NCBI GenBank assembly: GCA_964549685.1
Contig: CAZJVE010000003.1
Location: 17,706 to 81,705, forward strand
From: an uncultured archaeon
GTDB taxonomy: Archaea > Altiarchaeota > Altiarchaeia > IMC4 > QMZM01
Reading direction: 5' to 3'
DNA length: 64,000 bases
Position numbers and translations under genes: made by a program. Every line of letters starts with the position of its first letter. Position 1 is the first letter of the stretch. The notes beneath the pieces are model-generated. The model was not told where the DNA came from. It saw nothing but the letters and a program-made list of their open reading frames with translations, and made no database searches. Below, piece by piece: positions 1 to 64,000 of the stretch.

Positions 1-23
1 ATAAAAGTGAAATGAGTTTCATT

Positions 24-830
24 CTAAAAACCAACCTGACAGGATTCCTCGTAGTCGATTAATTCCTTGATGGTTGGATTTTCTCCGCAGACAGGGCAGT
101 TTGGGTCTCTTTGGGTTCTGACCTCCCGAAAGCTCATCTCCAGAGCGTTATAAAGCAGGAGCCTATTTTTCAATAGGTCTCCTACACCGAGGATGTACTT
201 GAGCGCTTCTGTCGCCTGTATCAAGCCGACAACCCCCGGCAGGACGCCAAGGACTCCGGCTTCCTGACAGCTGGGAACCATTCCAGGAGGAGGCGGTTCC
301 GGGAAGAGGCACCTGTAGCATGCTCCTTCCTTTGGAATTATTGTGGTTGCCTGTCCCTCAAACCTGAACACGGAGCCATGAACCAGGGCCTTTCCTGCCA
401 AAACTGCGGCATCATTAACCAGGTAGCGTGTCGGAAAATTATCGCAACCGTCTACGATTACGTCATAGTCCTTTACTATATCAAGTATATTCTCGGATGT
501 CAGCCTCTCCTGATGCAGAATTACCTCTGTATCTGGATTAAGCAGCTCGATTTTTTCTTTTGCCGATATGGTCTTCTCCCCGTCAAGGTCCTTTACTGTG
601 TGGAGAATCTGCCTCTGGAGATTGCTAAGCTCTACCGTGTCAGAATCGACTATACCCAGCTTCCCTACCCCGGCAGCCGCGAGGTATATTGTTGAGGGGC
701 ATCCAAGCCCTCCCGCACCTATGGCAAGCACCCTGGCTTCGTTTATCTTCTTCTGTCCCTTCCCACCAACCTCTGGCAAGATTATATGCCTGCTATATCT
801 CTTTATCTGCTCCTCAGTAAATTCAACCAT
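24..830 (-). CDS. E1-like adenylyltransferase, ThiF/MoeB/UbaA family
   Basis: ORF 24..845. Motifs 'SRHIILPEVG' and 'LAIGAGGLGCP' (Rossmann fold), plus two CxxC pairs (CYRC, CPVC) as in the MoeB/ThiF zinc site. The track start at 845 is TTG. The first ATG (MVEFTEEQ) is at 830, 21 nt after the stop of the upstream GG protein. Confidence 0.9.
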   Translation of the reverse strand: MVEFTEEQIKRYSRHIILPEVGGKGQKKINEARVLAIGAGGLGCPSTIYLAAAGVGKLGIVDSDTVELSNLQRQILHTVKDLDGEKTISAKEKIELLNPDTEVILHQERLTSENILDIVKDYDVIVDGCDNFPTRYLVNDAAVLAGKALVHGSVFRFEGQATTIIPKEGACYRCLFPEPPPPGMVPSCQEAGVLGVLPGVVGLIQATEALKYILGVGDLLKNRLLLYNALEMSFREVRTQRDPNCPVCGENPTIKELIDYEESCQVGF

Positions 831-851
831 TTTGGGGATTCTCAACCAGTT

Positions 852-1127
852 TTAACCTCCTGCGATAGCAGGTACAATCGATACCTCACTGTCTTCATTC
901 ACCGAAGTATCAAGGCCTTCAGAGAACCTTATGTCTTCCCCGGCTACATAGATATTCACAAACCTTCTCACTTTTCCATCCTCATCGAGAAGCTTTTCCT
1001 TGATTCCAGCATATTGTTTATTCAGATTCTCTACCAGTTCCCTTACATTGCCGCCCTCAGAGTTCACCTCAAGTTCCCCCCCAGTCAGCTTGGTAAGGGG
1101 TGTCGGTATTCTAACTTTTATTGACAT
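852..1127 (-). CDS. MoaD/ThiS-family ubiquitin-like sulfur-carrier protein (SAMP-like), C-terminal Gly-Gly
   Basis: The translation ends '...VSIVPAIAGG' followed by the stop. Size is about 91 aa. An ATG at 1127 (MSIKVRIP) is preceded by GGAGGTGA. Lies immediately upstream of the E1-like gene. Confidence 0.85.
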   Translation of the reverse strand: MSIKVRIPTPLTKLTGGELEVNSEGGNVRELVENLNKQYAGIKEKLLDEDGKVRRFVNIYVAGEDIRFSEGLDTSVNEDSEVSIVPAIAGG

Positions 1128-1144
1128 GTTGTCACCTCCAATGA

Positions 1145-1158
1145 TTAACAATTGTTAA
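1145..1158. promoter_or_regulatory. Palindrome TTAACAATTGTTAA in the 5' leader of the GG-protein gene
   Basis: Perfect 14-nt palindrome between the predicted TATA box and the SD/ATG. A near-identical copy lies at 3242-3255. Confidence 0.5.
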
Positions 1159-1204
1159 TATATTAATGATAGTGATATTTGTATATAAATATTAATATGG
1201 TAAA

Positions 1205-1224
1205 AATATGCTAATATGCATAAT
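1205..1224. promoter_or_regulatory. Operator-like palindrome AATATGC-N6-GCATAAT upstream of the GG-protein/E1 operon
   Basis: One mismatch to ATTATGC-N6-GCATAAT. On the gene strand it lies 8-9 nt upstream of ATTAATATTTATATA (BRE/TATA). Confidence 0.65.
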
Positions 1225-1244
1225 TAATCCACTAAGGGCGTAAA

Positions 1245-1318
1245 AGCAGGGAGGGGGATTTGAACCCCCGATCGTCGGTCTGCAACCGACTGCCTTAACC
1301 GGGCTTGGCCACCCCTGC
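1245..1318 (-). tRNA. tRNA-Cys (GCA)
   Basis: The reverse complement folds as a cloverleaf: acceptor GCAGGGG/TCCCTGC, anticodon stem GTCGG/CCGAC with loop TTGCAGA (anticodon GCA), T arm GGGGG-TTCAAAT-CCCCC, discriminator U. 74 nt, no encoded CCA. Confidence 0.9.
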
Positions 1319-1399
1319 ACCGGGTTAAATGCTGTTGGGATATCAAAACGTATAAGGGTAAAAACAAGGGTAAATGTAATCACTGCCGTACGTTGGCAG

Positions 1400-1918
1400 C
1401 TATTGCTCTATTTTACACCAGTTCTTGTTGAATATTTCGCTGAAGGACAGGCCCTTCTGCTTTAGTCTCACATACTCCTCTAACTCTCTGATGAATCTTG
1501 TGGCCCATTTCTCAATCTCGGCCTTTACGTTCTCGTCGAGGTTGCTTCCCCGTCCGTATCCCGGGCATCCCCCGATTGCTTTCAATCTCAGTATGATTTC
1601 ATCCCCGTATGCTATGCCATTGAATTTGAACGGGAGCATCCTGCAGAACAGCGGCTGCTTGTCGATTTTATGCAGCTCGCAGGAATAATCGTCGTTCAGG
1701 AAGTGGCACTTTCCGTCATGCTCCCGGGTTTTGAGTCTGAACAACCCCGGCTTGTCCTCGCTGGAATGGATGAATTCCTCCGGCTTAAGCTTTGTGGCAT
1801 CGGAAATTCTCTTTATGCTGCCTATCGTTATCAGCGGCGGTTCGCAGCAAAATGCCTTGCATTCCTTGTATGCGCATTCCCACCTCTCTATTCCGTCTTT
1901 GGATATTATTTCAATCAT
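1400..1918 (-). CDS. YkgJ/UPF0153-type cysteine-cluster (Fe-S or Zn) protein
   Basis: N-terminal 'CAYKECKAFCC' (CxxxxCxxxCC) plus further conserved Cys (CHF, CELH, FCRMLP, GGCPGYG). Its ATG overlaps the stop of the upstream ThrC-like gene (ATGA). Confidence 0.6.
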   Translation of the reverse strand: MIEIISKDGIERWECAYKECKAFCCEPPLITIGSIKRISDATKLKPEEFIHSSEDKPGLFRLKTREHDGKCHFLNDDYSCELHKIDKQPLFCRMLPFKFNGIAYGDEIILRLKAIGGCPGYGRGSNLDENVKAEIEKWATRFIRELEEYVRLKQKGLSFSEIFNKNWCKIEQ

Positions 1919-3240
1919 TTTACCTCGTCCAGGAGTTGTTTAGCCTCGCTCTCGAATCCAAATTTTTTGCCGTATTCGAGTAAGTCGTCCTCTATCCTTC
2001 CATTCCCCGAACCGGTGATGTTTGCAACCACGACGCTGCCCTCTTTTAGGTCTCCCTGCCGCACCCCCTTTACAATACCGGCCAGGGTTACCCCGCCAAC
2101 GAATTGTGAAAATATTCCCTCCTTGAAATAGAGGTCAAGCGTGCTTTTGAGTATGTCTCCCTCACTGACGCCCCAGCCCCCTCCGTTGCTCTTTTTAATG
2201 ACATCTAAAGTTTGATACCCACTGCCGGGATTTCCGATGGCTATGCTCTTTGCAACGGTCTTTGGATTCTTTATTGGAACTATCTCCCCTGTTGATATTG
2301 CATCTATTATTGGAGAACAGTCCTCTGACTGGGCCCCCCACATCCTTACATCATTGTCGAACAGGCCAAGGTCTCTTAATTCCCCTATGCCCTTGTATGC
2401 GGAACAGAAGAGCGCGCCGCTTCCCAGAGGGTATACGATGTTTACAGCCCCGTCTTTTATCTGCTCCTTGAGCTGAAGCGCTATCTCTGTCCCCGAGGTT
2501 TTTGAGCCCTCCTTGTAGTATGGCCTGAAGCTGCTGTTCGGGACAAAGGATTTCTTTTTGCCGGTTTTTTTGAGTTCTTCCTCGTTTGCCTTCTCGCAAT
2601 CGTTCATGGCCTTGATGTTTGTCTCGTCATAGCTTCCATCGTACTCTATCAAATCGTTTGGATGGGGAAGGTAGTGTCGTATGGCATCCTTTTTAACCTC
2701 ACCCAGGCTTTCAGGCACATAGGCCCTGCAGGTTATGCCAGTTTCCCTTGCTAAATATGCAGTAGCTACAGCCAGGTTTCCTGTCGATGCTACATAGACA
2801 GTATTATAACCTGCTTCCAGGGCTTTGTTAAAGGCCAAAGTAACAGGCCTGTCCTTGAACGACCTTGTCGGGTTGGTTTCGGTTGAGTCTAATTTGAAGT
2901 ACAGTTCTATGCCAAGCTCGTCTCCAATCTCCTTCGACTTTACAAGCGGGGTGTATGGGGTTTCCCCGGATACAGCTACTTCATCCACTGGAAGGAGTTC
3001 CTTCAGCTTCCAGAAGTTGTCCGGTCTTTTGTTTAATTCATCCTCCGTGAGCACATCCCTTAGTGCATTGTAGTCGTACTTCACATCCAGCGGGCCCATG
3101 CAGAGGTCATAGCATATGTTCACCATGGTCGTGCCCTGCTCCTCTTTGAGCTTCTCCAGGCTGTATTTCTCGCCGCAGTTCAGGCATTCCAGATGACTTA
3201 CATAGCCAAACCCCGAGGTCGTATTATCCACGCTTTCCAT
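1915..3240 (-). CDS. Threonine-synthase-like fold-type II PLP enzyme with N-terminal zinc ribbon
   Basis: 441 aa. 'CLNCGEKY' ribbon, PLP-lysine context 'NPTRSFKDR', glycine-rich 'STGNLAVATA' and 'PLGSGAL' loops typical of ThrC and Trp-synthase-beta-like enzymes. Confidence 0.8.
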   Translation of the reverse strand: MESVDNTTSGFGYVSHLECLNCGEKYSLEKLKEEQGTTMVNICYDLCMGPLDVKYDYNALRDVLTEDELNKRPDNFWKLKELLPVDEVAVSGETPYTPLVKSKEIGDELGIELYFKLDSTETNPTRSFKDRPVTLAFNKALEAGYNTVYVASTGNLAVATAYLARETGITCRAYVPESLGEVKKDAIRHYLPHPNDLIEYDGSYDETNIKAMNDCEKANEEELKKTGKKKSFVPNSSFRPYYKEGSKTSGTEIALQLKEQIKDGAVNIVYPLGSGALFCSAYKGIGELRDLGLFDNDVRMWGAQSEDCSPIIDAISTGEIVPIKNPKTVAKSIAIGNPGSGYQTLDVIKKSNGGGWGVSEGDILKSTLDLYFKEGIFSQFVGGVTLAGIVKGVRQGDLKEGSVVVANITGSGNGRIEDDLLEYGKKFGFESEAKQLLDEVK

Positions 3241-3241
3241 G

Positions 3242-3255
3242 TTAACAATCGTTAA
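3242..3255. promoter_or_regulatory. Palindrome-like TTAACAATCGTTAA abutting the ThrC-like start codon
   Basis: TTAAC-N4-GTTAA inverted repeat directly upstream of ATG 3240. Homologous to 1145-1158. Confidence 0.5.
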
Positions 3256-3299
3256 TATTTATAATGTTGGTATTTTTATTTAAATATTAAGGGTATAGA

Positions 3300-3319
3300 A
3301 TTATGCATATCAGCATAAT
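3300..3319. promoter_or_regulatory. Operator-like perfect palindrome ATTATGC-N6-GCATAAT upstream of the ThrC-like/YkgJ operon
   Basis: On the gene strand it is followed after 9 nt by TTAATATTTAAATA (BRE/TATA), 37 nt before the ATG. Confidence 0.65.
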
Positions 3320-3327
3320 ATCATATT

Positions 3328-4134
3328 TTATACGTGTTTCCCACGCTGCCGTAGAATATCCTTCGTGTAATCCAGCCAGTGTTTCTCGGCCCTGACGAAA
3401 TTCCTCAGTATTCCAATTTTCTCAATCTCAATTTCAACGGTGTCTCGGTCGCTCAGTTTTCCAACGCATGGAACAGTCCCGGTTGCAATTAAATCCCCCG
3501 TCTCAAGCTTCATGAATCTGCTAACGAACCTTACGCATTCATCGGGAGAATATATCATATCCGAGGTTTTTGCGTCCTGTCTTAATTTCCCATTAACCCG
3601 GCAGCGTATTCTTAGGCTGTCTGGGTCCAGGTCGGTATTGACGTAAGGCCCCGTCGGGCAGAAGGTCGGGAAGCTCTTGGACGGGCTCCACTGACCCATG
3701 TCGTGCTGGATGTCTCTTGCTGTCACGTCGTTGACGATAGTATAGCCTAGGACGTGCTCCTGCGGATTTTCGATCCTATAGCCATCTTTCCCGATGATTA
3801 TTCCAAGCTCTGCCTCGTGGTCGACCCTGTCCGAGATATCCGGTAGAAGTATATTCTGATTATGTCCCAGCAACGAGCTCGGCGCCTTTAGGGCTATGGT
3901 TGGTTTTTTTGTCGCTATCTCCTTGAGTTGGATTGCATGCTTCCCGTAATTGAATCCTATGCAGGTTATTTTTCCCGGCTTTACGGGGGGTAGAAATTCT
4001 ACTTCCTCTTCCTTGTAAACTGCCCCGGTTTCCTTCCCGGGATTGAACAGATTTCCATCTATTTCCTTGATTTTACCAGGGGATGAAATCCCGATTTTTT
4101 CTAAATTCTCGACTTTGAACCTGCAGAGTTTCAC
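3328..4134 (-). CDS. Fumarylacetoacetate hydrolase (FAH) family protein
   Basis: 268 aa. 'MKLCRFKV...' N-terminus, 'DHEAELGIIIGK' and 'GDLIATGT' motifs typical of FAH/HpcE-type hydratases or decarboxylases. GTG start. Confidence 0.8.
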   Translation of the reverse strand: MKLCRFKVENLEKIGISSPGKIKEIDGNLFNPGKETGAVYKEEEVEFLPPVKPGKITCIGFNYGKHAIQLKEIATKKPTIALKAPSSLLGHNQNILLPDISDRVDHEAELGIIIGKDGYRIENPQEHVLGYTIVNDVTARDIQHDMGQWSPSKSFPTFCPTGPYVNTDLDPDSLRIRCRVNGKLRQDAKTSDMIYSPDECVRFVSRFMKLETGDLIATGTVPCVGKLSDRDTVEIEIEKIGILRNFVRAEKHWLDYTKDILRQRGKHV

Positions 4135-4193
4135 AGTCCTACCTCTTGGTTTAAGGATAGTTGATATTCTTGTTTAAATAGTATATACATAAA

Positions 4194-4213
4194 ATTATGC
4201 ACGTGCGCATAAT
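4194..4213. promoter_or_regulatory. Operator-like perfect palindrome ATTATGC-N6-GCATAAT in the divergent FAH / nadA-iscS-iscU promoter region
   Basis: Flanked on both sides by TATA-like boxes: ATTATTTATATG toward nadA after 9 nt, and TTTATGTATATA toward the FAH gene. Confidence 0.65.
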
Positions 4214-4259
4214 CATAACAATATTATTTATATGTCTCGGATGCACTATGGATAACGGG

Positions 4260-5168
4260 ATGGCTCAATCAGACATTGTGGGAAGGATCCAGAATTTGAA
4301 GAAGGATAGAAATGCGATTATCCTTGCCCATAACTATCAGCCCGGCGAGGTGCAGGACGTTGCGGATTATCTGGGGGATTCCCTGGAGCTCAGCAGGATT
4401 GCTGCAAAGAGCGAAGCCGAGGTTATTGTATTCTGTGGAGTGCATTTCATGGCTGAGACTGCTTCCATTCTATCGCCGGACAAAAAGGTTCTGTTGCCTG
4501 ACATAGACGCCAGATGCCCGATGGCCGACATGATTACCGCTGACGGCCTGAGGGAACTGAAGGCAAAACATCCCGACGCAAAGGTAGTCGGCTATGTCAA
4601 TACTACTGCAGATGTAAAGGCGGAGATGGATATCTGCTGTACATCAACCAATGCTATCAAGGTCATAAATTCTCTGGAGGGAGATGAGGTTATCTTCGTC
4701 CCAGACAAGTATCTGGCAGACTATGTCTCCAAGCACACTGACAAGAAGATTATACCATGGAACGGTTCCTGTCCAACCCATGTGAAGATAACGCCTGAAG
4801 ACATAGAGAAACAGAGGGGGCTTCATCCGGAGGCAAAGGTGATTGTGCACCCGGAATGTACGCCCGCAGTAATAGAGGTTGCTGATGAGGCCTTGTCAAC
4901 CGGCGGAATGTGTAAGTATGTGCGAGAGTCGAATGCCAGGGAATTCATCATCGGTACGGAGACCGGAATCATCCACAGACTCAAGAAGGAGAATCCGGAT
5001 AAGGAATTCTATCCTGCCTCGGAGCTGGCTGTCTGTCCGAACATGAAGAAGATAAACCTCGAGAAGGTGCTCTGGGCGCTTGAGGATATGAAACACGAGG
5101 TCAAGGTGCCTGAGGAAATCAGAATGAAGGCAAAACAAGCAGTCGACAGAATGCTTGAGATTGCATAG
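4260..5168 (+). CDS. nadA: Quinolinate synthase NadA
   Basis: 'AIILAHNYQPGEVQDVADYLGDSLELSR', 'FCGVHFMAETA', 'CPMA', 'CCTSTNA', 'HPEC'. The track start at 4197 lies inside an operator palindrome and adds a non-conserved hydrophobic leader. ATG 4260 (or 4248) sits about 25 nt downstream of a TTTATATG TATA box, which would make the transcript leaderless. Confidence 0.9.
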   Translation: MAQSDIVGRIQNLKKDRNAIILAHNYQPGEVQDVADYLGDSLELSRIAAKSEAEVIVFCGVHFMAETASILSPDKKVLLPDIDARCPMADMITADGLRELKAKHPDAKVVGYVNTTADVKAEMDICCTSTNAIKVINSLEGDEVIFVPDKYLADYVSKHTDKKIIPWNGSCPTHVKITPEDIEKQRGLHPEAKVIVHPECTPAVIEVADEALSTGGMCKYVRESNAREFIIGTETGIIHRLKKENPDKEFYPASELAVCPNMKKINLEKVLWALEDMKHEVKVPEEIRMKAKQAVDRMLEIA

Positions 5169-5169
5169 A

Positions 5170-6324
5170 ATGAAAAGAATCTATCTGGACCATGCGGCAA
5201 CCACTCCGGTGGACCCGGAGGTCAGGAAGGCGATGGAGCCCTTTCTTTCCGATAACTTCGGTAATGCCTCGTCACTGCACTCCTTTGGAAGGGAGACGAA
5301 GCAGGCGCTGGAGGAGAGCAGGGGGAAGATAGCTGAGAGGCTGGGCGCCAGCCCTGATGAGATAGTCTTCACCTCCAGAGGGACCGAATCCAATAACCTC
5401 GCGCTGAAGGGAGTCGCGTTCGCGAACAGGAAGAAGGGAAAGCACATTATAACATCAAAGATTGAGCACGACTGCGTCCTGAATTCCTGCAAGTGGCTGG
5501 AGAACGAGGGGTTCGAGGTGGAGTATCTGGATGTGGACAGGGAGGGATTTATTGACATGAGAAAGCTAGGGGATTCCATCAGAGACGATACGATTCTTGT
5601 CTCGATTATTCATGGAAATAATGAGATTGGAACAATTCAGAATCTCAAGGAAATAGGGAAAATCTGCTCGGAAAAGGACGTCTATTTCCATACCGATGCC
5701 TGTCAGAGCTTCACAAAGGTTCCACTGGACGTCGGGAAACATAATCTCGACCTTGTCACGATAAATTCCCACAAGATTTACGGGCCAAAGGGGGTAGGAG
5801 CTCTGTTTGTCAGAAAGGGCACGAGAATCATCCCGTGGCAGCACGGCGGCGGCCATGAATTCAACAAGCGCAGCGGGACGGAAAATATTCCCGCCATAGT
5901 TGGATTTGCGAAGGCGACTGATGTTACGGGGGAGAAGGAGATTCAGCACATGACCGGGTTGAGGGATAGGCTGATTGCTGAAATCCCTGGAGAATTCCCT
6001 GACTCCTGGCTGAACGGCCCCAAGGAGAATAGATTGTGCAACAATGCAAACTTCTCATTCAAGCATATTGAAGGCGAGTCCATAGTCCTACGAATGGACC
6101 AGAAGGGTATTGCGGTATCGACGGGTTCGGCCTGCTCATCCCACTCATTGGAGCCCAGTCACGTCATGATTGCAATAGGTCTCAAGCCGGAAGAAGCTCA
6201 TGGAAGCGTCAGGATTACTGTGGGTAAGGAGAATACAATGGAGGAAATAGAGTTTGCGATAGAATCTCTCAGGGAGGTGACTGACGGGCTCAGGAAGATG
6301 AGCCCATTCGTGAAAAATGTATAG
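5170..6324 (+). CDS. iscS: Cysteine desulfurase (NifS/IscS class)
   Basis: 'IYLDHAATTPVDPEV', 'SIIHGNNEIGTIQ', 'NSHKIYGPKG' (PLP Lys), 'STGSACSS' (active-site Cys loop). ATG at 5170, 2 nt after the nadA stop. The track start at 5155 is TTG. Confidence 0.92.
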   Translation: MKRIYLDHAATTPVDPEVRKAMEPFLSDNFGNASSLHSFGRETKQALEESRGKIAERLGASPDEIVFTSRGTESNNLALKGVAFANRKKGKHIITSKIEHDCVLNSCKWLENEGFEVEYLDVDREGFIDMRKLGDSIRDDTILVSIIHGNNEIGTIQNLKEIGKICSEKDVYFHTDACQSFTKVPLDVGKHNLDLVTINSHKIYGPKGVGALFVRKGTRIIPWQHGGGHEFNKRSGTENIPAIVGFAKATDVTGEKEIQHMTGLRDRLIAEIPGEFPDSWLNGPKENRLCNNANFSFKHIEGESIVLRMDQKGIAVSTGSACSSHSLEPSHVMIAIGLKPEEAHGSVRITVGKENTMEEIEFAIESLREVTDGLRKMSPFVKNV

Positions 6325-6682
6325 CGACAAGGTCATAGACCACTTCAACAACCCCAGGAACATGGGCGAGATTCCGGACGCTGATGGGATTGGGAAGGTC
6401 GGAAACCCAGTCTGCGGAGATGTGATGTACATCTACATCAAGGTCAAGGACGACAGGATAACGGATATAAAGTTCAAGACCATGGGTTGCGCAGCAGCAA
6501 TAGCAACCAGCAGCATAATAACCGAACTTGCCAAGGGAAAGACACTGGACGAGGCGATGAAGATTACAAAAGAAAGCGTCTCCGATGCTCTGGAAGGCCT
6601 GCCTCCAATAAAGCAGCACTGCTCCAATCTTGCTGCTGACGGCCTTCATAAGGCGATTGAAAACTATATAGGGAAAAAATAA
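6317..6682 (+). CDS. iscU: Fe-S cluster scaffold IscU/NifU N-terminal type
   Basis: 'VIDHFNNPRNMG', 'GNPVCGD', 'FKTMGCAAAIATSS', 'HCSNLAADGLHKAI'. Three conserved Cys. Overlaps the desulfurase stop by 8 nt. Confidence 0.92.
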   Translation: MYSDKVIDHFNNPRNMGEIPDADGIGKVGNPVCGDVMYIYIKVKDDRITDIKFKTMGCAAAIATSSIITELAKGKTLDEAMKITKESVSDALEGLPPIKQHCSNLAADGLHKAIENYIGKK

Positions 6683-6710
6683 GGATTTATTAATCTGTTC
6701 CTATAGAATT

Positions 6711-6732
6711 CTATAATGATTTTTCATTATAG
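6711..6732 (+). terminator. AT-rich hairpin with T5 tract downstream of iscU (possible terminator)
   Basis: CTATAATGA-TTTT-TCATTATAG is a perfect 9-bp inverted repeat. A T5 run spans the loop. Located 29 nt after the iscU stop. Archaeal terminators are oligo-T based, so this call is tentative. Confidence 0.35.
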
Positions 6733-6738
6733 ACCCGT

Positions 6739-6788
6739 TAGATAGAGAATGTATGTAGATGGATTAATAGATAGAGAATGTATGTAGA
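6739..6788 (+). repeat. Perfect 21-nt tandem direct repeat TAGATAGAGAATGTATGTAGA (period 29)
   Basis: Copies at 6739-6759 and 6768-6788. The second copy contains the ATG at 6778 of the first gene of the downstream operon. The first copy has the same ATG followed by an early stop. Confidence 0.9.
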
Positions 6789-7170
6789 CTATATAAATCT
6801 TATTAACGGTAGCATACTGGTTGGCCTTATCCTCCTTGCAATGTATTTTGTAGTCATGAATATGCGCACCTTCCTTCTGCCGGAGCACGTGGGCCACGTG
6901 GTTGCTTTCGGTCCCGGTGGTGAGGCTGACAACGTTCTCGGAATCTACAAAGACTGCAACTCCTGCCAGATATCCGAGAATTCGGGCAGGCTTGCCTTCC
7001 CTATCAAGATAAAGCTGGACGATAAATCGGTAGTTGACGCGGAGATAAGTCCCTGCTCCCTCTGCATGGATAAGGTAAAGGTGGGGGACAAGGTGGGGGT
7101 AACAACGGTCGGTTCCAGGTGCATTGCACAGAAGCTTGGTAAATTCACAATCCACCATAAGTCAGACTAA
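6778..7170 (+). CDS. Small membrane-anchored Cys-rich protein (hypothetical), first gene of the 13-gene operon
   Basis: 130 aa. Hydrophobic N-terminal helix 'GSILVGLILLAMYFVVMNM', two CxxC pairs (CNSC, CSLC). No family recognised. Start uncertain because of the tandem repeat. Confidence 0.5.
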   Translation: MYVDYINLINGSILVGLILLAMYFVVMNMRTFLLPEHVGHVVAFGPGGEADNVLGIYKDCNSCQISENSGRLAFPIKIKLDDKSVVDAEISPCSLCMDKVKVGDKVGVTTVGSRCIAQKLGKFTIHHKSD

Positions 7171-7171
7171 A

Positions 7172-8536
7172 ATGATGCTCTTGGGCTTGGATGTGTTGGG
7201 TCTCATCGGACTGGTGATGTTTTTTGGAGTCCTGATAGCCTCTCTTAAGGGATGGATTCCACAGGACGTACTGCCCGTGCAGTCGGCACTTGTTCTGACC
7301 GCCCTTGTGCTGGTTATTGTCGCTTTCCTCTTCGGTAAGCCAATAGGGATTAAGGATTTGATGGCGAATATCTTCCTCCATCCGATTACAGCATTAATCG
7401 GCGGTTTTCTTGTTGCGGGGGCACTGGAGGCGTCCGGGGCCTTCAAGGCTGCCATTAATCTCCTGGAGAAACTGGCGAAAACGCCGCTCGGTTTAACAGG
7501 GACTGTTGTTGTCCTGGTGAATATGCCCACAATCTTTGCGATGCCCTGTGGGAGAATTCTCGCTGCTGCATTAATGCCGGCGGCAATTCTGTTCGGCTTC
7601 ACCCTCGCAAAGGTCAAAAAGGATACGCTTCTCGCGAGCATAGTTGTCTTTGGCTTTATTGTCAATGCTGCTGCCTCCTGTGGACCCTCGCCGCTTGGAG
7701 GCATCGGGATGATTGGCGAGGGGATGGGCGGCTACCCACTTGGTTCTTTCATAAATGCTCAGCAGATAGGCATTATGTTGATAACGGCAGTTGCAATGAT
7801 ATCTGTAAGATTTGTCTATAAGATTCTTCCCAATGAGTCCATAACAGCAAAGCTCCTTGCGGAGGAGTCCGGAGAGGATGAGGGAGAGGAGAAGAATAAG
7901 GGAGAAAAGAAGGTGGAGATTCCGAAGTCCGGTTATTTTTCATTTTTCTTCTTCATGGTCGGGATTGCCATCGTGTTTATAGCAAGGCCACCGATTCCGA
8001 TACAGACAATCCTCATGTTCTTCGTGCTGGTTATAATGTTAGCCAGCAGGGTATCGATAAAGGACCTGATAGGTGGGGTGATACTGCACCCGATAATGGC
8101 CATGATATCCGGCTTTATAATTGCAGGGGCTCTTGTGGCCATCGGCAGCTTCGATGTCCTGATTCAGATTCTTATGGTCATAGCGGAAACTCCGCTTGGC
8201 TTTATAGGTGTTGTTGTCATCCTTGCGAATATCCCGACAATCCTGCCCATGCCCTGTGGAAGGATAATAGCCATGGCGTTGATGCCCGGCATACTTATGT
8301 TTGGTCTGAGGGTCAGTGAGATAACAGGGAATGTATGGATAGTTCCGCTGGTGCTGGTGGGGTTCATAATTAATGCTGCTGCCTCCTGCGGCCCTTCGCC
8401 GCTTGGAGGCATCGGCGGAATTGGCGAGGGCAACCTTGGAACGGCAATAGGAATCTCAGGACGGCCGCAGCAGGTCGGGATAATGATAGGGACAGGGACA
8501 GCGGTGCTGATAATAGGCATGGTGGGGTTTATCTAA
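7172..8536 (+). CDS. Polytopic membrane transporter with internal two-fold duplication and conserved Cys motifs (family not recognised)
   Basis: Both halves carry 'LHPI(T/M)A(L/M)I(G/S)GF', 'ETPLG / KTPLG', 'MPCGRI(L/I)A(A/M)ALMP' and 'INAAASCGPSPLGGIG'. An acidic linker 'EESGEDEGEEKNKGEKK' joins them. ATG-ATG at 7172, 1 nt after the previous stop. The track start at 7124 is TTG. Confidence 0.75.
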   Translation: MMLLGLDVLGLIGLVMFFGVLIASLKGWIPQDVLPVQSALVLTALVLVIVAFLFGKPIGIKDLMANIFLHPITALIGGFLVAGALEASGAFKAAINLLEKLAKTPLGLTGTVVVLVNMPTIFAMPCGRILAAALMPAAILFGFTLAKVKKDTLLASIVVFGFIVNAAASCGPSPLGGIGMIGEGMGGYPLGSFINAQQIGIMLITAVAMISVRFVYKILPNESITAKLLAEESGEDEGEEKNKGEKKVEIPKSGYFSFFFFMVGIAIVFIARPPIPIQTILMFFVLVIMLASRVSIKDLIGGVILHPIMAMISGFIIAGALVAIGSFDVLIQILMVIAETPLGFIGVVVILANIPTILPMPCGRIIAMALMPGILMFGLRVSEITGNVWIVPLVLVGFIINAAASCGPSPLGGIGGIGEGNLGTAIGISGRPQQVGIMIGTGTAVLIIGMVGFI

Positions 8537-8539
8537 AAA

Positions 8540-8683
8540 ATGGCATTTGAACTATTCACGATATCGATAGGGGTAGGGATCTTATCTGGAGCCATAATAA
8601 ACATCTCCCTGGGATACAAATTTTACGACAAGGGTGGTCTGCTGGGAGGCCTTGCAGTGGGCCTTATGATGGCGGTACTCTAG
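8540..8683 (+). CDS. Mini membrane protein, 47 aa (below the ORF-track cutoff)
   Basis: Hand translation: MAFELFTISIGVGILSGAIINISLGYKFYDKGGLLGGLAVGLMMAVL. Two hydrophobic, glycine-zipper-like helices. 3 nt after the transporter stop. Paralogous to the next ORF. Confidence 0.6.
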   Translation: MAFELFTISIGVGILSGAIINISLGYKFYDKGGLLGGLAVGLMMAVL

Positions 8684-8684
8684 A

Positions 8685-8840
8685 ATGGACAGTACAGAAT
8701 TAAAAGGACTCGGCCTGATGGTAGGGGCAGGAATACTGACAGGGATTATGTTCAATATAGGTATTATGAAGGACCCGTTTAACATGGGGGGAATCCTTGG
8801 TGGCTTTGTCACAGGGATTCTGATGTACATATTTTCATAA
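8685..8840 (+). CDS. Mini membrane protein, 51 aa, paralog of 8540..8683
   Basis: Hand translation: MDSTELKGLGLMVGAGILTGIMFNIGIMKDPFNMGGILGGFVTGILMYIFS. Shares the pattern G.GIL.G...NI...GG(L/I)LGG..(V/T)G..M with the preceding ORF. 1-nt and 2-nt gaps to its neighbours. Confidence 0.6.
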   Translation: MDSTELKGLGLMVGAGILTGIMFNIGIMKDPFNMGGILGGFVTGILMYIFS

Positions 8841-8842
8841 AA

Positions 8843-9322
8843 ATGGAAAAGAGACTAAGGCAATTCAACGTGGGGATGTTCATGATAGCGGCATTGATCC
8901 TGGGGGCTCTGGTCTTTACGGGCTTCATGTCGGGGCATCCATGGGCCCTGACCTGCTACCAGTGCAAGGCATGTAACCTCAAGTGCCCCTTGGGCTATGA
9001 CGTTTCACTTTTTGTGGCGGCATCGGCAACGAACAATCCCAATCTTTATATGAGCGCAACGAATCTCCAGCTCACAGTGGAAGAGGCCTATGAAACCGAC
9101 AGGAATATGCTGGTGGAGGTTGAGGGGAAAAAGATGACGGCTGAGGAGGCCCATGGAGAATTCAAACCGGACATGGTGGTCTGGGCAAGGAAGCTCAGGG
9201 TTAAGGACGCTGCGAAATTCGACCCGATAGACGGGTACTGCGACAGCCTGTGTCCAATAGGCCTGCCGGTAACCAATGCGATAAGAGACCTCAAATCGGA
9301 CGGGGAATTCAACGGAAGATAA
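8843..9322 (+). CDS. Single-pass membrane-anchored ferredoxin-like protein (one complete CxxCxxCxxxCP motif plus a CxxxCP remnant)
   Basis: N-terminus 'KRLRQ' then helix 'FNVGMFMIAALILGALVFTGF'. Motifs 'CYQCKACNLKCP' and 'CDSLCP'. HdrC/SdhB-like spacing with a helical insert between the motifs. Confidence 0.65.
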   Translation: MEKRLRQFNVGMFMIAALILGALVFTGFMSGHPWALTCYQCKACNLKCPLGYDVSLFVAASATNNPNLYMSATNLQLTVEEAYETDRNMLVEVEGKKMTAEEAHGEFKPDMVVWARKLRVKDAAKFDPIDGYCDSLCPIGLPVTNAIRDLKSDGEFNGR

Positions 9323-9325
9323 AAA

Positions 9326-9931
9326 ATGGATAAGAAGAATCTCGTAATGTTTTTGGCGATAATGGGGGTCCTGGTGGCCCTCTCCTATGTAAACATGCTC
9401 GGCGAGGGGGCTGAGTTAGTGAGAAAGGGAAAGCCGATAATCAGGGAGGCCTTCTCAGATGCCGATTATAAGATGGAAATAACCGACGGGAAGCTGTTAG
9501 TAAAATTTGCCTCATATGTTGCAAACGAGTACGAAGGCGAGTTCCTTGCAGTCTATGCCTATGACGCTGATGGAAACCACGTAATGAAGATGAAGAGGGT
9601 AGTCAATGGAAATATCGTCATAAACAAGGACGAGATTCCAAGCTTCGTGGCGAGCTTTGAAGGCAATGTGATAAAGGATATCGAAAAGGCCGAACAGTCG
9701 CTCAGGTTCCTGGAGATATTGCAGGATGCAAAAAGGGAGGGTAGAAACCTCGGGGTTGAGAGGTGCCTCATGGGCAAGAGATGCATAGCCATCTGTCCTG
9801 CAGCAGCAATAGAGGTGCTGATAAGGGATGATGAAAGCAACGGCAGAATCATCCCAGACATAGATTACGATAAATGCATCGAGGGCGGTTTATGTGCCAG
9901 CAGGTGTCCAACCGATTTGATAGTAACATAG
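9326..9931 (+). CDS. Single-pass membrane-anchored protein with C-terminal ferredoxin-like domain carrying two C-x5-C-x3-CP motifs
   Basis: Helix 'LVMFLAIMGVLVALSYV'. 'CLMGKRCIAICP' and 'CIEGGLCASRCP'. In both motifs the second Cys of the canonical CxxCxxCxxxCP is replaced by Gly. Confidence 0.65.
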   Translation: MDKKNLVMFLAIMGVLVALSYVNMLGEGAELVRKGKPIIREAFSDADYKMEITDGKLLVKFASYVANEYEGEFLAVYAYDADGNHVMKMKRVVNGNIVINKDEIPSFVASFEGNVIKDIEKAEQSLRFLEILQDAKREGRNLGVERCLMGKRCIAICPAAAIEVLIRDDESNGRIIPDIDYDKCIEGGLCASRCPTDLIVT

Positions 9932-9932
9932 G

Positions 9933-10286
9933 ATGACAAGGATAACAGAAGTAACAAGAACTGGGAAGAGGGGAAAGATTGCGGTATTCTTCCTTATAGC
10001 GGCAGTCCTGGGTCTTGGTCTCCTGCTGGTGGAAAAAGACGCCAGCAAATTCAATGCCCAGTGCCCGAGGGATTACTTCTGCGATAACAAATGCCCCGTG
10101 GATGCAATATCTCTCGACGAGCACGGGTTCCCCCAGATTGACAAGAGCGTATGCCTGTCATGGGTCCCCGAGAAAGATGAATTCGATTGGGATAAGTGCG
10201 GCCTGTGCCTGCAGGGGTGCCCTACAAGAGTCATAGATTTGCTGAACAGTGATTTTGAAGAAAGGGAAAAACACACGTTGAATTAA
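9933..10286 (+). CDS. Single-pass membrane-anchored ferredoxin-like protein with degenerate Cys motifs
   Basis: Basic N-terminus 'TRTGKRGK', helix 'IAVFFLIAAVLGLGLLLV'. 'CPRDYFCDNKCP' (central Asp replaces Cys) and 'CGLCLQGCP'. Confidence 0.6.
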   Translation: MTRITEVTRTGKRGKIAVFFLIAAVLGLGLLLVEKDASKFNAQCPRDYFCDNKCPVDAISLDEHGFPQIDKSVCLSWVPEKDEFDWDKCGLCLQGCPTRVIDLLNSDFEEREKHTLN

Positions 10287-10287
10287 G

Positions 10288-11112
10288 ATGGATGAAAAGG
10301 AGGAAAACCCAAAGAAGGAGAATAATGGGGTGAATCAGAAGAAGCTCAGGAAGGCTAGCCAGGTCCTGGTGTTGATTCTAGTCCTGGTCCTAACTTATTT
10401 GGTATACAGCGTGGCATTCTCTGTCTGCTGGCTGGACCCGATGTGGCACCTACAGGCATTGTTCGCTAACAGGTTTGATACAGGTACGGATACGTACTTC
10501 ATGGAGGGGCTGACGAGAATTTTTGTCCCTTCCGTCCTCATCCTTGGGGCCTTCGTATTCCTTGCAATACTTTTCGGTAGGATATTCTGCGGCTGGTTCT
10601 GTCCGTTTGGAACCATGCTCGATTACATAGAGGGGATAAGCCCGTTCAGAGGGAAGCTTCATTTCCCAAGAGAGCTTAAAGACCCGGGCATAAAGTATTC
10701 AATACTCATAGGTTTCCTAATCCTTTCCCTTATGACGTCGCAGGAGGCCTTCTGCGAATTCTGTCCTGCAGGCACCGTATTAAAGGGGCTTACGGGGCAT
10801 GTAATCTTCCTCTCGATTCCCGTCTTTATAGTGACCCTGTTTATCGTCCTCTTCTACGGAAGAAAGACGTGGTGCTCCTATCTCTGCCCCTTGGGGGCGT
10901 TCTTTGCACTCTTTACCAGATTCCACCTTTTCGGAATCAGAGCAAATAAGGAGGATTGCGTAAAATGCTTCATGTGCGACAAGGCATGCCCTATGGACGT
11001 CCTCGTAGTTGAGAAGTACATCCAAGAGGGTAAAAAAATAAACGACCCCGAATGCATCAAGTGCATGGATTGCGTTGATGCGTGCCCAAGAAAGATACTA
11101 AAGTTTCCGTAA
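10288..11112 (+). CDS. NapH/MauN/NosR-like integral membrane polyferredoxin
   Basis: Membrane-embedded 'CGWFCPFG' and 'WCSYLCPLG' (CxxxCP) motifs. C-terminal canonical 2x[4Fe-4S] motifs 'CVKCFMCDKACP' and 'CIKCMDCVDACP'. Confidence 0.8.
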   Translation: MDEKEENPKKENNGVNQKKLRKASQVLVLILVLVLTYLVYSVAFSVCWLDPMWHLQALFANRFDTGTDTYFMEGLTRIFVPSVLILGAFVFLAILFGRIFCGWFCPFGTMLDYIEGISPFRGKLHFPRELKDPGIKYSILIGFLILSLMTSQEAFCEFCPAGTVLKGLTGHVIFLSIPVFIVTLFIVLFYGRKTWCSYLCPLGAFFALFTRFHLFGIRANKEDCVKCFMCDKACPMDVLVVEKYIQEGKKINDPECIKCMDCVDACPRKILKFP

Positions 11113-11113
11113 A

Positions 11114-11902
11114 ATGGTAGCATACCAGTTCATAACATCGGGAATAGCATCCATGTTGATACTGACTCCGTTAGCCATGATACTGTACATGGTTCTCAGG
11201 GACAAGGGGGCTGCCGTCCTCTGCATGGAGTGTCAGCAGTGCAGGGCCGTGTGTCCCGTAATTCGGGCCCATGACAGTTATGCAGGGCCGAAGGACATAA
11301 TGGTTGCCGTAAAATCCGGTAAATACGACCTGGCCCTGCAGGGAAACGCCGAATTATGCGCCTCCTGCGCCGCATGCACGGAGCGTTGTCCGAGAAAGCT
11401 GGGAGCAGACGAGGAAACAACAGGTATAGTATCAGCAGAAATGGAGGACATATTCGGCAGGGATACGATAAAATACATGGAGGGAATCCCCAACCCAAAG
11501 ATGCAGCGAACCTATGAGGCGGTTATCAGAAGATTTGAGGGTAAGAAAACGGGCCTTCCATGGGACTGGGTAACCAAGAGTACACGGCTCAGGAAATTTT
11601 ATAATCCAATAGAGGACAAGCCGATGAAGGCCCAGATTAAGACACAGATTCCCGAGGCCGGGATGTCCCTTCTCACAGCAAAAGCAAATCTTTTCGGGGA
11701 AACTCCCCCCGAGCCGAAAGAGAGAGAAACTCCATCCGAAAGAGAGGCCGGGTTCGCAAAGCCGGATGGGGAGAAAACGTGTGAGATGGAAACGGAGAAG
11801 TCAAAACCTGCTGAACCCGTGGTGAAAGAAAAACCTGGTGAAGGGGAAGCAAAACCTGAGGAAAAATCTGAATCCAAAGAACAAAATGGCGGAGAAGTTT
11901 GA
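11114..11902 (+). CDS. HdrC-like 2x[4Fe-4S] subunit with N-terminal TM anchor and long E/K/P-rich C-terminal tail
   Basis: Helix 'ITSGIASMLILTPLAMILYMVL'. 'CMECQQCRAVCP' ... 'CASCAACTERCP' with a helical spacer, as in HdrC and SdhB C-terminal domains. Last ~90 aa are low complexity: 'PPEPKERETPSEREAG...KPGEGEAKPEEKSESKEQ'. Confidence 0.7.
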   Translation: MVAYQFITSGIASMLILTPLAMILYMVLRDKGAAVLCMECQQCRAVCPVIRAHDSYAGPKDIMVAVKSGKYDLALQGNAELCASCAACTERCPRKLGADEETTGIVSAEMEDIFGRDTIKYMEGIPNPKMQRTYEAVIRRFEGKKTGLPWDWVTKSTRLRKFYNPIEDKPMKAQIKTQIPEAGMSLLTAKANLFGETPPEPKERETPSEREAGFAKPDGEKTCEMETEKSKPAEPVVKEKPGEGEAKPEEKSESKEQNGGEV

Positions 11903-12659
11903 GATACCGGAACGGCTGATATTTTTCGAGGGATGCACGACCTCAAGGCTATTGAAGGAGATGAGACTCGCAACCTATGTAATCCTGGAGAGGGCAGTCG
12001 AGAAGGGAATCATAAAGGAGTACACGGTTCTCCCGAATGAGAGGTGCTGCGGTTATGCCTCGATGGTGATGGGGGACTTCAAGAACCAGAATAAATGCCT
12101 TATCTTCAACCTGGACCAGATGACACGGCTCGGGATAAAGGATGTGTTCTTTACATGCGGGGCATGCACTCACTTCATGGGCGACTCTCCCGAATTCAGG
12201 GCACGGGGTTTCAGGCCGATAAACATCATGGAGTTCCTGTATGCATTGATAAAGAACGGGCAGTTTGACAAGCTGATAGATAGGAAGCTCCCGAAAGGCT
12301 TCAAGATTACAGGCCATTATTCATGTCATCTGAGAAGGCTCTCAGGATTGAAGATGGATGAACTTTATAAGGAGATTGCAAACGCCCTGGGGGCAGAGTA
12401 TGTTGAGATGCCCGATGCAACGGATTGTTGCGGGGCCGGCTCGGAGGGTAAGGTGGCAATAGAGATTGCAAAGAGGAAGGTTGAGAGCGCTGACAAAACC
12501 GATGCAGATATATGCCCACTGGCCTGTGCGGGCTGCGAAGCAATTCTAAGCATAGTCTCGAAGCAGAGTAAGAGCAAAACGAAATTTACCTCGCTGTCGA
12601 CTGTAATCGCGAGTTGTATGACAGACCTTGATAAAAGGATTGAAAAACTAAATAAATAG
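11886..12659 (+). CDS. HdrB-like protein with two CCG cysteine-rich domains
   Basis: 'FFEGCTTS...ERCCGYAS...FTCGACTHF' and 'HYSCHLRR...DCCGAGSE...CPLACAGCE' match the C..CCG..CxxC pattern twice, as in the canonical HdrB at 18410..19249. ATG at 11886 (MAEKFEIP) overlaps the previous gene by 17 nt. Confidence 0.8.
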   Translation: MAEKFEIPERLIFFEGCTTSRLLKEMRLATYVILERAVEKGIIKEYTVLPNERCCGYASMVMGDFKNQNKCLIFNLDQMTRLGIKDVFFTCGACTHFMGDSPEFRARGFRPINIMEFLYALIKNGQFDKLIDRKLPKGFKITGHYSCHLRRLSGLKMDELYKEIANALGAEYVEMPDATDCCGAGSEGKVAIEIAKRKVESADKTDADICPLACAGCEAILSIVSKQSKSKTKFTSLSTVIASCMTDLDKRIEKLNK

Positions 12660-12683
12660 GCTATGATGTAAATTCATACCAAA

Positions 12684-13526
12684 GTGAAAGCTATAGAATA
12701 CCTAGTAAAGCTGATGAAAAGTCAGGAGGGCGAGTGGAAGGTAGAGGAGTTGATGACGAAGGAGGTCATAACCATAGAGCCGGAAGCCACCGTCCATGAT
12801 GCCGTTGAGAAGATGAGGAAGTATGGAATCCATGGTATCATAGTTGCAAAAGATGATGATATGCTAGGTATTGTCAGCTATTATGACATTCTTCTCCTGA
12901 TGGCAGGTAGGGAGCATGGGAAAAATGTCAGGGTGGAGGAGATAATGAATACTGACCTGATAACGGTTGATTCTGAAGAGGACATAATGGACTGCCTTGA
13001 GTTAATGCTGAAGAATCACGTCCTGAGATTGCCTGTTTTGGATAGTGGCAAATTAGTGGGGATTATAACAACTACGGATTTTGTAAACGTATTCGACAAG
13101 GGCTTTGATGGTGAGGGGTCTTTCCATGCCAAAAAAAGTCCTGAATTGGTGGCTGAGAACATAATGCATAAGCCAGTTGTAATGATAGAGCCCAACAAGA
13201 GTGTTTTTGAGGCGGCAAAGCTTATGACTGATAAGAACATCGGCTCTCTGGTTATAAACGACAACTGTAAGATTGGAATTGTTACGGAGAGTGACATCTT
13301 TAAGAGGGTCGTTGCCAAGGGCAAGGACAGCAGGAAGACAAAGGTGGGTGATGTTATGACCACCCCTTGCAAGACGGTGGGTCCAGATGCCGATATAATC
13401 GAGGCCAGCAGGATATTCCACGACAACGACATAAGGAGGCTGCCTGTTGTTGAAGACTGCAAGGTTATCGGTATAATGGCAGTCGAGGACATCATAGATA
13501 CCATATCCCTGAGGAGAAGGTTCTAA
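12684..13526 (+). CDS. CBS-domain protein (four tandem CBS motifs)
   Basis: Repeated 'LMTKEVITIEP...', 'IMNTDLITVD...', 'IMHKPVVMIEP...', 'VMTTPCKTVGP...' units with 'RLPV(L/V)' ends. The start at 12684 is GTG. An alternative ATG at 12714 is possible. Confidence 0.85.
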   Translation: MKAIEYLVKLMKSQEGEWKVEELMTKEVITIEPEATVHDAVEKMRKYGIHGIIVAKDDDMLGIVSYYDILLLMAGREHGKNVRVEEIMNTDLITVDSEEDIMDCLELMLKNHVLRLPVLDSGKLVGIITTTDFVNVFDKGFDGEGSFHAKKSPELVAENIMHKPVVMIEPNKSVFEAAKLMTDKNIGSLVINDNCKIGIVTESDIFKRVVAKGKDSRKTKVGDVMTTPCKTVGPDADIIEASRIFHDNDIRRLPVVEDCKVIGIMAVEDIIDTISLRRRF

Positions 13527-13528
13527 AT

Positions 13529-14272
13529 ATGCTCGAGACACTGTTTGAATTTCTGGGGTATGTAACCGAGAATGCCACGTCTTCCGTAACCTGGAGCTTC
13601 GTTGCAGGCTTCCTCTTCGGCCTGACATGCATCCAGTGCGTTCTTCCGATAGCGATTTACGGGGCCAAGGAGAAAAGCGGTAGAAAGGCCCTTCTCTTCG
13701 GGATTCTCTTCAATCTGCCCAGGATGCTCGTCTTTGTAGTTCTGGCAATTCTTGCGGCTGTCTCGATAGGAACAATCCAGAGTCTGGAGTCGACTTCCCC
13801 TACGCTCTTTGCTGCCACATGGGTAGTAACCGGTCTTGTCCTCATCATATTCGCCGCGGAGCTCTTTGGTTTATTCAATATCGACAGGGTTATCGGTGAT
13901 AAGCTGGTTAATATGATGATGCCCCTGTTCAGGCAGAACTTCGAGTCCCACTCCCTCGGAGCGATTATTAGAGGGACTATGTTCAGCATCGCATGCGCCC
14001 TGGAATCCTCGCTGATACTTCTGGGCATATGGGGAATGGCCGTCCTCTCAACAGACAGTCTCTTTGCATTTCTTGCAGTTATGGCCTTTGGTCTGGGGAA
14101 TATAACGTCCACGAGCCTTGCTGCTGCCTTCATGGGCTCGTCCACAAACCTCCTAGAGAACACGACAAAAATTAAAGTAAGAAAGTACGCGGCCTATACA
14201 GGGAGCATAATAATCCTCTATCTCGGGCTGCAGTATCTGATTCTCGGCTCCCTTAGGCTTGGGATTCTGTAG
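13529..14272 (+). CDS. CcdA/DsbD-like six-TM thiol:disulfide electron-transfer membrane protein (putative)
   Basis: About six hydrophobic segments. Cys in TM1 ('LTCIQCVLPIAIYG') and in TM4 ('MFSIACALESS'), the arrangement known from the CcdA/DsbD transmembrane domain. Family assignment made by eye only. Confidence 0.5.
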   Translation: MLETLFEFLGYVTENATSSVTWSFVAGFLFGLTCIQCVLPIAIYGAKEKSGRKALLFGILFNLPRMLVFVVLAILAAVSIGTIQSLESTSPTLFAATWVVTGLVLIIFAAELFGLFNIDRVIGDKLVNMMMPLFRQNFESHSLGAIIRGTMFSIACALESSLILLGIWGMAVLSTDSLFAFLAVMAFGLGNITSTSLAAAFMGSSTNLLENTTKIKVRKYAAYTGSIIILYLGLQYLILGSLRLGIL

Positions 14273-14302
14273 ATTGGTAAAAAAATAAGAAGAAAAAATA
14301 AT

Positions 14303-14479
14303 TTATTCTTCAGCCTCGTCAGGAACGACTAATGAGAGATTAACTCCCTTTATCTCGCCGCTTACAAACCTTGCAAGGGTCTGTATCGAGCCGGTATAGA
14401 ACATATCACCAACCCTGACGGTAAAGCCGTTGCCGGACTTTGTCTGGTTAATCCAGACATCTGACTTTTCTAAAGACAT
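14303..14479 (-). CDS. Small hypothetical protein, 58 aa (below the ORF-track cutoff)
   Basis: Hand translation: MSLEKSDVWINQTKSGNGFTVRVGDMFYTGSIQTLARFVSGEIKGVNLSLVVPDEAEE. Strong SD GAGGTGG 5 nt upstream of the ATG. No family recognised. Confidence 0.5.
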   Translation of the reverse strand: MSLEKSDVWINQTKSGNGFTVRVGDMFYTGSIQTLARFVSGEIKGVNLSLVVPDEAEE

Positions 14480-14581
14480 ATTACCACCTCATTATCTAAT
14501 GGGTGTGGCCCTTATTATACAAATTCTGCGTTTATTTCGTATATTTAATGATTTTAATGCTGATTTCCAAGTATAGGTAGT

Positions 14582-15313
14582 ATGGAAATCAGGGTACTGG
14601 AGTATAAGGGCGGGAAGCTGAGTGATGGAGAGCGCAGCGTTTCAGAGGAGAAACTGTTCCATATCCTTGTCAACGAAAAGCACCTCCTTTCCCTGTTCGC
14701 GCTTCCCAATAACCTAGAGGAGATGGTGACCGGTTTTCTTGTCTCAGAGGGAGTTACTGGCTATGAGAATGTCAAGGGGATAAGGAGGGCGAACTGCGAG
14801 CTGTGGGTAAAGACAAGGGAGGATATTCCTGAGTTGAAACCGGAGCTGAGAAGCTCGGGCTGCAGCGGAATTGCGATGTATAAGGCTCCAGAGCCGGTGG
14901 AATCAAAACAGGAATTTAATAGCAAGGTGATTGTGAATTCCCTGGAATATTTCAAAAAAGCTAAGGAGTGGAAAATCACTGGAGGTACTCACTTCGCGGC
15001 CTTAATCTCGGCGGATGGAAGATTTCTGCAGGGTTTTGAGGATGTGGGCAGGCACAATGCCCTGGACAAGGTCATAGGATGGGCCCTCATGAACAATCAT
15101 GGTCTGGCCGACAAATTCGTCCTCTTTACTGGAAGGCTCTCGACAGGGATGGTGATGAAGGCTGCGAGAGCGGGAATACCGCTGCTTGTCTCGAATACCG
15201 CCGTGCTGTATCAAGCCATTCATCTTGCTGAGGAACTGAATATCACGCTGGTTGGATTCGCAAGGGGAGAGGAGTTCAATGTCTACAGCAACCTGTGGAG
15301 AATCGGGAAATAA
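14582..15313 (+). CDS. fdhD: FdhD-type sulfurtransferase for Mo/W-bis-PGD enzymes
   Basis: 'GGTHFAALI', 'EDVGRHNALDKVIGW', 'SGRLSTGMVMKAARAGIPLLVS', 'ITLVGFARG' are hallmark FdhD motifs. Convergent with fwdB, with 1 nt between the stops. Confidence 0.9.
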   Translation: MEIRVLEYKGGKLSDGERSVSEEKLFHILVNEKHLLSLFALPNNLEEMVTGFLVSEGVTGYENVKGIRRANCELWVKTREDIPELKPELRSSGCSGIAMYKAPEPVESKQEFNSKVIVNSLEYFKKAKEWKITGGTHFAALISADGRFLQGFEDVGRHNALDKVIGWALMNNHGLADKFVLFTGRLSTGMVMKAARAGIPLLVSNTAVLYQAIHLAEELNITLVGFARGEEFNVYSNLWRIGK

Positions 15314-15314
15314 T

Positions 15315-16598
15315 TCAGCTCTCTATCTTCTTTATCTCTGCCAGGACCTGCTTCAGGGTGTCCACCGTGGACTTCGTCTCCTTTAACGGCGACTTGGCAA
15401 ACTTTCTGACGCGTATCGGTACGTTGTCCATTCTGTAAAAGGTTCCCTCGCACTCCATCGCGTTCAGGACATCCGGGATGACAACGTTGCTGAGCATGGT
15501 CGTGGGGCAGTGAGCAACCTCAACCGAGATTAGAGGTATGTCTGCGAGATGCTCTATGGCTTCTCTGGGAAGATGGGCCCCCAAATCGGCCCCTACCACA
15601 AGGACCGCATCTACTTCGCCCCTCGCAAGCAGATCAACTGTTGTCGTTTCGCCGGGGTTGAAGCGGGGAATTCTCCTCGAATAGTCCACTCCGAAGGGAT
15701 AGCCCGAGGTCCAGGTCATAATCTGATTGAAACCTGCAACGTTGCTGTGGCCCCTGTTTGCCAGAAGGATGAACCGTGAATAATTGTTTACGTTCTTCAC
15801 GAGGCGCATCGCCTTCTCCAGGTTCCTATACTTTCCAACGGAGCTTGCTATTCCAAGGCCCACGAAAATGACACCGTACTTGCAGGACTTCATCATCTCC
15901 GCGAGCTTCCTGACGGTTTTGGGTGGAACTCCCCCGACTGCCTTGTCTATGTCATGGCCGTTGATTACTGCACCTATGGCTGACATCAGCTCGAAGTCCT
16001 TGTTCGGCTCTATCTGTATGTGAAGGTCGGCAAGTTCCGCGGTTGGGGTCTTTCTTGGGTCCACCACTATGATGGTCCTCTCCTGACCACCGTGCTCCCT
16101 GAAGTAGCCCCGGGGGAACAATGAATAGCGGGATAACAGACGGGGATGCGATTCAATGGGGTTGCAGCCCCAGTATATCAGTAAATCGGCCCTGTTCTTG
16201 ACCTCTCCGAGGGTTGCTGATGGGAGCCCGGCCTCCTGGATGCCGAGGACTGTCGGGCCGTGGCACATTGTCGAATTTCCATCCACCACTCCACCGAGGT
16301 ATTCTGCCATTTCGATTCCGACTCTCATGGATTCCGTAGAAATCTCGCTGCCCATGAAGATTAGCGGCCTCTTTGCCTTGCCGAGAATTTCAGCAGTCTT
16401 TTTGATTGCATCCTTCCAGCCGGCTTTCTTTCCGTCTATTGTTGGAGTCAGGACTCTGTCCTTGTCCCTGAGCTTGTGGTACTTGGCCTCGCCCATGCTG
16501 CATGCATTGTAGACCTTGATATCATCTCTTGTGAGTTCTATGTCTATGTCGTCGCATGCAAGCCCACAGACCGAGCAGGTTATGTCCTTATGCAGCAT
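15315..16598 (-). CDS. fwdB: Formylmethanofuran dehydrogenase subunit B (Mo/W-bis-PGD subunit)
   Basis: 427 aa. N-terminal 'ITCSVCGLACDDIDIE' cluster motif, molybdopterin oxidoreductase-like core. Co-operonic with fwdA, fwdC and fwdD. Confidence 0.88.
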   Translation of the reverse strand: MLHKDITCSVCGLACDDIDIELTRDDIKVYNACSMGEAKYHKLRDKDRVLTPTIDGKKAGWKDAIKKTAEILGKAKRPLIFMGSEISTESMRVGIEMAEYLGGVVDGNSTMCHGPTVLGIQEAGLPSATLGEVKNRADLLIYWGCNPIESHPRLLSRYSLFPRGYFREHGGQERTIIVVDPRKTPTAELADLHIQIEPNKDFELMSAIGAVINGHDIDKAVGGVPPKTVRKLAEMMKSCKYGVIFVGLGIASSVGKYRNLEKAMRLVKNVNNYSRFILLANRGHSNVAGFNQIMTWTSGYPFGVDYSRRIPRFNPGETTTVDLLARGEVDAVLVVGADLGAHLPREAIEHLADIPLISVEVAHCPTTMLSNVVIPDVLNAMECEGTFYRMDNVPIRVRKFAKSPLKETKSTVDTLKQVLAEIKKIES

Positions 16599-17100
16599 TC
16601 AGTTCACCCATGATTTTCTCAGCGAGCTGGTCTCTGTTCTCCTGGTTGATGATGAATTTCCTGAATTCTACGCCGGGGAATTTACTAGTGAATTCCTCAA
16701 GCATTTTCTTTCTGATTACGATGATTACGTCCTTCTCTGTTGCTATTGCCCTCTCGGCTTCTGGAGAGAGGCCGTCCCCTTTCCTTTCGAGAGGGCCTAT
16801 CTCGTCGATGAAGACGAGGTCGGAGCCGTTTTCTATTGAGCAGTGAATTGCTTTTCTGCTAAGGGAAATTCCTTTTTTAGTTATAATATAATTTCCAACC
16901 GGAATCCCCTCTGCCTTTGAGTCCGTTGTTGCCATCTCCTCCTTTTCTCCCGTGGAGAGGTCAATGGCAGTGCTGCCCTCTCCAGCCCCAGGGCAGAGCA
17001 CGCCGCCGCATTTCCTGCCGTTCTCTTCTGCAATCTCTACTATCCTTTCGCAGAGGGTTGTCTTCCCGACTCCCGAAATTCCCGATATGAGTATTTTCAT
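16588..17100 (-). CDS. P-loop NTPase, THEP1/NTPase_1-like
   Basis: Walker A 'GISGVGKTT', Walker B-like 'LVFIDEIGPLE'. 170 aa. Overlaps the fwdB start by 11 nt. Confidence 0.7.
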   Translation of the reverse strand: MKILISGISGVGKTTLCERIVEIAEENGRKCGGVLCPGAGEGSTAIDLSTGEKEEMATTDSKAEGIPVGNYIITKKGISLSRKAIHCSIENGSDLVFIDEIGPLERKGDGLSPEAERAIATEKDVIIVIRKKMLEEFTSKFPGVEFRKFIINQENRDQLAEKIMGELNAA

Positions 17101-17756
17101 ATTCCTTTCACGCCCATGAGCCAGCAGAGCCCTGTGAGAAGGGCTGCAAGCTCGTAGAAGATTCCCGAGCGCACCGCCTTTTTCTGGATTAATGCCATTA
17201 TGTCTCCCGCCCTGTAGCCGGCCATTACTGTAACCGCTGATAGCAGGGCGGCCTGCGTTCCGTCAGCCAGGATGAAATTCATCATGTCTGTCAGGGACAT
17301 GTTCAGCCAGAATCTCGAGCCAATGCCCAGGTACTTGAAGACCATGCCGAAGCCCATATAGCTGAGGTAGGCGAAGCCCGCTCCTGTGGAGAGGTGGTTT
17401 ATTATCGGTGCTTTTATCCTGTGCGTTACAGTAAGGACGGCGCCGAAGGCCATTGCCTCTATCAGTATGGAAATCATCGGCCTGAATACCATCGGGCTGG
17501 GGCCGACTATGAAGATGTCAAATCCTTTCAGGAGTGAGGCCACAGCACCAATGCCGAGCAGGAATCCTATCCTGTTACTCGGCCGGTATGTTCTCAGGGC
17601 CGCTGACATGAGGAACGCGCCGAGGGAGAACATTATCGCTCCCTTGAGCATGAAGTGAATCATGTGCAGGAATACGCCAAGCGTGGCCTCAAACATTCCC
17701 CAGATTGAACCGAATAGTAGAATTCCAATCAGTATTTGTTTTTGTTTTTCATCCAT
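17097..17756 (-). CDS. Polytopic membrane protein (hypothetical)
   Basis: 219 aa, 6-7 hydrophobic segments ('ILIGILLFGSIWGMFEATLGVFL...'). No family recognised. ATGA overlap with the NTPase gene, and 1-nt gap after fwdD. Confidence 0.6.
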   Translation of the reverse strand: MDEKQKQILIGILLFGSIWGMFEATLGVFLHMIHFMLKGAIMFSLGAFLMSAALRTYRPSNRIGFLLGIGAVASLLKGFDIFIVGPSPMVFRPMISILIEAMAFGAVLTVTHRIKAPIINHLSTGAGFAYLSYMGFGMVFKYLGIGSRFWLNMSLTDMMNFILADGTQAALLSAVTVMAGYRAGDIMALIQKKAVRSGIFYELAALLTGLCWLMGVKGI

Positions 17757-17757
17757 T

Positions 17758-18156
17758 TTAATCGCCTCTCAAAATTTGTTTTTTCATCAGGTTCTCGCAG
17801 TCCAGGACAGGGTCATCCGTGCCTTCAACCTTGGCCTCCATCCCCTTGTAGAACGGGGAGCCCGAGTCAAAGGTTTCGGAGCTGATGACCATATTGGCCC
17901 AGAGGCCCCTTGGAATAAAGGCATGGCCCTTCTTCACCCCGGGGTCTGATTTCGCATGGACAGTGACAGAGCCCGACTTTGTCTTTACCTTAACGTTCTC
18001 CAGGTAGGAACCCTTTCGGTACCATACTCTCTTGAAGTCTTCGGGGTTGAGGCTGCAGAAAGCCGCCTCCTTGGTGTATTGGGGAGTCATCTTCTTTCCG
18101 CCCTTCGTTACCTTGCCCTGATTTATGGTCGAGGCTGTATTCAGGATGACTTTCAT
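17758..18156 (-). CDS. fwdD: Formylmethanofuran dehydrogenase subunit D
   Basis: 'MKVILNTASTINQG', 'AFCSLNPEDF', 'VKVKTKSGSVTVHAKSDPGVKKGHAFIP' (molydop_binding beta-barrel). ATG at 18156 overlaps the stop of the upstream ferredoxin gene (ATGA). The 37-aa track extension to 18267 is rejected. Confidence 0.85.
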   Translation of the reverse strand: MKVILNTASTINQGKVTKGGKKMTPQYTKEAAFCSLNPEDFKRVWYRKGSYLENVKVKTKSGSVTVHAKSDPGVKKGHAFIPRGLWANMVISSETFDSGSPFYKGMEAKVEGTDDPVLDCENLMKKQILRGD

Positions 18157-18428
18157 TCTTCTTTTTCCTCCTCCGCAGGAATTTCCTCCCGGACAAGCTC
18201 GCCCTCGGCCAGAATTTTTATTGCCTCCAGGGGACATACCTCCATGCAGATTCCACAGCCGGTGCATGGGGCATCGAACTCCGCCATGGCCTTGACTATC
18301 CTTATGACGCTACCGCTGTCGCCGATGCCATATCCTGCCTTGGTTGAGAGCGATGCTGAATTTGGACAGGCAACAACGCAGTTCGCGCATCCTATGCAAA
18401 GGTCCTTGTCTATTTTAACCCTAAACAT
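18153..18428 (-). CDS. 2x[4Fe-4S] ferredoxin (FwdG-like)
   Basis: 'CIGCANCVVACP' and 'CTGCGICMEVCP'. 91 aa with an acidic tail. Confidence 0.8.
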   Translation of the reverse strand: MFRVKIDKDLCIGCANCVVACPNSASLSTKAGYGIGDSGSVIRIVKAMAEFDAPCTGCGICMEVCPLEAIKILAEGELVREEIPAEEEKEE

Positions 18429-19249
18429 TTTTTTATCAGGCTTTCTGCACTTATCTGATGATACTGAACCCCCAACTCATTGGGATGGAAGCCAAATGCA
18501 ATTGCAATGAGCTCGGGGTAGTAAAAAACTGGGAGTTCCATCCCGAGTCTCTTCTGGGCCAGTTCGTACTGGAGGAAACATAGCGGACAGGGGGTGCAAA
18601 GTGCATCCGCCCCTGATTCCTTCAGCTCGTTGAGCTTTAATTCAACAAGGTCGTTTGCTACCTCCTGGTCGACTGCCGCAAGGGCTGAACCGCAGCATAA
18701 GTCCCTGTGAGGGTATTCGACAACCTCCAATCCTATCATTTTTACCAGGTCGTCCATCCGTTCAATGCAGTAATCCATTACCTTGGACGGCCTCTGGATG
18801 TGGCAGCCGTCATGGATTGCGACCTTCATCTTCATGGGGAACTGGATTAATTCTCTGGCCCTGTCAATGTTCTCGTGGATGAAATTCACTATGTGCCTGA
18901 CATCGTTTTTGCCCTCGTAGCTCAGGCCTATCTTCTTGAGTTCCTTGTTGACCTCGTTCCTCTTCTTCTCGTCCTGGAGTAAATGCTTCGCATCCAGTAG
19001 TGTGCCGCTGCAGCCAGAGCAGAGCGCTATTATGTCGAGGTTCTCCTTCTCTGCGAGGGCGAGGTTCCTTGCCGCTATCGCAAGCCAGGTTTCCTCATCC
19101 ATTGACTTCATGTGGGTGTTTGGGCAGCATGAAAACTCCAGGTATCTGGGTTCAACCCCCAGTTTCTTCAATACCTCTACCGATGCCTTTTCAAGCCATG
19201 GTAGCTTCGCAGGGATGAAGCATCCTGTGAATAGTGCATGGGGTTTCAT
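18410..19249 (-). CDS. hdrB: Heterodisulfide reductase subunit B
   Basis: 'LFTGCFIP...FSCCPN...LCSGCSG' and 'IHDGCHI...LCCGSAL...CTPCPLC', i.e. two CCG domains. 279 aa. Confidence 0.9.
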   Translation of the reverse strand: MKPHALFTGCFIPAKLPWLEKASVEVLKKLGVEPRYLEFSCCPNTHMKSMDEETWLAIAARNLALAEKENLDIIALCSGCSGTLLDAKHLLQDEKKRNEVNKELKKIGLSYEGKNDVRHIVNFIHENIDRARELIQFPMKMKVAIHDGCHIQRPSKVMDYCIERMDDLVKMIGLEVVEYPHRDLCCGSALAAVDQEVANDLVELKLNELKESGADALCTPCPLCFLQYELAQKRLGMELPVFYYPELIAIAFGFHPNELGVQYHQISAESLIKKCLGLK

Positions 19250-19710
19250 TCTGTCTTGATTTTGGATAGTTTCTTCAGGTCCTCGGGCCTTGGCTTCTTT
19301 ATCTCCTCAAGCTTCAGTTCCTCCCTCCACCGGGCTGCCCGCCCTATTATCGGGAGGACAAGGCCGTCCTTCACTATTGTCGCTGCCAGGGATTTTATCC
19401 TGCCAGGACACTGATGGCCCGATTCACGGGCGTGATTCCTTGCTGCTATGAAGAGCTCGTCCGGGTCGACTCCCTTGGGGCACATCTCAGAGCATGAATG
19501 GCATGTTGTGCATAACCATAGCTGGTCCGAGTCAAGGACTTCCTCATCTTCAATGAGGAGCCTATATATGGTCTTCCTCGGGGAGTGCTCCTCCCGGACA
19601 TAACCTATCGGACAGACAGAGCCGCATTCCCCGCACTGGAGGCACTTGCCCATTATCTTCTCCGACTCCTCTTCTATGAGCTTCCTGAACTTACTCTTCC
19701 TTTTTTCCAT
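19246..19710 (-). CDS. hdrC: Heterodisulfide reductase subunit C
   Basis: 'CLQCGECGSVCP' ... 'CTTCHSCSEMCP'. ATG at 19710 (MEKRKSKF). The track start at 19728 is TTG. ATGA overlap with hdrB. Confidence 0.88.
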   Translation of the reverse strand: MEKRKSKFRKLIEEESEKIMGKCLQCGECGSVCPIGYVREEHSPRKTIYRLLIEDEEVLDSDQLWLCTTCHSCSEMCPKGVDPDELFIAARNHARESGHQCPGRIKSLAATIVKDGLVLPIIGRAARWREELKLEEIKKPRPEDLKKLSKIKTE

Positions 19711-20296
19711 CCTTGTCGAAATTCTCAAGCTTTATCTCACCGAGGAACTTCTCCCTCAGCCTTTTCATTATCCTGGTTTCAGGGTCCTTTTTGCAGACAA
19801 TCTTGATTCTCTTAAGCGCTATCGCACTGGAAGGGCATCCAAGAGCGCAGGCGCCGCAGTAGGTGCATTTGTCAAGGTCAATCTCCACCTCCTTGGTAAT
19901 CTTTATCGCATCCTCCCTGCAGAGAACCTCACATACATCACAGAGCTTGGGGCATTTTTCCTGTTCGACTGAAATCTTGCCCTCGAATTCCATCTCCTTG
20001 GGAATTCCTTCGTTCTCGACTATAAGGATCCTCTCCTCGCCGTTTATCATTGTTTTGAATGCCTTTTTGATGCAGATTGCTGCGCAGACTCCGCAGAGAA
20101 CGCACTTGTCCTTGTCGAATTTCAGGGGTGGTTCTGAAATGTCCTCTTTTACCGATGCGCCTATCGGGTTCAGCTCCAGGGCCTCTTTCGGACACGCCTG
20201 AACGCAGAGAGCGCATCCGTTGCACTTCTCCCCGTCATAGAGCAGCTGGACCCTTTCCTGCCACATCTCGATTGACTTTAACTCCTCGTGGGTCAT
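19691..20296 (-). CDS. Polyferredoxin, four [4Fe-4S]-type motifs (FwdF/MvhB-like)
   Basis: '[12 protein letters not shown]', '[11 protein letters not shown]', '[12 protein letters not shown]', '[12 protein letters not shown]'. ATG at 20296 (MTHEE) overlaps the hdrA stop (ATGA). Confidence 0.8.
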
Positions 20297-22713
20297 TTTA
20301 TCGCGCCCTCCTTTTTCAGCTTCTCCAAGGTGCTGGTTAATTCTTTCATGAGTCCTGCGAATTCCGCTCCCTCGGAGGCTGATATCCATGCGAGCCTGAA
20401 TCTTCGTGAATCGATGCCCTTCTCCTCCAGGGCCTTTTCATACTTGTCTATTCTCTTCTCGCACTCGAAGTTTCCTGAAATATAATGGCAGTCGTGCAGG
20501 TGGCAACCAGTAAGTGCAACAATTCCGGCCCCCAGCTCCAATGCCCGGTCTATGAATTTGGTAGCTACCCTTCCGGAGCACATGACCCTTATTACGCGAA
20601 GGTTCTCGGGGTATTTGAATCTGGAGACTCCTGCCGTGTCCGCTCCTCCATAGGAGCACCAGTTGCATAGGAATCCAAGGATTTTGTCCTGGGGATTCTC
20701 TTTCAGTGCCGCCTCTATCTGGGAGAATATCTGCTCGTCGGTGAAGCCCCGCTGCTGCAATGCATCCTTGGGGCAGATGGCAACACAAGTGCCGCAGCCC
20801 TTGCAGGCGGCAGGGATTATCTCCACGGGCTTGCCCTTCTCGTGCCTTATTGCGCTGTAGGGACAGTACTTGGCGCATAAACCGCAGCTTATGCAGAGCT
20901 CCGGGTTTACCTCCGCTATGATTGAGTCGGGTTCAACGAAACCCCTGCTCATCGGGATTGCGGCTCCTGCTGCCGCGGCTCTTGCCTGTGATACCGATGC
21001 GGGAATGTCCTTGGGTCCCTGGGCAGCTCCGGCAAGGAATACGCCGTCCGTCGGAGTATCGACAGGCCTCAGCTTTGGGTGGGCCTCCATGAAGAACCCG
21101 TCTCCTGTGCAGGAGATGTTCAGCTTTCTCTGGAGCTCCTTTGCGTCATCGGTTGGCTCAGCCCCTGAGGAGAGAATTACCATGTCCAGCTTCATCTCCT
21201 TAATCTTTCCGGAGAGGGTGTCATCAACCCTGATTATAAGTTTGCCATCCATGTCCTGTATTACATTAGAGGGCCTTCCGCGGATGAATTTCACGCCCTT
21301 GTTCCTCAGCCGCTCATAGAACTCCTCGTAGTCCTTTCCGAATGAGCGGACGTCCATGTAGAATATGTAGATGTCCAGGTCGGGATACTTCTCCTTGAGC
21401 TGGGTTGCGTGCTTCATCGCATACATGCAGCAGAAGTTCGAACAGTAGGGGTTTTCCTCGTTCCTTGAGCCGACGCACTGGATGATGCCCACGCTCTTCG
21501 GCTTCTCACCGTTCTTCAGGGTTACCTTGCCCTGCGTTGGGCCTGAGGCGTTGATAATTCTCTCGAAGTCGATTCCTGTAAGGACGTTATCGTATTTGCC
21601 GTAGCCGTATTCTCCCGTAGCATCGTGGTCCTTGAATCCAGTGGCGGCTATTATCGTTCCGACCTCCAGGTCTATTATCTCGTCCTCCTGGTCGAAATCC
21701 ACGGCTTCCCTTTCGCAGACCTTCTCGCAGAGGCCACATTCTATGCACGAGTCCTTGTCTATCGTCGCTGTCAACGGAACCGCCTGAGGGAAAGAGATGT
21801 AGCAGGCCTTTCTTGGTCCCGTGCCCCTGTCGAATTCGTTCTTGCAGATTACGGGGCATACCTCCCAGCACTCGCCGCAGCCGTTGCAGTCCTCGTTGGT
21901 ATAGCGGGCCTTCTTCCTCACCTTCACACTGAAATTCCCGATGTAGCCCTCGACGCTCTCCACCTCCGAATATGCCAGTAACTCTATGTTCGGGTGGTTG
22001 CCGACATCTGACATTTTAGGACCAAGGATGCAAATGGAACAATCTATTGTGGGGAAAGTCTTGTCCAGCATCGCCATGTGCCCTCCGATAGATGGGTTCT
22101 TCTCAACAAGGTATGTTTTGAATCCCATATCCGCCAAATCCAGTGCTGATTGAATCCCTGCAACTCCGGCCCCTATGACGAGGGCCTTCTTAGTTACGGG
22201 GGAGCGTATCTTCGGCAGGGGCATGAGGTGCCTTGCCTTTGACACGGCCATGGCGACCAGGTCCTTTGCCTTCTCTGTTGCCTTGGCCTTGTCCTCATGG
22301 ACCCATGAGCAATGCTCCCTGATGTTAGCCATCTCGAACATGTACCGGTTCAGGCCAGCCGCTTCTATGCACTTTCTGAAGGTCGGTTCATGAAGCCTTG
22401 GAGAGCATGATGCTACGACGACCCTGTCGAGGTCAAGCTCCTTTATGTCCTGCTTTATCTCCTCCTGTCCAGAGTCGGAGCAGGTGTATTTGTTTTCCCG
22501 GGCTATTACGACGCCGTTTAGCTTGGAGGCGAATTCAGTAACGGCCTTGCAGTCGACCACCGAGGCGATGTTAAGGCCGCAGTCGCAGACATAGACGCCA
22601 ATCTTTGGCTTCTCCTTGCCAGTGACAAGGTGTCCTTTATGTACGGGGATGTCCCCTATTGAGAGCTTCGGGCCCTTTTTAGCCTTCTTCGATGTAGATT
22701 TCGCCTTTGCCAT
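20293..22713 (-). CDS. hdrA: Heterodisulfide reductase subunit A fused to a C-terminal MvhD/FlpD-like domain
   Basis: '[19 protein letters not shown]', FAD motif '[17 protein letters not shown]', and ferredoxin motifs '[12 protein letters not shown]', '[12 protein letters not shown]', '[12 protein letters not shown]', '[12 protein letters not shown]'. The C-terminal ~140 aa, '[15 protein letters not shown]...RVMCSGRV...GCHLHDCHY', form an MvhD-type domain. ATG at 22713 overlaps fwdC by 35 nt. Confidence 0.9.
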
Positions 22714-23419
22714 TCTCGGACAGGTCACCTATATATTTATTGCCTTCCTTTTTGAAGGAGGGAAGCATTTCCTCCGCCTTGCCTTTTATCGTGATTCTGC
22801 CGGCCTCCATCTCGGCCCCGGCTCTTGCTCCAGAATTCCCATCGACGATGATTTCACCGTCCTGCATCCTGAAGCCCAGGAACTGCCCGGCATTGCCATG
22901 AACGGAAATCTTCCCCCCAAGCATGCATGTTCCAAGGTTGTCTCCGACGTTGCCGTGGATTATTATCTCCCCGGCCTTCATGCCCTTCCAAGCGCCCCTG
23001 TAGGCGGAGCCGATGAAGTTTCGAGCGTTGCCTTTGATTTCTATCCTGCCGTCTTTCATCTCCATCCCGGCCCAGGAGTCGGCATTCCCTTCCACCATGA
23101 TTTTGCCGCCACTCATTCTGGAACCGAGGTGCATTCCCACATTGCCCTTGACCAGAATTTCCCCGCCAGTCATTGCCTGGCCGATTCTTTTGACCCTAGA
23201 GCAGTCACCCTCTATGACTATTTTTATTTCAGTGGATTTATCTGACTTTTCCCCATGGATGTCGAAGTACCTGCCCAGCTTCCCGGCCTGGTTGCCCGCA
23301 TAGACGTTCATGTCTTCTATCTCCTTCATGGTCTTCCCTGCGAATTTATCGGGTGAGATGCAGTCGGCTTCCAGCCCCGTTGACGGGATTTCCTTTGCCC
23401 TCAGTATTATTTCAGCCAT
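22679..23419 (-). CDS. fwdC: Formylmethanofuran dehydrogenase subunit C
   Basis: Repetitive beta-helix 'G(N/D)xGxxxGxxMxGGxIxVxGN' units as in FwdC and the GltB C-terminal domain. 246 aa. Confidence 0.88.
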
Positions 23420-25040
23420 TTGTCTTCACCTCCACCGGATTTGGGAGGTACTCCATGCCGACCCCATAGTTCCCAACGTTCACTGTATAGTATAGGAATC
23501 TCTTCCTGATGTCCTCTTCTATGTCGACCTTTACCTTTGGACAGACATAGTAGGTCTTTCCTATCGCTGAATCTACGACCTTTCCGCCCTTCACCACAAT
23601 CTTCCCGTCCTTTATCGTACACGATGCTGAGGAGAATGCCTTCTCTATCTTCTTGCCATCCCTCTCCCCCGGACCGATATCATATATTGCAATGTTTGCG
23701 GGGTTCCCCTCCTTCAGGGAGAGGTCAAGGCCCAGCCTCTTCGCGGGACCAGCTCTGGTCATTATTGCTATTTCCTCAAGAGTTAATTCCCTGTCCAGCG
23801 AACCGAGTCCAGTCCTGCTTGATGCCCACTTGTGGCTTCTTTCCATAGTTCCGTCCCTATACTTTTTACTCATCAGCCAGGCTATAATCTTTGGGTAATG
23901 GGTAAAGACCCCTGCATTTGGATTGTCCGTTGTTATGAAAGCCTGCCAGGGGTTCTTGATTCCTAGAGCGAGCTCGAGCCCGATGGTCCACTGTACCGAG
24001 TTAACGCCGGATTTCCTGCTGTAGTAGTAAGGGACAACGCCGCCGCTGGTTTCATTCTCTACGTCTCCATTGCTCCACTTCTGCCTGTTTATCAGGGAGA
24101 GACCGAATTCAAACGGGGCGTCAGCCGTCATGGTCGTTACATCCCCGTAGACGACCTGACCCAGGTCAATGCTGATGTCCTTATTCCTGTTTACCGCCAT
24201 TGCGAGTTTCTCCGCCCCTGAGCTGAACGTCTTCCATGAGTCCCCGCCATAGGAGCTGAACTGCAGATGCGTAATGTGCAGGGGGGAGAATTTCATCGTC
24301 TTTATCGCTGTTTCAAAGTTCCCAGGATGCCCGAGGTTGTTCGTATGCAGATGCACCGGGTGGGGGAGCTTCAGTTCCCTGTTGATTCTGATTAGCTCCT
24401 TGATAATCTCGGCAGGAGTTACCTCAAAGTATGGTACAGGGTCATCAAGGGATTTGACGTTCTTGCCCCAGCCCCATGCGAAGGTTCCACCGGGGTTCGC
24501 CGCCTTTATACCATAGGTCTTTGTCCTTGAGAGCATCCATGCTATGAGCGATGTTGCCTTTTCCTTCTCTCCCTTGGAGATGTACTCTATGAGCTGGTGG
24601 TTATTGCCAAGGAGGAGGAGACCCAGCTTGTCTATTATTGGGGTATCGATGAATTCCTCATGGGTGTGGATGGCCGTTAATGGAGGAACCGCTGGCTCAT
24701 TCACAGTAGTATAGCCCATCTCCGCATACTTATAGCCGGTTGCCCATGTGCTTGGAACGATAAAACCAGACCCGGCCCTGAATTTGCCCCTTGCCGGAAT
24801 TTCGTTTCCCAGATGGTCCTCAGGCCGGAATAAGCGCCCCATGTTTACCTTGGCCCCTGCGAAATGGGAGTGTATGTCCACACCCCCTGGGAAGACGGCC
24901 TTGCCTGATGCGTCTATTGTCTTTGCATTCTTCTGAGCCTTAGCTGCTATCTTCCCCCCGCTAATGAAGATGTCCTTCTCTTCCCCATTGAGTCCGTTGA
25001 GGGGGTCGAAGACCCGGCCGTTCCTGATTACGAGGTCCAT
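23412..25040 (-). CDS. fwdA: Formylmethanofuran dehydrogenase subunit A (amidohydrolase fold)
   Basis: 'MDLVIRNGRVFDP', 'FPGGVDIHSHF', 'PVHLHTNNLG' metal-binding motifs. 542 aa. Overlaps fwdC by 8 nt. Confidence 0.9.
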   Translation of the reverse strand: MDLVIRNGRVFDPLNGLNGEEKDIFISGGKIAAKAQKNAKTIDASGKAVFPGGVDIHSHFAGAKVNMGRLFRPEDHLGNEIPARGKFRAGSGFIVPSTWATGYKYAEMGYTTVNEPAVPPLTAIHTHEEFIDTPIIDKLGLLLLGNNHQLIEYISKGEKEKATSLIAWMLSRTKTYGIKAANPGGTFAWGWGKNVKSLDDPVPYFEVTPAEIIKELIRINRELKLPHPVHLHTNNLGHPGNFETAIKTMKFSPLHITHLQFSSYGGDSWKTFSSGAEKLAMAVNRNKDISIDLGQVVYGDVTTMTADAPFEFGLSLINRQKWSNGDVENETSGGVVPYYYSRKSGVNSVQWTIGLELALGIKNPWQAFITTDNPNAGVFTHYPKIIAWLMSKKYRDGTMERSHKWASSRTGLGSLDRELTLEEIAIMTRAGPAKRLGLDLSLKEGNPANIAIYDIGPGERDGKKIEKAFSSASCTIKDGKIVVKGGKVVDSAIGKTYYVCPKVKVDIEEDIRKRFLYYTVNVGNYGVGMEYLPNPVEVKTNG

Positions 25041-25139
25041 GTTTTTGGCATGATTTTTCCATATAGATAGCAGAACCCAGGTTAAAATATAGGGTTAGAT
25101 GCTTTATTTGAATAAGCATATCCGGAAAAAAACAAGGAC

Positions 25140-25553
25140 TTACTTGTGCTTCTCTATCTCGCCCTTCTGCCATTCAACTGCAGCTTCGCCCTTCATGAGA
25201 TTGTTCACATCATCAGGGCTGCTCATCTCAATCTTGAATACCCAGCCCTCTCCGTAGGGGTCCTTGTTGATGGTGGTGGGGTCATCATACAGCTTCTCAT
25301 TCGTCGCGGAAACCTTTCCTGAGACCGGGGCAAACATCTTTCCAACCCACTTGCCTGTTTCTATCGTTCCGACCTCGCCGTCCTGGGAAACCTCATCTCC
25401 ATCAAAGGGCATCTCGACATAGCTAACGTCTCCCGCCATCTTCTGCGCAAAGTCCGTAAAGCCAATAGTAGCAACGTTTCCTTCAATCTTCGCCCACATG
25501 TATTCCTTGTGATAATAAAGGTCATCGGGCATATTGTATCCTTCAACGTCCAT
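25140..25553 (-). CDS. gcvH: GcvH-like lipoyl-carrier protein
   Basis: 'YHKEYMWAKIEGNVATIGFTDFAQ', 'GTIETGKWVGKMFAPVSGKV' (Lys aligned with the lipoyl-Lys of E-S-V-K-A), 'DPYGEGWVFKI'. Confidence 0.85.
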   Translation of the reverse strand: MDVEGYNMPDDLYYHKEYMWAKIEGNVATIGFTDFAQKMAGDVSYVEMPFDGDEVSQDGEVGTIETGKWVGKMFAPVSGKVSATNEKLYDDPTTINKDPYGEGWVFKIEMSSPDDVNNLMKGEAAVEWQKGEIEKHK

Positions 25554-25612
25554 TTTATCTCATCAGATCGTAATTATTATTAAGAACTGAGAATAAATAA
25601 AACTGAATCCAA

Positions 25613-25810
25613 ATGGCAGACATACCTCTAGCATCGGTAGAACGCCTGATGAGAAAGGCAGGAGCTGATAGGGTTAGCGTTGACGGGGCAAAGGAGCTGA
25701 GAGACACTCTGGAAGAGATTGGTAAGGGGATTAGCGAGAGAGCAGCAAAGTTCGCAAAGCACGCCGGCAGAAAGACGGTCAAGGCAGAGGACGTGAAGCT
25801 TGCAAAATAG
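25613..25810 (+). CDS. Archaeal histone (HMf family)
   Basis: 65 aa. 'IPLASVERLMRKAGADRVS', 'AAKFAKHAGRKTVKAEDVKLA' is a classical histone fold. Confidence 0.92.
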   Translation: MADIPLASVERLMRKAGADRVSVDGAKELRDTLEEIGKGISERAAKFAKHAGRKTVKAEDVKLAK

Positions 25811-25842
25811 ATTTAAAGTCCCGAATTCTAATCTCTAACAGG

Positions 25843-26307
25843 ATGCAATCAAATTCCGGAAAGGCCCAGTCATCTGTCGAATATTCAATAATCTACAGCC
25901 TTGGTGTTGTGGTGATAATTCTTGCCATTATTATCGTGTGGCGGATGGATGCCTTCACTCCGGAGGCCCCGCTGAAGGGAAATGCCGGCTTCTCCCAGCT
26001 CGAGATTACGGATCAGGCAGCCTACGTGGACTCGAGCAGGCTTGTTCTTGCTGTGAGAAATGATGCAGGCAATGATATTAAGGTTACAAGGACTGATGCC
26101 AACATCGAGAGTATATACTGCTACAACTCTTCCCCGATTACAATGACTCCGGGAATGAAAACGCTTGCAGACCTGAGGTGCTCAGATTTTCCAGACGACT
26201 ATGTTGGGGGATCTTACTACAGGGCCAATGTAACCATAAATTACACAAACCTTGAAACGGGGAATATCCACTACAGCAAGGGCATGGTGTGGGGTGGGGT
26301 TGAATAG
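25843..26307 (+). CDS. Class III signal peptide (archaeal type IV pilin-like) protein
   Basis: N-terminus 'GKAQSSVEYSIIYSLGVVVIILAIIIV' matches the K/R-G/A-Q-S-S-hE-Y prepilin-like processing motif followed by a hydrophobic helix. Confidence 0.7.
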   Translation: MQSNSGKAQSSVEYSIIYSLGVVVIILAIIIVWRMDAFTPEAPLKGNAGFSQLEITDQAAYVDSSRLVLAVRNDAGNDIKVTRTDANIESIYCYNSSPITMTPGMKTLADLRCSDFPDDYVGGSYYRANVTINYTNLETGNIHYSKGMVWGGVE

Positions 26308-26338
26308 ATTTAATAACATAAAACAAAAATAATACGAA

Positions 26339-27367
26339 ATGGTAAAAGTAACGGTTGTTGGGGCATCCGGCTATCTTGGGGGTGAACTCCTCCGGGTTCT
26401 TGTGAATCATCCAAAGGTCAATGAGATAGAGGCTGTCTCAAGGACACATGCGGGGAAGGCAGTCTCTACAATACACAGTAATCTGGCGGACGTCTTTGAC
26501 GAAAAATTTATGGATTTTAAGGCCGAGAAGATTGGCTCAGACGTTGTGTTCTTTGCCTCTCCCCCGGGGGAGTGGCTGAAGAAGGTCTCCATGCTTCTGG
26601 ACAAGGGCATGAAGGTAATTACGCTGGGGGGGAAGTTCAGGATTCAGGATGCCGAGTTGGACGAGAGAATCTACCCCGACTATAAGAACAAAAGGCTCCT
26701 GGAGGAAAGGGTCTACGGTTTGCCTGAGGTATACAGAAAGGAGATAAAGAATGCAAGATTTGTTACAAACCCCGGCTGCTATCCAACCTCCGTAATCCTC
26801 GCCATGATGCCCCTGGCGAAGCTTGATGGGGATGTTGAGCTGGACAAGGTTGTGATAAACTCAGTCTCCGGAAGCTCCGGGGCCGGGGCAGACACATCCA
26901 AATTTTTACACCACCCGGAGGTCTCCGGGAATCTCAGGCCATACAAGCTATTTGTGCATAGACACAAACCGGAGATGGACTTCATCCTTGGGGATGTGTT
27001 CAATGCAACGGTGAATGCCCTCTTCACCCCCTCGGTGGGGGACTTCGCGAGGGGAATTCTGAGCTATGTAACCGTCTTTTCGGCGGGAATCAATGAGAAT
27101 TTAACAAAGCATTACAGGGAATTCTACGCCAAGGAGCCGTTCGTCAGGATTATCGACCAGGACATTGAGAACGTTCCAAATCTCAAGGACGTTATTGGCA
27201 CGAATTTCTGCGACGTTGGGGTGAATTTCAACTCTGACAGGATTATCATTCTGAGCGCGATAGACAACCTGCTGAAAGGGGGTTCAGGCCAGGCAGTCCA
27301 GAACATGAACCTGATGCTCGGCTTTGATGAAAAGGCGGGGCTGAACCTGGTCGGGGGGCGTCCCTAA
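26339..27367 (+). CDS. argC: N-acetyl-gamma-glutamyl-phosphate reductase (ArgC/LysY)
   Basis: 'VVGASGYLGGELLRVL', active site 'NPGCYPTS', 'DNLLKGGSGQAVQNMNLM'. Confidence 0.9.
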   Translation: MVKVTVVGASGYLGGELLRVLVNHPKVNEIEAVSRTHAGKAVSTIHSNLADVFDEKFMDFKAEKIGSDVVFFASPPGEWLKKVSMLLDKGMKVITLGGKFRIQDAELDERIYPDYKNKRLLEERVYGLPEVYRKEIKNARFVTNPGCYPTSVILAMMPLAKLDGDVELDKVVINSVSGSSGAGADTSKFLHHPEVSGNLRPYKLFVHRHKPEMDFILGDVFNATVNALFTPSVGDFARGILSYVTVFSAGINENLTKHYREFYAKEPFVRIIDQDIENVPNLKDVIGTNFCDVGVNFNSDRIIILSAIDNLLKGGSGQAVQNMNLMLGFDEKAGLNLVGGRP

Positions 27368-27408
27368 AGCATATTTTAACCCTTAATCGAATAAATAAAA
27401 ACTTTAAG

Positions 27409-27831
27409 ATGGCAATAGCAAACTTCAGGCTTGAGAAGATAGCCGGTGAGAGAAATGATAAGGATGCGAAGAACGTAGAAGTAGTCTCGAACTTTAAGAT
27501 AAGGTCCATGAGTAAGGAGAAGAACAAACGGATGGGCGATTATCTCAGGGTGAATTTTGAGTTCGACATAAGCTACAAACCCTCTCTCGGCAAGATTGAG
27601 ATGGAGGGCGTCCTCTGGTATCAGGATTCTGACCTCAACAAGAACGTGAAGGACAAGGGGAAGAAGTTCGAGCTGGATTCCAAGGTAGTGAAGGAGATTT
27701 CCACCGCAATCATAAGGGAGTCGCTACTGGAGTCTCTTGACGTGTCGAAAAAGCTGAGGCTTCCAGCGCCGATAAGGCTGCCCAAGGTCAACGTGGAACC
27801 AAAGCAGGTGGAGTTTCTGAAGGCTTCGTGA
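27409..27831 (+). CDS. Hypothetical protein, 140 aa
   Basis: Clean ORF with its own AT-rich upstream region. Lys-rich. No family recognised by eye. Confidence 0.5.
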   Translation: MAIANFRLEKIAGERNDKDAKNVEVVSNFKIRSMSKEKNKRMGDYLRVNFEFDISYKPSLGKIEMEGVLWYQDSDLNKNVKDKGKKFELDSKVVKEISTAIIRESLLESLDVSKKLRLPAPIRLPKVNVEPKQVEFLKAS

Positions 27832-27926
27832 GTTTCCTGATGCACATCTAATTCTGGGGAATTCCTTTGTGTTAATGGACAATTCTTGCTAGTTAGTTAT
27901 TTATTCCAGAAATAGTATATTATCAT

Positions 27927-28064
27927 ATGGTGGAGGGCCTGTGCGACATCTGCGGCGGGGCAGCAGCGATTCAAAGCTGCAAGCTCTGCGGAAAGAGGAT
28001 ATGTTCTTCGTGCATGACCGAGAGAGGGGTCTGTAAGGTCTGTCTGTCAGGGATGAAATACTAA
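27927..28064 (+). CDS. Mini zinc-ribbon protein, 45 aa (below the ORF-track cutoff)
   Basis: Hand translation: MVEGLCDICGGAAAIQSCKLCGKRICSSCMTERGVCKVCLSGMKY. Four CxxC pairs. The stop is 1 nt before the GT4 start. Confidence 0.55.
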   Translation: MVEGLCDICGGAAAIQSCKLCGKRICSSCMTERGVCKVCLSGMKY

Positions 28065-28065
28065 A

Positions 28066-29055
28066 ATGAGAGTTTGTCTCTATCTTGAGCTTGAATCGAA
28101 GATGAGGGGGAGCGGAATCGGAGCCGCCATAAAGAACCAGAGGAGAGGGTTGGAGCTGAATGATGTCGAATATACGAGCGACCTGAATGAAGAATTCGAC
28201 ATCCTCCATACGAATTCTATCGGCCTGAACTCTCTCAGAGTGGCTAGAGGGATGAAGAAAAAGGGGAAGAAGGTCGTCATGCATGCCCATACAACGGCAG
28301 ATGATTTCAGGAACAGCTACAGGTTCAGCAATGTCATAGCGCCCTTTCTCAAAAAATATCTCAACTACTATTATAACCACGCCGACCTCGTTCTTTGCCC
28401 CTCAGAGTATACGAAGGGCGTGCTAGAGAAGGCGGGGGTTAAAGCCCCCATAATACCGATAAGCAACGGCATAGACATAGAGAGGTTTAAGTTCTCCAAG
28501 AAGAAGAGGAGGGAATTCAGAAAAGAGTTTGAACTGGAGGGAATTACTCCCCTCTCAGTTGGCCATGTATTCAGGAGGAAAGGTGTATCGACCTTCACCC
28601 GTCTCGCTGAAAGGCTTCCCAACAGATTCGTCTGGGTCGGCAGGAGATACAAGAGGATGGAGGACCCCTCAATTGCCAAGCTGATAAAGAACGCGCCCAG
28701 TAACTTCATACTCATACATTTCATCAAGGACATTGTCTCTGCCTATTCGGGCTCGGACATATTTCTGTTTCCCAGCCACTGCGAGAACCAGGGCATAGTT
28801 ATTCTGGAGGCGAGCTCCTGCAGGATGCCCATTATAGTAAGGGATTTGCCAGTCTATAAGGGCTGGTTGGAAGATGGAGTTAATTGTCTCAAGGCCAGGA
28901 ACGAAGGGGATTTCAAGAAAAAACTGAAAATATTGATAGAGGACGAGAAACTAAGAGATAAACTGGCCAAGAACGCCTACAAGATGTCGAGGGAGCACTC
29001 CCTCCAGAAGGTAGGTAAAAAACTCAAGGAGATATACTCTGGGCTTCTGGAATAG
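28066..29055 (+). CDS. Glycosyltransferase family 4 (GT-B, group 1)
   Basis: 'GSGIGAAI', 'HAHTTADDF', C-terminal 'FPSHCENQGIVILEASSCRMPII' (E-x7-E region). Confidence 0.85.
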   Translation: MRVCLYLELESKMRGSGIGAAIKNQRRGLELNDVEYTSDLNEEFDILHTNSIGLNSLRVARGMKKKGKKVVMHAHTTADDFRNSYRFSNVIAPFLKKYLNYYYNHADLVLCPSEYTKGVLEKAGVKAPIIPISNGIDIERFKFSKKKRREFRKEFELEGITPLSVGHVFRRKGVSTFTRLAERLPNRFVWVGRRYKRMEDPSIAKLIKNAPSNFILIHFIKDIVSAYSGSDIFLFPSHCENQGIVILEASSCRMPIIVRDLPVYKGWLEDGVNCLKARNEGDFKKKLKILIEDEKLRDKLAKNAYKMSREHSLQKVGKKLKEIYSGLLE

Positions 29056-31189
29056 TCAGCGGCTCTGGTACAGGGATAATCTCGGCCTCCAGGTTCTTTT
29101 TCTCGGTTATGTCCTCAACAATAGCCACCAGACCAGTAACCTTACCCTTCATATCCATTAGAGGAAACACCTTCAGCCTTGCAAAAATCCTCTTTCCCCA
29201 GTGGGATACGTACTCCTTCTCGAGGTCGAATTCCTTTCCCTCCATAAGGACCTTCTTGAATACCTTGTCCAGGCCAGCTTTCTTTATGGCAGCCAGTTTG
29301 AAGAGATTGAGGCTCTTTGTCTTCTCCTCAGAGGGACTTCCTAGGATTTGGATAATGGCAGGATTTGTATGTATTATATTCCCTTCTTTATCCCCTGTCA
29401 GAATCCCAAAAGGCGCGTTGTCTATAACGCTCCTTTTAAGCTCGTTGAGATATTTTATCCGGTTCTCGGCCCCTTTGCGCTCGGTTATGTCTTCAACCAT
29501 CCCAAGGACTGTTTTTTCACCGTTGATAGTGACTACTTTAGTCCGGACTTCAATGGACTTCGTAGTACCATCTTTCCTGCTTATCTCAAACTCATCAGGA
29601 CCCGTTGGCTTCCCCATTCTATTTAGGGTAAGTAGCTTTGTTGCCTTGAGGACGTCTTTTGAACTGAGAAGCTTAAGTTCCAGAAAGTTCTTGCCAACCA
29701 ATTCGTTGGATTCATAACCCACTATTTCTTCAGCTTTTTTATTGCCATAAAGGAAGGCTCCATTCATGTCGTTATAATAGATTCCAATAGGTGCATTCTC
29801 CGTAAGGATCCTGAACCTGTCCTCTGAATTCTTAAGTGCATCCTCCGCCTTCTTGCGCTCGGTGATGTCTCTGAATATCCCCTGAATCACTGGTTTTCCC
29901 CTGATTAAAGTAACGGATGCCGATATGTGAACCGGTTTTATCTTTCCTGACTTGGTTATTATCTCGGCCTCGTCGTCAACGGCCCCTTTTCGTTCTATAT
30001 GCTCTTTGAACTGGTTGCTGTAATATTCCGATTTTTCCGGGGAATGGAGCTTTGTTTGATGTAGTCCAATAATCTCGTGCCTTTCTCTCTCCAAAAGGGT
30101 TTCTGCCGCCCTATTACAGTTGGTAATCAGGCCGGTCTTGGGGTCTGCCCAGAAGATTGCGTCCTTTGCATTCTCGAATGTTAGCCTGAATTCCTCCTCG
30201 CTCTCCCGCACTGCCTCCCTCGCCTCCTTGCGCTCGGTGATGTCCCGTGTAGTAGCAATAAAGGCATTTGGTTTCCCATTGGCATCTTTAATCAGTGCGG
30301 CGTTCAATTCACCGGTAAAGGTGGTTCCATCTTTCCTCAGTAAGGTATATTCCAACCCCCTTGAAACCCCTTCCGTGAGGGTTTTCTGGAGATTTGCAGC
30401 CGCATTTTCGTGGTCTTCTGGAGATATAAATTCAAAGGCGTTTTTTCCGATTAACTCCTTGGTCTTTTTGAAACCATGTATTTCAAGTGTTCGCTGGGAT
30501 ACGTAAGTAATATTCCCCTCCAAATCGGTTACAGTCACTGCCTCAGGGGAGGTTTTTACCAGCGTCTTATACATTTCCTCTGACCCCCGCATCGCCTCCT
30601 CCGCCCGTTTCATCTCGGTTATGTCCCTAACCATCTCAATGACGGACACGCTTCCGTCGGGGTTCTTCATTGGCGAAGCAATCAGGTCATATGACTTGTC
30701 ATCTTTGTCTGTTGCCTGGTATCTCATCGGGGCCAGGTTTCCTTTATGCAGAATTTCTGTGACCGGGCATTTTACGCATGGTTCGTCCCGCCCTATAAAG
30801 GCCTTGTAGCACTTCTCTCCAACCCTGTTGCCAAATTTTTTGATAAGGGACTCGTTCATGAACTCAATCTCATAGTTTTCGTTCTCTACCACTATGCCAT
30901 CGGGCATTGTAGACAGGATATGCCCAAGGGTTGTTTTCAGGCCAGTGTCAACAATATCCTTTGATCCATTTGAAACGCCATGTAGTGGGGACTTCTCTAT
31001 GAACCATATCTTCCCCATGCCTGCTCTCTTGAAGCCTATCTTACCCTCGGCATTCAGTATATTAAGATACTTGGCGAGGGTGTGCCGGTTGATTCCCAGC
31101 GCTTTTGAGATTTCGGTGGATGAGGCCCCGTGCAGGCCGTGCTCCTTTATGCAGCCGATAATCCTCTCCTCGATATCTGAAGATTTCAT
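29024..31189 (-). CDS. One-component regulator: N-terminal winged-helix HTH plus five PAS domains, no kinase domain
   Basis: 'STEISKALGINRHTLAKYLNILNAEGKI' (HTH). Five PAS-like units are separated by recurring linkers: 'DITEMKRAEEA', 'DITERKEAREA', 'DITERKKAEDA', 'DITERKGAENR', 'DITEKKNLEAE'. No H-box or ATPase motifs. Confidence 0.8.
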   Translation of the reverse strand: MKSSDIEERIIGCIKEHGLHGASSTEISKALGINRHTLAKYLNILNAEGKIGFKRAGMGKIWFIEKSPLHGVSNGSKDIVDTGLKTTLGHILSTMPDGIVVENENYEIEFMNESLIKKFGNRVGEKCYKAFIGRDEPCVKCPVTEILHKGNLAPMRYQATDKDDKSYDLIASPMKNPDGSVSVIEMVRDITEMKRAEEAMRGSEEMYKTLVKTSPEAVTVTDLEGNITYVSQRTLEIHGFKKTKELIGKNAFEFISPEDHENAAANLQKTLTEGVSRGLEYTLLRKDGTTFTGELNAALIKDANGKPNAFIATTRDITERKEAREAVRESEEEFRLTFENAKDAIFWADPKTGLITNCNRAAETLLERERHEIIGLHQTKLHSPEKSEYYSNQFKEHIERKGAVDDEAEIITKSGKIKPVHISASVTLIRGKPVIQGIFRDITERKKAEDALKNSEDRFRILTENAPIGIYYNDMNGAFLYGNKKAEEIVGYESNELVGKNFLELKLLSSKDVLKATKLLTLNRMGKPTGPDEFEISRKDGTTKSIEVRTKVVTINGEKTVLGMVEDITERKGAENRIKYLNELKRSVIDNAPFGILTGDKEGNIIHTNPAIIQILGSPSEEKTKSLNLFKLAAIKKAGLDKVFKKVLMEGKEFDLEKEYVSHWGKRIFARLKVFPLMDMKGKVTGLVAIVEDITEKKNLEAEIIPVPEPLTIPEAQSISP

Positions 31190-31230
31190 CTTCCCTTGGT
31201 TAGATTAATATTCCAATGAACATTAAAATC

Positions 31231-31536
31231 CTATCTATGTGATGCCCTGCGGTTCTTGAACCACAGTTTTGTGCCTCCCGAGGTCTCAATCCTTCTCGAT
31301 GCTATGGCGTTCCTTATCCTGGGTTTCAGCTCATCGAGAACGCCATTATTGCTATCCTCGAGAGCAGTAAGAATAATGGATATCAACTCCTGAAATTCAT
31401 CATCGTCACTATATCTTTTTGAATAACCAGTGCATACCTCTTCCAGGCGCTCCGTCCTGTTCCTCTCCAAAAGGCTTAGCACGTCCATGAAGATATAGTG
31501 GCTTGCTAAGACCATTATAATGACCACCCACCCCAT
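31231..31536 (-). CDS. Small hypothetical protein (about 101 aa from ATG 31536), C-terminus '...TKLWFKNRRASHR'
   Basis: The track ORF runs to 31608, but that start is only 9 nt from the divergent gene. A TATA box (TTTATATATG) and a 9-bp palindrome lie inside the extension, so ATG 31536 (MGWVVIIM) is preferred. Start uncertain. Confidence 0.45.
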   Translation of the reverse strand: MGWVVIIMVLASHYIFMDVLSLLERNRTERLEEVCTGYSKRYSDDDEFQELISIILTALEDSNNGVLDELKPRIRNAIASRRIETSGGTKLWFKNRRASHR

Positions 31537-31540
31537 TGTA

Positions 31541-31564
31541 TTGGTTACCAATACTGGTAACCAA
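31541..31564. promoter_or_regulatory. Perfect palindrome TTGGTTACC-N6-GGTAACCAA in the divergent promoter region
   Basis: 9-bp arms, 6-nt spacer. 4 nt upstream of ATG 31536 (minus strand) and about 55 nt upstream of ATG 31618 (plus strand). TATA-like ATATATAAAA at about 31588-31597. Confidence 0.6.
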
Positions 31565-31617
31565 CAGAGTATATATGGATATACATATATAAAAGGGGGA
31601 AATTCCATTATTTAATA

Positions 31618-32274
31618 ATGGCAAAATTCGACAGAAGGGAATTTCCATCCCTGTTGCTGGTTATATTGATGTTTGTATTTGGTTTTGCCCTGTCAGCTGA
31701 ATTCCCGTCCAGTGTCCCGACGCAGTGGAATGTGTGGGGCGAGATAATAGGCTACGGTTCAAGCAATCAGGCCCTCTTCGTTATACCGCTGATAAGCCTT
31801 ATCACTTACATAATCCTGAGTGTCATCCCGAAGATAGCAGTGATGAAGACGAACATGGAGCTCTTCCTGGACTACATCTTCAGGATAAAGGCGGCCATAA
31901 TTCTCTTCTTCTTCGGGCTGTACATGAGCAGCGTTCTGAATTCCCTTGGCTATGAATTCAACATGAGCTACTACATAATACCCTCGCTTGCCGTCCTCCT
32001 CTATTATATCGGCTGGATTCTGCAGTACTCGAAGAGGAACTTCTTCATAGGTATAAAGACCCCGTGGACGCTCTCGGATGACAGGGTATGGGAAAACACC
32101 CACAGGATTGGGAGTATCACACTCAGGATAAACGCCGCGCTTCTCCTCCTTGCATTGCTTTTCCCGAACGTGATTCTCATAATATTCACTGTTCCGGTAA
32201 TACTGAACTTTGTCTTCTTCTGGGTTTTCTCCTACTGGGAATATCGAAGGCTTGGCCTCAACAAGCATGCTTGA
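31618..32274 (+). CDS. SdpI/YhfL-family membrane protein (DUF1648 plus SdpI domains)
   Basis: 'FPSSVPTQWNVWGEIIGYGS' (DUF1648-like) and 'RNFFIGIKTPWTLSDDRVWENTHR' (SdpI-like). Multiple TM segments. Confidence 0.7.
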   Translation: MAKFDRREFPSLLLVILMFVFGFALSAEFPSSVPTQWNVWGEIIGYGSSNQALFVIPLISLITYIILSVIPKIAVMKTNMELFLDYIFRIKAAIILFFFGLYMSSVLNSLGYEFNMSYYIIPSLAVLLYYIGWILQYSKRNFFIGIKTPWTLSDDRVWENTHRIGSITLRINAALLLLALLFPNVILIIFTVPVILNFVFFWVFSYWEYRRLGLNKHA

Positions 32275-32339
32275 TTCGGTGAAAACCGAAGAAAACCGAA
32301 ATCGCTTTATATATTCCTGGAGCATAGATTATTGGTAGA

Positions 32340-33038
32340 ATGCAAGACAAGATAACTCTGGACAGGGAGACCTTCAAGGCCCTTGCGATGGACACCAGAG
32401 TCAAGATATTGAAGAGGCTGGACGAGAACTACCAGTACACGCTGACGGACCTGGCCAGTGAAATGGACATGGCCCCCTCCACCATCAAGGAGCACCTGGA
32501 CAAACTGCTCGAGGTGGGGCTGATTAAGCAGGTGGAAAGAGGGAAAAAATGGAAATATTACCGCCTTACTGACAAGGGGAAGAAGATTCTCAATCCGTAT
32601 GAGAAAAGGGTGATGATAGTCCTTGCAGCAACGATGCTCTTCCTATTCGGCGTCGTCTACCGCCTTATCTACCTGATGGGCGGTCTTGTTAAGCCAGTAA
32701 TTGTGCAGCAGGTTCCTGGCATACTTGCGGGGACTGCCAAGAAGGAGACAGCGCTCGACCTCACCAGGGGAGCCGAGAAGGCGCTGACTACTGTTCCTGC
32801 CGATAGTATGGAGTACGCCGACACTGCGCTTAGTGCCGCGGAGGAGGGCGCGGCGGAGACAACGACCACGGTAATTGCAACTGTTGAAGAAGCGGCGAGT
32901 ACAATAATAGAAACAACGACCATACCGGCAGAATTCCCGGTCATGGAGCTTCCCTATGCCGAATTAGTCCTCGCACTGGTTCTTACCCTAATTGCAGGGA
33001 TATGCATAGGATATTTAGTCAGGAGGAGAATAACTTAA
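32340..33038 (+). CDS. ArsR/SdpR-like winged-helix regulator with TM segments and Thr/Ala-rich extracytoplasmic stretch
   Basis: 'FKALAMDTRVKILKRL...YTLTDLASEMDMAPSTIKEHLDKLLEVGLI' (ArsR HTH), then the helix 'VMIVLAATMLFLFGVVYRLIYLM' and a C-terminal helix 'LVLALVLTLIAGICIGYLV'. Confidence 0.75.
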   Translation: MQDKITLDRETFKALAMDTRVKILKRLDENYQYTLTDLASEMDMAPSTIKEHLDKLLEVGLIKQVERGKKWKYYRLTDKGKKILNPYEKRVMIVLAATMLFLFGVVYRLIYLMGGLVKPVIVQQVPGILAGTAKKETALDLTRGAEKALTTVPADSMEYADTALSAAEEGAAETTTTVIATVEEAASTIIETTTIPAEFPVMELPYAELVLALVLTLIAGICIGYLVRRRIT

Positions 33039-33042
33039 TGTC

Positions 33043-34134
33043 ATGAAGATTGGGATATTCACGGACACCTATTTTCCGCAGATTAACGGCGTAACCTTCA
33101 CGGTAAAGGCCTGGAAGGATAGACTTAAGGAAACGCATGAGGTATCCATCTATTATCCAAAGGGGAAGTACAAGCCGGAACATGACGAATTTCCCTTCAA
33201 GTCCATGGAGTTCAAGTTCTACAAGGGCTACAAGGTTGCCTTTCCCGTTGACATATCAAGGAAGGCAAAGGACCTGGACATAGTCCACATCCACGGGCTG
33301 TTCTCGATGGCCCTGGCTGGGCTTTACGTCTCAAAAAGATACAAGCTGCCGAGAATTCTCACATACCATACACCTGCCGACCAGTACATCAGCTACATGA
33401 CCAAGAACAAGACCCTCCAGAGCAGCCTGATGAAACTCTATAACCTCTGGGAGAGAAAGCTGCTGAATTCCTGCGACTTTGTCACATGCCCGTCAAACCC
33501 CATCAGGAAGATGCTGCTGAAGAAGGGCGTGAAAGACGTAACCGTTCTCTCCAACGGCATAGACCTGGAATTCTTCAGGCCGACCGACCCGGCACAGTTC
33601 AGGGAGAAATTCGGGGTTAAGGCTGAAAAGGTGATAGGATTCTGCGGCCGCTTCGGCTATGAAAAGCACCTGGAGGACCTGATAGGAATCGCTGATAAAT
33701 TCGACGGAGATATTCTGATTGCCGGAATGGGCCCTGCCGAGGCGCATTTCAAGAAACTCGGCAAGGGGAAGAAGAATGTGAAATTCATCGGCTTTCTTAC
33801 AAGAGAGGAGCTGCTTGCGTTCTACTCCTGCCTTGACATCTTTGTGTTTCCGTCAACGGCAGAAACCCAGGGCCTTGTTGCCTTGGAGGCGATGGCCTGC
33901 GGAACTCCAGTTGTTGGAGCAGATGCAATGGCCCTGAAAGATACCATTCAGGAGGGGGTGAATGGCTATAGGTATAAACAGGGCGACCTGAAGAAACTGA
34001 TGCAGCTGATTGACAAGGCCTACAAGAACAAGGATGAGCTGGCCAGTAACGGCCTTGAGACGGTGAAGGAACACTCGCTACACAATACTGTCGAGAAACT
34101 GAACGAAATCTACGAGAAGTTAGCCAGTCGCTGA
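33043..34134 (+). CDS. Glycosyltransferase family 4
   Basis: 'MKIGIFTDTYFPQINGV', 'FPSTAETQGLVALEAMACGTPVV'. Confidence 0.88.
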   Translation: MKIGIFTDTYFPQINGVTFTVKAWKDRLKETHEVSIYYPKGKYKPEHDEFPFKSMEFKFYKGYKVAFPVDISRKAKDLDIVHIHGLFSMALAGLYVSKRYKLPRILTYHTPADQYISYMTKNKTLQSSLMKLYNLWERKLLNSCDFVTCPSNPIRKMLLKKGVKDVTVLSNGIDLEFFRPTDPAQFREKFGVKAEKVIGFCGRFGYEKHLEDLIGIADKFDGDILIAGMGPAEAHFKKLGKGKKNVKFIGFLTREELLAFYSCLDIFVFPSTAETQGLVALEAMACGTPVVGADAMALKDTIQEGVNGYRYKQGDLKKLMQLIDKAYKNKDELASNGLETVKEHSLHNTVEKLNEIYEKLASR

Positions 34135-35394
34135 ATCCAGCCCGAGGCTGTCCTTGACTATTGTCTTTATTTCCTGTGGAGGATAACCAAGCCTTATCAG
34201 CCTTGTCGTGCCTCTTACTCCCTTACCTGACGCCCTCAGCGTAATCATACCCAGCATCTCTAATTCGTTCAGATAGTCTGAAAACTGCCTCATGGTCCTC
34301 GGGTTCCGCTCCAGTGAATTACAGTTGCCCTCATATGCCTCATACACCTCGCCGCTGAAGAGGTCGCCGTTATGTATCCCGGAAAGCCTCTTGTACATGC
34401 CCCCCTGCGATGCAAGCGCCGCTATCGAGTACATGACAATCTGCTGGTGCTCTGGGAGGGTGCTTATCGCCTCGGCCATTATGTCTGTTTCAACTGCATT
34501 CTTCGCCTTCCCGACGTCATCGGCATTAACCTTCTTCCTCCCGGAGTCCTGCGCTATCTCCCCCGCCTTCTGCAGCAGCTTTAATGCATACCTGGCATCG
34601 CCGTCCTGGGCCGCAAACGCCGAAATCCTTGAGATGGCAGAATCATCCATAGTCTTCTTCTGGAATCCCGCCGCTACTCTCTGCTTTAGGATGCTCTTCA
34701 GCTGCATGGCGTTGTAGGGCTTGAACAGCCGCTCCTCCTCACACAGCGTGCTTTTGGTCCGTGGGTCCAGCCGTTTCTTAAACCTTGCATCGTTCGATAT
34801 CCCTATTACCGAGAGTGAGCCGGATTTTATCTCGTCGTTTATCCTGGTTAAGAGGTAGACAACATCATTTAGGCCCTTGGTTATCATGTCAATCTCATCG
34901 AGAACGACTACGATGTTAAGGCCGTTGTCCTGGATAACCTTCAGGAGCCTTTCGTACAAATCCGCGGGGTCCATGCCCTTCAGCCCTTTATCAGACCTGT
35001 CGGAGAGGGGAATGCTCTTCAGCCCCTCGGTGTTCAGGGCCTCGTCCTCCAGAATCTTCAGGAAAACCTGGTATTTCGAGTTCCTTACCTTGCAGTTCAT
35101 ATACACGACTCCCACTATAACGTTGTTGGAATTCTTATCCGGGTTTTGGACGAATTCCTCCAGTTTCCTGAGAACGTATTTTACCGATACTGTCTTTCCT
35201 GTGCCTGTCTTCCCATAGACGAAGATGTTGTCCGGCTTCTCGTTCCTCAGGACGTGGGCTATAATCCGCGTCAGGTCCCTTATCTCGTTCTCCCTGTGAG
35301 GAAGCTCCACTGGAACATAGTGCGGAGACAGGATTGAGACGTTCTTGAATATCTTTCTTTCCTTCAGCTCCTTTTCGAATAAATCGTCTACCAT
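34120..35394 (-). CDS. cdc6: Orc1/Cdc6 replication initiator
   Basis: Walker A 'YGKTGTGKT', 'VVVLDEID', sensor regions and a C-terminal winged helix. 424 aa. Confidence 0.9.
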   Translation of the reverse strand: MVDDLFEKELKERKIFKNVSILSPHYVPVELPHRENEIRDLTRIIAHVLRNEKPDNIFVYGKTGTGKTVSVKYVLRKLEEFVQNPDKNSNNVIVGVVYMNCKVRNSKYQVFLKILEDEALNTEGLKSIPLSDRSDKGLKGMDPADLYERLLKVIQDNGLNIVVVLDEIDMITKGLNDVVYLLTRINDEIKSGSLSVIGISNDARFKKRLDPRTKSTLCEEERLFKPYNAMQLKSILKQRVAAGFQKKTMDDSAISRISAFAAQDGDARYALKLLQKAGEIAQDSGRKKVNADDVGKAKNAVETDIMAEAISTLPEHQQIVMYSIAALASQGGMYKRLSGIHNGDLFSGEVYEAYEGNCNSLERNPRTMRQFSDYLNELEMLGMITLRASGKGVRGTTRLIRLGYPPQEIKTIVKDSLGLDSATG

Positions 35395-35472
35395 TTTCCT
35401 GGCTAGGTTGTTTTTTAACCAAAGAAGTATAATTTATTAAGTAATCCTTTTAATTAACTGGTGAGACTAAAA

Positions 35473-35841
35473 ATGGTGCTTAAGAAGATTTTAGGGCGTG
35501 GAGAAGAGGTGGAAGAGGAGGAGATAGACATAGAGGAGTATCTCAATGATCTAAGCATAAGGGAAGGCAAAATCATCGAAAGGGACGACATCACCTACGT
35601 AAAGCCAGTTGACCTTGACAGGGAGGGCGGAGGACTGGCCCAGGCCATGCAGGAGCTGGAGAAGGACAACATAGTCGTCCTGAACGTAAGAACCCTTATG
35701 GACAACAAGCTGCTCCTGAGGAAGATAGTCAAGGAGTTGAGGGATGCCTGCCTCGATGCAGATGGAGATATAGGTAAAATATCAGACGAGAAGATTCTGA
35801 TAGTCCCCAGCGGAATGAGAATAGTCCATAGGGGAAGCTAA
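35473..35841 (+). CDS. sepF: Archaeal SepF-like cell-division protein
   Basis: Acidic N-terminal region, 'YVKPVDL', 'LEKDNIVVLNV', 'DIGKISDEKILIVPSGMRI' (DUF552/SepF core). ATG at 35473. The track start at 35461 is GTG. Confidence 0.75.
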   Translation: MVLKKILGRGEEVEEEEIDIEEYLNDLSIREGKIIERDDITYVKPVDLDREGGGLAQAMQELEKDNIVVLNVRTLMDNKLLLRKIVKELRDACLDADGDIGKISDEKILIVPSGMRIVHRGS

Positions 35842-35849
35842 CCCGTAGG

Positions 35850-36452
35850 ATGAGAGTTTTTGGAACGAATGTTGGCTTCATTGAGTCTGTAATTGCAGTA
35901 TGTTTTCTCGCCTTTATGGCCATCCAGATAGGGGGCAGGGCGGTCATTGCACTTATCGTATTGAGCCCCAGCACTGTTGCGATTTTTCCATGGACAGTTG
36001 TAAGCAGCATATTCGCCCACGCCGGAGTAACGCATCTCATATTCAACATGCTCGGGATGTACCTCTGGGGGAGCTATTTGCAGTCGATTATAGGTGAAAA
36101 GAGGCTGATAAGGGTTTTCTTTGCCGGCGGTCTTCTGGGAAGCGTCTTAAGCGTCATAATCTATTCAATCTCTAATCCCACAGTCTTTGTTCTCGGGGCT
36201 TCTGGAGCCATATTCGCAATCGCAGCAACCCTTGCAATGTTGAGGCCAAATATGAGGGTTATGATGATTCCAGTTCCTATCCCCATGCAGCTATGGAAGG
36301 CGGTATTTGGATTCATGCTGCTTCTCTCATTCATTCCCGGAACTGCGTGGCCGGGCCATCTTGGAGGGCTTGTAGCAGGGGCATTGATGGGACACTTCTA
36401 CAAGAAAAAAGGCATCGGCAAGGCGCCGGCTCATGGCTTCAGATTCTACTAA
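35850..36452 (+). CDS. Rhomboid-family intramembrane serine protease
   Basis: 'HAGVTHLIFNMLGMYLWG', catalytic 'GASGAIFAI', 'GHLGGLVAGALMG'. Confidence 0.88.
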   Translation: MRVFGTNVGFIESVIAVCFLAFMAIQIGGRAVIALIVLSPSTVAIFPWTVVSSIFAHAGVTHLIFNMLGMYLWGSYLQSIIGEKRLIRVFFAGGLLGSVLSVIIYSISNPTVFVLGASGAIFAIAATLAMLRPNMRVMMIPVPIPMQLWKAVFGFMLLLSFIPGTAWPGHLGGLVAGALMGHFYKKKGIGKAPAHGFRFY

Positions 36453-36454
36453 AA

Positions 36455-38239
36455 CTACCTCCCGAAATAATCATTCCAGGACTTTACCTCCATCTCCCTG
36501 TGCCTTACCAGGTCGATGGCATTGGCAGCAGCCAGAGCCCCTGCCACGGTCGTTATATAGGGGACATCCAAATCCACGGCGCTGCATCTAATCTTATAGC
36601 CATCTCTCTTCGGCTTCTTTCCGATGGTGGGTGTGTTTATTATGAGGTCTATGCTTTTTTCCCTCATCAAGTCGAGAACATTGGGGCTTCCCTCACTTAT
36701 CTTCAGGACCTTCCGGTTATCCACCCCATTCTTTGTCAGGAAATCGGAGGTTCCGGTCGTAGCGATTATCTCAAAACCCATATCCGAAAATTTCTTGGCT
36801 ATTGGAAGAAGCACTGGCTGATGCTTCGTGTTAACACTCATGAATATCTTTCCTTGCAATGGCAACTCGTTGCCTGCTGCAATCTGAGACTTGTAATAGG
36901 CCATTGCAAAGTCACGGTCTATACCCATAACCTCTCCAGTCGATTTCATCTCAGGGCCGAGGACCGGGTCGACATTCGGCAGTTTTATGAATGGAAAAAC
37001 GACCTCCTTTACCGAAACGTGCTTGATCTTCCCCATTGGATTAAAATCAGTAACTATGTCCTTCAGCTTCATCCCAATCATTGCCTTGGCCGCTATCTTT
37101 GCCAATGGAATCCCGACCGATTTGCCGACAAACGGAACGGTTCTTGATGATCTTGGATTGGCTTCCAGTGCATAGACCTTTCCGTCCCTTACAGCGTACT
37201 GTATATTCAGCAGGCCGACGACGTTCAGTTCAAGAGCAAGCTTCTTCGAATACTCCTCTATTGTCTTGATTATCCCCTTCTCCAGAGTCTGTGGCGGAAT
37301 TACGCATGCTGAATCTCCGGAATGGATTCCCGCCTCTTCGATGTGCTCCATTATAGCTCCTATAAGAACGTCCTTTCCGTCAGAGACGACATCGACATCA
37401 ACCTCAACAGCATCCTGAAGGAACTTGTCCACCAGAATCGGGTGCTTCGGCGACACCCTGACTGCCTCCTGGATGTAGTCCTCAAGTTCATCCTCGTCAT
37501 GAACTATCTCCATTGCTCTCCCACCAAGAACATAGCTCGGCCTTACGAGGACCGGGTATCCGATTCTCGAGGCAATCTCTTTTGCCTCCTTGAAGCTGTG
37601 AGCCGTGCCCCAGTCAGCAGAGGGTATCTTCAGTTTATCCAGAACCTTCCCGAAGAGGTCCCTGTTCTCTGCCCGGTCTATGTCCTCCGGCCTTGTGCCG
37701 AGAATCTTTACGCCGTTCTCATTTAATGAATGCACGAGATTTATTGCCGTCTGGCCCCCGAACTGGACCATCACTCCAAGCAGGTTTTTGGACTCCTCCT
37801 CAACGATATCCATAACATTCTCGAGTGTTATTGGCTCGAAGTACAGCTTGTCGGATATATCAAAATCCGTAGAAACCGTCTCAGGGTTGTTGTTAACAAC
37901 AACAGTCTCAATCCCTACCTCCCCTAATGCGAATACTGCATGCACCGTGCAGCAATCGAATTCTATCCCCTGGCCAATCCTTATTGGACCGGAGCCGAGA
38001 ATTATGACCTTCTTCTTGTCTGAAACCTCGGATTCATCCTCGTGCTCATAGGTCGAATAGTAGTAGGGCGTTTCTGCATCGAATTCGGCTGCACACGTAT
38101 CGACCATCTTATAGGTGGTTTCTATGGAACTCTTCCTTCTCAATTCCCTCAGCTTTTTCTCATCCCCCAACTGACTGTCCAGAAAGCCCATTCTCTTCAG
38201 CTTCTTTAGTTCCTCTGCATCAATCTTGACCATATCCAT
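36455..38239 (-). CDS. carB: Carbamoyl-phosphate synthase large subunit, C-terminal half only (split CarB)
   Basis: 594 aa. Begins in the oligomerisation-domain region ('GFLDSQL...YKMVDTCAAEFDAETPYYYSTYE'). Contains one ATP-grasp unit ('VIILGSGPIRIGQGIEFDCC', 'VLVRPSYVLGGRAMEIV') and the MGS-like allosteric domain. No first ATP-grasp half adjacent. Confidence 0.88.
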   Translation of the reverse strand: MDMVKIDAEELKKLKRMGFLDSQLGDEKKLRELRRKSSIETTYKMVDTCAAEFDAETPYYYSTYEHEDESEVSDKKKVIILGSGPIRIGQGIEFDCCTVHAVFALGEVGIETVVVNNNPETVSTDFDISDKLYFEPITLENVMDIVEEESKNLLGVMVQFGGQTAINLVHSLNENGVKILGTRPEDIDRAENRDLFGKVLDKLKIPSADWGTAHSFKEAKEIASRIGYPVLVRPSYVLGGRAMEIVHDEDELEDYIQEAVRVSPKHPILVDKFLQDAVEVDVDVVSDGKDVLIGAIMEHIEEAGIHSGDSACVIPPQTLEKGIIKTIEEYSKKLALELNVVGLLNIQYAVRDGKVYALEANPRSSRTVPFVGKSVGIPLAKIAAKAMIGMKLKDIVTDFNPMGKIKHVSVKEVVFPFIKLPNVDPVLGPEMKSTGEVMGIDRDFAMAYYKSQIAAGNELPLQGKIFMSVNTKHQPVLLPIAKKFSDMGFEIIATTGTSDFLTKNGVDNRKVLKISEGSPNVLDLMREKSIDLIINTPTIGKKPKRDGYKIRCSAVDLDVPYITTVAGALAAANAIDLVRHREMEVKSWNDYFGR

Positions 38240-38273
38240 ATATATTTAAATTCATTCAATATATTCAGTATCC

Positions 38274-39155
38274 ATGAAAACCGATAGGATAAAGGAATGG
38301 TTAAAGGCGCTCATTGATATTCTGAGGCTAAGAAACGGCATTATGTCATTCTTCGGCGTTTTGATTGCAGCCGAGATAGCGCTCTATGGCGGCCATCTTA
38401 TGCTACCTGTCAGGGTAATAATCGCAGGAATCTCTGCAGCCATGATAACCAGTGCCGGAAATATAATCAACGACTACTTCGACGTTGAGATAGACAAGAT
38501 TAACAAGCCGGACAGGCCCATCCCATCAGGGAGGATATCCAGGAGCGACGCCCTCATGCTGTCGTTCGCTCTCTTCATGATAGGGCTCGGCTTGGCAAAA
38601 TATGTGAACGTCTACTGTCTCGCCCTTGCGGGACTGAACTCCGTTCTCCTGATAATATACGGCAGATACTCAAAGAAGATGTTCATCATCTCGAATCTCA
38701 TAGTGAGTTACCTTGTTGCCTCAATATTTATCTTTGGAGCGCTGTCCGTGATAAATATGGCTGATTTCGGTTCGATGGGTTTGAGGCTCGTGGCTTTATT
38801 GTCCTCCTGCGCGTTCCTTATAACCCTCTCAAGGGAGATTGTAAAGGACGTTGAGGACATTGAGGGCGATAAAAAGAACTACTGCAGCACGCTGCCCATA
38901 TGCATAGGCCCGGATAATGCAAAGAACCTGGCAAAGATCTTCATTGCCTTCGCCATAGTCCTGAGCCTTGTGCCGTTTGTAACGCAACCAGTTAGATTCG
39001 ACCTTTTGTCCTATGCTCTCCCGATAATAGCTGCGGACCTCATCTTCATCATATCACTGACAATGAGCCCGACAATCGCGCAGAGGATTATGGTTTTCGC
39101 CATGTTTCTTGCATTAGTTGGCTTCTCCCTCGGTGCAATAATGCCAAAGGTATAA
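38274..39155 (+). CDS. UbiA-family prenyltransferase, digeranylgeranylglyceryl phosphate synthase-like
   Basis: 'NIINDYFDVEIDKINKPDRPIPSGRIS' and 'REIVKDVEDIEGD' (two Asp-rich motifs). Polytopic. Confidence 0.85.
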   Translation: MKTDRIKEWLKALIDILRLRNGIMSFFGVLIAAEIALYGGHLMLPVRVIIAGISAAMITSAGNIINDYFDVEIDKINKPDRPIPSGRISRSDALMLSFALFMIGLGLAKYVNVYCLALAGLNSVLLIIYGRYSKKMFIISNLIVSYLVASIFIFGALSVINMADFGSMGLRLVALLSSCAFLITLSREIVKDVEDIEGDKKNYCSTLPICIGPDNAKNLAKIFIAFAIVLSLVPFVTQPVRFDLLSYALPIIAADLIFIISLTMSPTIAQRIMVFAMFLALVGFSLGAIMPKV

Positions 39156-39192
39156 CTTAAATTCTGAATCTAATTATTAGAATATCTATTCG

Positions 39193-39304
39193 GCCTCAGT
39201 AGCTCAGTAGGTAGAGCGTTGCCTTGGTATCGCGACCTCGTCGCGATGACGGAGCGTAAGCGACAGAAAGGCAAAGGTCGTGGGTTCGATTCCCACCTGA
39301 GGCT
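39193..39304 (+). tRNA. tRNA-Thr (GGU) with a 39-nt intron in the anticodon loop
   Basis: Acceptor GCCTCAG/CTGAGGC, D arm GCTC-AGTAGGTA-GAGC, anticodon stem TTGCC/GGCAA, T arm GTGGG-TTCGATT-CCCAC, discriminator U. Between loop TTGGTA and A-GGCAA lie 39 nt (39230..39268, with boundary ambiguity from the A run). The spliced product is 73 nt. Confidence 0.85.
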
Positions 39305-39313
39305 TATTTCTGC

Positions 39314-41053
39314 TCAGTATTTCTCAAGTGTTGAAGTGTCTCCCAAGGGAAGGCCTAACTCCTGCGCCTTGAGAAGCCGCCTCATTATTTTCCCGCTTCT
39401 TGTTTTCGGCAAGGACTTCCTGAACTCTATCTCCCTTGGATATGCGTGGCCTGCAAGCCGTGTCTTGACGAACTTCTGGACATCCTTCATCAGCTTGTCC
39501 GTGGGCTTGTATCTCTCCCTCAGAACAACGAAGGCCTTTACTATCTCCCCCCTCATCTTGTCAGGTTTTCCTATCACTCCGGCTTCCACTATTGCGGGAT
39601 GCTCCACAAGAGCTGATTCTACTTCAAAGGGCCCAACCCTCTCCCCTGCTGTCTTGATAACATCATCAGCACGACCTATAAACCAGAAATAACCGTCCTC
39701 GTCCATCCATGCCTTATCTCCTGAGATGTACCACTTCTTCCTAAAATATGACTTATACTTCTGGGGATTCCCCCATATCTCCCTCATCATTGATGGCCAC
39801 CCAGGCTTCAGGGCCAGGTCTCCCTCGGTTCCGGGCGGAAGCTCCTTCCCATTGTCATCGATTATAGCAGCGCTAACCCCGGGAAAAGGCTTGCCCATGG
39901 ACCCCGGTTTGATGGGCATGCAAGCATAATTTGCAATGAGAATTCCGCCGCCCTCGGTCTGCCACCAGTTGTCGTGAAACGGAAGCCCGAACACCTTTAA
40001 ACTCCAGCGTATCGGCTCAGGGTTTAATGGTTCTCCAACTGAGCATAAATGCCTCAGGGTTGAGAGGTCGTATTTTTTCGGGAGCCTGTTGCCGGCCTTC
40101 ATCAGCATCCGTATGGCAGTAGGAGCAGTATACCATATGCTGACCTTATATTTCTCAATCAATGAATACCACTTCTCTGGATTGAACCTCCCTGCGTAGA
40201 CAACCTGGGAAACGCCACTGGACCAGGAGCCAAGGATTTCATAGGCGACACCCGTGACCCATCCCGGGTCTGCGGTGCACCAGTAGACATCATCGTCATT
40301 CAAATCGAGAACCCATTTTGCAGTTATGTGCTCCTGAATTATGGAGTAATGGGCGTGCATCACGCCCTTCGGCTTTCCTGTTGTTCCTGACGTATAGAGC
40401 ATGAAGGCATGGTCTTCGGGGTCCATCTCCCTCGTTTTGAAATTCCTGCTCGCCCGGTCCATCTCCTTTTCATAGCATACCTCGTTGTGATGGAAGTTTT
40501 TGTCCCCCACAAGAATAATCTTCTCAAGCTCAGGCAGCTCCTTCTCGATCTGGTAGGCCCTGTGCTTCAGTTCGGAATTAGTTATAAGAAATTTCGCCCC
40601 GGAATTCTCCAGCCTGTCCTTGATTCCCTGCGGACCAAATGCGGAGAACATAGTGCCAGCGATGGCTCCGGTCTTCACAATGCCCAGAAAGCTTATATAC
40701 AGCTCCGGAATCCTCGGCAGGAATATGAATACTCTGTCACCTTTCCTGACACCCATCTTCTTCAGGACGTTGGCGAATTTATTGGACAGATTCTTAAGGT
40801 CCTGGAACGTGTATTTCTCCTCCTCCCCGTCGGCTCCCTCCCAGTAGAGCGCTACCTTGTTCTTTCTCCACCCGTTTGCGTGCCTGTCAATCGCGTTATG
40901 GGCGACATTAATCTTTCTTCCCTTGAAGAACTCAATCTCCTTCTCCATATCCTTCCATCTGAAATCATTTACTGCATCATCATAGTCCCTAAAGTTGGGC
41001 TCCTTCTTTAGTTTTTTCTTATGAACAAGTTTAGAAGACTGCATTTTTATCAT
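39314..41053 (-). CDS. AMP-forming acetyl/acyl-CoA synthetase
   Basis: 'MLYTSGTTGKPKGV', 'WWQTEGGG', 'YISGDKAWMDEDGYFWFIGRADDVIK', 'LPKTRSGKIMRR'. Confidence 0.88.
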   Translation of the reverse strand: MIKMQSSKLVHKKKLKKEPNFRDYDDAVNDFRWKDMEKEIEFFKGRKINVAHNAIDRHANGWRKNKVALYWEGADGEEEKYTFQDLKNLSNKFANVLKKMGVRKGDRVFIFLPRIPELYISFLGIVKTGAIAGTMFSAFGPQGIKDRLENSGAKFLITNSELKHRAYQIEKELPELEKIILVGDKNFHHNEVCYEKEMDRASRNFKTREMDPEDHAFMLYTSGTTGKPKGVMHAHYSIIQEHITAKWVLDLNDDDVYWCTADPGWVTGVAYEILGSWSSGVSQVVYAGRFNPEKWYSLIEKYKVSIWYTAPTAIRMLMKAGNRLPKKYDLSTLRHLCSVGEPLNPEPIRWSLKVFGLPFHDNWWQTEGGGILIANYACMPIKPGSMGKPFPGVSAAIIDDNGKELPPGTEGDLALKPGWPSMMREIWGNPQKYKSYFRKKWYISGDKAWMDEDGYFWFIGRADDVIKTAGERVGPFEVESALVEHPAIVEAGVIGKPDKMRGEIVKAFVVLRERYKPTDKLMKDVQKFVKTRLAGHAYPREIEFRKSLPKTRSGKIMRRLLKAQELGLPLGDTSTLEKY

Positions 41054-41083
41054 TAGACTATTTCTCGCAGAAGTTAAAAAGAT

Positions 41084-41887
41084 TCATTTTCCTTTTGATT
41101 GGATAATGACGGAGTTTATAAGAGCCCCGAGCAAAAGGAGAACCGCTGTGATGTAAACCCATGTGAGTAGAACTATTATCCCCCCTATGGAGCCGTAGAT
41201 TACGCTATATCTTCCAAAATTCCTTACATAGAATCTGAAGACATAGGTTGCAAGAATCCAGACGAAGGAGAAGAACGCTGCTCCAGGTAAAAGCCTGTGG
41301 AAGGGCCGGTTTATGTTTGGCACGAACCTGTTCAGGAGCAGTATATTCAGGGTTACAAGAACGAATGTTCCGGCCACCTGGAGCAGCTCCAAAGGCAGAT
41401 TACCTCCGCCCGCCCATCCGAGAATCGTGTCCCCGATGAAGACAAACATTGTTGAAAGCATGAAGAGAGAAACAGCAACGATGAGCAGAACCATCGAGAA
41501 TATCTTCCTCCTGAGGAATGACCTGCTCTCCTCCACCTCGTAAATCCTGTCGAATGCCTTTATCGTAGAGTCCATTACTGTCGAGCCGGCCCATAGGGTA
41601 ATCAGTAAGCTCAGGCCGAATATACCTATTGAATTGGAGCCAATCATGTCCACAATTGCACTGTTTATGAAATCTATCGCCATTGGGGGTGCAAAGTCAT
41701 AGATGAGGACAAAAAACTGGGCCTGTATACCGGAGTATTTAGACAGAAGGCCAACAATGGAAACTAGAAGGAGGAGGAATGGGAACATAGAGAACAGGCT
41801 CTGGTACGATATTTCAGCAGATAAACCGAAACAGTCGTGCCTGTTGAATTTTTCATATATCCTTTTTACAAATTCCATTAATTTCAT
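41084..41887 (-). CDS. YihY/BrkB-family membrane protein
   Basis: 'CFGLSAEISYQSLFSMFPFLLLLVS' and 'YGSIGGIIVLLTWVYI' are typical of YihY. ATG at 41887 (MKLMEF). The longer track start would overlap the divergent gene. Confidence 0.75.
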   Translation of the reverse strand: MKLMEFVKRIYEKFNRHDCFGLSAEISYQSLFSMFPFLLLLVSIVGLLSKYSGIQAQFFVLIYDFAPPMAIDFINSAIVDMIGSNSIGIFGLSLLITLWAGSTVMDSTIKAFDRIYEVEESRSFLRRKIFSMVLLIVAVSLFMLSTMFVFIGDTILGWAGGGNLPLELLQVAGTFVLVTLNILLLNRFVPNINRPFHRLLPGAAFFSFVWILATYVFRFYVRNFGRYSVIYGSIGGIIVLLTWVYITAVLLLLGALINSVIIQSKGK

Positions 41888-41923
41888 CTTGTTAATTATA
41901 TTAGATAAAACACAATAGATAAC

Positions 41924-42508
41924 ATGCCTGTCAAAAAAGCGATGCTCGAGGTTGTGAGGCACGTTGAGGACATAGTAGAGGGACTTAATGAGAAGCAGAT
42001 AGCCGCCATGATAGAGGCCATAGAGGGGGCCGATAAGGTTTTCATGATTGGTGCGGGAAGGTCGGGAATGGCTTCAAGGGCTTTTGCGATGCGTCTCGTG
42101 CAGCTGGGTCTTACAGCCTATGTTGTCGGCGAATCAGTGACCCCTGCAATGACTGACAGAGACCTGCTAATAGCCGTCTCCGGCTCCGGAGAAACGAAAT
42201 CCATCGTTTCTGCTGCCAGGACCGCAAAGGGTGTAGGGTCGACGATTCTTGCTGTTACATCATATCCAAGCTCAAGGCTCGGCAGGATTGCTGACATGAG
42301 GGTCACGATAAAGGGTAGAACCAAGATAGACGTTGAGAAGGACCACCTGAAGCACCAGATTGTGGGCACGCACTCGACTCTAACCCCACTGGGAACCCTC
42401 TTCGAGGACACTGTCATGATATTCTTCGACGGGATAATAGCAAAGCTGATGTCGGACCTGAAAAAGGATGAGTTAGAGATGAAGAACAGGCACGCGACGC
42501 TTGAGTGA
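41924..42508 (+). CDS. 6-phospho-3-hexuloisomerase (SIS domain)
   Basis: 'VFMIGAGRSGMASRAFAMRLVQLG', 'LLIAVSGSGETKS', 'ILAVTS'. Confidence 0.8.
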   Translation: MPVKKAMLEVVRHVEDIVEGLNEKQIAAMIEAIEGADKVFMIGAGRSGMASRAFAMRLVQLGLTAYVVGESVTPAMTDRDLLIAVSGSGETKSIVSAARTAKGVGSTILAVTSYPSSRLGRIADMRVTIKGRTKIDVEKDHLKHQIVGTHSTLTPLGTLFEDTVMIFFDGIIAKLMSDLKKDELEMKNRHATLE

Positions 42509-42523
42509 AACAGGTATATCATA

Positions 42524-43087
42524 TTACTGCAACATTCCAAACCTCTTGTTTTTTGCAGTCATTTTGAGGAAGTATATCAAGCGCTTCTCAAAAACAGGTG
42601 GGCGATTTCTCGCCATTTCTATCCATCCTATTCGAATTCTTTTGTAGGATTCGGGAAATTTCTGAAAATTCTCCCATGTATTTTTATCTTGTTTCAAAGC
42701 CGTCAATATATCGGGCGCGATTTCTAATTCTTCTCGTTTTGAAGAAGAGTCAAAAGCGTGTTTTATCGCTTTCAGACCGTGGGAGGTCATCCTCTTTTGT
42801 TCGATCATTCGGAAAATGCGTTCCTTATTCATCTCGGAAAGAACACTACCCTTTCTGCGTGGAGTAAATCGCTGTGCGAATCTCTCTTCATCAATCTTTT
42901 TTACAGTGCTGTCAATCCATCCGTAGCATAATGCCTCTTCCACCGCATCATTATACGGAATCCTTGGTTTACCGGTATGTTTTTTATAGTAAACTAACCA
43001 AATTTCAGTTTCAGTATCATGATGTTTTTTCAACCAAGAACGCCATGCCTTTCTGTCAGTTACATAAAGTGTTTTTCCTATTTCCAT
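42524..43087 (-). CDS. YdeI/OmpD-associated family protein
   Basis: 'WRSWLKKHHDTETEIWLVYYKK', 'AVEEALCYGWIDS', 'RFTPRRKGSVLS'. Confidence 0.7.
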   Translation of the reverse strand: MEIGKTLYVTDRKAWRSWLKKHHDTETEIWLVYYKKHTGKPRIPYNDAVEEALCYGWIDSTVKKIDEERFAQRFTPRRKGSVLSEMNKERIFRMIEQKRMTSHGLKAIKHAFDSSSKREELEIAPDILTALKQDKNTWENFQKFPESYKRIRIGWIEMARNRPPVFEKRLIYFLKMTAKNKRFGMLQ

Positions 43088-43089
43088 GT

Positions 43090-44154
43090 CTAGTTCATCT
43101 TAAACCTGAGAACCGCCCCGATTCCGCCCAACGAATGCAGCTGCTTTCCGGCCTCCTCCTCGTGGTTCATTAGATGGAATTTTCCGCTGGTTGACTCTAC
43201 CGCCTTCATCATCGGCTCTATCCTCCCTCTTTCCTCAAGGAACAGGTTGTCGCATATCAGAAGGACATCAACAGCGCCAATATTCGCGGCCCGCTCCACC
43301 TCGTCCAGGCCGTAAACAGCAAGGCCTGTTTCCCTGCCTATCTCGGCAAGGAGCTTGCTAAGGAGCCTTATATCCCTGGCGGAGCTTATGTCACTGCTTA
43401 TCTTATTTACTGCGTCCCTCTTCATGACCTCTGCTATTCCATTGGCCCCATGGGAACCGATGTGTTCCAGCACAAGCCTGTCCTTCAGCTCGGGGTGCTT
43501 CTCCTGCATGAACCGGAAGAAATTCTCAGGCTCGAACCCCGCCCCCGCCACGATTATGGTAGATATCTTCTCCCTTTTTTCCGTGTCAAGAATGAATTGC
43601 GAGCTATGGTGGTAGAATTCCTCCTTTCTCTTTTCCCTCCCCTTGGTTTCGTACTTGCCACCTATTATGTCGGAGAGGGAGTAGTGCTCAATCTTTGATT
43701 CCCTTACAAGGCCGAAATTCGCATCGCCCTCGTCGATTATCGCGATGAGGAGCTTTGGTCTGACGGATGCCTTTTCTGCAGTCCTTAACCTGTCAAGGTC
43801 AAGCTTGGACCAGCCCTCCTTCTGTATCTTAATTGTCGTTCCCTCAACGACGTTGAACGTGTGATGCGAGCCCATTGGGATAAGGTCTTCGGGGCCTTCC
43901 TCGATAACCCCTGTAATCCTCAACGTGTCAGAGATGGAGCTGAATTCCACCTTCTCCAGCCTGATTCCCATGGTTACCTTGACCCTGCTGCTCTTCTCCC
44001 GCGCCATGTCGTCCTTTGCCTTTATCCGCCTGTCTGTCTTTGTTTTAACGAGGTCTCCGGCAGCGAGAACGCTGCTCAGATACCAGAGGTCGTCCAGGTT
44101 CTCTACCTTGAGCTTTACCATGCCGGTCTTCCTGTCAGTGTAGAAGATTTTCAT
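43090..44154 (-). CDS. Pelota (mRNA surveillance / ribosome rescue factor)
   Basis: 'VKLKVENLDDLWYLSSVL', central and eRF1-like domains ('IIVAGAGFEPENF', 'AVYGLDEVERAANIGAVDVLLI'). Confidence 0.9.
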   Translation of the reverse strand: MKIFYTDRKTGMVKLKVENLDDLWYLSSVLAAGDLVKTKTDRRIKAKDDMAREKSSRVKVTMGIRLEKVEFSSISDTLRITGVIEEGPEDLIPMGSHHTFNVVEGTTIKIQKEGWSKLDLDRLRTAEKASVRPKLLIAIIDEGDANFGLVRESKIEHYSLSDIIGGKYETKGREKRKEEFYHHSSQFILDTEKREKISTIIVAGAGFEPENFFRFMQEKHPELKDRLVLEHIGSHGANGIAEVMKRDAVNKISSDISSARDIRLLSKLLAEIGRETGLAVYGLDEVERAANIGAVDVLLICDNLFLEERGRIEPMMKAVESTSGKFHLMNHEEEAGKQLHSLGGIGAVLRFKMN

Positions 44155-44199
44155 GCTATTAGTTATTGATATATCTGTCTGCCTTCAAATAAGGTTACG

Positions 44200-44472
44200 A
44201 TGAAACGTTTGAAAAGAGTCAGAAAATCCGCAATTACAAGGGAGGAGCTCATTGCCGATGCAATATTCCTGTTTATCTCCGCATTCATTTCGTTCGGCAT
44301 AGTTTTCCTGTTCGACATACACCGCAGTTTTTATAAGTGGCCCATCTTTCCGCTGAGGTTTATATTCAAGACATATCAACCCTACGTCCTCTTTACGTTC
44401 ATCGGTACGGTTCTCGTGTTCTTTATAATCAAGCTGTTTATCTTTGGTATAAGGGAGGAAGAGGGCGAATAA
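44200..44472 (+). CDS. Small hypothetical membrane protein, 90 aa
   Basis: Basic N-terminus and two hydrophobic segments. No family recognised. Weak support. Confidence 0.35.
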   Translation: MKRLKRVRKSAITREELIADAIFLFISAFISFGIVFLFDIHRSFYKWPIFPLRFIFKTYQPYVLFTFIGTVLVFFIIKLFIFGIREEEGE

Positions 44473-44573
44473 GTGCTCCCGTCAGAAACGCCTGGAATAC
44501 TATATCCTCCAGGATAGTGAGTTTCTTTTCAGATACTATCGTGTTTTTAACGATGGCCTGCGTAATCTTACGT

Positions 44574-45428
44574 ATGGACAAATTGTTCGTATTCTTTTTG
44601 GCCATTGTATTGGTTGTTGCAGCATACGCCATGTATGCAGGCATTAGCGATGTTGCTGAGACCACGTATGAGACCACGTCAACCATTCCTTCTCCCCCAG
44701 ACGCATCTGAGGCAGTATCTTCCACGACCACTACGACAACGTCGAGTACCACTAGCACCGTGCCCAGATACGTGGAGGTTGATGTATTTTATGTTGAGGA
44801 CTGCAAAAACACTATTTTAGGGAGAATGAATAACATCCTGGTTAATGTTTCAGGCAATAATGTAAATGGTACATGGGGAACTGAACCCAAGCCCAGGTTT
44901 TATTTCTCATGCAATGGTGGTGAATTAACAGAATTTGACAAGGTCCTGGTCAGGGGGGGATCAAGCATCAAGCCGGAAAGTTCTGTCGAGGGGCTCTACA
45001 GGCTTTCAGAAAAATGCGGCCTGACTAAGAAGTTGAAGGATTTTGACAGCTGCTCTGATTTGCAGGTCTTTATAGATTTGGCGTACTTTGACGTCTCTTC
45101 AATTAACTCTTCCAAAGTGACGCAAACATCGTGGGGCATTCCCACAACCACAACAACTACAATCCTGTCAGACAATCCATATCTTGATAAATTCCGGGGT
45201 ATGGGCTATCGTAGGCTTGACGTGCATGTTGCCTGGATATGCCCAACGTGCGTTCCGACAGTCAATAAACTGGTCAGGGAGCAGGAGGGCGTCAAGTCCA
45301 GGAGTCTATCCTACGGGCAAGAGGCCAGCTACGTCATATATGACCCCACCCTAGTATCCCAGGAACAGATTCTGAGGTTGATTAACGCAGGGGCCACGGC
45401 CACCGTCCTCAACGATACCGAGATGTAG
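44574..45428 (+). CDS. Membrane-anchored extracytoplasmic protein with Thr-rich linkers and C-terminal HMA (MerP/CopZ-like) domain
   Basis: Signal anchor 'MDKLFVFFLAIVLVVAAYAMYAG', 'SSTTTTTTSSTTST' and 'PTTTTTT' linkers. C-terminal 'LDVHVAWICPTCVPTVNKLVREQEGVKS...ASYVIYDP...ILRLINAG' fits the beta-alpha-beta-beta-alpha-beta HMA fold with its CxxC. Start could be 44553 or 44574. Confidence 0.6.
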   Translation: MDKLFVFFLAIVLVVAAYAMYAGISDVAETTYETTSTIPSPPDASEAVSSTTTTTTSSTTSTVPRYVEVDVFYVEDCKNTILGRMNNILVNVSGNNVNGTWGTEPKPRFYFSCNGGELTEFDKVLVRGGSSIKPESSVEGLYRLSEKCGLTKKLKDFDSCSDLQVFIDLAYFDVSSINSSKVTQTSWGIPTTTTTTILSDNPYLDKFRGMGYRRLDVHVAWICPTCVPTVNKLVREQEGVKSRSLSYGQEASYVIYDPTLVSQEQILRLINAGATATVLNDTEM

Positions 45429-45429
45429 T

Positions 45430-45777
45430 ATGAAATTCAGGGACTTGTTTGCTGGCATTAAAGCGAGCATTATCGCCTCGAGCTGCTGCAGCCTTCCGCT
45501 CGCGCTCGCGTTCCTCTTCATGGCAACGGGCGTTGGAAATGTCGTGCTCGCTCTCCATATAGCAAAATATAAGGATTATTTCATCGGGCTGGGGACGGCA
45601 TTCCTGTTCGCTTCCCTTTACGTGCTGATAAAAGAGAAGTCGGGCGGCACGTGCAATGTTTGCGACATGAAGAAAAACTGGAAGATTATCCTGATTAACA
45701 TACTGACGTATGCCGTATTAACGGCAGCAATAGTCTACGGCGTCCTTCCCATTCTGGCTGAGGAGCTATTCAGATAA
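45430..45777 (+). CDS. MerT-like small metal-transport membrane protein
   Basis: 115 aa, three hydrophobic helices, vicinal Cys pair in helix 1 ('SSCCSLPLALAFL') and a second pair 'CNVC' in the loop before helix 3, which is the MerT arrangement. 1 nt after the HMA-protein stop. Confidence 0.55.
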   Translation: MKFRDLFAGIKASIIASSCCSLPLALAFLFMATGVGNVVLALHIAKYKDYFIGLGTAFLFASLYVLIKEKSGGTCNVCDMKKNWKIILINILTYAVLTAAIVYGVLPILAEELFR

Positions 45778-46614
45778 CTCGCCTTTTACCCCAACAACGA
45801 CCTGTTTAAAGAGTATATTCTTACCAGATGCATCAAGTGCATCCTTTGCGATTTTATACAGGCCAAAACAGCAAGGGACTTCCATATTTGCAACGGTTAA
45901 ACTCTTTATCTCGTTGTTCTTCAGTATATGGGTAATCTTCTCCCTGTACAGTTCAGCATCGTCCAGTTTAGGACATCCTATCAGCAAACTCTTTCCCTTT
46001 AATAGTTCATCATGAAAATTGGCGTGGGCGAATGGAACGCAATCTGCTGCTATTAACAAATCTGCCCCGTTCAGATAGGGGGCATTTGGTGGAACGAGCA
46101 TTAGCTGTACTGGCCATTGCCTCAGCTGAGATGCGGCTTTGGTAACGGGTTTGTCATCTCCAGCAGGCCCCTCATCCTTTTCCCTGAAATCCATCACCTT
46201 TGAGCCAGGGCATCCACAGAGCAGGTCTGTATGTTCATGGCCTTGCGAGGGTTCTTCATCCAGCGGGACTTCAATGCTCTTTTCCTTCAGGAAGTCTATC
46301 GCCTGACCGAGATACTCGTCCTGATTGTGGTCCTTAAGGTGCTCCAAGTGAGCCTTTATAACGTTGTTGCCCTGCTTTACGATATTTTCCATGACCCTTC
46401 TTTCGTCATATACCTCAGCCTCCCTTTCTTCAATATCAATAGCGCCTTCCGGACAGTGGCCAATGCAGGCACCCAGGCCATCACAGAACAAATCGCTTAC
46501 AAGCCTCGCTTTACCGTCTATTATCTGTAGTGCACCCTCAGGACAGTTAGGAATACATTGCCCGCAGCCGGTACATTTTTCCTCGTCGATTTTTATGATA
46601 TTTCTTTTTACCAT
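45766..46614 (-). CDS. 4Fe-4S dicluster ferredoxin-domain protein with Cys-rich C-terminal domain
   Basis: 'CTGCGQCIPNCP' and 'CDGLGACIGHCP'. C-terminal 'LIAADCVPFA', 'LLIGCPKLDD', 'VPCCFG'. The exact family was not recognised. Confidence 0.65.
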   Translation of the reverse strand: MVKRNIIKIDEEKCTGCGQCIPNCPEGALQIIDGKARLVSDLFCDGLGACIGHCPEGAIDIEEREAEVYDERRVMENIVKQGNNVIKAHLEHLKDHNQDEYLGQAIDFLKEKSIEVPLDEEPSQGHEHTDLLCGCPGSKVMDFREKDEGPAGDDKPVTKAASQLRQWPVQLMLVPPNAPYLNGADLLIAADCVPFAHANFHDELLKGKSLLIGCPKLDDAELYREKITHILKNNEIKSLTVANMEVPCCFGLYKIAKDALDASGKNILFKQVVVGVKGELSE

Positions 46615-46615
46615 T

Positions 46616-47089
46616 TTAGTCCTCCTCTCTCTTTAACCATTCCTTTGCCAATGTCTTTGAATGTTCGTTATACATGGAATTCATGATGGAATTCCAATCG
46701 GTATTTCTTGAATCATAGTAATAGAACTCTTCCTTGGAAAATTTTGCGAGTTGGTCAGCATCATATAGGATTTTAAATGCTTCGGACGGATTTTCCAGCC
46801 TTTCATGATGCGTCCTTATCATTTCGCAGACCTCCTCAATGATTTGAGCCGGATAACCGGCCTGTTTCAGTAGTTTTGCAGCTATCTCAGGGCCCATTTC
46901 GTACTGTTCCTTTATGGAACTTCCGCCAATATCGTGCAGTATAACCAGGGCACGTGCCTTTTCCTCAATATTATCGGGGATCCTAAAATACTCTTTTGCT
47001 ATGTCAAATACTCTTTGGGTGTGGGCTACTCCAAAGTCATTCCTCTCGAGATATGGCTTCGCCAGCTCAAACAATTTTTCATGTTTCAT
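46616..47089 (-). CDS. HD-domain phosphohydrolase
   Basis: 'GVAHTQRV', 'ALVILHDIGG', 'IRTHH'. ATG at 47089 (MKHEKLFEL). The 54-aa track extension has no support. Confidence 0.75.
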   Translation of the reverse strand: MKHEKLFELAKPYLERNDFGVAHTQRVFDIAKEYFRIPDNIEEKARALVILHDIGGSSIKEQYEMGPEIAAKLLKQAGYPAQIIEEVCEMIRTHHERLENPSEAFKILYDADQLAKFSKEEFYYYDSRNTDWNSIMNSMYNEHSKTLAKEWLKREED

Positions 47090-47300
47090 CGTCTTATTCG
47101 CACTTCTCAAATGTCCCGCCACAGCCACAGGTTTTCCTTGGCTTACAGCGGCTTTCCCTTTCAAGTCCACATTTTTCACACATATATTTTGCCATTTTGC
47201 TTTAACTATACTTTGTATAGTTAGTATATTGCATGCAGACATAAAAAGCATGCAGGTATCTAACTGGATAGGGGTTGCAAAGGAGAAAAGATTAGGTTTT

Positions 47301-47375
47301 TGCTCCCGTCGGGATTCGAACCCGAGTCACCGGCTCGAAAGGCCGGAATGATTGGCCGGACTACACTACGGGAGC
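47301..47375 (-). tRNA. tRNA-Glu (UUC)
   Basis: Reverse complement: acceptor GCTCCCG/CGGGAGC, anticodon stem CCGGC/GCCGG with loop CTTTCGA (anticodon TTC), T arm TCGGG-TTCGAAT-CCCGA, discriminator A. 75 nt. Confidence 0.88.
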
Positions 47376-47423
47376 GTTGTATAGAAGAATATATTCAGAG
47401 TTAATCAAGAAAAATAGAAGAAT

Positions 47424-47732
47424 TTACTTGGTCAGCTCAATCTCGATATGCACCCTGTCAGGCACCTGGACACGCATTATCTGCCTCAGCGAGCGCTCAT
47501 CTGCATCGACGTCAATAACCCGCTTATGGATGCGCATCTCCCACCTCTCCCACGTCTCGGTTCCCTCGCCATCGGGGGACTTCCTCGTGGTTATCTGCAT
47601 TTTCTTGGTGGGCAAGGGAATAGGACCAGAGTACTTGGTACCTATCCTCTTTGTTATGTCGACTATCTGAGTGCAGACTTCGCCAAGCTTTTTTGGGTCG
47701 TGGCCGATGATGATTATTCTCGCTTTCTCCAA
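47424..47732 (-). CDS. rps10: 30S ribosomal protein S10 (uS10)
   Basis: 'ARIIIIGHDPKKL', 'GPIPLPTKK', 'RKSPDGEGTETWERWEMRIHKRVIDV'. The only in-frame start at the N-terminus is TTG, 1 nt after the EF-1alpha stop. Confidence 0.92.
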   Translation of the reverse strand: MEKARIIIIGHDPKKLGEVCTQIVDITKRIGTKYSGPIPLPTKKMQITTRKSPDGEGTETWERWEMRIHKRVIDVDADERSLRQIMRVQVPDRVHIEIELTK

Positions 47733-47733
47733 T

Positions 47734-49005
47734 TTAGATCTGTTTCTTCTTGACTTCCATCACCATGCCGGCTGCGACTGTCGAACCCATGTCCCTTATC
47801 GCGAACCTGCCCAACTGCGGGAATTCCTTGGCTGATTCTATAACGAGCAGCTTGGTCGGCTTCAGCTTTACGACTGCAACATCGCCAGTCTGTAAGAACT
47901 CGGGCTTCTCCTGAAGAACCCCACCAGTTTTGGGGTCTATCTTCTTCACAAGCTCAGTAAAGGTGCATGCAACCTGGGCCGTATGCACGTGGAAAACGGG
48001 TGTGTATCCAACGGTAATTGCTGAGGGGTGCTGCAGAACGACAATCTGTGCGGTAAATTCCTCAGCCACCGTGGGTGGATTGTCAACCGGCCCAACAACA
48101 TCGCCTCTCTTGGCATCTTTCTTCCCGATGCCTCTTACGTTGAAACCAACGTTGTCTCCCGGCTCTGCCTGTGGAAGCTCTTCATGGTGCATTTCCACGG
48201 TTTTTACCTCTCCTTGAGCTCCAGAAGGCATGAATACTATCTTCATCCCAGGCTTCAATACGCCTGTTTCGACTCTCCCCACAGGAACAGAGCCTACTCC
48301 AGTTATAGTATAGAGGTCCTGAACCGGCAATCTCAGTGGCTTGTCAACCGGCTTCTCCGGTGCTGTTAAAGTGTTTAAAGCCTCAAGAAGGGTCGGGCCC
48401 TTGTACCAGGACATGTTCTCGCTCTTCTTGGTTAGGTTATCCCCGCCATACGCCGACGTGGGTATGATAGGTATCTGGTCGACCTTGTAGCCGATGCTTG
48501 TAAGTAGCTTGCTTAATTCATCTTTTACCTTGTTGTACTGGGCCTCGTCGTATTTGACTGCATCCATCTTGTTCATGGACACAATCAGCTGCTGGACTCC
48601 AAGTGTTTTTGATAGAAAAGCGTGCTCCTTGGTCTGGGGCTGAATCCCGTCCTTTACCGAGCAGACAAGAACTGCAGCATCTGCCTGGCTTGTTCCGGTA
48701 ATCATGTTTTTGACGAAGTCTCTGTGTCCGGGAGCGTCAATGATGGTGAAAAAATTCTTGTCGGTCTGGAACTTCTTGTGAGCTATGTCTATTGTTAAAC
48801 CTCTCTCCCTCTCGTCCTTGAGAGAGTCCATGACCCATGCAAACTCGAATGTGCCTTTCCCTAGCTTCTCTGCTTCGTCCTTGTACTTCTTCATAGTCTG
48901 CTCTGTTACCTCTCCAAGCTCATAGAGCATCCTACCCACGGTTGTTGACTTACCGTGGTCTACGTGTCCTATAAACACCAGGTTTATGTGTGGTTTATCT
49001 GCCAT
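47734..49005 (-). CDS. tuf: Translation elongation factor aEF-1alpha
   Basis: '[15 protein letters not shown]', 'DAPGHRDF', 'NKMD'. 423 aa. Confidence 0.97.
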
Positions 49006-49136
49006 TTTGAATCTACCTCAATTTTACGTATAACGTATTCTACTGTAAAAAAGATGTTTAATACTATTCGAATTAACCTTTAAAAAAGGCCTGCTGCCCC
49101 CATCTACTCTTCTACTGGAGCTGGCTGGATTTAAAA

Positions 49137-52100
49137 TCAGCCGGAACTTGCCCAGTTATTTATGGCCTCGATTACGTCTGCAAGAGTGAGCTCATCATCG
49201 TACCACATGCTTATGGCGTCTATCACCTCGGACAGGGTAACTTCACCATCCCCGTCAAAGTCTCCTGTAAGAGCACTCTCTGAGACGTCAATGGTTGTAT
49301 CTCCCGCTATCGCCTGATCATCCACATCACCATATTCAAGCGTTCCGGAGAAGGTGTGGGTTCCGTTTGCACTTCCAAGTACCTGCACTGTGTAGGTTAT
49401 GGTGGTATTCTCAACCGGATTGCCCAGGGCCCAGAACAGCCATTCTATCTTGTCTTCGCTCGGAGTATACTTTGCAGTTGGCGAAGTAGCGGTTACATTC
49501 CATCCAGAGGGCACGTTTTCGGTCACTCCCAGGGCCTCTGGAGGCATGCCACCAACAACAAGGTTTAGAGATACGGTAAATGTTCCACCAGGTGATGCCG
49601 TTGATGGGAGAGTTCTCGTAACCGTTATCTGTTCAATAGCGGTCGTATAGTTCACATAAAACCCGCCCATCAGGACATCGTACTGCGAGTCCGGATTTGT
49701 AACCTTGACGTTCTTGTACCCTCCTGAGAGCCCTGCCGGGACCGTTCCCGTGATGGAGGTTGAGTTTACAACCACAACGTTGTTAACGGCGGATCCCCCT
49801 ACCAGAACCGTAGCCCCGCTCTCAAAGTTGGTGCCGGTTATTGTCACCGCCGTTGGCTGGTCGTTTGTTCCAGAGGTTGGGCTGATGCTTGTTACGGATG
49901 GCGGGTAGGTTGTCGTTACTGTGAATGCGTTTGAGCTTGTTGCCTGCTCGGCATTCGGGTTTATCACGGTGATGTCGTAGGTTCCGTCAGCGAGTGAAGG
50001 CACCGATACCTGTATTAGCGAGGAGCTGACAACGGAGACTGTAGTTGCATAGGTAGTTCCAAACATTACGCTCGCTCCGTTCATAAAGTTGGTTCCGGCT
50101 ATTACAACCTCCGCACCTGTAGCCCCTGTGCTTGGCGCCACCGCCTCAATTGTGGGCGTAATTGCAGCCCCTGTCGTACCTACCATCACGTCATCTATAA
50201 TCCATCCCCTGAAGCCGTTGTACAGGTTGTCTATAGTGTTGAAGGTAAACTTGATTACAGTCTGGCTGGATGCATAGTCGCTTATGTCAAAGTACTGCGA
50301 GATCCAGACTCCGGGCAGCCCAAGGCCGCCGGAGCTGTATGACTTGAATGTTTCTCCATCGACGTCGTTTATCGGGTTTATCGCCCCCAGTTGTGTGTAT
50401 GTAACTCCTCCGTCCGTGGAGATGTAGACGTACATCATGTCATAGCGGTCAACATCAAAACCCTCTATCTCGTACCAAGACATGAAGGTCAGGCTTGAGT
50501 TGGCTACTCCTGTAAGGTCTATCGTTGGGGATATGAGGTCGCCTGTATTCGCGGCATATGAAGTGCCGCCGCCCTTCGGGTTCTGGCAGTCGCCGTTGTA
50601 GTAGTAGTATGTAATATTATCGCATATGTTGGTGTAATAGTCAGACCCTATGAAGGTTCCTGTTGAGTTCTCTCCATACCACCAGACCGTGGAGCCGCTG
50701 TATGCGCTCGGTAGATAGCCGTTGTCAGGCAATGAAACCAGTTCCGGGTTGATGCCGGAGATTATGCTGACCAGCTCAGGGTTTGTCTCCTGGTGCCAGA
50801 AGCCCGTTGAGGTCCATCCGTTCGTTCCGCTTTCCATGTTGTCAAAAAACGATGTGTTTACGACCGCGCTTGAGCCGGTAACAGAGACGTTGTAGGCAGT
50901 GTCTGAAGTAACACTTGTATATCCTCCGTAGGGTGCTATCTTCACATAATACGTTCCTGAGGATGTCGCAGTCCATTCTATCTTGGATTCCAGTCCGAGA
51001 TAGTCGTCGTTCTCGCTCAGCAGCGATACGCAGTCCGTGTCGTATAGATAAAGGTAGGTGTCCGCGTTCGCAAACAGCTCGGACGTCTCTATCGTGTACA
51101 CACCACCAGAAACGGCAGTGAATTTCACCCAGTCCTGGTCGTTGTATGGAACAAAGTTATGCGTCTGCTTGGTTCCATCAGTTGAGATTGTGGTTGCATC
51201 TGAGCAGGTGTCATCGGGCTCATAAGCGTCTGCTTCAGCTAAGATTGTGGTCGTTGATGTTGTCGTAGTAGTAGTCGTGTCATTGCACTCGTTGCAGGGA
51301 GACACCTCGGTCAGGACGTATCTCATGACAAGCGGGTCGGTGCAGGTGGGATACATGAGTGTTGTCGAGTATATCTCGCCGGTGTAGCAGTGCCCTGCAA
51401 CCGGAGTAATGCCCATGCCGGAATTCATCACGTCGTCCAGCCAGACCCATGCCTGCTCACCGCAGTCGTCGCCGCTTCTTAGCTCTATGAGGTATTCTGT
51501 GGCGTTTCCTGCTCCCTCGCCGCAGCCGGCCTGGGTGCAGCCCTCGGAAACGACGTAGAACTCGATGCTTCCTGTCGTCCAGCCGGGGTCAGAGTGCGGG
51601 GTGTTGCATGTTCCAGAGACGGTGGTTGTGGTGGTAGGTACGGTCGTGGTTGTTGTTACGTTGATTGTGGTTGTGGTTGTTACGTTGATTGTGCTGGTTG
51701 TTGTAGTAGTAACGCAGCATGCCTCGGGCACGTTTACCGTCACATTAACGGTGTTAGAATCCACGTTTGATGAGGTTACAGTCACAGTGATGGTCATATT
51801 GCCGCAGACCCCGCCGTAGGGCTCCACGCTCCATGACGATTGGTTGCTGCTGCCGTTGGCAATATTCCCCATGTCCTTCTGTGATGTTTCTCCGGCTGAG
51901 AGCATAAGGCCTGCGGGCAGCGAAATTGTCGCTGCAACGTCGTTTGCTGTAGAGCCACCTACATTGCTGACATAGGCAACGACCGTGAAATTGCTGCAGT
52001 TACTTACAGTAGACGTTGCCGTAAGGCCGGCTGTCAGATTACCTGAAGCAATCGTAACCTTTCCAAGCCCGTAGTAGGTCGTGTAGGTTCTGGATTGGCC

Positions 52101-52475
52101 TGCTGCGAGTGTCGTTGGATTCCAGTAGATAGCTACCGCGCTGTCCCCTGTTGCTTGCCCGGGGGTTACAGTGTAATTCCAATAGTAATCGTATATCTCA
52201 TCCCACGAGGCAATAGTAAACTTATCGGGAGTTGTGGCGCCCCCTGTGGTGAGGGTTCCCTGGGCAATCAGGGTTGGGTTGGTTAAGGTATCAAAGCCCT
52301 GCCAGTATTCGGGTATGTTCGCCCCGGTGAATTCCATCTCAGTCGTTACAGCACCGGTTCCGGGAACGTTGAATGGGACGGCGTCATTGGAAGCAATCAT
52401 CGTATCCAGCATCACTCTGGCGCCCACGTCCTGAGAAACTGAGCCATTGTTCGTTACGGTATATTTAATCTCCAC
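49137..52475 (-). CDS. Large cell-surface protein (body): CARDB/DUF11-like and Thr-rich linkers, PPC (pre-peptidase C-terminal) domain, two IPT/TIG domains, C-terminal dockerin-like repeat. Lacks its own signal peptide.
   Basis: 'YEPDDTCSDATTIS...DQDWVKFTAVSGGVYTIE...YLYLYDTDC...GTYYVKI' (PPC). 'PTIEAVAPSTGATGAEVVIAGTNF' and 'PSVTSISPTSGTNDQPTAVTITGTNF' (IPT/TIG). 'GDFDGDGEVTLSEVIDAISMWYDD' (dockerin/EF-hand-like). The track start is an internal GTG. See the frameshift finding. Confidence 0.75.
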   Translation of the reverse strand: MEIKYTVTNNGSVSQDVGARVMLDTMIASNDAVPFNVPGTGAVTTEMEFTGANIPEYWQGFDTLTNPTLIAQGTLTTGGATTPDKFTIASWDEIYDYYWNYTVTPGQATGDSAVAIYWNPTTLAAGQSRTYTTYYGLGKVTIASGNLTAGLTATSTVSNCSNFTVVAYVSNVGGSTANDVAATISLPAGLMLSAGETSQKDMGNIANGSSNQSSWSVEPYGGVCGNMTITVTVTSSNVDSNTVNVTVNVPEACCVTTTTTSTINVTTTTTINVTTTTTVPTTTTTVSGTCNTPHSDPGWTTGSIEFYVVSEGCTQAGCGEGAGNATEYLIELRSGDDCGEQAWVWLDDVMNSGMGITPVAGHCYTGEIYSTTLMYPTCTDPLVMRYVLTEVSPCNECNDTTTTTTTSTTTILAEADAYEPDDTCSDATTISTDGTKQTHNFVPYNDQDWVKFTAVSGGVYTIETSELFANADTYLYLYDTDCVSLLSENDDYLGLESKIEWTATSSGTYYVKIAPYGGYTSVTSDTAYNVSVTGSSAVVNTSFFDNMESGTNGWTSTGFWHQETNPELVSIISGINPELVSLPDNGYLPSAYSGSTVWWYGENSTGTFIGSDYYTNICDNITYYYYNGDCQNPKGGGTSYAANTGDLISPTIDLTGVANSSLTFMSWYEIEGFDVDRYDMMYVYISTDGGVTYTQLGAINPINDVDGETFKSYSSGGLGLPGVWISQYFDISDYASSQTVIKFTFNTIDNLYNGFRGWIIDDVMVGTTGAAITPTIEAVAPSTGATGAEVVIAGTNFMNGASVMFGTTYATTVSVVSSSLIQVSVPSLADGTYDITVINPNAEQATSSNAFTVTTTYPPSVTSISPTSGTNDQPTAVTITGTNFESGATVLVGGSAVNNVVVVNSTSITGTVPAGLSGGYKNVKVTNPDSQYDVLMGGFYVNYTTAIEQITVTRTLPSTASPGGTFTVSLNLVVGGMPPEALGVTENVPSGWNVTATSPTAKYTPSEDKIEWLFWALGNPVENTTITYTVQVLGSANGTHTFSGTLEYGDVDDQAIAGDTTIDVSESALTGDFDGDGEVTLSEVIDAISMWYDDELTLADVIEAINNWASSG

Positions 52476-52897
52476 GGTATCTGCCTTCCAGTCGTTGAGC
52501 TTGTGACTATGGTAAGGGTCTGGGTTATGACTATGTCGGCTATAGTTTCTGTGAGAGTTATGGCATTCGTTGATGTCGTTGGAGCCGTAACCGCAATCGT
52601 GCCGGTACCATAGAGATAATTACTTCCATTTATCCTTAGTGAAGTGAAGGAACTCCATGGACTAGGGTGTCCAAACATCAATATCTGGTTATCGTCATTC
52701 GCATTGGCCGGGTCGCCTTGTTTGGTTCCCACGGTAAATTTGGTGTTATCGGCGACGGCAATTTCTACATAAGTGTTATTGACCGTCACAATAGTAGCCG
52801 GCTCTATTCCGGCTTTCTCAACAGCAGTAACATTCAAAGATGCAAAAACAAGCAAAACAAAAAGGCACGTCCAGAGTTTGAGGGTGCTGAATTCCAT
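52454..52897 (-). CDS. N-terminal signal-peptide fragment of the same surface protein (separate reading frame)
   Basis: 'MEFSTLKLWTCLFVLLVFASLNVTAVEKAG' is a signal peptide from ATG 52897. The ORF ends at 52454-52456 and overlaps the start of the 1112-aa ORF by 22 nt in another frame. Confidence 0.65.
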   Translation of the reverse strand: MEFSTLKLWTCLFVLLVFASLNVTAVEKAGIEPATIVTVNNTYVEIAVADNTKFTVGTKQGDPANANDDNQILMFGHPSPWSSFTSLRINGSNYLYGTGTIAVTAPTTSTNAITLTETIADIVITQTLTIVTSSTTGRQIPWRLNIP

Positions 52898-52937
52898 TGT
52901 GATTATATATTGCACAATGGAATAAAAAAGGGTTTTT

Positions 52938-55133
52938 TCAGCGCTCCATGAAGCCCTCTGCCTTTGGAATTTCCATGCTGAGGCCCTTCCTTTTTCTGAC
53001 GTCCATGACTACCTTGCCCTGGAGCTCGCTGGGCAATTTCTCGAAGCCCGAATTCTCGGTGCTCCAGAGGGCGTGGCCCTCGGTTGCGCTTCTTATATCT
53101 CCCGCAAAACCGAAGGATTCACCCACCGGCACCTTTCCTTCCACGGTCATGAGGTCGTCCTTCTGGTTCATCTGCAGTATTACGCCCCTTCTCTTCTGCA
53201 GCTCCTGGGTTACGGAGCCCATGTATTCCTGGGGCGTGTCTATCCATACCATCTGCATGGGTTCCATCATGCACGGTTCTGACTTGAGCAGGCAGGCATA
53301 TATGGGATTCTTTACTGCAGGATATATCTGTGCCGGGCCCCTGTGGATTGCGTCCTCGTGCAGAGTAGCGTCCATCAGCTTTACCTTGACCTTTATCGTC
53401 GGCTCCTTCGCCAGGGGACCGTTCTCCATGATGTCCTCAAATGCGTCGAACATCAGCTCCATGACCTCGTCCAGGTGCTGGACTCCCCTCGTCATGTCAA
53501 TGAACATATTGCCGCGGTAGATGTTGATTACTCTCTTTGCTTCCTCGCCGTCCATTCCCAGCTCTACGAGTTCAGCCCTTATGTCCTTGCTCTTGCCCTT
53601 TCTCCTGCCTTCTTCGATGTCGCCCTCGACTATTGCCTCGTATACTGAGTCTTCGAGGGGCTCCACCATGAGTTGGAACTTGTTGTGCTTGTTGGGGGAC
53701 TTGCCCTCGATGGGACCAAATTTCCCGGAGATTGTCTCCCTGTAAACGACTATCGGCGGGGATGCGTTTATCTCAAGGCCGTCGGCCTTTATCCTGTTTA
53801 CTATGACATCGAGATGGAGCTCGCCCATTCCCGAAAGGAGGTTCTCGCCTGTTTCCTCGTCAATCTGAACTCGCAATGCGGGGTCTTCCTTGGCTGTTTG
53901 TCTTAGAACCTCAACGACCTTTGGTAAATCCTTCATGCTCTTGGCCTCTATTGCCATGGTAACTACTGGCTCGGAGGTGTGAATCATGGCCTCGAAGGGC
54001 TTTATATCCTCAACGGAGACCGTTTCTCCGGCAAATGCCTTTTTAAGGCCAGTTATCCCGACGATGTTGCCTGCGGAAACAGCATCGGTATTCAGCCTGC
54101 TTGCGCCCATGTAGACGCTCACCTGCTGCACTCTCTCGGTGGATTTTGCCCCGACCAGGTAGACGTCCTGCCCCTGCTTAACAGTGCCTGAGAAGAGCCT
54201 GCCCGTAGCAACCTCGCCCTCCCTCTTGTCAAAGACGGATATGTTGGTTATCATCATGGCCAGCTTTCCATTGGCGTCGCTGTTAATCATCGACTTGCCC
54301 ATATCGCTCTCCAGGTCCCCCTTCCATATCTTGGGGATTCTGAATCTCTGCGCCTCCAGCGGATTCGGTAGGTGCTTTACAGCAATGTTGAGAAGAATCT
54401 CGTGGGCCGGGGCCTTTTCAGAGAGCTCCCTCTGCCTTTCTTCATTGCAGTGGTCGATGATGTCCTTGAATGTGATGTTGCTCTGCTTCATATAGGGGAC
54501 TGAAATTGCCCAGTTATGATAGGCAGAGCCAAAGGCAACGCTTCCTCCGTCAACGCTTACGGCCCAGTCGACTCCTTCAGGCTGCCTCTGCTTTATTATC
54601 TTGTTGACCTCAGTTATGATTTTAACGAATCTCTTCTGCAGCTCCTCTGGAGTAAGCTTCAATTCGTTGATGAGGCGGTCGACCTTGTTTATGAACAATG
54701 TGGGCTTAACCCCCTCCTTGAGGGCCTGGCTGACTACGGTCTTCGTCTGGGGCATTACTCCCTCCACCGCACATGCCACTACTATTACTCCGTCAACTGC
54801 TCTCATTGCCCGGGTAACGTCTCCGCCAAAGTCAACGTGGCCGGGGGTGTCAATCATGTTTATGAGATATTTCCTGTCCTCGTAGGGGTGAACCATGGAT
54901 ACGTTGGCTGCGTTTATGGTAATGCCTCTCTCCCTCTCATCGTCGTGGAAGTCCAGAGCAAGCTGCTTGCCAGCCATCTCCTTGGATATCATCCCTGCAT
55001 TGCACAGGAGATTGTCCGAAAGGGTCGTCTTTCCGTGGTCTATATGAGCGACAATACCCATGTTCCGAATCTGCTCGGGCTTGCCAATCAGCTCCGTTAT
55101 TTCCCGCATAATCTTATCTTCTCTAGCACCCAT
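52938..55133 (-). CDS. fusA: Translation elongation factor aEF-2
   Basis: '[22 protein letters not shown]', 'DTPGHVDF', 'NKVDR'. 731 aa. Confidence 0.97.
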
Positions 55134-55135
55134 TT

Positions 55136-55747
55136 TTATCTTGAAGACTTTGCAATCCTCTCTGTTTCCTCCTTGCGCTGGATTGCATAGCTCTTTGTAT
55201 CAGAATTCGCGGCCCAGATTATCTCATTGGCCAGGCAGTCCTCAACGGAATTCTTTGAATTAAAGGCTGTTGAGAAAGCGCCCAGGGATATGTACTTGAG
55301 AGCGAAGTCGACCCTTCTTTGCGAGGAAACATCAACGGCTTTGTGATAGCGGATTCCGCCGTATATTATGGTGGTGGTTTCTTCACTGGGCCCTGCATTT
55401 ATGACGGCATTTACCAGTACCTGTACTGGATTCTGCTTTGTCCTCTTCTCTATGATTGCAAAAGCGTCCCTGACGATGTTTATCGCGTTCTGCTTCTTCC
55501 CTGTATTCCCGCCTCCCCGTATATAGCGGCCGGCTACCTTCTTTGTTCCCTGACCGGAGCGCATCATCTTGTTTGCCAAACGCTCAACGATATTCATCTT
55601 GCTCTTTGCGAACTGCTTGCCGGTCCTTCTTCCTGCCGTGTGTGGAATGTATACGGGCTCAAGGCATATGTATCTCTTCAGGCCCTCATCCTTCACATCG
55701 ACCTTGAAGTCCCACTTCCCGAATAGCTTCTTTGTGTCTATGTCCAT
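55136..55747 (-). CDS. rps7: 30S ribosomal protein S7 (uS7)
   Basis: '[20 protein letters not shown]', '[10 protein letters not shown]', '[15 protein letters not shown]'. Confidence 0.93.
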
Positions 55748-55749
55748 CT

Positions 55750-55902
55750 CTAACTGTATTTTTTGAATCCTATGTTATTCGCATTCTCCCTGAAGCACCT
55801 CCTGCAGATGTTCAGACCGTATTTGTGGATAATGCCATCGTGGGCGCCGCATACCGAGCATACCAACTTCCTTGCGTCTATCTTTTCGTTCTTCTTAAAC
55901 AT
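55750..55902 (-). CDS. rps14: 30S ribosomal protein S14 (uS14, zinc-ribbon type), 50 aa (below the ORF-track cutoff)
   Basis: Hand translation: [50 protein letters not shown]. CxxC...CxxC. Sits between L5 and S7 with 1-2 nt gaps. Confidence 0.88.
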
Positions 55903-55903
55903 T

Positions 55904-56425
55904 TTACTCCTCTGATATCTGAACCCCGAATTTTTCGCGCATGAATTCGATGGATTCCTCCCTCTTTATCAGGCTCTTGGCCGGAATCCTCGACTTTTTG
56001 AATCTCCTCCTCTTTACCCTGAAGCCTGGCCTCTCCATCCTTACCGAGATGTTCATCCCAAATACACCGATGTCAGGGTCATATCTTGTTCCAGGCAAAT
56101 CGATATACTCGGTAATTCCGAATGATATGTTTCCGTTGTTGTCAAAGCAGGACTCCTTGATGCTGTTCTCCTTGGCCTGGAATCCCTTCTTCAGGAATTC
56201 CTCCGCCTTTTCTCCCCTCATGGTCACCTTGCAGCCTATTGGGTCTCCTTTCTTGAGGTTCCAGGAGGGAATCTTGTGCCTCGATACGGTCCTGACTGGC
56301 TTGCACTCCGTCAGCTCCTCCAGGAGCTTCTCTGCCTTTACAAGCTTCTCTCCCGAGTCTCCCACACCTATATTCACGACGATTTTCTCTATTCTCGGTT
56401 TCCTCATGGAGTTGGGGTATTCCAT
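55904..56425 (-). CDS. rpl5: 50S ribosomal protein L5 (uL5)
   Basis: '[17 protein letters not shown]', '[11 protein letters not shown]', 'GMNISV'. Confidence 0.93.
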
Positions 56426-56426
56426 C

Positions 56427-57092
56427 TTAGATAGATATTGAGGGCTTGTCCTTGCCTATAACGAAAAGGTATCTTGTGAGTGTCTGAAGCTCTCCGACCT
56501 TGGTTAGCGAGTCTCTCTTCATGGTTCCTGGAAGTATCTCGCCAATCTTCCCGGCCTCTCCTGAATGCCTGCCATGCACAACCATGGCAGTATTCCCCTC
56601 CTTGAATTCTATCGAGTCCTTTACCTTCCCTGTCTTTATGTCAATCACCAGGGTGTCCTTTCGCTTGTATTCGTTCTTATCGAGCAGGATATTGGTTCCG
56701 TCATGGAGGTTCAGCTGTATCTTGCCCTTTGGCATGGTTGATTTGCTGACTATCTTGCACAGCCTTGTTCCTGCCTCCTTGTCGTCAATCCCCTTTGGAT
56801 AGAGGCCCTTCTTGCTCGGAAGAATCCTGAAGGATTTTTTGAGTGTCGGTATCTCGATTATATCCATAAGTCCGACAGCGTATTTTGGTTCCCTTCTTGC
56901 CTTTCCATTAACGATGATATGGCCGTCCCTTATTGCCCTCCTGGCCTCTCTTGCGGTGTCAGCATGGCCAAGGACATCCCTTAATAGCGTAATCAGGGGT
57001 ATGCTCCCCTCCTTTGAATGCGCTCCTGGGTTGGGTACGGTTATGAATATCGGGTGCTTTCCCTGGCCGGATGCAATTCTCTTTTGGTGCAT
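56427..57092 (-). CDS. rps4e: 30S ribosomal protein S4e (eS4)
   Basis: 'PLITLLRDVLGHADTAREARRAI', 'VNGKARREPKYAVGLMDIIEI', and a KOW-like C-terminal region. Confidence 0.9.
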   Translation of the reverse strand: MHQKRIASGQGKHPIFITVPNPGAHSKEGSIPLITLLRDVLGHADTAREARRAIRDGHIIVNGKARREPKYAVGLMDIIEIPTLKKSFRILPSKKGLYPKGIDDKEAGTRLCKIVSKSTMPKGKIQLNLHDGTNILLDKNEYKRKDTLVIDIKTGKVKDSIEFKEGNTAMVVHGRHSGEAGKIGEILPGTMKRDSLTKVGELQTLTRYLFVIGKDKPSISI

Positions 57093-57093
57093 T

Positions 57094-57465
57094 TTATTTT
57101 ATGTTCCTCTCAAGGAGGTCCATCCTCTCCTTGTCGTCCATATAAAGGTCGGTTATCATGACATTCGATGGGTCTATCGCCTTCTCAACGTCTGTGCCGT
57201 CTGCCTTCTTTATCGTTATACCATCGACGTAGATTTTGTAGTCCTTGAGGCTTACTCTCGTTATCTCCCCCACATTGTCCTTGAAGTCCCCCCTCATTAC
57301 CCTCACCTTGTCGCCCTTCCTGACGTTGAGGGTCCTTCTCTTGTACTTCTGTCCAAGTTCCTTGCTTAAAGGAGAGGAAAGCATCTTCTGCCTCCTGTGC
57401 AATGGAGCAACTGCCTTCCATTTCCTCTGCTTTCCTGGCTTCTTGGAACTTGGATGCGTTTTCAT
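57094..57465 (-). CDS. rpl24: 50S ribosomal protein L24 (uL24)
   Basis: 'RKGDKVRVMRGDFKDNVGEITRV' (KOW motif). Confidence 0.92.
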   Translation of the reverse strand: MKTHPSSKKPGKQRKWKAVAPLHRRQKMLSSPLSKELGQKYKRRTLNVRKGDKVRVMRGDFKDNVGEITRVSLKDYKIYVDGITIKKADGTDVEKAIDPSNVMITDLYMDDKERMDLLERNIK

Positions 57466-57466
57466 C

Positions 57467-57904
57467 TTAAATTACAATGCTTGCTATCGAGCCGATTTTG
57501 TTCCACTTCTCGGTGGCTTCTCTTGCAATGGCCCCCTTTATCTCGGTGCCTTTCGGAAGTCCGTCATCATTCACAAGAACAGCAGCATTGTCCTCGAATT
57601 TTATCTTCGAGCCGTTGAATCTTGTGTACTCCTTCCTCTGCCTCACTATGACTGCAAGGGATGTTTGATGCCTGAGCTCCGGCTTGCCCTTCTTTATTGA
57701 AACGGTGACCAAATCGCCAATCCCTGCCTTTGGAAGCCTCCTCCTCACCCCCTTGTATGCCCTCACTGAGATTATCTCCACCTCCTTGGCTCCCGTGTTG
57801 TCTGCACAGGTCAGCTTCGAACCTGTAACTAATGATTTTGTTATTTTTGCCGTAACCGCCTTCCCCAGCGGCAGGTTCTTCATTACTCCCAGTGGTTTTG
57901 CCAT
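57467..57904 (-). CDS. rpl14: 50S ribosomal protein L14 (uL14)
   Basis: 'LTCADNTGAKEVEIISV', 'AAVLVNDDGLPKGTEIKG'. Confidence 0.94.
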   Translation of the reverse strand: MAKPLGVMKNLPLGKAVTAKITKSLVTGSKLTCADNTGAKEVEIISVRAYKGVRRRLPKAGIGDLVTVSIKKGKPELRHQTSLAVIVRQRKEYTRFNGSKIKFEDNAAVLVNDDGLPKGTEIKGAIAREATEKWNKIGSIASIVI

Positions 57905-57905
57905 T

Positions 57906-58232
57906 CTAATCCAATTTCTCGGTAACGACGAAACTAACGGTCTTGCTCAGTTTCCTGCATTCCCTTATCCTGACCCTGTCCCCGGCCTTTGCATCAATGC
58001 ATGGGGGGTTGTGGGCAGCAATCCTCGACTTTGAGGACCTGTAACGCTCATACTTGTTCAGCCTTATCTTGTAATCACTCTGCACAATCACCGTCTTGTC
58101 CATCTTGTCCGAGGCCACGGCTCCCTCGAGAACCGCCCCTCTCGTCGATAGAGAGCCATGAATGGGACAATTCATGTCATTGCATCCCTTTGCCTCCTTC
58201 TTGGCAGCCTTCTTCTTTGGTTTCTCTTCCAT
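57906..58232 (-). CDS. rps17: 30S ribosomal protein S17 (uS17)
   Basis: 'CNDMNCPIHGSLSTRG', 'KTVIVQSDY', 'GDRVRIRECRKLSKTVSF'. Confidence 0.93.
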   Translation of the reverse strand: MEEKPKKKAAKKEAKGCNDMNCPIHGSLSTRGAVLEGAVASDKMDKTVIVQSDYKIRLNKYERYRSSKSRIAAHNPPCIDAKAGDRVRIRECRKLSKTVSFVVTEKLD

Positions 58233-58278
58233 TCTTCAAGCAAATGATATTTTGATGAGTAACGATACAAGAAGAAAA

Positions 58279-58563
58279 TTACGCGAATTTTATCCTGTAT
58301 TTCTTCTTCACCCGGTCCTCTGGTCTTGCGACTATCAGCCTTCCATCAAGCCTGACTTTCTCACCACCAGGAAGCCTCAATTCCAGCGTTATGCAATCCT
58401 TGGGGAGCTTTCTGACCTTTTTGTCGCGTCCCTGTATTTCCAGCGTATTCCTTGTCTCCCTGATTATGGTTCCGTTACACTTGTAGCCAGGATGCGCCGA
58501 ATCCACTATTTTTGCTTCCAGGCCGATTAGCTCGTGCTGCAATATGTTGTAAGGGGTGATCAT
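58279..58563 (-). CDS. rnp1: RNase P protein component 1 (Rpp29/Pop4)
   Basis: 'ELIGLEAKIVDSAHPGYKCNGTIIRETRNTLEI', 'GRLIVARPEDR'. Usual archaeal position between SUI1/L29 and S17. Confidence 0.88.
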   Translation of the reverse strand: MITPYNILQHELIGLEAKIVDSAHPGYKCNGTIIRETRNTLEIQGRDKKVRKLPKDCITLELRLPGGEKVRLDGRLIVARPEDRVKKKYRIKFA

Positions 58564-58565
58564 GT

Positions 58566-58862
58566 CTATCCTATATCAATCATGTCCTCGGAGAAGCCCA
58601 TGCTTACGAGAACATTCTTCATCTTGGTAAGATGGTTTCCCTGTAGCTCAATCGTATTGCCCTTGGATGTCCCGCCGCACGCCATTTTTGTCTTAAGTTC
58701 CTTGGCAATCTTGTGGACATCCACGTTGTCCAGGCCGTCAATGATTGTCACGGGTTTGCCGTATTTTCTCCTGTCATTGCGAACTCTGATGCGCTGACCC
58801 TCCTTGGTCATTTCGTCGCAGACACACAACTCCTCGGGAAGCCCACACCTAGGACAATTCAT
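58566..58862 (-). CDS. Translation initiation factor aSUI1 (aIF1)
   Basis: N-terminal 'CPRCGLPEELCVC' knuckle, 'RKYGKPVTIIDGL', 'KELKTKMACGGT', 'IELQGNH'. Confidence 0.9.
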   Translation of the reverse strand: MNCPRCGLPEELCVCDEMTKEGQRIRVRNDRRKYGKPVTIIDGLDNVDVHKIAKELKTKMACGGTSKGNTIELQGNHLTKMKNVLVSMGFSEDMIDIG

Positions 58863-59070
58863 TTCGTTTTTCTTTTGAATCTTCGTTTTTTATCGTTAGT
58901 ATTCTGGCTATGGTGCGTTTTATCTCCCTTGCCTTTCCTATGTCTTCCGGAATTCCGCCGGACGATAAAACGCCCTTAATCTTCATGTACTCGAGCCTCA
59001 GCTCAGAGAGATGCTTGTCCAGTTCCTCGTCGTTCATCCCCCTTAACTCCTCCGCCCTTAGTATTGCCAT
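58849..59070 (-). CDS. rpl29: 50S ribosomal protein L29 (uL29)
   Basis: 'LRAEELRGMNDEELDKHLSELRLEY', 'REIKRTIARILT'. Confidence 0.92.
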   Translation of the reverse strand: MAILRAEELRGMNDEELDKHLSELRLEYMKIKGVLSSGGIPEDIGKAREIKRTIARILTIKNEDSKEKRNELS

Positions 59071-59110
59071 GCTATGAAGTATAATATATATGATTGTTAT
59101 TATTAAAAAT

Positions 59111-59872
59111 CTACTTGGCCTTGGCCTTTTCTGACTTTTTCTTTTTCTCGGCCCTTGGTTTTTTTGTTTCCTTTTTCCTGGCCTTCTTCTTTTTCTCTTC
59201 CTTGGCCTCGCTCTCCCTGGCTTCCTTCTCCTTCAGGGCCTCGGCCTCCTTTGCCTTCTCCTCCTTTCGGGCGGCCTTGGATATGACCTCTATCTGATCT
59301 GGAAATATAACATCTGGGCGGACTATCTTCACGGTCACTCCAATAACGCCTGCCTTCAGATATGCCTGAGTAGCGCCATTATCAACCAACTTTGAGGAAT
59401 CACCGGCCTTCTTCATATACCCTTCGAGGTACTTTTCAGTTCTGGACCTTCCCCCCTTCCCGACCAGTTTGCCACGGAGGGTTATCTCAATGCCCCTGGC
59501 CCCGCAGCCCATGACTGCCCTCAGGGCCTTATAGATTACCCTTCTCCGGTTCATTCCCCTCTCCAGTGCGACTGCAATCCTCCTTGCGACTATGTTCGCA
59601 TCGAGAGTAGGTACTTCAATCTTCTGGACATCTATGGCGGGATTGTCGACCCCATACTTCTCCTGAAGCACCCTTGTGAGTCTGTTTATCCTCTTGCCCT
59701 TCTTACCTATGACAAGGGGGGGTTTCTCAACATAGAGAATCACCCTTGTTGCAAGAGGGGTCTTCTGTATGTTTATCCCTGAATAGCCTGACCTGTTCAA
59801 TTCGCTCTTTAGGTAGTTCTCTATTTCTGAGCGGATTATTCCCTCCTGAATGAAATGCTTTTCCATCGCCAT
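59111..59872 (-). CDS. rps3: 30S ribosomal protein S3 (uS3) with Lys/Glu-rich C-terminal tail
   Basis: KH domain 'VEKPPLVIGKKGKRI', 'GARGIEITLRGKL'. Tail 'KEEKAKEAEALKEKEARESEAKEEKKKKARKKETKKPRAEKKKKSEKAKAK'. Confidence 0.93.
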   Translation of the reverse strand: MAMEKHFIQEGIIRSEIENYLKSELNRSGYSGINIQKTPLATRVILYVEKPPLVIGKKGKRINRLTRVLQEKYGVDNPAIDVQKIEVPTLDANIVARRIAVALERGMNRRRVIYKALRAVMGCGARGIEITLRGKLVGKGGRSRTEKYLEGYMKKAGDSSKLVDNGATQAYLKAGVIGVTVKIVRPDVIFPDQIEVISKAARKEEKAKEAEALKEKEARESEAKEEKKKKARKKETKKPRAEKKKKSEKAKAK

Positions 59873-59873
59873 C

Positions 59874-60326
59874 TTACTTTTCCTTTGCTATTGCCTGTAT
59901 ATGGACAAGCTCCGTTCTCCAGAGCTTCCATCTACCCTTGGGCTTTATCCTCCTTCTTCTGGCTCCCTTGTGCGCCTCTATATGAGTCAGCTTTAGTTTC
60001 TCCGTATCCAGGCCCTTGTAGTCTGCATTGGCCTCGACGTTCCTCAGGACCTTGAGAATCTCGGAGGCCGCCTTCTTTGGGTATTTTGCAATGGTCTCCT
60101 TGCCATCGCCCTTCCTGTGGCCAACGCCCGTCCTGAACCTCTTGAATGGAATTGGCCTCTCCTTTGAGATTACCGACTCCAGGAGATTTATGGCCTTGGA
60201 CAGCTCCATGCTCCTTATCCTGTCACAGACCGTTACCGAGTGCTTGAATGACATATTAAGGCCAACGCCCATGCCCTTCGCAAGCTTGCTCTCGTCCTCC
60301 AGCTTTTGTGAATATTTGAGTTCCAT
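59874..60326 (-). CDS. rpl22: 50S ribosomal protein L22 (uL22)
   Basis: 'VCDRIRSMELSKAINLLESV', 'VGHRKG', 'HIEAHKGARRRR'. Confidence 0.92.
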   Translation of the reverse strand: MELKYSQKLEDESKLAKGMGVGLNMSFKHSVTVCDRIRSMELSKAINLLESVISKERPIPFKRFRTGVGHRKGDGKETIAKYPKKAASEILKVLRNVEANADYKGLDTEKLKLTHIEAHKGARRRRIKPKGRWKLWRTELVHIQAIAKEK

Positions 60327-60330
60327 TCTA

Positions 60331-60738
60331 CTATTTTATTGGTACGAATAATGAGGAGCGGGTTGCTCCAACGCCCGGGGCTGAGTGCTTGACCGGCTTC
60401 CTTGTTGGGGAATATTCTCCAAGGTACTGGCCAATCATCTCCGTTTTAATCTCAACCCGGGTAAATTCCTTCCCGTTATAAATCTCAAAGTCGAGGCCCA
60501 CCATCTCCGGGAGTATGGGCGTGTCCCTGCAGTGTGTCTTTACGGCCTCCTTCTTCCCTTCCTTCAGGGCCTCCTGTGCCTTCTTTACCTTCTTCAGAAG
60601 CTTCTTCTGCTCCTCGTTAAGGCCCCTCGTCAAAGACCTTCTTGCTCTGGACGGCAGTATCTTTACCAGCTCGTCCATCGACATTGCATTCAGCTCTTCC
60701 AGGCTATGGCCCCTGTACTTGAAAACCTTCTTTACCAT
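60331..60738 (-). CDS. rps19: 30S ribosomal protein S19 (uS19)
   Basis: '[11 protein letters not shown]', 'RARRSLTRG', '[28 protein letters not shown]'. Confidence 0.94.
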
Positions 60739-61460
60739 TATCTTTTCCTCCTGCCCGTCCTTTTAGGAGATATATGTCCCACCTTTGCCCCCGGAGGCGT
60801 GTCATGGGTTACCGACGGCCTTGAGTGCGGGTTCCTTCCGCCTCCGTGTGGATGGTCGACAGCATTCATCGCGTTTCCAGAGGTTCGGGGATATAGTTTA
60901 TTTCTTGCTTTATGCTTATAAAACGCCTGTCCTGCATGCACGAGGGGCTTTTCCTTTCTGCCGCCTCCGGCAACCTTGCCTATGGTCGCCCTCGCATTGC
61001 TGTTTATCGCTATGGTCTTCTTTGAAGGCATCTGGACATAGGTTAGATTTGAGCCCTTCTCATGGGAAACGACATAGGCACTGGTTCCTGAGGCCCTTAC
61101 CAGTTTTCCTCCGTCGCCGGGTTTCATCTCAAGGTTATAGACCTGAGTGCCTTCCTGTATCTTGCCCAGGGGGAGGATATTTCCCTTGCCGGGCTTGGCC
61201 TTCTCCCCCAGGTCAATCCAGTCTCCAACCTGGATTCCCTCCGGAGCTATTATCATAATCCCCTGGAAATTCTCCAGTAGAATTCTCGCGAGTGGGGCAG
61301 ACCTTCCTGGGTCGTTTATCAGCTCGGTTACCTGTCCCGAAATCCCCTTGCCGTAGTCCTTGACCGATGGGTATTTTATATCGCCCTTGAACCTGTGCGA
61401 AGGGGTCCTGTAACGGGGAGTTCCCCTCCCTCTCCTCTGCGGTATAAGTCTCTTGCCCAT
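60738..61460 (-). CDS. rpl2: 50S ribosomal protein L2 (uL2)
   Basis: '[15 protein letters not shown]', '[22 protein letters not shown]', '[10 protein letters not shown]'. Confidence 0.96.
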
Positions 61461-61462
61461 TT

Positions 61463-61723
61463 TTACAGCACTCCGAACTGTGAAGCAACCTCCTCTGCCG
61501 AGAACTTCTCAGAGAGTTTTATATGTGCCTTCTTCTTGCCGTCCATTGTATTCATGGTGTTCACGTCAAGTATCTCCACATCATACAGAGATTCAACCGC
61601 GTCCCTGATGTCCTTCTTTGTCGACTCTTTCGACACTATGAATGTGAGCTTGTTTTCCATTTCCCTCAGCATGGTGGCCTTTTCGCCCATCATGGGGTAT
61701 AAAAGAACCTTATTTGGATCCAT
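61463..61723 (-). CDS. rpl23: 50S ribosomal protein L23 (uL23)
   Basis: 'LYPMMGEKATML', 'KLTFIVSKESTKKDIRDAVESLYDVEI'. Confidence 0.92.
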   Translation of the reverse strand: MDPNKVLLYPMMGEKATMLREMENKLTFIVSKESTKKDIRDAVESLYDVEILDVNTMNTMDGKKKAHIKLSEKFSAEEVASQFGVL

Positions 61724-62519
61724 TCTCGTTTATCGCCTTCTCCACGTTGTTAATGGCTCCCTTTGTCCAGAGAGTCAGTCTTCCGGCATGGGTTCCGGGA
61801 GCAAGCAGCTCGATGTTCAGTTCATCGACCCTGGCTATGTCAACGCCGGGGATGTTCCTTGCCCCTGACTTTATGCCAGAGTCCTCGTTGACAATTATTA
61901 GCAGACTCTTCCTTTTCTTGTATTTTCTTCCCCTCATCTTGCCTCTGCCGGCCCTTATCCTTTTCTCTTCGGCCCTTGCGAGGTCGTCATCAAGCCCAAG
62001 GATATCGAGCGTCTTCTTGACCTCCTTGGTTTTGTTCAGCTTCTCGAACGAATCCTCGACAACGAGGGGGAATTCCTTGACCTTTTCTATCTTGTGGCCC
62101 CTTCCTTTTATTAAATCGGAGTCCGCGGTTGCAGCAATCGCGGATTTTATTGCAAGAATGTATTCCTTTTTGTTTATCTTCTTTGTGAAATCCTGTCCAA
62201 CGGGTGGGTGGGACCTTCTGCCGCCGACTGATTGGGGAACTCTCCTTACCTTGCCAAGTCCGCCACCCCCTGTCTTCTCTCTCGGAAGTCTTGACTGCCC
62301 CCTGTTTATCGTCTGCCTGTACGTGTCTCTCCTTCTTCCGAAGTAGTCTGCACTGGTTCCCAGGCCGGCTCTCTTCTTTACCGAGTAGTGCTGCCTCTTA
62401 TTGGCCTCGGCCGATACCACTGCCCTCTGAATCAGGTCGGGCCTGAATTCTACCTTGAACAACTCGGGTAATTGGATATTTCCTGCCTCCTTACCGTCTA
62501 GAGAATAAATCTTTGACAT
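61710..62519 (-). CDS. rpl4: 50S ribosomal protein L4 (uL4)
   Basis: 'PELFKVEFRPDLIQRAV', 'GRRRDTYRQTINRGQSRLPREK', 'IRAGRGKMRGRKY'. Confidence 0.94.
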   Translation of the reverse strand: MSKIYSLDGKEAGNIQLPELFKVEFRPDLIQRAVVSAEANKRQHYSVKKRAGLGTSADYFGRRRDTYRQTINRGQSRLPREKTGGGGLGKVRRVPQSVGGRRSHPPVGQDFTKKINKKEYILAIKSAIAATADSDLIKGRGHKIEKVKEFPLVVEDSFEKLNKTKEVKKTLDILGLDDDLARAEEKRIRAGRGKMRGRKYKKRKSLLIIVNEDSGIKSGARNIPGVDIARVDELNIELLAPGTHAGRLTLWTKGAINNVEKAINENGSK

Positions 62520-62520
62520 A

Positions 62521-63510
62521 TTATACTCCCTGTTTTGATTCCACGTTAATGTGCTTTATCTCGAGGTTTATCTCCCCCGCCTCACGCCTTGGGTTGTTGA
62601 TTCTTATCAGCCTTTTAGTGGGACCTGGAACGGAGCCCTTCACAATGATGTAACTGCCACTGACATTCCCGTACTTGAGAAAGCCGCCCTTGGGAGTCAC
62701 CTCCTTACCGTCGTTGCCCACCCTTATGATGCCCTTGTTGAGCTCAGTCCTTGTGTGATAACCCATCTGCCCCGGAAGCGGCTCGGACCACAGCTTATAG
62801 GCGGGCTTCCATGCCCCGCCGCTACCCATGTGCCTCCTGCCCTTGCTCGCCTTCCTCTGCTGTTTCCTGAGCCCGTATCTCTTTATGATGCCCTGGAAGC
62901 CCTTTCCCTTGGTTACTGCAGTCACATCAGCCATAGAATTCTCCTGCAGAATCTCATCGGCCTTTATCTCCTTGCCAAGGTGCTCCTTTGCGAATTCGAG
63001 CTTTTCCTGAATCTGCCCTCCCAGGGCAATCTCCATCATGTCCGGAACCTTTTTTGATAATGACGTAAGTCTTGGCTGTGTATGGGCCAGAAGCCTTATG
63101 TCCGAGATACTGTCAAGGTTCTTCTCCAATCCCTTTATGCCCTTGTCATGGTCCCTCTTCTTCGGGAGCTTGGTCCTCTTATCAAGGTCCTTGCTCAGTT
63201 CCTTGGTCCAGACATCGACAGAGGTCTTCTTTCCGCCGTAGCCGTTCGAATATGCGCGAAAACCAGCAATCACCATCGGGGGGGCGTCTATCACCGTAAC
63301 CGGAACGAAGATTTCCAGGCCCGCGGTGGGGCTGTTCTTCCCGTTGTCTTTTGCTATTATGTGGGTCATTCCCACCTTGTAGCCGACAAAACCGAGCGGC
63401 TTGGCCTCATCTGAACCGGGCCATGAGCGCTGCCTGGGCGTCTGCTTCTTCGCCCTCTTTCTCGGTTTATAGGCCAGTGAACCTCTTCTCGGTTTATGGA
63501 TGCTTGCCAT
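62521..63510 (-). CDS. rpl3: 50S ribosomal protein L3 (uL3)
   Basis: 'HKPRRGSLAYKPRKRA', 'GYKVGMTHI', 'TKGKGFQGIIKRYG', 'GQMGYHTRTE'. Confidence 0.96.
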   Translation of the reverse strand: MASIHKPRRGSLAYKPRKRAKKQTPRQRSWPGSDEAKPLGFVGYKVGMTHIIAKDNGKNSPTAGLEIFVPVTVIDAPPMVIAGFRAYSNGYGGKKTSVDVWTKELSKDLDKRTKLPKKRDHDKGIKGLEKNLDSISDIRLLAHTQPRLTSLSKKVPDMMEIALGGQIQEKLEFAKEHLGKEIKADEILQENSMADVTAVTKGKGFQGIIKRYGLRKQQRKASKGRRHMGSGGAWKPAYKLWSEPLPGQMGYHTRTELNKGIIRVGNDGKEVTPKGGFLKYGNVSGSYIIVKGSVPGPTKRLIRINNPRREAGEINLEIKHINVESKQGV

Positions 63511-63562
63511 TTTGTGAAGTAAGTATAAGACATAAGAACTGAGATATAAAAATAGGCCCTTG

Positions 63563-64000
63563 CTACTGAAATGAGGGTAGAATCGAATTCCTCAGGCTGG
63601 GGCCAATCCCGAGAATGAGAATCACTAATTTCAGCATTTTGTAGAGGGTCTCGTCCTTTTCTTCCTCCTCCCGATACCACTTCTCGAGGAGATATAGGAC
63701 TGTCAGGATTACCAACAGCTTGAGGGGAATCATGATTATCGCATTTCCTGCAAAATCTATCAGAAGCCTGGGCAGGAGATGCTCCTCAAGGAAGCCATAA
63801 TACTCTATACCATAAAAGGAAGAGGTGCCGTCAAGGAGGTGGGCGAATATTATTGCAACGTTCTCCTGCTTCCGGAATATTCGCAGCCCTGGAGTTGATG
63901 ATGCAAAATAGACGATTCCCGTGATAAATGCAGCAATGGCCACTGGATAGAGGATTACGAGGGGATTTTTTATGTAAGGGATAAGGTAGTAGATGAGAAT
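63563..64000 (-). CDS. DUF63-type archaeal membrane protein (5' end beyond the window)
   Basis: 'FAHLLDGTSSFYGIEYYGFLEEHLLPR', multiple TM segments. The frame stays open from the GTG at 63943 to the window edge (hand-checked, no stops). Usual position upstream of L3 in archaea. Confidence 0.7.
   Translation of the reverse strand: MLIYYLIPYIKNPLVILYPVAIAAFITGIVYFASSTPGLRIFRKQENVAIIFAHLLDGTSSFYGIEYYGFLEEHLLPRLLIDFAGNAIIMIPLKLLVILTVLYLLEKWYREEEEKDETLYKMLKLVILILGIGPSLRNSILPSFQ

Follow-up and report, generated by a model that had tools for sequence, protein, structure and literature searches.

Do the CO2-reducing enzyme formylmethanofuran dehydrogenase (Fwd) and the heterodisulfide reductase (Hdr)-type module whose genes lie interleaved at this archaeal locus act together and, if so, in which metabolism? 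We examined the 64,000-nucleotide stretch of DNA that carries the locus (hereafter the window). The best reading, which we hold to be probable, is that a bifurcating Hdr module is wired through a polyferredoxin to Fwd for carbon fixation, and that one transcription unit of an Altiarchaeota archaeon encodes both modules.

Gene content and packing of the operon

The operon comprises 11 minus-strand genes running from 25040 to 15315. All open reading frames of the first-pass annotation were recovered at the same positions, and its gene identities were borne out by family and PDB matches. An independent gene caller made the same 11 calls on four Logan metagenome contigs identical in sequence to the window. 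The features are, in gene order and with the protein lengths of that caller:

25041..25139, minus strand: intergenic region upstream of fwdA; likely gcvH terminator and likely operon promoter, judged from sequence only
23412..25040, minus strand: fwdA, formylmethanofuran dehydrogenase subunit A (amidohydrolase), 542 aa; TIGR03121 720.5 bits (cutoff 392.75), Pfam Amidohydro_3
22679..23419, minus strand: fwdC, subunit C (GXGXG repeats), 246 aa; TIGR03122 274 bits (cutoff 131); 8-nt overlap with fwdA
20293..22713, minus strand: hdrA2, HdrA flavoprotein with fused C-terminal MvhD domain, 806 aa; NF040770 HdrA2 1128.6 bits (cutoff 1100)
20317..20691, minus strand: MvhD/FlpD domain of HdrA2, residues about 675-799; Pfam FlpD E = 6e-45
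19691..20296, minus strand: fwdF-like half-length polyferredoxin, four [4Fe-4S] motifs, 201 aa; ATGA overlap with hdrA2
19246..19710, minus strand: hdrC-like subunit, two CX2CX2CX3C (4Fe-4S) motifs, 154 aa; TIGR03290 79.6 bits (cutoff 160), 5odc_C 73 bits
18410..19249, minus strand: hdrB-like subunit, two complete CCG domains, 279 aa; Pfam CCG twice, TIGR03288 218 bits (cutoff 345)
18153..18428, minus strand: fwdG-like 2x[4Fe-4S] ferredoxin, two Cys motifs, 91 aa; full-length matches to FwdG (5t5i_G, 9sfi_U) and FmdG (7bkb_L)
17758..18156, minus strand: fwdD, 132 aa; Pfam Molydop_binding, NF042908 FwdD 84.5 bits (under cutoff)
17097..17756, minus strand: membrane protein of an orphan family, about 6 transmembrane helices, 219 aa
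16588..17100, minus strand: P-loop NTPase (NTPase_1/THEP1-like, DUF2478), 170 aa; PF03266 96 bits, PF10649 34 bits
15315..16598, minus strand: fwdB, catalytic W/Mo-pterin subunit, 427 aa; TIGR03129 565 bits (cutoff 328), 9sw6_J 514 bits

With the called starts, successive genes overlap by 8, 35, 4, 20, 4, 19 and 4 nt; a 1-nt gap then separates fwdD from the membrane protein gene, and the last two junctions overlap by 4 and 11 nt. Ten overlaps had been counted; the range of 4-35 nt and the 1-nt gap stand, but 11 genes have ten junctions, so nine overlap. Two starts are ambiguous, that of hdrA (ATG 22713 or GTG 22728) and that of hdrC (TTG 19728, ATG 19710 or ATG 19653), and use of ATG 19653 would replace one overlap by a 37-nt gap. 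Organisation as a single unit, also proposed earlier, agrees with these junctions and with the sense strand of the operon, where the single oligo-T run (at least 5 T) lies inside hdrB. Gaps in a neighbouring cluster of the window measure 1-3 nt. Tight packing is thus normal for operons of this genome, and the overlaps support co-transcription yet are not unusual in themselves. Shine-Dalgarno-like sequences precede fwdC (GGAGGTGA), the fwdF-like gene and fwdD (GGAGG, upstream of a start that shares an ATGA overlap with the fwdG-like gene), with a weaker one before hdrA. Upstream of fwdA, a T7 run (25132-25126) directly after the gcvH stop is the likely gcvH terminator, and the TATA-like CTATATTTTA, which precedes the fwdA ATG by about 50 nt, is the likely operon promoter.

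Fwd is complete at this locus: besides subunits A, B, C and D, the operon encodes two ferredoxins, the FwdF-like one of half length and the FwdG-like one. In FwdB, the active-site cysteine (NSTMCHGPT) is conserved, as are the cysteines for the N-terminal 4Fe-4S cluster. The top PDB matches of the polyferredoxin are FmdF (7bkb_K) and FwdF (9sw6_H, 5t5i_F), at about 105 bits and over their N-terminal halves; its 116 bits against NF042909 FwdF fall under the cutoff. Its four clusters (FwdF has eight) may be too few to span the distance from HdrA to FwdBD, a point against the coupled reading.

HdrA2 with fused MvhD, HdrC and HdrB would form a soluble heterodisulfide reductase-type module for flavin-based electron bifurcation. 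HdrA2 residues 34-672 match HdrA (5odc_A, 888 bits), and the C-terminal domain, where the FlpD/MvhD family match covers residues 683-804, scores about 130-140 bits against the MvhD chains 8rvu_F, 5odc_D and 7bkb_F. Its cysteines C683, C686, C712, C737 and C742 are invariant in 17 homologues. The HdrA-MvhD fusion is therefore real, given also the NF040770 score above cutoff and the C-terminal FlpD match. It had been presented as a special feature, but it defines a widespread HdrA2 type with at least 8000 matches at E<=1e-50 and a dedicated NCBI model. An external electron donor is predicted to dock at the fused domain. HdrB aligns with 5odc_B (187 bits) at all ten CCG cysteines, and its CCG domains are the predicted disulfide-reducing site. 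As the first-pass annotation had pointed out, the operon has no electron-donor module: we found no hydrogenase, FdhA or FrhB/FdhB-type donor in it or in the window ORFs scanned (all non-overlapping ORFs of at least 150 aa outside the ribosomal-protein block, part of those inside it, and a few ORFs below that length).

The membrane protein has no Pfam or NCBIfam match and only 17 homologues among 5.8 billion proteins. Its AF2 model (pLDDT 81) has S-component 5edl as best Foldseek match (E = 0.016, TM 0.53), which suggests a fold like that of an ECF-transporter S-component. The P-loop NTPase has no sequence match in the PDB; in a related locus (L086), a 40%-identical homologue adjoins the membrane-protein homologue, with fwdB upstream and ftr downstream. 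The gene convergent to the operon, which adjoins it also in L169 and L170, is:

14582..15313, plus strand: fdhD, accessory sulfurtransferase for the bis-PGD cofactor; TIGR00129 190 bits (cutoff 141)

FdhD is probably a maturation factor encoded outside the operon transcript. With low confidence, we regard all three proteins as most likely cofactor/metal supply and maturation factors.

The host and the direction of carbon flow

EF-2, ribosomal protein L3, Cdc6, HdrA, HdrB and FwdB of the window fall into clusters of at least 90% identity whose NCBI members are named Candidatus Altiarchaeota/Altiarchaeales. The host is thus an Altiarchaeota archaeon, Alti-2-like and of about 49% GC. Altiarchaeota are described as non-methanogenic autotrophs whose H4MPT Wood-Ljungdahl pathway is modified (PMC4500143, PMC8407392); Mcr is treated as lost in the DPANN ancestor (PMC13473441, PMC9635834). 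The locus had been framed as encoding the enzymes that open and close the Wolfe cycle; since this phylum, according to literature that speaks for the phylum rather than this genome, lacks Mcr and fixes CO2 through the Wood-Ljungdahl pathway, that framing is not supported here. Fwd most likely serves carbon fixation, and the role of the unit would be to feed bifurcated electrons into the first H4MPT Wood-Ljungdahl step instead of closing a methanogenic cycle.

In a rival reading that keeps the Wolfe-cycle framing, the host would be a methanogen of the hydrogenotrophic type, with the operon coupling CoM-S-S-CoB reduction (the last Wolfe step) to CO2 reduction (the first). All subunits are indeed homologous to those of the methanogen Hdr-Fwd/Fmd supercomplex, HdrA2 passes the NCBIfam cutoff for "CoB-CoM heterodisulfide reductase HdrA2", and Li et al. 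2021 (PMC8407392) speculated on CoM-S-S-CoB reduction in Altiarchaeota. We nevertheless consider this very improbable in a phylum that the literature treats as lacking Mcr and as using the Wood-Ljungdahl pathway for assimilation (PMC4500143, PMC13473441, PMC9635834). HdrB (218 bits where 345 are required) and HdrC (80 where 160 are required) also miss the cutoffs of their NCBIfam CoB-CoM equivalogs, so the substrate is uncertain, and the nearest named HdrB relatives outside the clade (36-44% identity) belong to non-methanogens, namely Asgard lineages and Bathyarchaeia.

There is also the possibility that the unit runs in reverse, with formyl-methanofuran oxidation (low-potential) and a thiol (high-potential) confurcated onto a mid-potential acceptor in oxidative C1/acetate metabolism. 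In methanotrophic and alkane-oxidising archaea, Hdr complexes can work in either direction (PMC12054007), and the Wood-Ljungdahl pathway operates in the oxidative direction in other non-methanogenic archaea (PMC9635834). We judge it improbable here, because isotopic and transcript data cited for Altiarchaeota in PMC4500143 and PMC8407392 indicate autotrophic CO2 assimilation; the methanofuran biosynthesis gene mfnB and ftr, clustered nearby in relatives, fit either direction and lend oxidation no specific support.

Conserved gene order and coupling of the two modules

The core order fwdAC–hdrA2–fwdF'–(hdrCB)–fwdG'–fwdDB recurs in five further lineages, with HdrA 64–93% identical:

L169, HdrA 93%: same 11 genes
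L085, HdrA 76%: fwdAC-hdrA2-polyFd-hdrC-hdrB-fd-fwdDB
L086/87, HdrA 73%: hdrA2-polyFd-hdrC-hdrB-fd-fwdDB
L088, HdrA 70%: ftr-fwdAC-hdrA2-polyFd-fd-fwdDB
L170, HdrA 64%: order unchanged, with hdrC and hdrB fused

The order is kept despite this divergence and a GC drift of 39-55% across loci, and the accession spacing in NCBI Altiarchaeota MAGs (HdrA MBU4341768, HdrB ...771, FwdB ...776) fits it.

Having the CO2-reducing enzyme and the electron-splitting module in one packed operon suggests one machine that works without the usual methanogen chemistry. By homology to the solved Hdr-Fwd/Fmd supercomplexes, an external donor would dock at the MvhD [2Fe-2S] domain and pass electron pairs to the FAD of HdrA2. 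The low-potential electron would travel through the HdrA2 ferredoxin domains to the FwdF-like polyferredoxin, encoded immediately 3' of hdrA2. From there the FwdG-like ferredoxin would relay it to the FwdBD W/Mo-pterin, where CO2 would be reduced; FwdA would condense the product onto methanofuran. HdrC would hand the high-potential electron to the pair of non-cubane clusters in HdrB, where it would reduce a disulfide. Both the donor and the disulfide acceptor would come from outside the operon. As L088 lacks hdrCB, the high-potential branch may not be obligatory in the unit.

Alternatively, the enzymes could be co-regulated but physically separate. HdrA2BC would then bifurcate onto free ferredoxin, which would reach Fwd by diffusion, and the interleaving would reflect nothing more than shuffled operons. 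Gene order does vary: in L086 the distance to fwdAC is 7.5 kb, L088 has no hdrCB, and the membrane-protein/NTPase pair shifts position among loci. HdrA2B2C2 of Methanosarcina acetivorans, as cited in PMC12054007 and PMC8407392, reduces free ferredoxin. Against this stand the hdrA2-fwdF'-...-fwdG'-fwdDB core, kept in every related locus examined, and the FwdF-like polyferredoxin gene that always directly follows hdrA2. FmdF bridges HdrA to Fmd in solved complexes, and FmdF/FwdF (with VhuB in class I methanogens) forms the physical link in all solved supercomplexes (PMC13518236). We therefore think separate enzymes unlikely, though a more serious contender than reverse operation, and a physically coupled Hdr-Fwd complex, as the first-pass annotation had envisaged, plausible from synteny and homology.

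Comparison with known systems

Non-methanogens without CoM-S-S-CoB also have Hdr-like complexes of HdrABC-type proteins (Bathyarchaeia, Asgard archaea, sulfate reducers, sHdr-LbpA), and the disulfide substrate of some is protein-bound. The GcvH-type lipoyl protein gene that adjoins the operon recalls LbpA of the sHdr sulfur oxidation systems of bacteria and archaea. Unlike LbpA, the window protein looks like a canonical H-protein (it passes NF002270 and lies far under the cutoff of TIGR03077 "not_gcvH"), and its gene is linked to the operon in some lineages only. We know of no description of a non-methanogen Hdr-like system inside a fwd operon, and our literature search found no paper on this operon in Altiarchaeota.

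HdrA2B2C2 of M. acetivorans ("type Ia" HdrA) shares the HdrA-MvhD fusion and has no hydrogenase attached; Methanosarcina HdrA and window HdrA are about 49% identical. F420H2 is reported as its direct donor (PMC12054007). In Methanosarcina and Methanolobus loci (L030, L032), hdrA2 is likewise followed by a polyferredoxin gene. The Methanosarcina operon, however, lacks catalytic fwd genes and its product is free reduced ferredoxin, whereas the window operon includes fwd.

The 8-MDa Hdr-Vhu-Fwd super-assembly of Methanococcus maripaludis (PDB 9SFI) and the Mvh-Hdr-Fwd complex (PDB 9SW6) use polyferredoxins to channel bifurcated electrons straight into Fwd. These class I assemblies depend on a [NiFe] hydrogenase and on the VhuB/MvhB polyferredoxin, neither of which is present here, and MvhD/VhuD is a separate subunit in them rather than fused to HdrA.

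Co-clustering as such is not peculiar to this locus. The two gene sets had been said to lie usually in separate operons, but co-clusters are known in Methanocellales (the M. conradii hdr/fwd cluster is described in PMC12054007), Methanomicrobiales and Methanococcales, and we saw them in a Methanocaldococcus locus and in a Methanoregulaceae locus (L039, polyFd-hdrC-hdrB-hdrA-fwdD-fwdB-fwdA-fwdC). The class II Fdh-Hdr-Fmd supercomplex of Methanospirillum hungatei (PDB 7BKB) shares HdrABC, MvhD, FmdABCD, the bridging FmdF and FmdG with the window, and every window subunit matches chains of it. The window differs from this type in that (i) MvhD is fused to HdrA, (ii) the polyferredoxin is half as long, with 4 clusters instead of 8, (iii) fwd and hdr genes are intermixed instead of forming separate blocks, (iv) no FdhAB or MvhAG donor is encoded nearby and (v) the host is a non-methanogen, which makes CoM-S-S-CoB doubtful as acceptor. 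What is new is thus the context and the layout, fwd and hdr genes interleaved in an Altiarchaeota host.

Gene chain and limits of the transcription unit

ORF calling on the window gave a chain of eleven genes, listed here in the order of reading:

25040-15315, minus strand: fwdA, fwdC, hdrA2 (hdrA with a C-terminal MvhD/FlpD domain), polyferredoxin gene, hdrC, hdrB, ferredoxin gene, fwdD, membrane-protein gene, NTPase gene, fwdB

The same eleven calls were obtained on four Logan metagenome contigs whose sequence is identical to the window. At the called starts, the first seven junctions are overlaps of 8, 35, 4, 20, 4, 19 and 4 nt, and these are followed by a 1-nt gap and by overlaps of 4 and 11 nt; both hdrA and hdrC have an ambiguous start. 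The first-pass annotation had counted ten overlaps and one gap. The tight chain holds, and the corrected total is nine overlaps and one gap. A neighbouring operon of this genome is packed as tightly as the fwd-hdr operon. Therefore, the overlaps speak for co-transcription yet are not exceptional.

Two genes flank the chain:

25140-25553, minus strand: canonical-looking GcvH with the lipoyl Lys present in ETGKW, 99 nt upstream of fwdA
14582-15315: fdhD (plus strand) and fwdB (minus strand), convergent, with stops 1 nt apart

The 99-nt gcvH-fwdA gap carries a T7 run immediately 3' of the gcvH stop and, ~50 nt upstream of the fwdA ATG, the TATA-like sequence CTATATTTTA. Elsewhere on the operon sense strand there is a single run of at least five T, within hdrB. 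At the other end, the 1-nt distance between the fdhD and fwdB stops leaves no room between the genes for terminators. Given the T7 run and TATA-like box upstream and the convergent fdhD downstream, the eleven genes are most simply read as one transcription unit with its own promoter. An Rfam scan of the window returned three tRNAs and no match inside the operon.

We rejected gcvH as a member of the operon because of the T7 run and TATA-like box in the gap; in addition, gcvH is on the opposite strand in one related locus (L088) and absent near the operon in three others (L085, L086 and L170). The L088 homologue (79% identity) adjoins an ftr-fwd cluster. No other glycine-cleavage genes were found in the window, and a role for GcvH as an LbpA-type sulfur carrier is speculative and is unsupported by its sequence, which behaves as a canonical H-protein.

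Subunits encoded by the operon

Products of the operon in gene order, with protein lengths on the Logan contigs and matches
FwdA; 542 aa; TIGR03121, 720 bits (cutoff 393)
FwdC; 246 aa; TIGR03122, 274 bits (cutoff 131)
HdrA2; 806 aa; NF040770 "HdrA2", 1128.6 bits (cutoff 1100); Pfam FlpD domain, residues 683-804
Polyferredoxin; 201 aa; four Cys motifs; N-terminal halves of FmdF/FwdF (7bkb_K, 9sw6_H, 5t5i_F), ~105 bits
HdrC-like; 154 aa; two CX2CX2CX3C motifs; 5odc_C, 73 bits
HdrB-like; 279 aa; two CCG domains; 5odc_B, 187 bits
Small ferredoxin; 91 aa; two clusters; full-length match to FwdG/FmdG chains
FwdD; 132 aa; Pfam Molydop_binding, above cutoff
Membrane protein; 219 aa; without family match
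NTPase; 170 aa; NTPase_1/DUF2478 P-loop, THEP1/DUF2478-like
FwdB; 427 aa; TIGR03129, 565 bits (cutoff 328); PDB 9sw6_J, 514 bits

FwdA, FwdB and FwdC all exceed the curated equivalog cutoffs. When aligned to 9sw6_J, FwdB keeps both the active-site Cys of NSTMCHGPT, which is the W/Mo ligand, and the N-terminal [4Fe-4S] motif CxxCxxxC...C. The W-specific "exception" models all score under their cutoffs for this Fwd (FwdD, 84 bits against 175), and the metal may be either W or Mo. The FwdF-like polyferredoxin aligns with the N-terminal half of FwdF/FmdF only and has four clusters, compared with eight in FwdF.

The first-pass annotation had proposed a fusion of HdrA and MvhD, and this fusion is real. 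Residues 34-672 match HdrA of M. thermolithotrophicus (5odc_A, 888 bits) and residues 675-799 match free-standing MvhD subunits (8rvu_F, 5odc_D and 7bkb_F, ~130-140 bits); both parts lie on a single polypeptide with a full-length NF040770 match above cutoff. Five Cys of the MvhD domain are invariant among 17 homologues. This architecture, called HdrA2 or "type Ia", is common: a homologue search reached at least 8000 hits at E≤1e-50, with Bathyarchaeia, Hydrothermarchaeales, Asgard lineages and many bacteria as sources. In HdrB, ten of the ten CCG cysteines, which correspond to two non-cubane [4Fe-4S] clusters, are in register with 5odc_B. HdrB and HdrC score under the CoB-CoM equivalog cutoffs (TIGR03288, 218 bits against 345, and TIGR03290, 80 bits against 160).

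By these family and PDB matches, the operon encodes a full FwdABCD with F-like and G-like subunits, together with HdrA(MvhD)BC. Neither the operon nor the scanned ORFs of the 64-kb window yielded an MvhAG/VhuAG, FdhAB or FrhB-like donor module, and the electron-input module for MvhD may be encoded elsewhere.

The membrane protein had no match in Pfam or NCBIfam and belongs to an orphan family with 17 homologue hits. Its AF2 model (pLDDT 81) bears a weak likeness to the ECF-transporter S-component 5edl (E = 0.016, TM 0.53). The NTPase had no PDB sequence match. Homologues of both proteins are also encoded next to fwdB and ftr in a related locus (L086), and FdhD adjoins the operon in the window and in two related loci (L169 and L170). 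The membrane protein, the NTPase and FdhD could plausibly act in maturation and in the supply of a cofactor or metal.

Host and gene order in related loci

EF-2, ribosomal protein L3, Cdc6, HdrA, HdrB and FwdB of the window all fall in clusters of at least 90% identity whose NCBI members are named Candidatus Altiarchaeota or Altiarchaeales archaeon; a ribosomal-protein/EF cluster is also within the window. The GC content of ~49% is near that of the Alti-2 genome IM-C4 (48.5%) and unlike that of Ca. Altiarchaeum hamiconexum (32%; comparison values from PMC4500143). Altiarchaeota are abundant CO2-fixing primary producers of anoxic subsurface waters. Altiarchaeales are autotrophs that assimilate CO2 through a modified H4MPT Wood-Ljungdahl pathway, and questions about their electron donors and acceptors "remain unanswered" (PMC4500143). 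The loss of Mcr has been placed, by inference, in the DPANN ancestor, with the Wood-Ljungdahl pathway kept in Altiarchaeota (PMC13473441, PMC9635834).

The first-pass annotation had read the fwd and hdr genes as encoding the enzymes for the opening and closing steps of the Wolfe cycle. The operon itself was confirmed and the interpretation is supported in part. The Wolfe-cycle reading is not supported, since the host belongs to a phylum that, according to the literature, lacks Mcr and lives by Wood-Ljungdahl autotrophy. We consider a true Wolfe cycle highly improbable. HdrABC and MvhD have been annotated in 39% of Altiarchaeota genomes, and Li et al. 2021 speculated about CoM-S-S-CoB or sulfur chemistry and lateral acquisition (PMC8407392). 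Beyond this general occurrence, we found no description of a fwd-hdr operon in Altiarchaeota in the literature searched.

Several other features of the window were recorded:

52938-55133, minus strand: EF-2 of 731 aa; members of its 90%-identity cluster from sister Altiarchaeota MAGs have 1272 aa
49137-52475, minus strand: 1112-aa protein with PPC, MAM-like and IPT/TIG domains
39193-39304, plus strand: tRNA match of 112 nt against a 71-position model
24-845, minus strand: ThiF-family protein at the window start

The two EF-2 lengths suggest an intein in the relatives that is missing here. The gene for the 1112-aa protein, which is probably secreted or on the cell surface, lies within the translation-factor/ribosomal cluster, flanked by the genes for EF-1alpha and EF-2. 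The span of the tRNA match makes an intron in this gene probable.

We compared gene order in related loci with HdrA identities of 64-93% to the window, and the core order recurs in them.

Gene order in related loci, ranked by HdrA identity to the window
L169; 93%; identical 11-gene operon; gcvH upstream, fdhD downstream
L085 (GCA_030609775.1); 76%; fwdA-fwdC-hdrA2-polyferredoxin-hdrC-hdrB-ferredoxin-fwdD-fwdB, without the membrane-protein/NTPase pair
L086/L087; 73%; hdrA2-polyferredoxin-hdrC-hdrB-ferredoxin-fwdD-fwdB, then regulator, membrane-protein homologue (30%), NTPase homologue (40%) and ftr; fwdAC 7.5 kb upstream
L088; 70%; ftr-fwdA-fwdC-hdrA2-polyferredoxin-ferredoxin-fwdD-fwdB-fwdD-fwdB, without hdrCB
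L170 (GC 55%); 64%; fdhD, then fwdA-fwdC-hdrA2-polyferredoxin-(hdrC-hdrB fusion)-ferredoxin-fwdD-fwdB; mfnB nearby

All of these loci share a core in which the gene for the FwdF-like polyferredoxin comes straight after hdrA2, with the FwdG-like ferredoxin and fwdDB further on. Variation affects the hdrCB pair, the membrane-protein/NTPase pair and where fwdAC lies. Accession spacing in NCBI Altiarchaeota MAGs fits the order (HdrA MBU4341768, HdrB ...771, FwdB ...776). At 59% HdrA identity, the context is an frhB-like gene with hdrA2 and without fwd. The matches listed from a GTDB genome scan with an HdrA alignment were HdrA2 at ≤58% identity, mostly from bacteria and Bathyarchaeia; the window's own lineage was not among them, and they served as outgroup synteny; a JGI metagenome scan with an alignment of close relatives returned mainly unfused methanogen HdrA, with two close loci among the matches.

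Two related loci hold additional genes:

L088 13265-16649, plus strand: two tandem fwdD-fwdB pairs, with FwdB 47% and 68% identical to window FwdB
L086/L087 3662-9852, minus strand: second Hdr set, divergent from the hdrA2-fwd cluster

The second Hdr set comprises a 1472-aa protein in which GltD/NfnB-like pyridine-nucleotide oxidoreductase domains are fused to HdrA, along with free MvhD, HdrB and HdrC, and in L087 additionally an HdrD-like CCG protein. This set may form a partner system linked to NAD(P)H.

A conserved cluster adjoins the operon in the window:

7172-14272, plus strand: membrane Fe-S/CCG genes
5155-6700, plus strand: NifS-like cysteine desulfurase and NifU, directly upstream of that cluster

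The cluster begins with a 454-aa, internally duplicated, transporter-like membrane protein that lacks a Pfam match and repeats the motifs PCGR and AASCGPSPLGG. It continues with small ORFs and a 159-aa protein carrying Cys motifs, followed by a NuoI-like Fe-S protein, a Fer4 protein and a NapH-like membrane Fe-S protein. Next are an HdrC-like protein that has a single transmembrane helix, a CCG (HdrB/LdhH-like) protein and a protein with four CBS domains, and the last member is a 247-aa membrane protein that has a CIQC motif and is possibly CcdA/DsbD-like. The stretch from the NapH-like to the 247-aa protein adjoins the fwd-hdr operon in L169, and that from the 454-aa to the CBS protein adjoins the operon in L088. 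A possible function of the cluster is the handling of sulfur or of thiols and disulfides at the membrane.

Proposed electron flow and known Hdr-Fwd systems

The best-supported reading that we infer is an Hdr bifurcation module that would feed Fwd by way of the FwdF-like and FwdG-like proteins. A donor encoded elsewhere would pass electrons through the MvhD domain to the FAD of HdrA2. Candidate donors are a hydrogenase, an FrhB-like or NfnB-like module, or F420H2 directly, which has been reported as the direct donor of M. acetivorans HdrA2 (PMC12054007). Upon bifurcation, the low-potential electron would reach FwdBD along the same two proteins and reduce CO2 there, FwdA would form formyl-methanofuran, while the high-potential electron would pass through HdrC to HdrB and reduce a disulfide. 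The same unit could operate in reverse, by confurcation, which we judge decidedly unlikely.

In the solved supercomplexes, HdrA is bridged to Fwd/Fmd by FmdF (class II) or by VhuB and FwdF (class I) (PMC13518236; 7BKB, 9SFI, 9SW6). Genetic linkage and the homology of the bridging polyferredoxin make a physical association of Hdr with Fwd plausible here. The genes could instead encode separate enzymes that are co-regulated and linked by free ferredoxin; we regard this alternative as rather unlikely. An Hdr-type bifurcation module built genetically into the fwd operon offers a concrete, testable answer to where a non-methanogen finds the ~-500 mV electrons needed to start the H4MPT Wood-Ljungdahl pathway.

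The operon also sharpens a second question, namely which disulfide pays for CO2 reduction. One answer would be a methane-free analogue of the Wolfe cycle in Altiarchaeota, in which Hdr-Fwd drives CO2 fixation by means of a disulfide other than CoM-S-S-CoB and the syntenic membrane cluster re-oxidises the thiol to close the loop. The acceptor may be a sulfur-derived or protein-bound disulfide, e.g., polysulfide, an organic disulfide, CoA disulfide or lipoyl-GcvH. We hold this scheme to be speculative and quite unlikely; if true, it would identify the long-unknown energy metabolism of abundant subsurface primary producers. The identity of the acceptor bears on the evolutionary relation of Hdr-Fwd coupling to methanogenesis, for which there are three options: (i) a remnant of an ancestral methanogen, (ii) lateral acquisition, as suggested by Li et al. 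2021 (PMC8407392), and (iii) an older carbon-fixation device. Even an ordinary operon would remain a minimal Hdr-Fwd unit, compact and donor-less, whose fused MvhD and half-size FwdF make it attractive for structural studies and heterologous work. The operon is valuable chiefly because the energy and electron economy of Altiarchaeota becomes directly testable.

Co-clustering of hdr and fwd has been published for Methanocella conradii (PMC12054007). We found it also in a Methanoregulaceae locus (polyferredoxin-hdrC-hdrB-hdrA-fwdD-fwdB-fwdA-fwdC), in a Methanocaldococcus locus (hdrA-fwdB) and in one further archaeal locus (hdrA2-fwdA-fwdC). In two other loci, from Methanolobus and Methanosarcina (L030 and L032), a polyferredoxin follows hdrA2 and a FwdB-like protein of ~35% identity precedes it on the opposite strand, a context that agrees with the catalytically dead "Molybdop" cluster of Lyu et al. 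2025 (PMC12054007). The window operon differs from the known Hdr-Fwd systems in that (i) no donor module was found in it or among the scanned 64-kb ORFs, (ii) its FwdF is half-size and its MvhD is fused to HdrA, (iii) its fwd and hdr genes are truly interleaved, and (iv) its host is not a methanogen. Hdr-Fwd coupling is known, but its occurrence in this non-methanogen host is unexpected.
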